NCBI GenBank assembly: GCA_048882385.1
Contig: JBHLRQ010000069.1
Coordinates: 1-17,682, forward strand
DNA from: Candidatus Thorarchaeota archaeon
GTDB lineage: Archaea; Asgardarchaeota; Thorarchaeia; Thorarchaeales; Thorarchaeaceae
Reading direction: 5' to 3'
DNA: 17,682 nucleotides
A program made the translations under genes and the position numbers. The notes under the pieces are model-generated. The model was not told where the DNA came from, did not search any database, and saw only the letters and a program-made list of their open reading frames with translations. Positions within the stretch are counted from its first letter, which is position 1. The number at the start of each line of letters is the position of its first letter. Of this stretch, positions 1-17,682 are shown in pieces.

Positions 1-919
1 CAGAACCTGTGAATAGTGACATTGCTGAGTGAACAGCGTAGTAGGTAGCTGCGATTGTTGGTTCATGCTGATAACTGAAACCTCCCTCGAGTAGAGACCC
101 TGCTGATGCTTGATGACTTGCTAGAACAAGTGGCGTCTCTGATTCTCGTAAAGCAGATGAGAAAGCAATGATGTTCTCTAGCAGATCCTTTCCTGTAGAC
201 GTAAGCTTCGTAGAATCTTCTGGTGAATAGAGGAAGATGTCAAGTGGCATTGATTCAAACCGTAGTGCTGCAATATTTGATGGTGCGGCTCCTGTAAGAT
301 CAACAATCCTGGAAACCTCTGTCTGAACTGTATCTTTAGGAAGAACAACTCCTGTTTCTGTTGTTATTGAAGAACCTAATGTCAACATATTTGGTGTGAC
401 CATGTAGGCTGCCCCTGCAAACTCTGCAGTTTCGAGTAGGACCGTTGTTGCAGAGACAGCCAGAGACGGTGGACCTACGTCTCTTAGTCTATGAAGAATC
501 CATGCTGATCGACCTGTAAGTATAAGACTGACATCTTTACGTATGAGAAGGTCAATAATCTCCTGAGGGACTGCCACACCATCAGAAGACCCGAGACTTG
601 CATCTACAAGCACCAATGTGACCAAATCGAGTAGTTCTGGTGAGATTAGTACTTGACTCACATTTACTACTTGGCTGAAGATTCCTGATGAGTTGAGTAG
701 GTGCGACCAACTATTCCCTCGTGGAGTGATATCTCCGCCTACCATTTCGAGAACCATATATGAATTGGTCTGAACCGATATTCCAGGATCTGCAGATGGA
801 GCGGCTGACTCTGTTTGTTGTATGATTTGATTTTCATGGATTCCTTCTGGAATTGCTGGGTCTAATGGTGTGGCTAAGAGAATGCATGCAACTAACAAAA
901 CAATGAGAACTCGCCTCAT
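1..919 (-). CDS. Secreted or surface protein with prenyltransferase/squalene-oxidase-type repeat (5' part only; runs off the left edge)
   Basis: Not in the ORF track because it is truncated. ATG at 919-917 with GGAGGT (931-926) upstream. The N-terminus MRRVLIVLLVACILLATP looks like a signal peptide. The translated start and end segments are in the same frame, and near the edge it reads EGGFSYQHEPTIAATYYAV, resembling the GGF...TYYA prenyltransferase repeat. Confidence 0.75.
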   Translation of the reverse strand, partial: MRRVLIVLLVACILLATPLDPAIPEGIHENQIIQQTESAAPSADPGISVQTNSYMVLEMVGGDITPRGNSWSHLLNSSGIFSQVVNVSQVLISPELLDLVTLVLVDASLGSSDGVAVPQEIIDLLIRKDVSLILTGRSAWILHRLRDVGPPSLAVSATTVLLETAEFAGAAYMVTPNMLTLGSSITTETGVVLPKDTVQTEVSRIVDLTGAAPSNIAALRFESMPLDIFLYSPEDSTKLTSTGKDLLENIIAFSSALRESETPLVLASHQASAGSLLEGGFSYQHEPTIAATYYAVHSAMSLFTGS

Positions 920-947
920 GGTTGGACCTCCAAGTATTTCACTGGGT

Positions 948-1054
948 GTCCAACGGGTCGGCTCTCTGCGGAATTCAGGTCGAGGGATTGGTCAGAGTAG
1001 CGACCTGCTCTGTATAACCAATAAGGGTGTGGAATTTCGGATCCGACCCGGGAC
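948..1054 (+). ncRNA. Candidate structured RNA or palindromic element (long imperfect hairpin)
   Basis: Nested stems: 948-961/1043-1054, 969-976/1032-1039, 987-992/1017-1022 and 993-1000/1005-1012, with a CGAC loop. Both non-Watson-Crick pairs are G-U on the + strand. A T-rich tract follows (1055-1080). Confidence 0.4.
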
Positions 1055-1082
1055 TTGTTTTCATACTCTTTCTTTTCTGTCA

Positions 1083-1679
1083 TCAGATACCAACCCCTAC
1101 ATATGTATAGAACACGACAAGAATCGCCAGCACAATGAATAATTCTGCTAGTCCTCTCCCAGGATGTCCTTGTAGTGCGGCTCCCAAGAGTGAAACATCA
1201 CCCCCCCTTAGTGAGCTATTGAACAACACACAAAGAGCCATGTACCAACAAAGGAGAACAACTGGAGCACCAGCAAGAAGCACTACGGGTAGGAAGAGAA
1301 GTGAGAATCCAATAAACACAGATGCGACTGTGCTCACGTACAAGGCTGAAACAAGAATTGCAACTCGAGGAGGGCGGTCCACCTTAAGAAACAGATTCAA
1401 TTCAGCATATGTACTCCCACCTCCGATTCCTTCCAAATCGATTCCGAACAAAGAACACACTGCATACCGGACGCCTGTGTTTACAATCATACCTGGGAGA
1501 AAGACAATGGTGGCAATAGACAAAACAGTGTTACGGGTCCAAGACACAAATGCCCTCCGTCTGCCAGTAAGTAGTAGTGCTGACCTGACTAGTGTAGCTA
1601 TGACAACAACTAAGGGGGCGATCTTCACTGAGAAGATTAGGTTCGTAGCCAATAGCTGTAGTACTGCATCAGTCTGCAT
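1083..1679 (-). CDS. Multi-pass membrane protein, zincin (DUF3267/M50-like) homolog lacking HExxH
   Basis: About 5 hydrophobic segments. FLPGMIVNTGVRYAVCSLFG aligns by eye with the PGxxxHExxHxxxCxxxG pattern. GGAG RBS at 1691-1688. Confidence 0.65.
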   Translation of the reverse strand: MQTDAVLQLLATNLIFSVKIAPLVVVIATLVRSALLLTGRRRAFVSWTRNTVLSIATIVFLPGMIVNTGVRYAVCSLFGIDLEGIGGGSTYAELNLFLKVDRPPRVAILVSALYVSTVASVFIGFSLLFLPVVLLAGAPVVLLCWYMALCVLFNSSLRGGDVSLLGAALQGHPGRGLAELFIVLAILVVFYTYVGVGI

Positions 1680-1869
1680 TACTTAGACTCCTTTTCTCTT
1701 CCATTTTTACGTCCTATGACAATGTAGAAGAGAAGTTTAGAAAGTGTAATGCTGAAGTCTGATAACCACTGATATCATATTATATACAGAATTAGACAAT
1801 GATAGTAATATTATTGAATTAAAGGAGATATATTATGCTCAATATTTATAAAATATGAGCTCATAAAAC

Positions 1870-2457
1870 TTATTTCAAATCTTTTTGGTGCCGAATGTGC
1901 ACGGATGTTGTTGCTTCTTCATCCTGATTCGAGTCTTGAAACATTCGAGAGAGAGAAAAATATGACGTCTTTACATGAATTCCTCTCTCAACACACACAG
2001 CTTTGAGTACAGAAAGAGCTGTAGATGTCCAGCCTGAAACATCCATAGCTCCTGGTGCTATCATTGAGCGTAGGATTCTTCTGAAACCCTCTCTGTGGGA
2101 TGGTGAAAGAACTCTGGCTAGAACTTGCATGACGATCTTTCTGTTTCCAGATCCCGAGTAGCCACAAACAACCAGTAATCTTTGAACTGCATCATATGTG
2201 TTGAGAGTTTCTAATGTTTTGAGAGCTGTAAACCATCTTTCCTGGTCTTCTGAAACTAACAGCTTATCACAGAATGATAACACACCCGGTTCTTTCCTCC
2301 GAGCAAGTTCTAGAAGGGCTGGTTCACGAAGTAGGATGTGAAGCTCCTCATCTTTCACAGTGTCCCAAAGACTTGCTGAAAGCGTTTCCTGAAGTGTTGT
2401 AGCTGAATAGTCTGGAATCGAAGACGAGAACTCCAGCACCAGCTGGTTTTGCTTCAT
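1870..2457 (-). CDS. Hypothetical alpha-helical protein with HEAT/PBS-like repeats
   Basis: 195-aa ORF. LLVSEDQERWFTALKTLETLNTYDAVQRLL resembles a HEAT-like unit. A TATA-like box sits about 23 nt upstream, consistent with a leaderless mRNA. Confidence 0.65.
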   Translation of the reverse strand: MKQNQLVLEFSSSIPDYSATTLQETLSASLWDTVKDEELHILLREPALLELARRKEPGVLSFCDKLLVSEDQERWFTALKTLETLNTYDAVQRLLVVCGYSGSGNRKIVMQVLARVLSPSHREGFRRILRSMIAPGAMDVSGWTSTALSVLKAVCVERGIHVKTSYFSLSRMFQDSNQDEEATTSVHIRHQKDLK

Positions 2458-2470
2458 GTAATTTTGTACT

Positions 2471-2490
2471 GATTTATACTAATAAGGTCG
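2471..2490. promoter_or_regulatory. Putative archaeal TATA element(s) in a divergent promoter region
   Basis: The minus strand reads CCTTATTAGTATAAAT, with TTATTA at 2485-2480 about 23 nt before ATG 2457. The plus strand has TTTATA at 2473-2478 upstream of the large regulator gene. Confidence 0.45.
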
Positions 2491-2541
2491 TAAACTATCT
2501 ATACGAAGTAATAAGTGCAGCATCGTAATCGTGTGATGATT

Positions 2542-4644
2542 ATGGGTCTTAGACCACGTGTGACAACAGATTGGCTTCGCAAAGGTCGTAGGGTAGAAGA
2601 CATTAAGATTCTTCGAAACCTAATCGATGATTCATCAGACTGGAAGATCAGTACAGCCATCTTGTCTGAAACTCTCTTTGAGAAGAGCTTTGGTTTGAAA
2701 CCCCTTCCTGACTCATCACATAACCACACTATAATCAACGAGGTTCTCGGTCAGGCAGCAGTAACTGAATTTGTCAGAATCAACAAAAATGACCTCATTC
2801 CTGAAGGAGATAGTCTACTTGAGCAGGTCCAGTCATTGCTACCATCAAATCTAAGTCCGGAAGAGGAGAGGACTTTGTCTTATGTCTTCAGCCGAATTAT
2901 AGTTGAGGACACCCCCATAGATACCAAATGGCCACTTGTTCCAGCAGGATTAGACTCTCTATCAGCGGCTCTTCTTACTATTAATATGATTTCGCAGTTA
3001 ATTGGTACAAAACCCAGATGGCTTCTCCCTATATGGTTACAAAAGGTCAATGAAATCAAAATTGAATTCATCAGGATGATTTTAGATTTTATGAAATTTA
3101 AAGACAGTACCGAGAAACGTGAGATAATTACTAGGCTCAAGAGTTATCGTGACCTTGTGCAGATTCCAAGCGATGAATCTGAAGAACTTGATGAAATTGA
3201 TGATGAAATTAATCTTGATGGGATAGTGAAAGAGTGTAAATACTACATCGAAACACTACTTCGAAAGGACTCAATGATTTCCCGACAGGACCCACTTACA
3301 GGTAAATTAGAAAAGTGGAGAACTACGTTCAAAGGTTTGGAGAGTGAGCTAGAAGCAGCGAAGAGGGCATTGTCGCGATTAAGGAGGATGAAGAGCACCG
3401 ATCTTGAAGAAACAGATCTTCTAGCTGCGGAAAATAGAGTCACTGTTCTTCAAGAAAAAATTAAGGAAAATAATAGAATCCTGGAAGACGAGGTCTATAC
3501 TCTCCGAACTCAAGATCAATTGTTGACAAAGTGGACAAATCTAACTTTATACCCAGATGGAATATTGGCTTCTAAAAATGAAGACCTCATTAAGAACATC
3601 CGAATTGATCTGAATGCTCTGGCGTATTGGCCACTTGTCAAGATGTGTTCCTTTCTATCGAATTCAGAGAAACCTGGAAGACCTGCAGCTTCTGACATTG
3701 TCCAAGAATTGGGACTTAAACAAAGAATGGCACATTATAGTCTCCTGCGTCTTGGATTACTAATGAATGAAAGATACATACTAACTCCTCAAAAACTTGG
3801 TTTAAAATACAGGTTTATTTTCACTAAGAAACAGAAACCTAGTGTTCTTAGTGATGGACTCATTGAAAGACTGAAAATGAATACTTCAGATGAGTACGGT
3901 GGGTGTACTGTGCACCTTGAACCTACGACTTCTCAAGGTCCATCTCAAATTCAGCTACCCGCAGATGCAATCCAGCTTTCCGGTTATTCTGAAATCGTTT
4001 CAATGAGGATTGATCTATTTGATTCCAAGGAACAAAAGTGGAATCTTGAATATGCATACATGAATGATCCACTCAAGGAATCAAAAACACGGAGAAGAAC
4101 ATCGAAATGGTTGTTCAGAACCACTGATAGTCCATCATCAAAGCCAGCTCATCTTACTCAGACTGAACTTGATATTCTTGGACCATTATCTGTTTTCAGA
4201 GGTCTGCGTCGTTCAAGAAATTGGTTTTTTGAAAATCTCGGTATCAATCCATTGACCGCTAGAAGATATGTTAAGAACCTTGTACGAAGGAAGATCTTCA
4301 GACTTATGTATATGCCATCTTTGGCATATTGTGGACTGCCAATTGGAATAATGGTGGGAGGACAGTTCATCACTGGAAAATCACGACGGATGTTCATCAA
4401 TTGGATGACATCTAAGCTACCATACGCACGAATACTAATAGATGATTCAAAGCAATTAGTGGCTTATCTTCGACTTCCAATAGATGCAATCACACCAATA
4501 AGAGGAATCTTGGATTCGAGGTCATTTGCTTCAGAAACCAACCAGTGGTTTGTATCTGGTATTTTGTCCTATCGAACATACATGCTATCAGCTTTTCACA
4601 AACTGACAAAGAATGGTGAAGGATGGATTGATCCTTGGATCTAA
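2542..4644 (+). CDS. Large protein with a central coiled coil and two C-terminal Lrp/AsnC-like HTH modules (putative regulator)
   Basis: HTH 1: AASDIVQELGLKQRMAHYSLLRL...PQKLGL. HTH 2: LTQTELDILGPL...NLGINPLTARRYVKNLVRRKIF...AYCGL. A heptad-rich region (FKGLESELEAAKRALSRL...LQEKIKENNRILED) lies in the middle. The start is more likely ATG 2542 (or 2536) than GTG 2515. Confidence 0.7.
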   Translation: MGLRPRVTTDWLRKGRRVEDIKILRNLIDDSSDWKISTAILSETLFEKSFGLKPLPDSSHNHTIINEVLGQAAVTEFVRINKNDLIPEGDSLLEQVQSLLPSNLSPEEERTLSYVFSRIIVEDTPIDTKWPLVPAGLDSLSAALLTINMISQLIGTKPRWLLPIWLQKVNEIKIEFIRMILDFMKFKDSTEKREIITRLKSYRDLVQIPSDESEELDEIDDEINLDGIVKECKYYIETLLRKDSMISRQDPLTGKLEKWRTTFKGLESELEAAKRALSRLRRMKSTDLEETDLLAAENRVTVLQEKIKENNRILEDEVYTLRTQDQLLTKWTNLTLYPDGILASKNEDLIKNIRIDLNALAYWPLVKMCSFLSNSEKPGRPAASDIVQELGLKQRMAHYSLLRLGLLMNERYILTPQKLGLKYRFIFTKKQKPSVLSDGLIERLKMNTSDEYGGCTVHLEPTTSQGPSQIQLPADAIQLSGYSEIVSMRIDLFDSKEQKWNLEYAYMNDPLKESKTRRRTSKWLFRTTDSPSSKPAHLTQTELDILGPLSVFRGLRRSRNWFFENLGINPLTARRYVKNLVRRKIFRLMYMPSLAYCGLPIGIMVGGQFITGKSRRMFINWMTSKLPYARILIDDSKQLVAYLRLPIDAITPIRGILDSRSFASETNQWFVSGILSYRTYMLSAFHKLTKNGEGWIDPWI

Positions 4645-4649
4645 TAGAT

Positions 4650-5645
4650 TCAAAACCACTGTTCAAGAGTTGACTGACGATTGCCAAAGTTCTTCCAGAG
4701 TTTAATCACCTTCTGTACAGTCCTCTCTGCTGATTCATTTGACATAATTGGAATCAATTGGCGTTTGAGCTTCGAGGAAATAGGTGGATTGAGTTTTAAT
4801 TTATAGTTAGAAACTGACAGGTAGTTTGGTTCGTCAAAGACCTCACGAGCTGTTACAAATTCTTCTCGCTTTGAATGTGAGTATCCTTTTGCTTTGAGAA
4901 CATTTTCTAATCCTCCATGTCTTCGAAGAAGTAGTGCACCTTTTCGCGGCCCAATTCCCTTTGCACCTACTTTATGAAAATCACATCCACATAGTACAGC
5001 CAGATCTCTTAGCTGTTCGAGATCAAGGTCCAGGTGTGATTCTAGATCACACAACTTAGCTCGCATTATACGATTGTTCGAGGTCTGTAGTTGTTTGGTC
5101 ACATGTGGACTTCCAAAGAGAAGAGCATCCACATCATTGGAAACAACTGTGTCTACTAGTCTTTCTTTGCACATTGCAGCAGCTAACATTTCAGCTTCGG
5201 ATGGAGCAGTAATGGTCGGGACTCCTACAACACTTCCCAACGTTCTCAAGTGTTCGGCTGCAAAATACATCCTCAACGCACGACTCCTCCGCAATGCTGA
5301 TGATATTTCCTCATTATACGGATCACCCTCATTCAGAAATTTCCTGTGTAGACTATGAGCAAGTTGGATAATTTCTGGGTTGGGTTGTCGTTTCTGCGAT
5401 TCTGGTGGTCCATCAAAAATTAGTACTGGAAGAATGTTAGAACTAAGAGTAGCTTTGATCAAACTGAAAAAAGTCCCAACATGAGTAAGAGGTATCCTTC
5501 CATCTCGTGTGTCTGTAGTCTTGATGACAGTCAGACGACGTGTTAGATAATTCGGTACATCTATTGCTATCACTCCTGGACTTATTTCATCAATACTCCC
5601 CCAGCGCCAAGGTACAATATTATCACCCCACCCTTTAACTCCCAT
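4650..5645 (-). CDS. fen: FEN1/XPG-family flap endonuclease (divergent) with C-terminal PIP box
   Basis: Motifs IAID, PVLIFDG, APSEAE, VSNDVDALLFG and H2TH LCGCDF..GAKGIGPRKG, so the acidic catalytic set appears intact. Ends in QSTLEQWF, a canonical QxxLxxWF PIP box. May be a paralog rather than the housekeeping fen. Confidence 0.9.
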   Translation of the reverse strand: MGVKGWGDNIVPWRWGSIDEISPGVIAIDVPNYLTRRLTVIKTTDTRDGRIPLTHVGTFFSLIKATLSSNILPVLIFDGPPESQKRQPNPEIIQLAHSLHRKFLNEGDPYNEEISSALRRSRALRMYFAAEHLRTLGSVVGVPTITAPSEAEMLAAAMCKERLVDTVVSNDVDALLFGSPHVTKQLQTSNNRIMRAKLCDLESHLDLDLEQLRDLAVLCGCDFHKVGAKGIGPRKGALLLRRHGGLENVLKAKGYSHSKREEFVTAREVFDEPNYLSVSNYKLKLNPPISSKLKRQLIPIMSNESAERTVQKVIKLWKNFGNRQSTLEQWF

Positions 5646-5655
5646 ATCACGTACC

Positions 5656-6363
5656 TCACTTCATCGATCGAATCCCTTTCGAATCTGCTCTAACGATTAT
5701 CCCAGGAGGATTTTTTGAATGGGTACTGCGTTCAATGAGAATTCTGATGAGATTCTCACCTGTTTTCAATCGATCTGCCCTAACAACACTATCAACCGCA
5801 TGAGATAGGACATTCCCTCCAATTGGTGAATGATCACCTGAAACCCAGTTCTTTGCGGAATAATCAGTAATCAATGCATGAGTATCAAACTGGTTAACAG
5901 ATTTTCTTATGGTTTCAAGTGTTTGAAAGAGCTCTCGTTGACGTCCTTTAGTACCAGGTGCCCCTGTTAGGTTCAATGCCCCTGTTAAATTATCTAATAT
6001 GATAATAGAAATCTCAGACAATTCTGAGAAACTACCTATCATATCAACGATATCAGCCAAACCCATTACATTTCCTACTAGAATGCGTTCCAGAATATCT
6101 GAGGTTGAAGCAATCGCTCTAACTAAAGAGGGACTGTAATTAGAACCTGAATCAAGAAACACACACTTAGCACTATCATTCGATTTAGCTGCAGAAACAG
6201 CAAGACTGTGGGCTATAATACTCAAGGGTGCTCTCTCTGATCCGTGAAGAAGACTAATTGTTCTTGGCAACACTATCCTGCTAAAGGTTTGTTGTAAAAC
6301 ACGTGGAGTGAAACGAATTCTGGGTTCAATTGGAACATTGAGTGATTCAAGTGGTAATCTCAA
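5656..6363 (-). CDS. RecA/RadB-fold recombinase paralog with degenerate Walker A
   Basis: ISLLHGSERAPLS occupies the P-loop position. Also CVFLDSG, Walker B IIILDN and PIGGNVLSHAVD (RadA/RadB-like GG..L.H). The start is likely TTG 6363, 12 nt after GGAGG, rather than TTG 6375, which directly abuts the RBS. Confidence 0.8.
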   Translation of the reverse strand: MRLPLESLNVPIEPRIRFTPRVLQQTFSRIVLPRTISLLHGSERAPLSIIAHSLAVSAAKSNDSAKCVFLDSGSNYSPSLVRAIASTSDILERILVGNVMGLADIVDMIGSFSELSEISIIILDNLTGALNLTGAPGTKGRQRELFQTLETIRKSVNQFDTHALITDYSAKNWVSGDHSPIGGNVLSHAVDSVVRADRLKTGENLIRILIERSTHSKNPPGIIVRADSKGIRSMK

Positions 6364-7309
6364 CTGACGATGCAACCTCCTGCAAAGATGTGAAATTTCG
6401 ATTCAATAGTATCTCTCTCTCGTGTCCTTGTTTCAATTTCTCGACATTGAGTCCAGTTGACACGTTGTCTGGAACAAGAATCATCACTTCTGGTTTAGAT
6501 GGAATAACCATCATCCTCAAAGGCCATGTTGATAGCAAATCAGACACTGACTTTTCGTCCCTCGCCAATCTGTAATCATGCATTGGAAGTCCATTCTGTT
6601 CATCAATGATAGGAACCATTTGAACCGCTTCTGCAAGAAGAGGAGGAGCTCTCTGAGTGTTAATTTCAACCAAATTGAGAAGAGAACAGATGCGAGTGAC
6701 TAAATCAATATCCTCAGTTGTGATGACTAATGCATCACACTCTTCAAAATGGGTTAGGGATATCGGCAAAAGAGGTCGGTCTCTCATCAACTTCACAATC
6801 TTCTCATGCTGAGAATGATCTACCAGAATTACTGTGTGTCTTGAATTAACCGCAAAGGATGTTCCATCTCCAACAGGTACGATTCTCTTTGTGAGTCCAT
6901 CAATACGCGTTCCAAGTTTTGATCCAGGAATCATCTCTTTAATGTAAATGGAGATTGATGAGGGGTCTCCAAGAAGAGAGCATCCTATACTGGTGAAAAC
7001 CGCGGCAAGAATTGATACGACCAATCCATATGGTAGTGCAATAACAAATGCAATGACGACAACATAACCAGTTGCTGCATAAGCGGCGATATTCAATAGT
7101 ATCTTTACTGGAGTATCTTTAGGTTGACGTTGTAATAGGCGAAGAAGAACGATTGGAAGCAGAATTGCTCCAAGTAGTGGATAGGGATTGCCATTTCGAA
7201 ACGAGAGAACAACTGAAACAACCGAGGCAAGTAGTTGAGCTCCCGCAGCAAGGGCTATTGCTCCAGCTATGATTAACCCAATCAATTTGATTAGCCCTTT
7301 TCCAAACAC
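6347..7309 (-). CDS. Membrane protein (about 4 N-terminal TM helices plus a soluble domain), function unknown
   Basis: Hydrophobic stretches in the first ~115 aa. GTG start with GGAGGT at 7322-7317. Confidence 0.8.
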   Translation of the reverse strand: MFGKGLIKLIGLIIAGAIALAAGAQLLASVVSVVLSFRNGNPYPLLGAILLPIVLLRLLQRQPKDTPVKILLNIAAYAATGYVVVIAFVIALPYGLVVSILAAVFTSIGCSLLGDPSSISIYIKEMIPGSKLGTRIDGLTKRIVPVGDGTSFAVNSRHTVILVDHSQHEKIVKLMRDRPLLPISLTHFEECDALVITTEDIDLVTRICSLLNLVEINTQRAPPLLAEAVQMVPIIDEQNGLPMHDYRLARDEKSVSDLLSTWPLRMMVIPSKPEVMILVPDNVSTGLNVEKLKQGHEREILLNRNFTSLQEVASSVEITT

Positions 7310-7312
7310 CTC

Positions 7313-7966
7313 TCAGACCTCCGCTTTATTCCTAATGACAAAATCAGAAAACAAGACATCATCGTTCCTCAAGATTCCAATTTGATGTTTATTCTCTAAA
7401 CCCCGCATGATTTGCGATGAACTATCCATGGTTGTCTTGATAAGGAGAAAGTCATGGTCCACCCATTTTGCGATAGTCTTCTGATGTACAGCTAGATTCT
7501 TCGAGTCTTCCATGGCACGGGTTTCACTCGTTATGATAACACTCAAGCCTTTTTGATCGACTAATCCCGCCAAGGTCGGTAATGCTTCCTCAATCATTTC
7601 TCTTCCCCATAGAATGGGATCTGCACGAGCCAAATCTAGAATTCTTGTTATTGAATCAATAACAACAAGTGAAACCTCAGGATCTAGTCTCTCAGCAAGA
7701 TTGAGAATAACCTCTCTAATTTCATGCCTATCATTGAGCATCGTAACTATGATGTTTTCCATAACTCCCTCTTCTGATTCAACCAGTCGTTTTAACTGCG
7801 GAGCAAAACTTTGTTTTGCATCAGTGTTTATCCACTCTACTTTCGAATATCTTGACTCATTAGAGGCAATAATACTCGCAAGTAGAGTCTTACCAGAACC
7901 AGCTTTTCCCCAGATGTGTATCAAACCTTCTAGGTTAAGTTGTTTTATTAAACGAGGTTTAGACAC
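7313..7966 (-). CDS. RadB-like RecA-superfamily ATPase
   Basis: Walker A GKAGSGKT, VEWINTD, Walker B LVVIDSI, VIITSE. No RadA N-terminal domain. The start is likely GTG 7966 (GTGTCTAA overlap with the upstream stop, with a purine-rich RBS) rather than TTG 8011. Confidence 0.85.
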   Translation of the reverse strand: MSKPRLIKQLNLEGLIHIWGKAGSGKTLLASIIASNESRYSKVEWINTDAKQSFAPQLKRLVESEEGVMENIIVTMLNDRHEIREVILNLAERLDPEVSLVVIDSITRILDLARADPILWGREMIEEALPTLAGLVDQKGLSVIITSETRAMEDSKNLAVHQKTIAKWVDHDFLLIKTTMDSSSQIMRGLENKHQIGILRNDDVLFSDFVIRNKAEV

Positions 7967-9593
7967 TTGCAGAACCACTCTCCTCACCTGCCCCACTGGT
8001 TGGCTCTCCAAACTCGAGATCGTCCAGTAATGAGAGTTGTCTAATGTCTTTCACCTTTATCCTACGTTTTTTCTCTCGGGCACTCACAACATCTGCGGCT
8101 GTGAGCTTCAACTCTGGATCCATATCATCAGAGGTTTCAGATGGTTCTTCCACTGAAGCATCACGAATCATATCGTGTAGCTCTTCTTCTTCTGCTGCAA
8201 TATTCTCCCCTGATCTGATATTCGTTGTTTCAGACTCATCTCCAAGATTTTGAGGTTCATCAGGAAATAAAGGTTCTTCTTCCGCTAGCTCCTTATCAAT
8301 CTCTTCGACTGCCTGTTTCATTGCTTGTTTGTTTAGCTGATCGTCAATTGCTTCTTTGATATCAGGTCTTAACGCTCCTACATGATATAGCGCATTGTTT
8401 AGCTCTGTGAGGTGTTTAACGGCTTCGTTGAAATCAATTCGTTTTGTCACATGTCCTGTGAGCCCAACATAAGAGAGCGCAAGTGGCTCTTCCTCTTCAA
8501 CACCTCCTAGATCCTCGAACAAACCTAGAAACTTTCTAAGTCCCTCATCAGCTGATCTTAGTGATATGGAATTTGAGGTGCTCGCAGGTGGAGATAACCT
8601 GACACATTCATCTAATACCGCACATGCTGCATTGACCGCTGCATCGACATCTCCCTTTTCCAGAGACCTTCCAGCAGCAGCTATCAATGGCGAAACCACA
8701 AAATTGAGGTCTCCAATCAGAATGAGCTTATCTTCATTATCGTTTATTGATTGTGAGATTCTTTCAGCATCTCCTATGCGGTCTAGTACATCCTGTTCGT
8801 TGGACATTGTAGTGACGAACCCATTGATTGAATTTCTTGAGGAGTGTATCAACCAACCTCCTAAAACTCCTGAAAGGGTACTTGTTATCAAAGGAAGGAT
8901 GAGAGATCCTGAACCTATAATTAGTACAGATAGAACTGCAGCAACTCCAATGATAAAACTAGCAATAGCTAGTACACCAAACCAGCCACGTGTCATTCCA
9001 CTTTCGAGTAGTGACCATTTTGCCGCAGTAATGCTCTCCTTGAGACTAGGTAATTTGGAACGCGCATCACTTCTTCTGATGAGTACAAACTCCTCAGGAG
9101 TAACAACACGACCAGTATCAGTCAACCAAGTGAGATCCATTGATGGTTTCGTGTCCTCCGTGATTACATAGACAGTACGTGTTTCATGGATTAATGACGT
9201 AGATTTTCCGGATATACCTCTCAGTAGAGGAAGACGCACACGACCCCAAGGTGTAAACACGGATTGATCTTGCATGAACTCCTCAAGCCCGACATCTCCA
9301 AGTACACGAGATAAAGTCCTGTTTATGCTTTCCAGAACTGCTGCTCTCATTGCTAGACCACTCTTACCAAATTCTGCTTCTCGAAGGTCTAGCACATATA
9401 CGATATCTACGTGAACACCTCGGGTTCCTGGAATTGATTCCATCCTTACTCCTAGTGTCAAGCCATTCGGATACTTTGTTGTAAAATGGCCAGTGACTTT
9501 CAATGCATCTGATATTTCGTGCGTTTTAGTTTCCGATTTTGTTTCTTCTAGGTCTTCCTCTGGTGATTTTTTCTCTCCCTTTACTAAGGTCAT
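7959..9593 (-). CDS. Membrane protein with two central TM helices, a helical domain and an acidic disordered tail
   Basis: TM segments WFGVLAIASFIIGVAAVLSVLIIG and LILPLITSTLSGVLGGWLI. E/D-rich C-terminus. ATGA overlap with the upstream helicase gene. Confidence 0.85.
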   Translation of the reverse strand: MTLVKGEKKSPEEDLEETKSETKTHEISDALKVTGHFTTKYPNGLTLGVRMESIPGTRGVHVDIVYVLDLREAEFGKSGLAMRAAVLESINRTLSRVLGDVGLEEFMQDQSVFTPWGRVRLPLLRGISGKSTSLIHETRTVYVITEDTKPSMDLTWLTDTGRVVTPEEFVLIRRSDARSKLPSLKESITAAKWSLLESGMTRGWFGVLAIASFIIGVAAVLSVLIIGSGSLILPLITSTLSGVLGGWLIHSSRNSINGFVTTMSNEQDVLDRIGDAERISQSINDNEDKLILIGDLNFVVSPLIAAAGRSLEKGDVDAAVNAACAVLDECVRLSPPASTSNSISLRSADEGLRKFLGLFEDLGGVEEEEPLALSYVGLTGHVTKRIDFNEAVKHLTELNNALYHVGALRPDIKEAIDDQLNKQAMKQAVEEIDKELAEEEPLFPDEPQNLGDESETTNIRSGENIAAEEEELHDMIRDASVEEPSETSDDMDPELKLTAADVVSAREKKRRIKVKDIRQLSLLDDLEFGEPTSGAGEESGSASV

Positions 9594-11785
9594 TTATCAT
9601 GCTCTCCTCTATTGTTAAGTCGAACCTCTATTTCTTCCAAAAAGCCTCTTGACATTCCAAGAACCTTCGAGAGACCTCCCAATTCAGCAATTACTGCAAT
9701 TGAATGAAGGAGCCATCTTGAAGATTCCAATAGCCCAAACATATCGCCCATGCTTATTCCGTTTTGGTCCGCAATCTGTTTCAATGGAATATTAGTCGTT
9801 ACCAGTGCAGCCAGCATGTTGTCAAACGAATCATCAAGACCACTTCCACTTTCAATTGATACCACATGTCGCAACAACCAGAGAAGTTGTCTGTTGTCCT
9901 CTATTGTTGGAAGTAGTGCCAGTATCTCTCGAACCGTTGGGATGCTAAGGTAAAGGCGATTGGTAGTTCTTCCAAGTCTTGTTGGTTTGAGCTTCCCATG
10001 CACGTTTCCCTCAACTAATCCAAGTCGTATTAATAGAGCCAATGGTGAGGTCTCTGATAATGCAAGCGGGATGACGTAATCTGCAAGTGTTCCTAATTCA
10101 CGAGATGCAACCATACCTAATGCCACAAGATGGTGACATAGTATGCCTCCTTCGGTCATTGGTTTTCCACATGAACACATAGCTCCCTCCGTGTTTCCGG
10201 ATTGTGAGAGTCTTGATGAAAACCTACAAGTGAACTGCCCTCCACCATAACCTGTGACAATTCCACCAATTACAGTATCATGTTGCTCACGAATCTTCGT
10301 TCCACCTAAAACTCCCTTGCGTGCGGACTGTATAGTTTCAGGAAGAGAATGCTTCTCGATTGCAGACTCAGCTGTTATTTCTCCAAGCTGAAGAACTCTC
10401 ATTGGAGATTGTCTATCTCTGATCGCACAGTGAACAAGATACGACTCTCCTAGGATACCATCCTCAATTTCCTCAACGGAGGCTGTACACATCATATCAA
10501 GGATCACGAGAAGTTGCTCAGCTAGAGCGCTTGGTTCTCCTAGTACACTGGAAACTGAATCGTATTTAGGTAGAAGTGATTCTTTACCAGTTTCATCGTC
10601 TGTTATAATATCGAAATAACGATTTTTGATCTTAACAGCCTCGCCAGTACTTCCAACGATAATGATTCCAAAGCCCACTTTGTCATGTCCTGGTCTTCCA
10701 GCACGACCAAGCATCTGATGTACATTGTTGCCAGAAAGAAGTCTTCGGTATTCCTGAGGTGATTTGACACTTGAGAGTACGACAGTTCTTGCAGGTAGAT
10801 TCATTCCAGCTGCCAATGTCGATGTTGCACAGATTAAACGGATGAGTCCCCTGTTGAATAATTTCTCAATCAATCTTCGAGTTTGATAATCTAATCCTGC
10901 ATGGTGATATGCGGTTCCATCATGAAGCAACGCTCTCATATCAGATGGGACATTCAGATTCGTGTTCTCAACAGATTTGAGTTCCAAATCCAATTGATCT
11001 TTCTCTCCAGATGAGAACTGACGACCTACATCCTCAGCTAACCGTAGAGCTTGAGCCTCAGCCTCTCTTCTTGTTCTACTGAACACGATTGCTTGAGCAT
11101 CACCTTGCACAGTTGTCATAACGAGATTCTTGATACTCTGATTTTTGTTGGTTGCAGAAATGACTCGACAGACCAATGGAACTGGTCTCTCATCTGACTC
11201 AACGAGTTCACACCCCATCCATTCTGCAAGCTCATCGGGAGAACCTACTGTGGCAGATAACGCAATTATTTGAACCTCAGGAATTTTGCGTTTCAGCCTG
11301 ATTAAGAGGCTCTCTAGTCGAGCTCCTCGTCCTGGCTCTGATATAGTCTGAATCTCATCGATCACTATTGTGCCCAGATTAGTGATCCAACTTGCATCAC
11401 GTCTGAATAGTGAGTCTGCTCTCTCATATGTTGTCACAAGGATATCATTCTCTGAGAGGTTTTCTCCTGCATTTTCGAAATCCCCAGTACTTAGTCCAAT
11501 TGTGACCCCAAACACCTCATACCTTTCTTTGAGGACTTGAGTTACTTGAACAGCTAGTGCTCGCAAAGGAACAAGGAACATGCCTTTTTCGCCCGCAGTC
11601 ACAGCCCTAAGGAGTCCCATCTCTCCCACAAGCGTTTTTCCACTTCCCGTTGGACTACATACCATGATGCTTTTTCCATCTAAGAGTCCCTTTTCGATTG
11701 CAGTGTTTTGGATGCCTCGTGGCTTGATTCCAATCTTGCCAACAATTTCCTCAACTTTTGATGAGACATCCACTGCAGTCATCAT
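9590..11785 (-). CDS. Ski2-like/Hel308-family SF2 helicase with an inserted SWIM zinc finger
   Basis: SPTGSGKT, DEIQ, SAT, HHAGL, ATSTLAAGMNLPA, QMLGRAGRP. SWIM motif CSC-x10-CHH. End of winged helix at PTRLGR...LYLS. Ratchet-like helix GDMFGLLESSRWLL. Confidence 0.9.
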   Translation of the reverse strand: MMTAVDVSSKVEEIVGKIGIKPRGIQNTAIEKGLLDGKSIMVCSPTGSGKTLVGEMGLLRAVTAGEKGMFLVPLRALAVQVTQVLKERYEVFGVTIGLSTGDFENAGENLSENDILVTTYERADSLFRRDASWITNLGTIVIDEIQTISEPGRGARLESLLIRLKRKIPEVQIIALSATVGSPDELAEWMGCELVESDERPVPLVCRVISATNKNQSIKNLVMTTVQGDAQAIVFSRTRREAEAQALRLAEDVGRQFSSGEKDQLDLELKSVENTNLNVPSDMRALLHDGTAYHHAGLDYQTRRLIEKLFNRGLIRLICATSTLAAGMNLPARTVVLSSVKSPQEYRRLLSGNNVHQMLGRAGRPGHDKVGFGIIIVGSTGEAVKIKNRYFDIITDDETGKESLLPKYDSVSSVLGEPSALAEQLLVILDMMCTASVEEIEDGILGESYLVHCAIRDRQSPMRVLQLGEITAESAIEKHSLPETIQSARKGVLGGTKIREQHDTVIGGIVTGYGGGQFTCRFSSRLSQSGNTEGAMCSCGKPMTEGGILCHHLVALGMVASRELGTLADYVIPLALSETSPLALLIRLGLVEGNVHGKLKPTRLGRTTNRLYLSIPTVREILALLPTIEDNRQLLWLLRHVVSIESGSGLDDSFDNMLAALVTTNIPLKQIADQNGISMGDMFGLLESSRWLLHSIAVIAELGGLSKVLGMSRGFLEEIEVRLNNRGEHDK

Positions 11786-14127
11786 GTACTAGCTATCTCC
11801 TCATTTGCTTGTTTCAGAGCCATACTTCCCTTCATTGTGATTCTGAAATTCGAATAGGAAACCCCACTGTGACTCTCGTGCCCTCTCAGAATCATACTGG
11901 CATGCTCGAGTCTAGCCAACACTCCCTCTACATCAGGATTCGATTCACTCCCATTGGCTATAACAAACCTGCGCACAGCCTCCTCAGTCAGAGGCTCATA
12001 CCTTTCAAGCAGTTTTAGAACTCTTACAGCAAGATCTTTACTTTCGCCTGCGACCCTGTCTATTAGAGTAAGTTCGTGCATGGACTGCTTCTGCGATTCT
12101 ATGGGTTTCAACTGATCAATACGCTGTGACAGTTCTTCATGCCCGCTTTCAATTTTGAATTCTGGAATTGGATCTAGCTTAATTGGTTGACAAGTTTCGG
12201 TGCCATCGTGAACAAGAAGAGCTGTTGAATCATCCATTATTCTCAAGAAAGATGATTCTCTAGGAGAAATTCTTGCCTTTGTGTGCATTCCTGTTGTGAT
12301 GACATTTAATCCTAGCAAGTCAGCCGCATAATGAATGTCAGCTGATTCTCTAAGTCTTAGTGAGATACACGCTGATAATACACCGATTGTTCCAGGACTC
12401 ATATCTGCAGGATGCTCCAATGTTAGAATCACAGGTCCTCGTATCTTCAAAGTCTTGAGTAACCTTTCAGAGAGTGCGTCATGTTTCATGTATCGTCTAT
12501 TTCGCACTCTCATATTCTCAGCTTCATCAAGAATAATCACTAGATTTGGATCTGAAACCAAACCTCCCAATTTCAAACAAAGAAGATTCCACGCGAAGCT
12601 GTCAAGACCAATTGAACCAAGTGACACAGAAACTATAGTTAGTGAAGGGTCAGTCAGTCTTCGAATCGGAACCGTCTGAGTACCATAGAATGCTCGAGCT
12701 CCAGGTCCAAGATGAAGCGAGCGGATTGCTTCCATGCCTGTTGCAGTTTTCTTTGAAATCTTTGGAGTCTGAGAATCCCTGCTATCGGGTGTCAAACTCG
12801 GATCTTCAAAATCTGGTGTTAAACGAATATCCGCGAGGGTCGCATTTCCCAGAGAAACTGCTCTTGACACAGCGACCTCCAGCTCTGCAGCACCTCTCAT
12901 ATCAAATCCTGATACTACTTCCAATCCGGAGATGAGCAAGGGGACGTACTCATTTCTGGGTATTCCTTCTGGATCAACTGGGTTCAGAACAAGGTCTCTA
13001 CCAAGTTCAAGATATACTGACGATTCCGATAGACCCGTTAGAGCTGCGCGAGTTTTGTGTTTTGTAATCAATAGAACACGTTTCTCAGCTTCAAGGAGTT
13101 TGTCTATCAGTAATGCCAGCACTCTTAATCTGGATTCCTCTGTTCCGCCACACACTAGAGTTCCAGTCAAAAGGTCCTGTTGTGACATACCCGCAGGTGG
13201 ACCAATCTGGAGGGTGTCTGGATTAAGCGTCACTCCCAATCTATAGTCATCTGGTCGAGCACGAATTGGAGCAATGAATTGACCTGGAATATTACTTCCA
13301 ACTTCAGCAGCTAATTCACTACGTAGCTGAACTAACCATTCTGACAACTCCGAACCTGCAGCGAAGAACCAACCAATCTGTCGATGTACTTGATGTTGCT
13401 TCATCCTTGAAAGTAGATTTCTCGGAGTGATCTCTTTCCATTCTTTCTCAGGAATTGCAGCTCTCACTGCAGAATCAAACGCACCAGTGTCAGTGATTTC
13501 TCGCATATGACCTACGATGGTCGTGTGTGATAGCCACAGCCCACTTCGTCTTCGGACATAAGCATCAAGGTCACCCTTTGATAATGCATTCAAATAACCC
13601 TCTAGAAGATCGGATATTTTCTCCTCATTCATAGCCCGGGTTATTTTCTCTGGTTTCATTGTTACTGTGAGACAAAAACCGAATGATGTATCTAGAGCTC
13701 TAACTAATGAACCAACATTACCCAATAAATTCGGACTTGCAAGTCCGAGGTCTAGACCTACTATGTAGCGAGTTCCATCCGTTCCTCTAAGCTCCATACT
13801 CTCAGAGTCAACCAGACAGGATAGGTCTCCTTCTTGGACCTCTTTCCATTCTTGAAGTAGACTGTTCATCTCTTTTGTTCCCCTAAGATTAGGTGAAGCG
13901 AGATGAATCAACAGAAGAACAATGGATGTGATTGTCAAAGAAACTGGAACATAGAAGCCAACTACGATTGCAAGTATTGATGCAAAAAGCAATCTAAATA
14001 GTGGGAATCCTACTCCTCTTTCCTCCCATCGGATGTCTATCCCTGTTGTTATGGTGCCTTTTGGTTCTGATAATTCTTCAAGAGGATCCACTTCAGGCTT
14101 CGTGCCCAAAATCAGACGTTTACCCAT
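11782..14127 (-). CDS. Membrane-anchored HerA/VirB4(FtsK)-superfamily ATPase-like protein with degenerate Walker A and C-terminal winged helix
   Basis: N-terminal TM hairpin. TLVCGGTEESR in place of GxTGxGKT. Also LVLNPVDP, Walker B LVIILDEAEN and VILTLEHPADM...ISLRL (HerA-type Q-x-P region). The wHTH-like end reads DVEGVLARLEHASMI...FRITMKG. Confidence 0.75.
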   Translation of the reverse strand: MGKRLILGTKPEVDPLEELSEPKGTITTGIDIRWEERGVGFPLFRLLFASILAIVVGFYVPVSLTITSIVLLLIHLASPNLRGTKEMNSLLQEWKEVQEGDLSCLVDSESMELRGTDGTRYIVGLDLGLASPNLLGNVGSLVRALDTSFGFCLTVTMKPEKITRAMNEEKISDLLEGYLNALSKGDLDAYVRRRSGLWLSHTTIVGHMREITDTGAFDSAVRAAIPEKEWKEITPRNLLSRMKQHQVHRQIGWFFAAGSELSEWLVQLRSELAAEVGSNIPGQFIAPIRARPDDYRLGVTLNPDTLQIGPPAGMSQQDLLTGTLVCGGTEESRLRVLALLIDKLLEAEKRVLLITKHKTRAALTGLSESSVYLELGRDLVLNPVDPEGIPRNEYVPLLISGLEVVSGFDMRGAAELEVAVSRAVSLGNATLADIRLTPDFEDPSLTPDSRDSQTPKISKKTATGMEAIRSLHLGPGARAFYGTQTVPIRRLTDPSLTIVSVSLGSIGLDSFAWNLLCLKLGGLVSDPNLVIILDEAENMRVRNRRYMKHDALSERLLKTLKIRGPVILTLEHPADMSPGTIGVLSACISLRLRESADIHYAADLLGLNVITTGMHTKARISPRESSFLRIMDDSTALLVHDGTETCQPIKLDPIPEFKIESGHEELSQRIDQLKPIESQKQSMHELTLIDRVAGESKDLAVRVLKLLERYEPLTEEAVRRFVIANGSESNPDVEGVLARLEHASMILRGHESHSGVSYSNFRITMKGSMALKQANEEIAST

Positions 14128-14425
14128 GCTCTACTTCCTCCTTCCTCATAATGAAATTCAGAGAATACCTCTGGAGCATGTTCAAGATCTTCCTAAGACG
14201 ATCTACGTATACAGGGTCTTCACCAGCTATCACAAGCGATCTATTGCCAGTCATCAGTAGCTCAGGCATGTTACCTAATGTTGGATTTCCATGTGCAACA
14301 AGTAACGGTGATCGTATGAGAATAGTCCATTTGTATCCGTGACCAAGTTCAAGAGACCTCATGATGTCTTCCGACTTGACACCGTTTGGTATTTCGAGGC
14401 TGTAACGCATCTCAGGTGGATGCAT
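14120..14425 (-). CDS. Small hypothetical protein (101 aa)
   Basis: ATG with GGAGGT at 14441-14436. Overlaps both neighbours (14 nt and 8 nt), as expected for a coupled operon gene. Confidence 0.8.
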   Translation of the reverse strand: MHPPEMRYSLEIPNGVKSEDIMRSLELGHGYKWTILIRSPLLVAHGNPTLGNMPELLMTGNRSLVIAGEDPVYVDRLRKILNMLQRYSLNFIMRKEEVEHG

Positions 14426-15011
14426 TGGTTACCAAACCTCCTGTATTTGCAATCAGAATGTCCTCTTTCTCAGCTGGCTCAACGGGCAGATGTGGATAGG
14501 CGGCTCTCATAGAACTCTCTAAGATCATGATGTCAGCAAGCATTAGGTTCGATAGTTTCTCCAATTTTATTCTAGTATTTGGCAGACGAAACGCACTTCT
14601 TCGGATCAGCATTCCAACCTTTGTCGATTCATTTCTGATTGGTCGATTTATGAAGAAGACAATAGTGCCACCTTCTTCATTCTCGAATCTTATATGCATG
14701 GCTTGCAAAACTTTCCTCGCTGAATGAGAAAGATCGATGCCAATTGGAACACTTCCAAGGAGTCTTGCAGCACATAGCTCTACCCTCCAAGGTCTGATAA
14801 TAGCAACAAATCTTCGTTGCTCATCCCATAGTACATTGGGAATATAGCTTGACTTGTATTCAAGAAACAACACTAAGACAAAGACCAGAACTCCGCCGCC
14901 TATCAGAATAATGCTTGTGAGATCATCAGGCGATAACCAGATTTTCAATAGTAGTGTAGTAGCGAATAGAGAAAGTGCAAGCAATTTGACTGGTATGTCT
15001 ATGAATTTCAA
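14412..15011 (-). CDS. Membrane protein (two N-terminal TM helices plus a soluble domain)
   Basis: TTG start in a TTGA overlap with the helicase stop, GGAGGG RBS at 15026-15021. Two hydrophobic helices in the first ~50 aa. Confidence 0.8.
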   Translation of the reverse strand: MKFIDIPVKLLALSLFATTLLLKIWLSPDDLTSIILIGGGVLVFVLVLFLEYKSSYIPNVLWDEQRRFVAIIRPWRVELCAARLLGSVPIGIDLSHSARKVLQAMHIRFENEEGGTIVFFINRPIRNESTKVGMLIRRSAFRLPNTRIKLEKLSNLMLADIMILESSMRAAYPHLPVEPAEKEDILIANTGGLVTNAST

Positions 15012-16966
15012 TGAATCAAGCCCTCCTGCATTTTTACAAACTGATCAATTGCATGTTTCAGTTCTTCGACATCCCGATAGGGCCATACATCAGAAACAAT
15101 GTCATCCCCAAAGATTTTCAGATGTTTGATGAATCGATTATCCAGAAGAACAACGACACCTGTGTCTGTAGGTGATCTTCTAAGACGTCCAATCAGTTGT
15201 GCGACCTGCCGGATAGAAGGAATAACTGAACCATAATAATATCCTAACCCCTCTCCAAATCGTGAATCATACCATCGCTGGAGAGCAACTTGGTAACTAG
15301 TTGGAGGACTAAATGGAATCCCAACGCCAACTATCAGGTCAATCATACTAGAACCCGCATCTACGAGATCTATTCCCTCGGAGAATTTTCCACCGTATAC
15401 ACAGAAGACTGCCTGAGGTCTCTCAGATAACGCATCAGTCAGAGTTTCAATACGCTCACTACGGGTTTCAATCAAAATCTCTCGGAATCCTGTGTCGATT
15501 GAATATGACATGACCTCATGGAGCATCTTGTAGCTTGGGAACGCAATGAGTGCGCTCTTGTTAGCAGGCATTGTTGTCAAAGTTGCTGTTATTCTGTCTA
15601 CTAAATTTCTCCAAAGTTCTGACCCTCTTGATTGGTACCGTGTATTGAGAGTCTTATCAACGAGAACAAGTCTGGTTCCTCTCGGATATGGACTCATGAG
15701 GTCCTCAGCCTTTGCACTAGATACTCCGAGAAGCCTTGCATAATACTCGAGAGGTCTTAACGTACCAGACATGAGAACTGCTGCCCGTGCACCACGTAGT
15801 ATGGGCGCTGTTAGCCCAGAAGAGTTCAATGGTTGAATTGATAATTGAGATTTTATAGATGGAATATCCTCTTTCCAAGATTTAGAATTTTGAATTGTGA
15901 CATGCCAACCCTCACTCTTGGCAGCTCTAAGAGACGTGTACAAAAACTCGATAAGTCTGTCCAGTGGAGTTTCTATGAGATTGGCATTCTCTGGATCATT
16001 CATGCCAGGACGACCAGACGCATGCAACAGGTCTAAATCATCCTCTTTAATGAAACGTGGAGAGATGTCCCACTTGTCTAATACTCTCTCACTACGATTG
16101 TGCATTCGGTCAAGATTGACCATCATGGTTTCCCAAAGAAAATCGATGACTTCCTTAATCCATTTCAAACCTGTTTCTCTTGTTACCAACTGATGGTTTT
16201 CCTTTAACCATCGCAAATCTTCGTTGCTCAAATGAGCGGTTTCTGCATCAAGAACATGTGCTGACAGATTGTGTGCCTCATCAACGAGGAGATCCACATC
16301 ATGGAGCAGCAGTCCGAGCGATGATAGCAGTGCTGCTCGAATCCGAGACCTGAATAGGTAACTGTAGGGGCCTATGATTACACGACTACTCCTGGCGCAC
16401 CATCTCATCGTTTCGTATGGGCATACTCCCTCGTCACTTGCCTGTTCTTCTATGCGTTCCCGAGTTACTACACCAGTGTTAAGAAGGTCATCAATCGATT
16501 CTCTCATAGTGTCGCGAATTACAGTCCTTCCATCAGGCTGCTTTTTGTAGAACCCCCAATAGTGGTTGCATGATCCTGTCTTGATCATTTTAGCACAAGC
16601 CCGCATGAATCCGGTGCTACTCAAAGACTCCATCTGATGCCTGATGGGACATACATGCACTCGTGAAACCATTGTTGTCGCTCTTAGATTGGGAATTACA
16701 GAACGAAGAACCTCGAGCTCACTCTCGAAAACCCTTGACTGAGAGTGTGTCCTTGTAAGGGCAAACAATCTTGAGGTTTCATCGTGGCTGCGGACAGCAA
16801 AATATCCTGAGAGGACAGCAATAGTCTTGCCTACTCCACAATCTGCGGAAAGTAATCCGACAGTCTTTGAAGAATACACCTCAGCTGCTAGACCGACCGC
16901 TTTGTCCTGATGTGGTCTTGGAGAGTATGGAAACATTGCCATTGGGTCGATCGTCGCAGTACTCAA
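15008..16966 (-). CDS. XPD/Rad3 (DinG-like) Fe-S cluster DNA helicase
   Basis: Q-motif FPYSPRPHQ, Walker A ADCGVGKT, TRTHSQ, four Cys (HVCP, RACA, GSCN, VCPYE), VDEAHNL, LMSGTL, FSEGIDL, GVGIPF, QLIGRLRR, VVLLDNRF. Confidence 0.93.
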   Translation of the reverse strand: MSTATIDPMAMFPYSPRPHQDKAVGLAAEVYSSKTVGLLSADCGVGKTIAVLSGYFAVRSHDETSRLFALTRTHSQSRVFESELEVLRSVIPNLRATTMVSRVHVCPIRHQMESLSSTGFMRACAKMIKTGSCNHYWGFYKKQPDGRTVIRDTMRESIDDLLNTGVVTRERIEEQASDEGVCPYETMRWCARSSRVIIGPYSYLFRSRIRAALLSSLGLLLHDVDLLVDEAHNLSAHVLDAETAHLSNEDLRWLKENHQLVTRETGLKWIKEVIDFLWETMMVNLDRMHNRSERVLDKWDISPRFIKEDDLDLLHASGRPGMNDPENANLIETPLDRLIEFLYTSLRAAKSEGWHVTIQNSKSWKEDIPSIKSQLSIQPLNSSGLTAPILRGARAAVLMSGTLRPLEYYARLLGVSSAKAEDLMSPYPRGTRLVLVDKTLNTRYQSRGSELWRNLVDRITATLTTMPANKSALIAFPSYKMLHEVMSYSIDTGFREILIETRSERIETLTDALSERPQAVFCVYGGKFSEGIDLVDAGSSMIDLIVGVGIPFSPPTSYQVALQRWYDSRFGEGLGYYYGSVIPSIRQVAQLIGRLRRSPTDTGVVVLLDNRFIKHLKIFGDDIVSDVWPYRDVEELKHAIDQFVKMQEGLIH

Positions 16967-17589
16967 TCATAATCCTCCTCCACTCTCAGTCTAGCCTCAG
17001 CTGTGTATATTCTGAATTTCAGCGAGAAGTAGCCATTGAGAATCCTTTGGAATCTCATCTGGTGCTCCCGTGAGCTGTATCCTCTCTCCTCTCGAGCCAT
17101 ACGCTCAACAATCTCTGGACTGAATCCCTTCTGTCTCGCCGCTTTCCAAAACCATCGTTCAACCTCTTTCATTGTCGACAGGAGATGTGTCAATGACTCT
17201 TCTATGATGGTCATTAATTCCTGAACAGCAGTCTTGGGGTCTTCTGGTAACTTGGAAACATTGACACTTGTTGGTAAATATACAGCCACTCCCGTTGTGC
17301 TGTTCAGATTTACCTCCCTGGGAACTCCTTTTGTTCCCCTGAGGGTTTCCAGCAATGAAAGTAATCGAGGAAGTTGTGGCAGTACAGGCTTTTCTAGGTC
17401 TGGATTTCTCCAATCAACCCTAGTTACAACATAGAGTTCAGGATCTGGACCTCTTGCACGTTCTAGAACTGTGATTCGATGTGCAGTTTCTCTCAGTAGC
17501 AAATTGACTAGATTGATCATCGAGCTTCGTGGTACATTTGGCGGAGTTGTCACAACCCAGGTGTGTTCTTGGTCATCTGTACTAGACAT
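16963..17589 (-). CDS. Hypothetical protein (208 aa)
   Basis: ATG with GGAGG at 17603-17599. Its TGA stop overlaps the TTG start of the helicase gene. No motif recognised. Confidence 0.8.
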   Translation of the reverse strand: MSSTDDQEHTWVVTTPPNVPRSSMINLVNLLLRETAHRITVLERARGPDPELYVVTRVDWRNPDLEKPVLPQLPRLLSLLETLRGTKGVPREVNLNSTTGVAVYLPTSVNVSKLPEDPKTAVQELMTIIEESLTHLLSTMKEVERWFWKAARQKGFSPEIVERMAREERGYSSREHQMRFQRILNGYFSLKFRIYTAEARLRVEEDYD

Positions 17590-17682
17590 CTGACAAAGCC
17601 TCCTGTGTCAAGGATATTGATATTCCATCGTTCAGGATCATACCTTCAGATTCAAGAGTGTCCAAGAACTTCATAGCACGAC
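17582..17682 (-). CDS. 3' end of an upstream gene with a winged-helix-like C-terminus (partial)
   Basis: The frame reads RAMKFLDTLESEGMILNDGISISLTQEALSDV* and stops at TAG 17584-17582, overlapping the next ATG by 8 nt (ATGTCTAG). Confidence 0.65.
   Translation of the reverse strand, partial: RAMKFLDTLESEGMILNDGISISLTQEALSDV

Follow-up and report, generated by a model that had tools for sequence, protein, structure and literature searches.

A Hel308 paralogue of Asgard archaea with a very probable SWIM-type zinc module inside its winged helix

Hel308/HELQ helicases are conserved and control recombination; the partnership of HELQ with RAD51 paralogues in animals is mechanistically not understood. 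In the Shu complex, SWIM proteins likewise act through Rad51 paralogues. A contig of a Candidatus Thorarchaeota archaeon (JBHLRQ010000069.1, assembly GCA_048882385.1), analysed here over 17,682 nucleotides (the window), encodes a Hel308-like helicase with a Cys/His motif in the region of its winged helix, which raises the question of whether a SWIM module has been joined to a Hel308 motor and what it could do there. The parts of this gene are the following (window coordinates, all on the minus strand).

9590..11785, minus strand: SWIM-Hel308 paralogue gene, an ORF of 731 aa plus stop
10601..11785, minus strand: RecA1 and RecA2 motor domains (aa 1-395), with Walker A SPTGSGKT, motif II DEIQ, SAT and motif VI QMLGRAGRPG
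10412..10534, minus strand: N-terminal part of the winged helix (aa 418-458), three helices (H418-432, H437-447, H449-456), continuous on Hjm to residue 450
10049..10411, minus strand: SWIM-type insert (aa 459-579), a loop, two helices, a four-stranded sheet, the zinc knuckle and two helices
10130..10177, minus strand: putative zinc ligands C537, C539, C550 and H552 (CSC-x10-CHH), conserved in homologues
9950..10048, minus strand: C-terminal part of the winged helix (aa 580-612), a helix and beta-hairpin wing (H581-587, E591-593, E599-601, H603-611)
9593..9949, minus strand: ratchet domain 4 (aa 613-731), profile positions 654-726 on Hjm 570-643, with a weak Pfam Helicase_dom4_arc match at aa 666-708

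Judged from its sequence, the gene product is an SF2 DNA helicase or translocase of the Hel308/HELQ type that has kept its ATPase motifs, and a paralogue rather than the canonical Hel308 of the cell. Pfam detects DEAD (E 2.8e-30) and Helicase_C (E 4.2e-10) domains, and aa 26-391 match the Hel308 structure 2p6r with E 1.8e-71. The motor residues K50, T51, D143, E144, S177-T179 and Q357-P365 are invariant in the alignments of both Thorarchaeota and diverse family members; across 121 members of the family, G.GK[ST] is kept in 111 and DE[IVL][HQ] in 120, motif II being DEIQ or DEVQ in 109. The AlphaFold2 model of the full-length protein (pLDDT 89.1, pTM 0.86) matched Hel308/Hjm structures in Foldseek with E 1e-33 to 1e-35 (Hjm, E 1.7e-35). 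With VIA, archaeal Hel308/Hjm structures gave Z 33-34 over 560-590 aligned residues; the superposition on Hjm 2zj5 (Z 33.7, 580 residues, model 4..730 on chain 5..655), a comparison proposed in the preliminary description of this locus, matched domains 1-4. Structure and profile alignment thus agree that RecA1, RecA2, winged helix and ratchet are all present, in the same architecture and with the same SF2 motifs as in archaeal Hel308/Hjm (2p6r, 2zj2/2zj5/2zj8, 2va8, 9b15) and the helicase domains of HELQ and POLQ. [quoted passage not shown]

The helicase scores about 285 bits against the Hel308/Hjm equivalog NF040935, over model positions 8-414 only and below the cut-off of 1200 bits; in a comparison within the genome it reaches 284.1 bits, versus 613.5 bits for a canonical Hel308 encoded elsewhere. 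As this cut-off is reached by none of 41 Asgard genomes, a tree is a better test of membership than the score. In a tree rebuilt without two of four distant outgroups, a single branch (SH-aLRT 99) separates the SWIM-type helicases (14 rows) from the canonical Asgard Hel308 (21 rows), which bears out the earlier proposal of a distinct helicase subfamily, and a single SWIM clade is not rejected by the AU test (p 0.83). The initial tree with all four outgroups suffered from the attraction of long branches, and one of these outgroups was itself a SWIM-bearing, ATPase-dead paralogue. The named relatives of the SWIM-Hel308 branch are exclusively Asgard archaea; the family is Asgard-wide, and the gene is present in 36 of the 43 sampled genomes of the host's taxonomic family. 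A literature search found no paper naming both Hel308 and SWIM, and the insert is not mentioned in the passages on archaeal Ski2-like helicases and HELQ/Hel308 of two papers (PMC10946056, PMC13623763).

The preliminary description had placed a CSC-x10-CHH motif at 10177-10130, preceded by a beta-rich stretch and enclosed by the two ends of a winged helix, and each of these points holds. The motif CSCGKPMTEGGILCHH (aa 537-552, codons 10177..10130) is located exactly there, and AlphaFold2 predicts four strands ahead of it (E495-501, E505-511, E517-526, E532-537). The supposed winged-helix flanks map on Hjm up to residue 450 and from residue 458: in the comparison of the family profile with Hjm 2zj2, positions 6-464 fall on residues 3-450 and positions 581-632 on residues 458-509, so that about 116 profile positions (465-580) stand opposite only seven Hjm residues (451-457), within the winged helix. 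In the profile alignment and the predicted structure, the SWIM-type module, some 120 residues long, follows the third helix of the winged helix and precedes the helix ahead of the wing. It is foreign to canonical Hel308/Hjm, as had been supposed; besides the seven residues of Hjm at this site, the motif occurs in none of 21 canonical Asgard Hel308 proteins. SWIM-Hel308 thus differs from Hjm in this insert, in the missing domain 5, in its motif II of DEIQ or DEVQ in most members, in its separate clade and in its coexistence with a canonical Hel308.

An accessory domain within the winged helix is known from other Ski2-like motors. The eukaryotic helicases Mtr4 and Ski2 act on RNA. They carry an arch domain inserted in the winged-helix domain (PMC10946056), a likeness to SWIM-Hel308 that holds at the domain level and by description; unlike the insert studied here, the arch consists of a stalk and a KOW/beta-barrel, not a zinc finger.

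The four putative ligands are conserved throughout the homologues. They are shared by all 40 Thorarchaeota homologues (51-81% identity), all 12 diverse members of the family (31-54% identity) and all 14 sequences of an alignment restricted to the insert, where, out of 124 columns, the four ligands and L553 are the only invariant positions at an insert identity down to 20%. The motif is found in all 121 relatives of at least 600 aa, with 9-14 residues between CxC and CxH (up to 21 in long forms), and in 22 of 23 homologous loci of other Asgard genomes, the contig of the 23rd ending before the motif region. Moreover, it is present in 109 of 111 members of an ATPase-dead paralogue family in which Walker A or DExH/Q occurs in none, and the ligands are invariant in 19 of 19 sequences when ATPase-dead paralogues are included. 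One zinc ion is predicted to be bound via C537, C539, C550 and H552.

The SWIM signature is CxCxnCxH, with n usually 6-16 (PMC5727457), and the sequence C537-S-C539-x10-C550-H-H552 agrees with it. In the model, strand E532-537 ends at CxC and helix H551-563 begins at CxH. Folded alone (pLDDT 83.5) and compared with 48,161 chains, the insert gave a single match of Z at least 5, ZSWIM8 (9rwz_M, Z 7.3, rmsd 3.3-3.6, 88-89 residues, 17-19% identity), the next reaching 4.1, and the same outlier was recovered in a repeat comparison. The matched range of this chain (114..214) includes the zinc-binding SWIM domain of ZSWIM8, described as residues 172-208 (PMC13083262). According to the guidance of the structural search tool, a model that has no clear match often reaches a best Z of 7-8, so that this one carries weight mainly through its lead of about three Z units over all other chains and because the chain is a SWIM protein. 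Unlike SWIM-Hel308, ZSWIM8 has no helicase and serves in eukaryotes as a cullin-RING substrate receptor; the likeness is moderate and does not extend beyond the domain.

On the helicase itself, the scan with Pfam SWIM (PF04434) by which the preliminary description would have verified its assignment was negative: a 63-residue piece obtained 8.6 bits (E 1.8), under the gathering cut-off of 19.6, and neither the whole helicase nor a 193-residue region gave a match. Across the family it was weakly positive, with matches in 3 of 14 inserts at E <= 5 (best E 6.7e-4). A Foldseek search of PDB with the insert gave nothing at E <= 0.001 (ZSWIM8 at rank 22, E 0.61), a PDB sequence search with the insert profile was empty at E <= 10, and the ESM Atlas returned no usable match. 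As the Pfam score lies below the cut-off, we call the insert SWIM-type by its signature and fold and not as a Pfam-level member; with its invariant ligands and ZSWIM8 as sole structural outlier, the SWIM identity first proposed is upheld. Altogether, a distinct Asgard paralogue of Hel308 very probably carries a SWIM-type zinc module within its winged helix.

The helicase gene belongs to an 11-gene operon on the minus strand which also includes genes for Rad51 paralogues and XPD-like, FEN1-like and HerA-like proteins. Besides the helicase, the operon comprises, in order of transcription:

16963..17589, minus strand: g208, the first operon gene within the window, conserved in loci L021-L025
15008..16966, minus strand: XPD/Rad3-like helicase paralogue (652 aa), with DEAD_2 and Helicase_C_2
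14120..15011, minus strand: g199 and g101, small genes, g199 with two N-terminal hydrophobic segments; order kept in 4 of 4 same-family loci
11782..14127, minus strand: g781 (781 aa), upstream of the helicase, weakly HerA-like, with an N-terminal hydrophobic hairpin and a 4-base overlap with the helicase start
7959..9593, minus strand: g544 (544 aa), downstream of the helicase, with an internal hydrophobic hairpin, an acidic tail (pI 4.7) and an ATGA overlap with the helicase stop
7313..8011, minus strand: RadB1, Rad51/RadB-like (232 aa), NCBIfam RadB E 7.4e-13, Walker A and B intact
6347..7309, minus strand: g320, predicted membrane protein with 4-5 N-terminal hydrophobic segments
5656..6375, minus strand: RadB2, Rad51-like (239 aa), Pfam Rad51 E 1.3e-7, without the Walker A lysine
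4650..5645, minus strand: FEN1/XPG-like nuclease paralogue (331 aa), the last operon gene, XPG_I E 1.7e-21

Like the helicase, some of these genes have canonical counterparts elsewhere in the genome, namely an XPD (306 bits) and a FEN1 (416.6 bits with fen_arch, versus 145 for the operon copy and a cut-off of 352). The two Rad51 paralogues differ in their P-loops: G35, G40, K41 and D119 of RadB1 are invariant in eight sequences, and 5 of 5 RadB2 orthologues have HGxERAPLS in the corresponding region. The HerA likeness of g781 rests on weak profile matches only, as Pfam gave no family at E <= 1 for six orthologues and the four PDB matches of its profile at E <= 1 were all HerA/DUF87 (best E 1.4e-3). 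TM-like segments are found in 6 of 6 orthologues of g781, and the hydrophobic hairpin of g544 in 6 of 6 of its own. No known family was found for g544 in Pfam, PADLOC and NCBIfam, its PDB profile search gave no match and the ESM Atlas none usable. Likewise, g199, g101 and g320 have no family in Pfam and NCBIfam, and g208, without known family, has a single chance-level match to PDB with its profile (E 0.41). Synteny extends over the operon and its flanks in different genera of the host's taxonomic family. A Rad51-family gene is present in 14 of the 23 loci examined; the stretch examined of the other nine, several of them on short contigs, contains none, and these include all four long-spacer f9 forms.

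The most likely overall explanation of the locus is a SWIM-bearing, domain-5-less Hel308 paralogue whose putatively zinc-binding module would offer a docking surface for the machine of its operon. The job of the insert itself may well be protein docking. The module would project from domain 3 and couple the helicase motor to partners in a dedicated recombination or repair machine encoded by the same operon. Its retention by the ATPase-dead paralogues argues for docking, as do the lack of a consistent basic charge in the insert (pI 5.3-9.7 in 14 sequences) and the genetic context, in which the helicase gene overlaps both neighbours by four bases and a Rad51-family gene is frequent. The two solved SWIM domains considered here make contacts of this kind, Shu2 binding Shu1 (PMC5727457) and the SWIM domain of ZSWIM8 taking part in the protein contacts of an E3 superdomain (PMC13083262).

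We tentatively suggest a Rad51 paralogue as the docked partner, by analogy with Shu2/SWS1 and HELQ-BCDX2. HELQ is reported to bind BCDX2, a complex of RAD51 paralogues (PMC13623763), and the SWIM-Hel308 gene adjoins Rad51 paralogues. Shu2/SWS1 (ZSWIM7) has a CxC...CxH zinc site in a sheet-plus-helix domain and is associated with Rad51 paralogues, some of them devoid of ATPase motifs (PMC5727457, PMC6316741); the operon similarly encodes one Walker-intact and one Walker-dead Rad51 paralogue. The CxHxxA form of Shu2/SWS1 occurs in this helicase (C550-H-H552-L-V-A555), but only 52 of 121 relatives have Ala at this position. Unlike the small stand-alone Shu2/SWS1, the SWIM module is here an internal domain of a 731-aa helicase. 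Shu2 was not matched by the insert profile in PDB and is not among the structural matches listed, which does not exclude a likeness, given that the Shu2 motif carries a 59-residue insertion (PMC5727457). A complex prediction of the insert with RadB1 and RadB2 alignments, run without controls, scored 0.00 against a mark of 0.32, a result that speaks neither for nor against a contact.

A broader version, which we consider improbable, would make SWIM-Hel308 the hub of an Asgard-specific and partly membrane-anchored recombination machine, its SWIM module docking both RadB1 (ATPase-intact) and RadB2 (ATPase-dead), as an archaeal counterpart and possibly forerunner of the Shu complex and HELQ-BCDX2, which in present-day eukaryotes are distinct. 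The HerA-like ATPase and the hydrophobic-hairpin products would then tie the machine to the membrane, for example for the processing of incoming or outgoing DNA. A SWIM module is here physically fused to a Hel308 motor whose gene shares its operon with additional genes of the RadA/RadB, XPD-like, FEN1-like and HerA-like types. With such a compact and expressible system, the role of a SWIM domain on a recombination helicase becomes testable, and so does a possible archaeal precedent for the eukaryotic SWIM and Rad51-paralogue partnerships.

Domain 5 of Hel308 is a sensor of single-stranded DNA and acts as a brake. As it is missing here, another DNA contact might compensate for it, and the insert could be a nucleic-acid-binding module that extends the substrate recognition of the winged helix and selects branched DNA (fork, D-loop or flap), a possibility that we regard as real yet doubtful. 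The insert is grafted onto domain 3, described as the substrate-recognition domain in a 2026 review (PMC13623763), SWIM was first predicted for both DNA and protein binding (PMC5727457), and R499, R521 and R525 are conserved within Thorarchaeota. However, none of the basic residues in the insert is invariant family-wide, where only the ligands and one Leu are, its net charge is near neutral and variable, the module is retained by the ATPase-dead paralogue, and both solved SWIM domains considered, Shu2 and ZSWIM8, act in protein contacts (PMC5727457, PMC13083262).

The zinc knuckle could also be purely structural or regulatory within the same protein, without external ligand, for example as a stand-in for the lost domain 5 brake. 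The loss of domain 5 accompanies the gain of the insert in most SWIM-Hel308 members, and invariance limited to the ligand residues is expected of a fold-stabilising site. This is nevertheless unlikely, because P0129, P0132, L068 and L072 have both the insert and a C-terminal helix-hairpin-helix extension, and a module of about 120 residues in an ATPase-dead paralogue has nothing to regulate. A substitute for the domain 5 brake also becomes testable with this helicase.

It is very unlikely that the locus serves anti-phage defence with the helicase as sensor or effector, in the manner of Hachiman HamB or another helicase-based system. PADLOC HamB models match the helicase with E down to 6.4e-41, and there are matches to PDC-M23B (E 1.1e-41) and, for the XPD-like neighbour, to the type IV DinG model (E 2.3e-79). 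The HamB matches, however, stay within the generic motor of Ski2-like helicases (aa 26-225 and 211-386), no HamA (DUF1837) model matched any of the 16 ORFs of the window, other partners gave weak ATPase matches only, and PHROGs returned only generic helicase and ATPase families. With no HamA match and the likeness confined to the motor domains, the identification as Hachiman HamB was rejected. The neighbours are Rad51, FEN1 and XPD paralogues, and synteny across genera together with the presence of the gene in most genomes of the host's taxonomic family indicates the behaviour of a core genome rather than of an island.

Finally, a chance Cys/His motif in a variable loop, binding no metal, is hardly credible despite the non-significant Pfam SWIM score of the helicase, since the pattern C.C.{6,25}C.H arose in only 9 of 20,000 shuffles of the protein, the ligands and one Leu are all that is invariant in an otherwise strongly diverged insert, these Cys and His are kept across two paralogous families, and the insert folds confidently.

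The gene at 9590..11785 on the minus strand is a single open reading frame encoding a Hel308-like protein of 731 aa. Pfam recognizes DEAD at E 2.8e-30, Helicase_C at E 4.2e-10 and, weakly, the archaeal helicase domain 4 at aa 666-708. Its top solved relatives in sequence, the Archaeoglobus Hel308 (2p6r, E 1.8e-71) and the archaeal Hel308 Hjm (2zj2), cover aa 26-391 only, and the NCBIfam Hel308 models align solely to the first ~415-440 residues, with scores far under their cut-offs. A better Hel308 lies on another contig of the same genome (613.5 bits over model positions 1-676, versus 284.1 bits), so the present protein is a paralogue; its nearest relatives are, by source name, Thorarchaeota. 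The full-length AlphaFold2 model (pLDDT 89.1, pTM 0.86, 40-sequence alignment) superposes on Hjm/Hel308 with Z 33-34 over 560-590 residues (Foldseek E ~1e-35), and its C-terminal end corresponds to about residue 655 of Hjm and 641 of 2p6r. The helicase lacks domain 5, to which the accessible text of a 2026 HELQ/Hel308 review (PMC13623763) assigns the roles of a brake and of an annealing element. Motif II reads DEIQ in place of DExH (aa 143-146, window 11350-11361, minus strand), and glutamine is the rule among 121 family members (DEIQ 94, DEVQ 15, DEIH 9, DEVH 2). The ATPase motifs are retained across the family, with G.GK[ST] in 111 and DE[IVL][HQ] in 120 of these 121 proteins.

The preliminary description had placed an insert inside the winged helix, and a profile of 12 diverse family members, searched against all PDB sequences, bears this out. 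The profile matches Hjm in three blocks (positions 6-464 on residues 3-450, 581-632 on 458-509, and 654-726 on 570-643), the first two of which flank the insert on Hjm residues 450 and 458, and about 116 profile positions occupy the place of seven Hjm residues. The insertion falls after the third helix of this domain, ahead of the one that precedes the beta-hairpin wing.

Features of the winged helix and its insert (insert limits from the family profile against Hjm, all other rows from the AlphaFold2 model)
aa 418-456: winged helix, first part, three helices
~aa 459-579 (10049..10411, minus strand): insert
aa 472-489: two helices, after a loop
aa 495-537: four strands, then CxC
aa 551-563: helix beginning at C550/H552
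aa 566-575: further helix
aa 581-611: winged helix, remainder

The insert carries CSC-x10-CHH at aa 537-552 (window 10177..10130), exactly where it had been read from the sequence at first. Shuffling the protein 20,000 times produced a pattern C.C.{6,25}C.H in 9 cases. The four residues C537, C539, C550 and H552 are unchanged in 40/40 Thorarchaeota homologues (51-81% identity) and in the 12 diverse members (31-54% identity), which were drawn from the only 24 proteins found at E <= 0.001 when aa 396-731 were searched against 1.84 billion representatives. An alignment of the insert with those from 13 loci of other Asgard genomes has 124 columns, of which the four ligands and L553 alone are invariant. 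The motif is present in all 121 stored relatives of at least 600 aa, with CxC-CxH spacers of 9-14, and in 22 of 23 homologous loci of other genomes, the remaining locus being cut by a contig end; it is absent from all 21 canonical Asgard Hel308 proteins examined.

This insert is very probably a SWIM-type zinc module: it has the signature, invariant ligands and a matching order of secondary structure. Folded alone (14-sequence alignment, pLDDT 83.5, pTM 0.77) and set against 48,161 solved chains with no Foldseek pre-filter, it found a single chain at Z >= 5, that of ZSWIM8 (9rwz_M, rmsd 3.3 over 88 residues), at Z 7.3, although the comparison tool itself warns that best values of 7-8 are common for models that lack a clear match; the runner-up reached 4.1. 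A repeat among the Foldseek top 1000 gave 7.3 for ZSWIM8 versus 4.2 for the next. What gives the match weight is its isolation as an outlier, together with its falling on a SWIM protein, of which few have been solved. It pairs residues 14..111 of the insert model with 114..214 of the chain, a range that includes the zinc-binding SWIM domain of ZSWIM8, given as residues 172-208 in the accessible part of its description (PMC13083262). Pfam, proposed earlier as a check, stayed below threshold: on a 63-residue piece PF04434 scored 8.6 bits (E 1.8) against a cut-off of 19.6, larger pieces gave no match, and three of the 14 family inserts match, at best with E 6.7e-4. Foldseek of the insert alone against the PDB gave no match at E <= 0.001, and neither its profile against PDB sequences nor an ESM Atlas search returned any.

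The suggestion of a distinct helicase subfamily is upheld by phylogeny. In a maximum-likelihood tree (36 rows, 690 columns, the insert columns being removed by a 60% fill rule), one branch with SH-aLRT 99 separates 21 canonical from 14 SWIM-bearing proteins, and a single SWIM clade is compatible with the AU test (p 0.83). Over 41 genomes, the Hel308 model likewise yields two score classes, canonical full-length proteins at ~500-680 bits and SWIM-type genes at ~250-310 bits, the latter aligning over the motor only. Matches to aa 396-731 occur in 73 of 201 sampled genomes of the phylum, among them 36/43 of the window's own family; the motif was confirmed at opened loci of eleven family-level groups, and named members include Thorarchaeota, Jordarchaeum, Asgardarchaeia, Hermodarchaeia, Heimdallarchaeota, Helarchaeota and "Promethearchaeota" records.

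Long members (~834-872 aa where complete) with CxC-CxH spacers of 19-21 residues occur in two family-level groups, f9 (loci L027, L028, L030, L033) and f13 (L072, L073). None of the four f9 loci has a Rad51-family gene within 6 kb; their neighbours encode HHH_5 proteins, another DEAD-box helicase, DUF1922 and TPR proteins. In five other Asgard genomes (G012, G022, G031, G015, G036) the canonical Hel308 lies in frames of 900-1289 aa with the model match broken at position 344, a pattern suggestive of inteins within the motor.

A third Hel308-related gene of the same genome (L005:1456-3669, plus strand, equal to L063:4930-7143), adjoined by housekeeping genes, encodes 738 aa without Walker A or DExH/Q box and without any Pfam family. 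It keeps CSC-x14-CKH (aa 552-570), at alignment columns shared with the motif described here. Its family comprises 210 Thorarchaeota-labelled proteins at E <= 0.001, mostly annotated as hypothetical; among 111 full-length ones, 109 have the motif and none the ATPase motifs.

A minus-strand operon running from 17589 to 4650 has the helicase as its sixth recognisable gene, which overlaps both neighbouring genes by four bases. The order is g208, XPD-like (15008-16966), g199 (14412-15011), g101, g781 (11782-14127), helicase, g544 (7959-9593), RadB1 (7313-8011), g320 (6347-7309), RadB2 (5656-6375) and FEN1-like (4650-5645), the g-numbers denoting ORFs without established family. It is identical in four of four loci of other genera of the same family, at helicase identities down to 49%, and partly preserved in a sister family, where a RadA-like gene (HHH_5 plus Rad51, 344-363 aa) lies immediately upstream. 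A RadA-like paralogue on contig C89 (L064:3575-4681, plus strand, 368 aa, Rad51 189 bits), whose end overlaps a further ORF cut short by the contig end (L064:4678-5109, plus strand), is likely its counterpart; since the equivalent gene directly precedes the operon in related genomes, C89 probably adjoins the window's high-coordinate end. Canonical FEN1, XPD, RadA and Hel308 sit elsewhere in the genome with far higher scores (contigs C1, C3, C9, C35), so the operon is a set of second copies: every recognisable gene in it, Hel308-like, XPD-like, FEN1-like or RadA/RadB-like, is a divergent copy. RadB1 has intact Walker A and B (P-loop GxAGSGKT); in RadB2 the Walker A lysine is gone (HGxERAPLS in 5/5 orthologues), which makes this protein an ATPase-dead paralogue. 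The g781 profile gave four PDB matches at E <= 1, all weak and all HerA/DUF87 (best 8ziq, E 1.4e-3, positions 504-609), and Pfam assigned no family; because its consensus shows no GK[ST] where a P-loop would be expected, g781 is possibly a HerA-like protein without activity.

The helicase of more distant Asgard lineages again adjoins a Rad51 paralogue, often with a FEN/XPG-like gene or RadA itself. Within the stretches fetched, 14 of 23 loci contain a Rad51-family gene; the other nine, several on short contigs, include all four long-spacer forms. With five Rad51-family matches in 3.7 Mb of the own genome, simple arithmetic puts the chance of one in a 19-kb stretch at a few in a hundred.

The protein thus combines intact motor motifs, a domain-3 insert with a predicted zinc site, loss of domain 5 and a neighbourhood of recombination genes. 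DNA binding by the insert is a live rival, although a less likely one; the module would more readily serve as a docking surface, because family-wide conservation is limited to the ligands without a conserved basic patch, the charge of the insert is near neutral, the ATPase-dead paralogue family retains the module, and both of the solved SWIM examples considered make protein contacts. According to the accessible texts, the SWIM domain of Shu2 touches the Rad51 paralogue Shu1 (PMC5727457) and that of ZSWIM8 organises its E3 superdomain (PMC13083262). The Shu family motif, given as CxC...CxHxxA in PMC6316741, occurs in the present protein, but its alanine occurs in only 52 of 121 relatives. HELQ is also reported to bind BCDX2 (PMC13623763, accessible part); such parallels are analogies, not tests, of a docking role. 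No paper with both "Hel308" and "SWIM" was found among the main texts of the openly accessible papers searched, and the accessible parts of an archaeal Ski2-like helicase survey (PMC10946056) and of the HELQ/Hel308 review do not mention such an insert. The survey describes the arch of Mtr4/Ski2 as likewise an insertion into the winged helix, which may be a parallel.

Four operon products, those of g781, g544, g320 and g199 (all minus strand), have hydrophobic, membrane-like segments. Those of g781 (aa 37-74) and g544 (aa 200-237) recur in 6/6 orthologues, g320 has four to five at its N-terminus, and g199 has two. As both genes overlapping the helicase have such segments, the encoded machine may sit at the membrane. 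On the downstream side of the FEN-like gene, the gene string of family f19 continues with genes for a small GTPase of Ras/Arf type and for a Roadblock/LC7 protein (L026:3008-3583; L032:4030-4602, 4621-5193).
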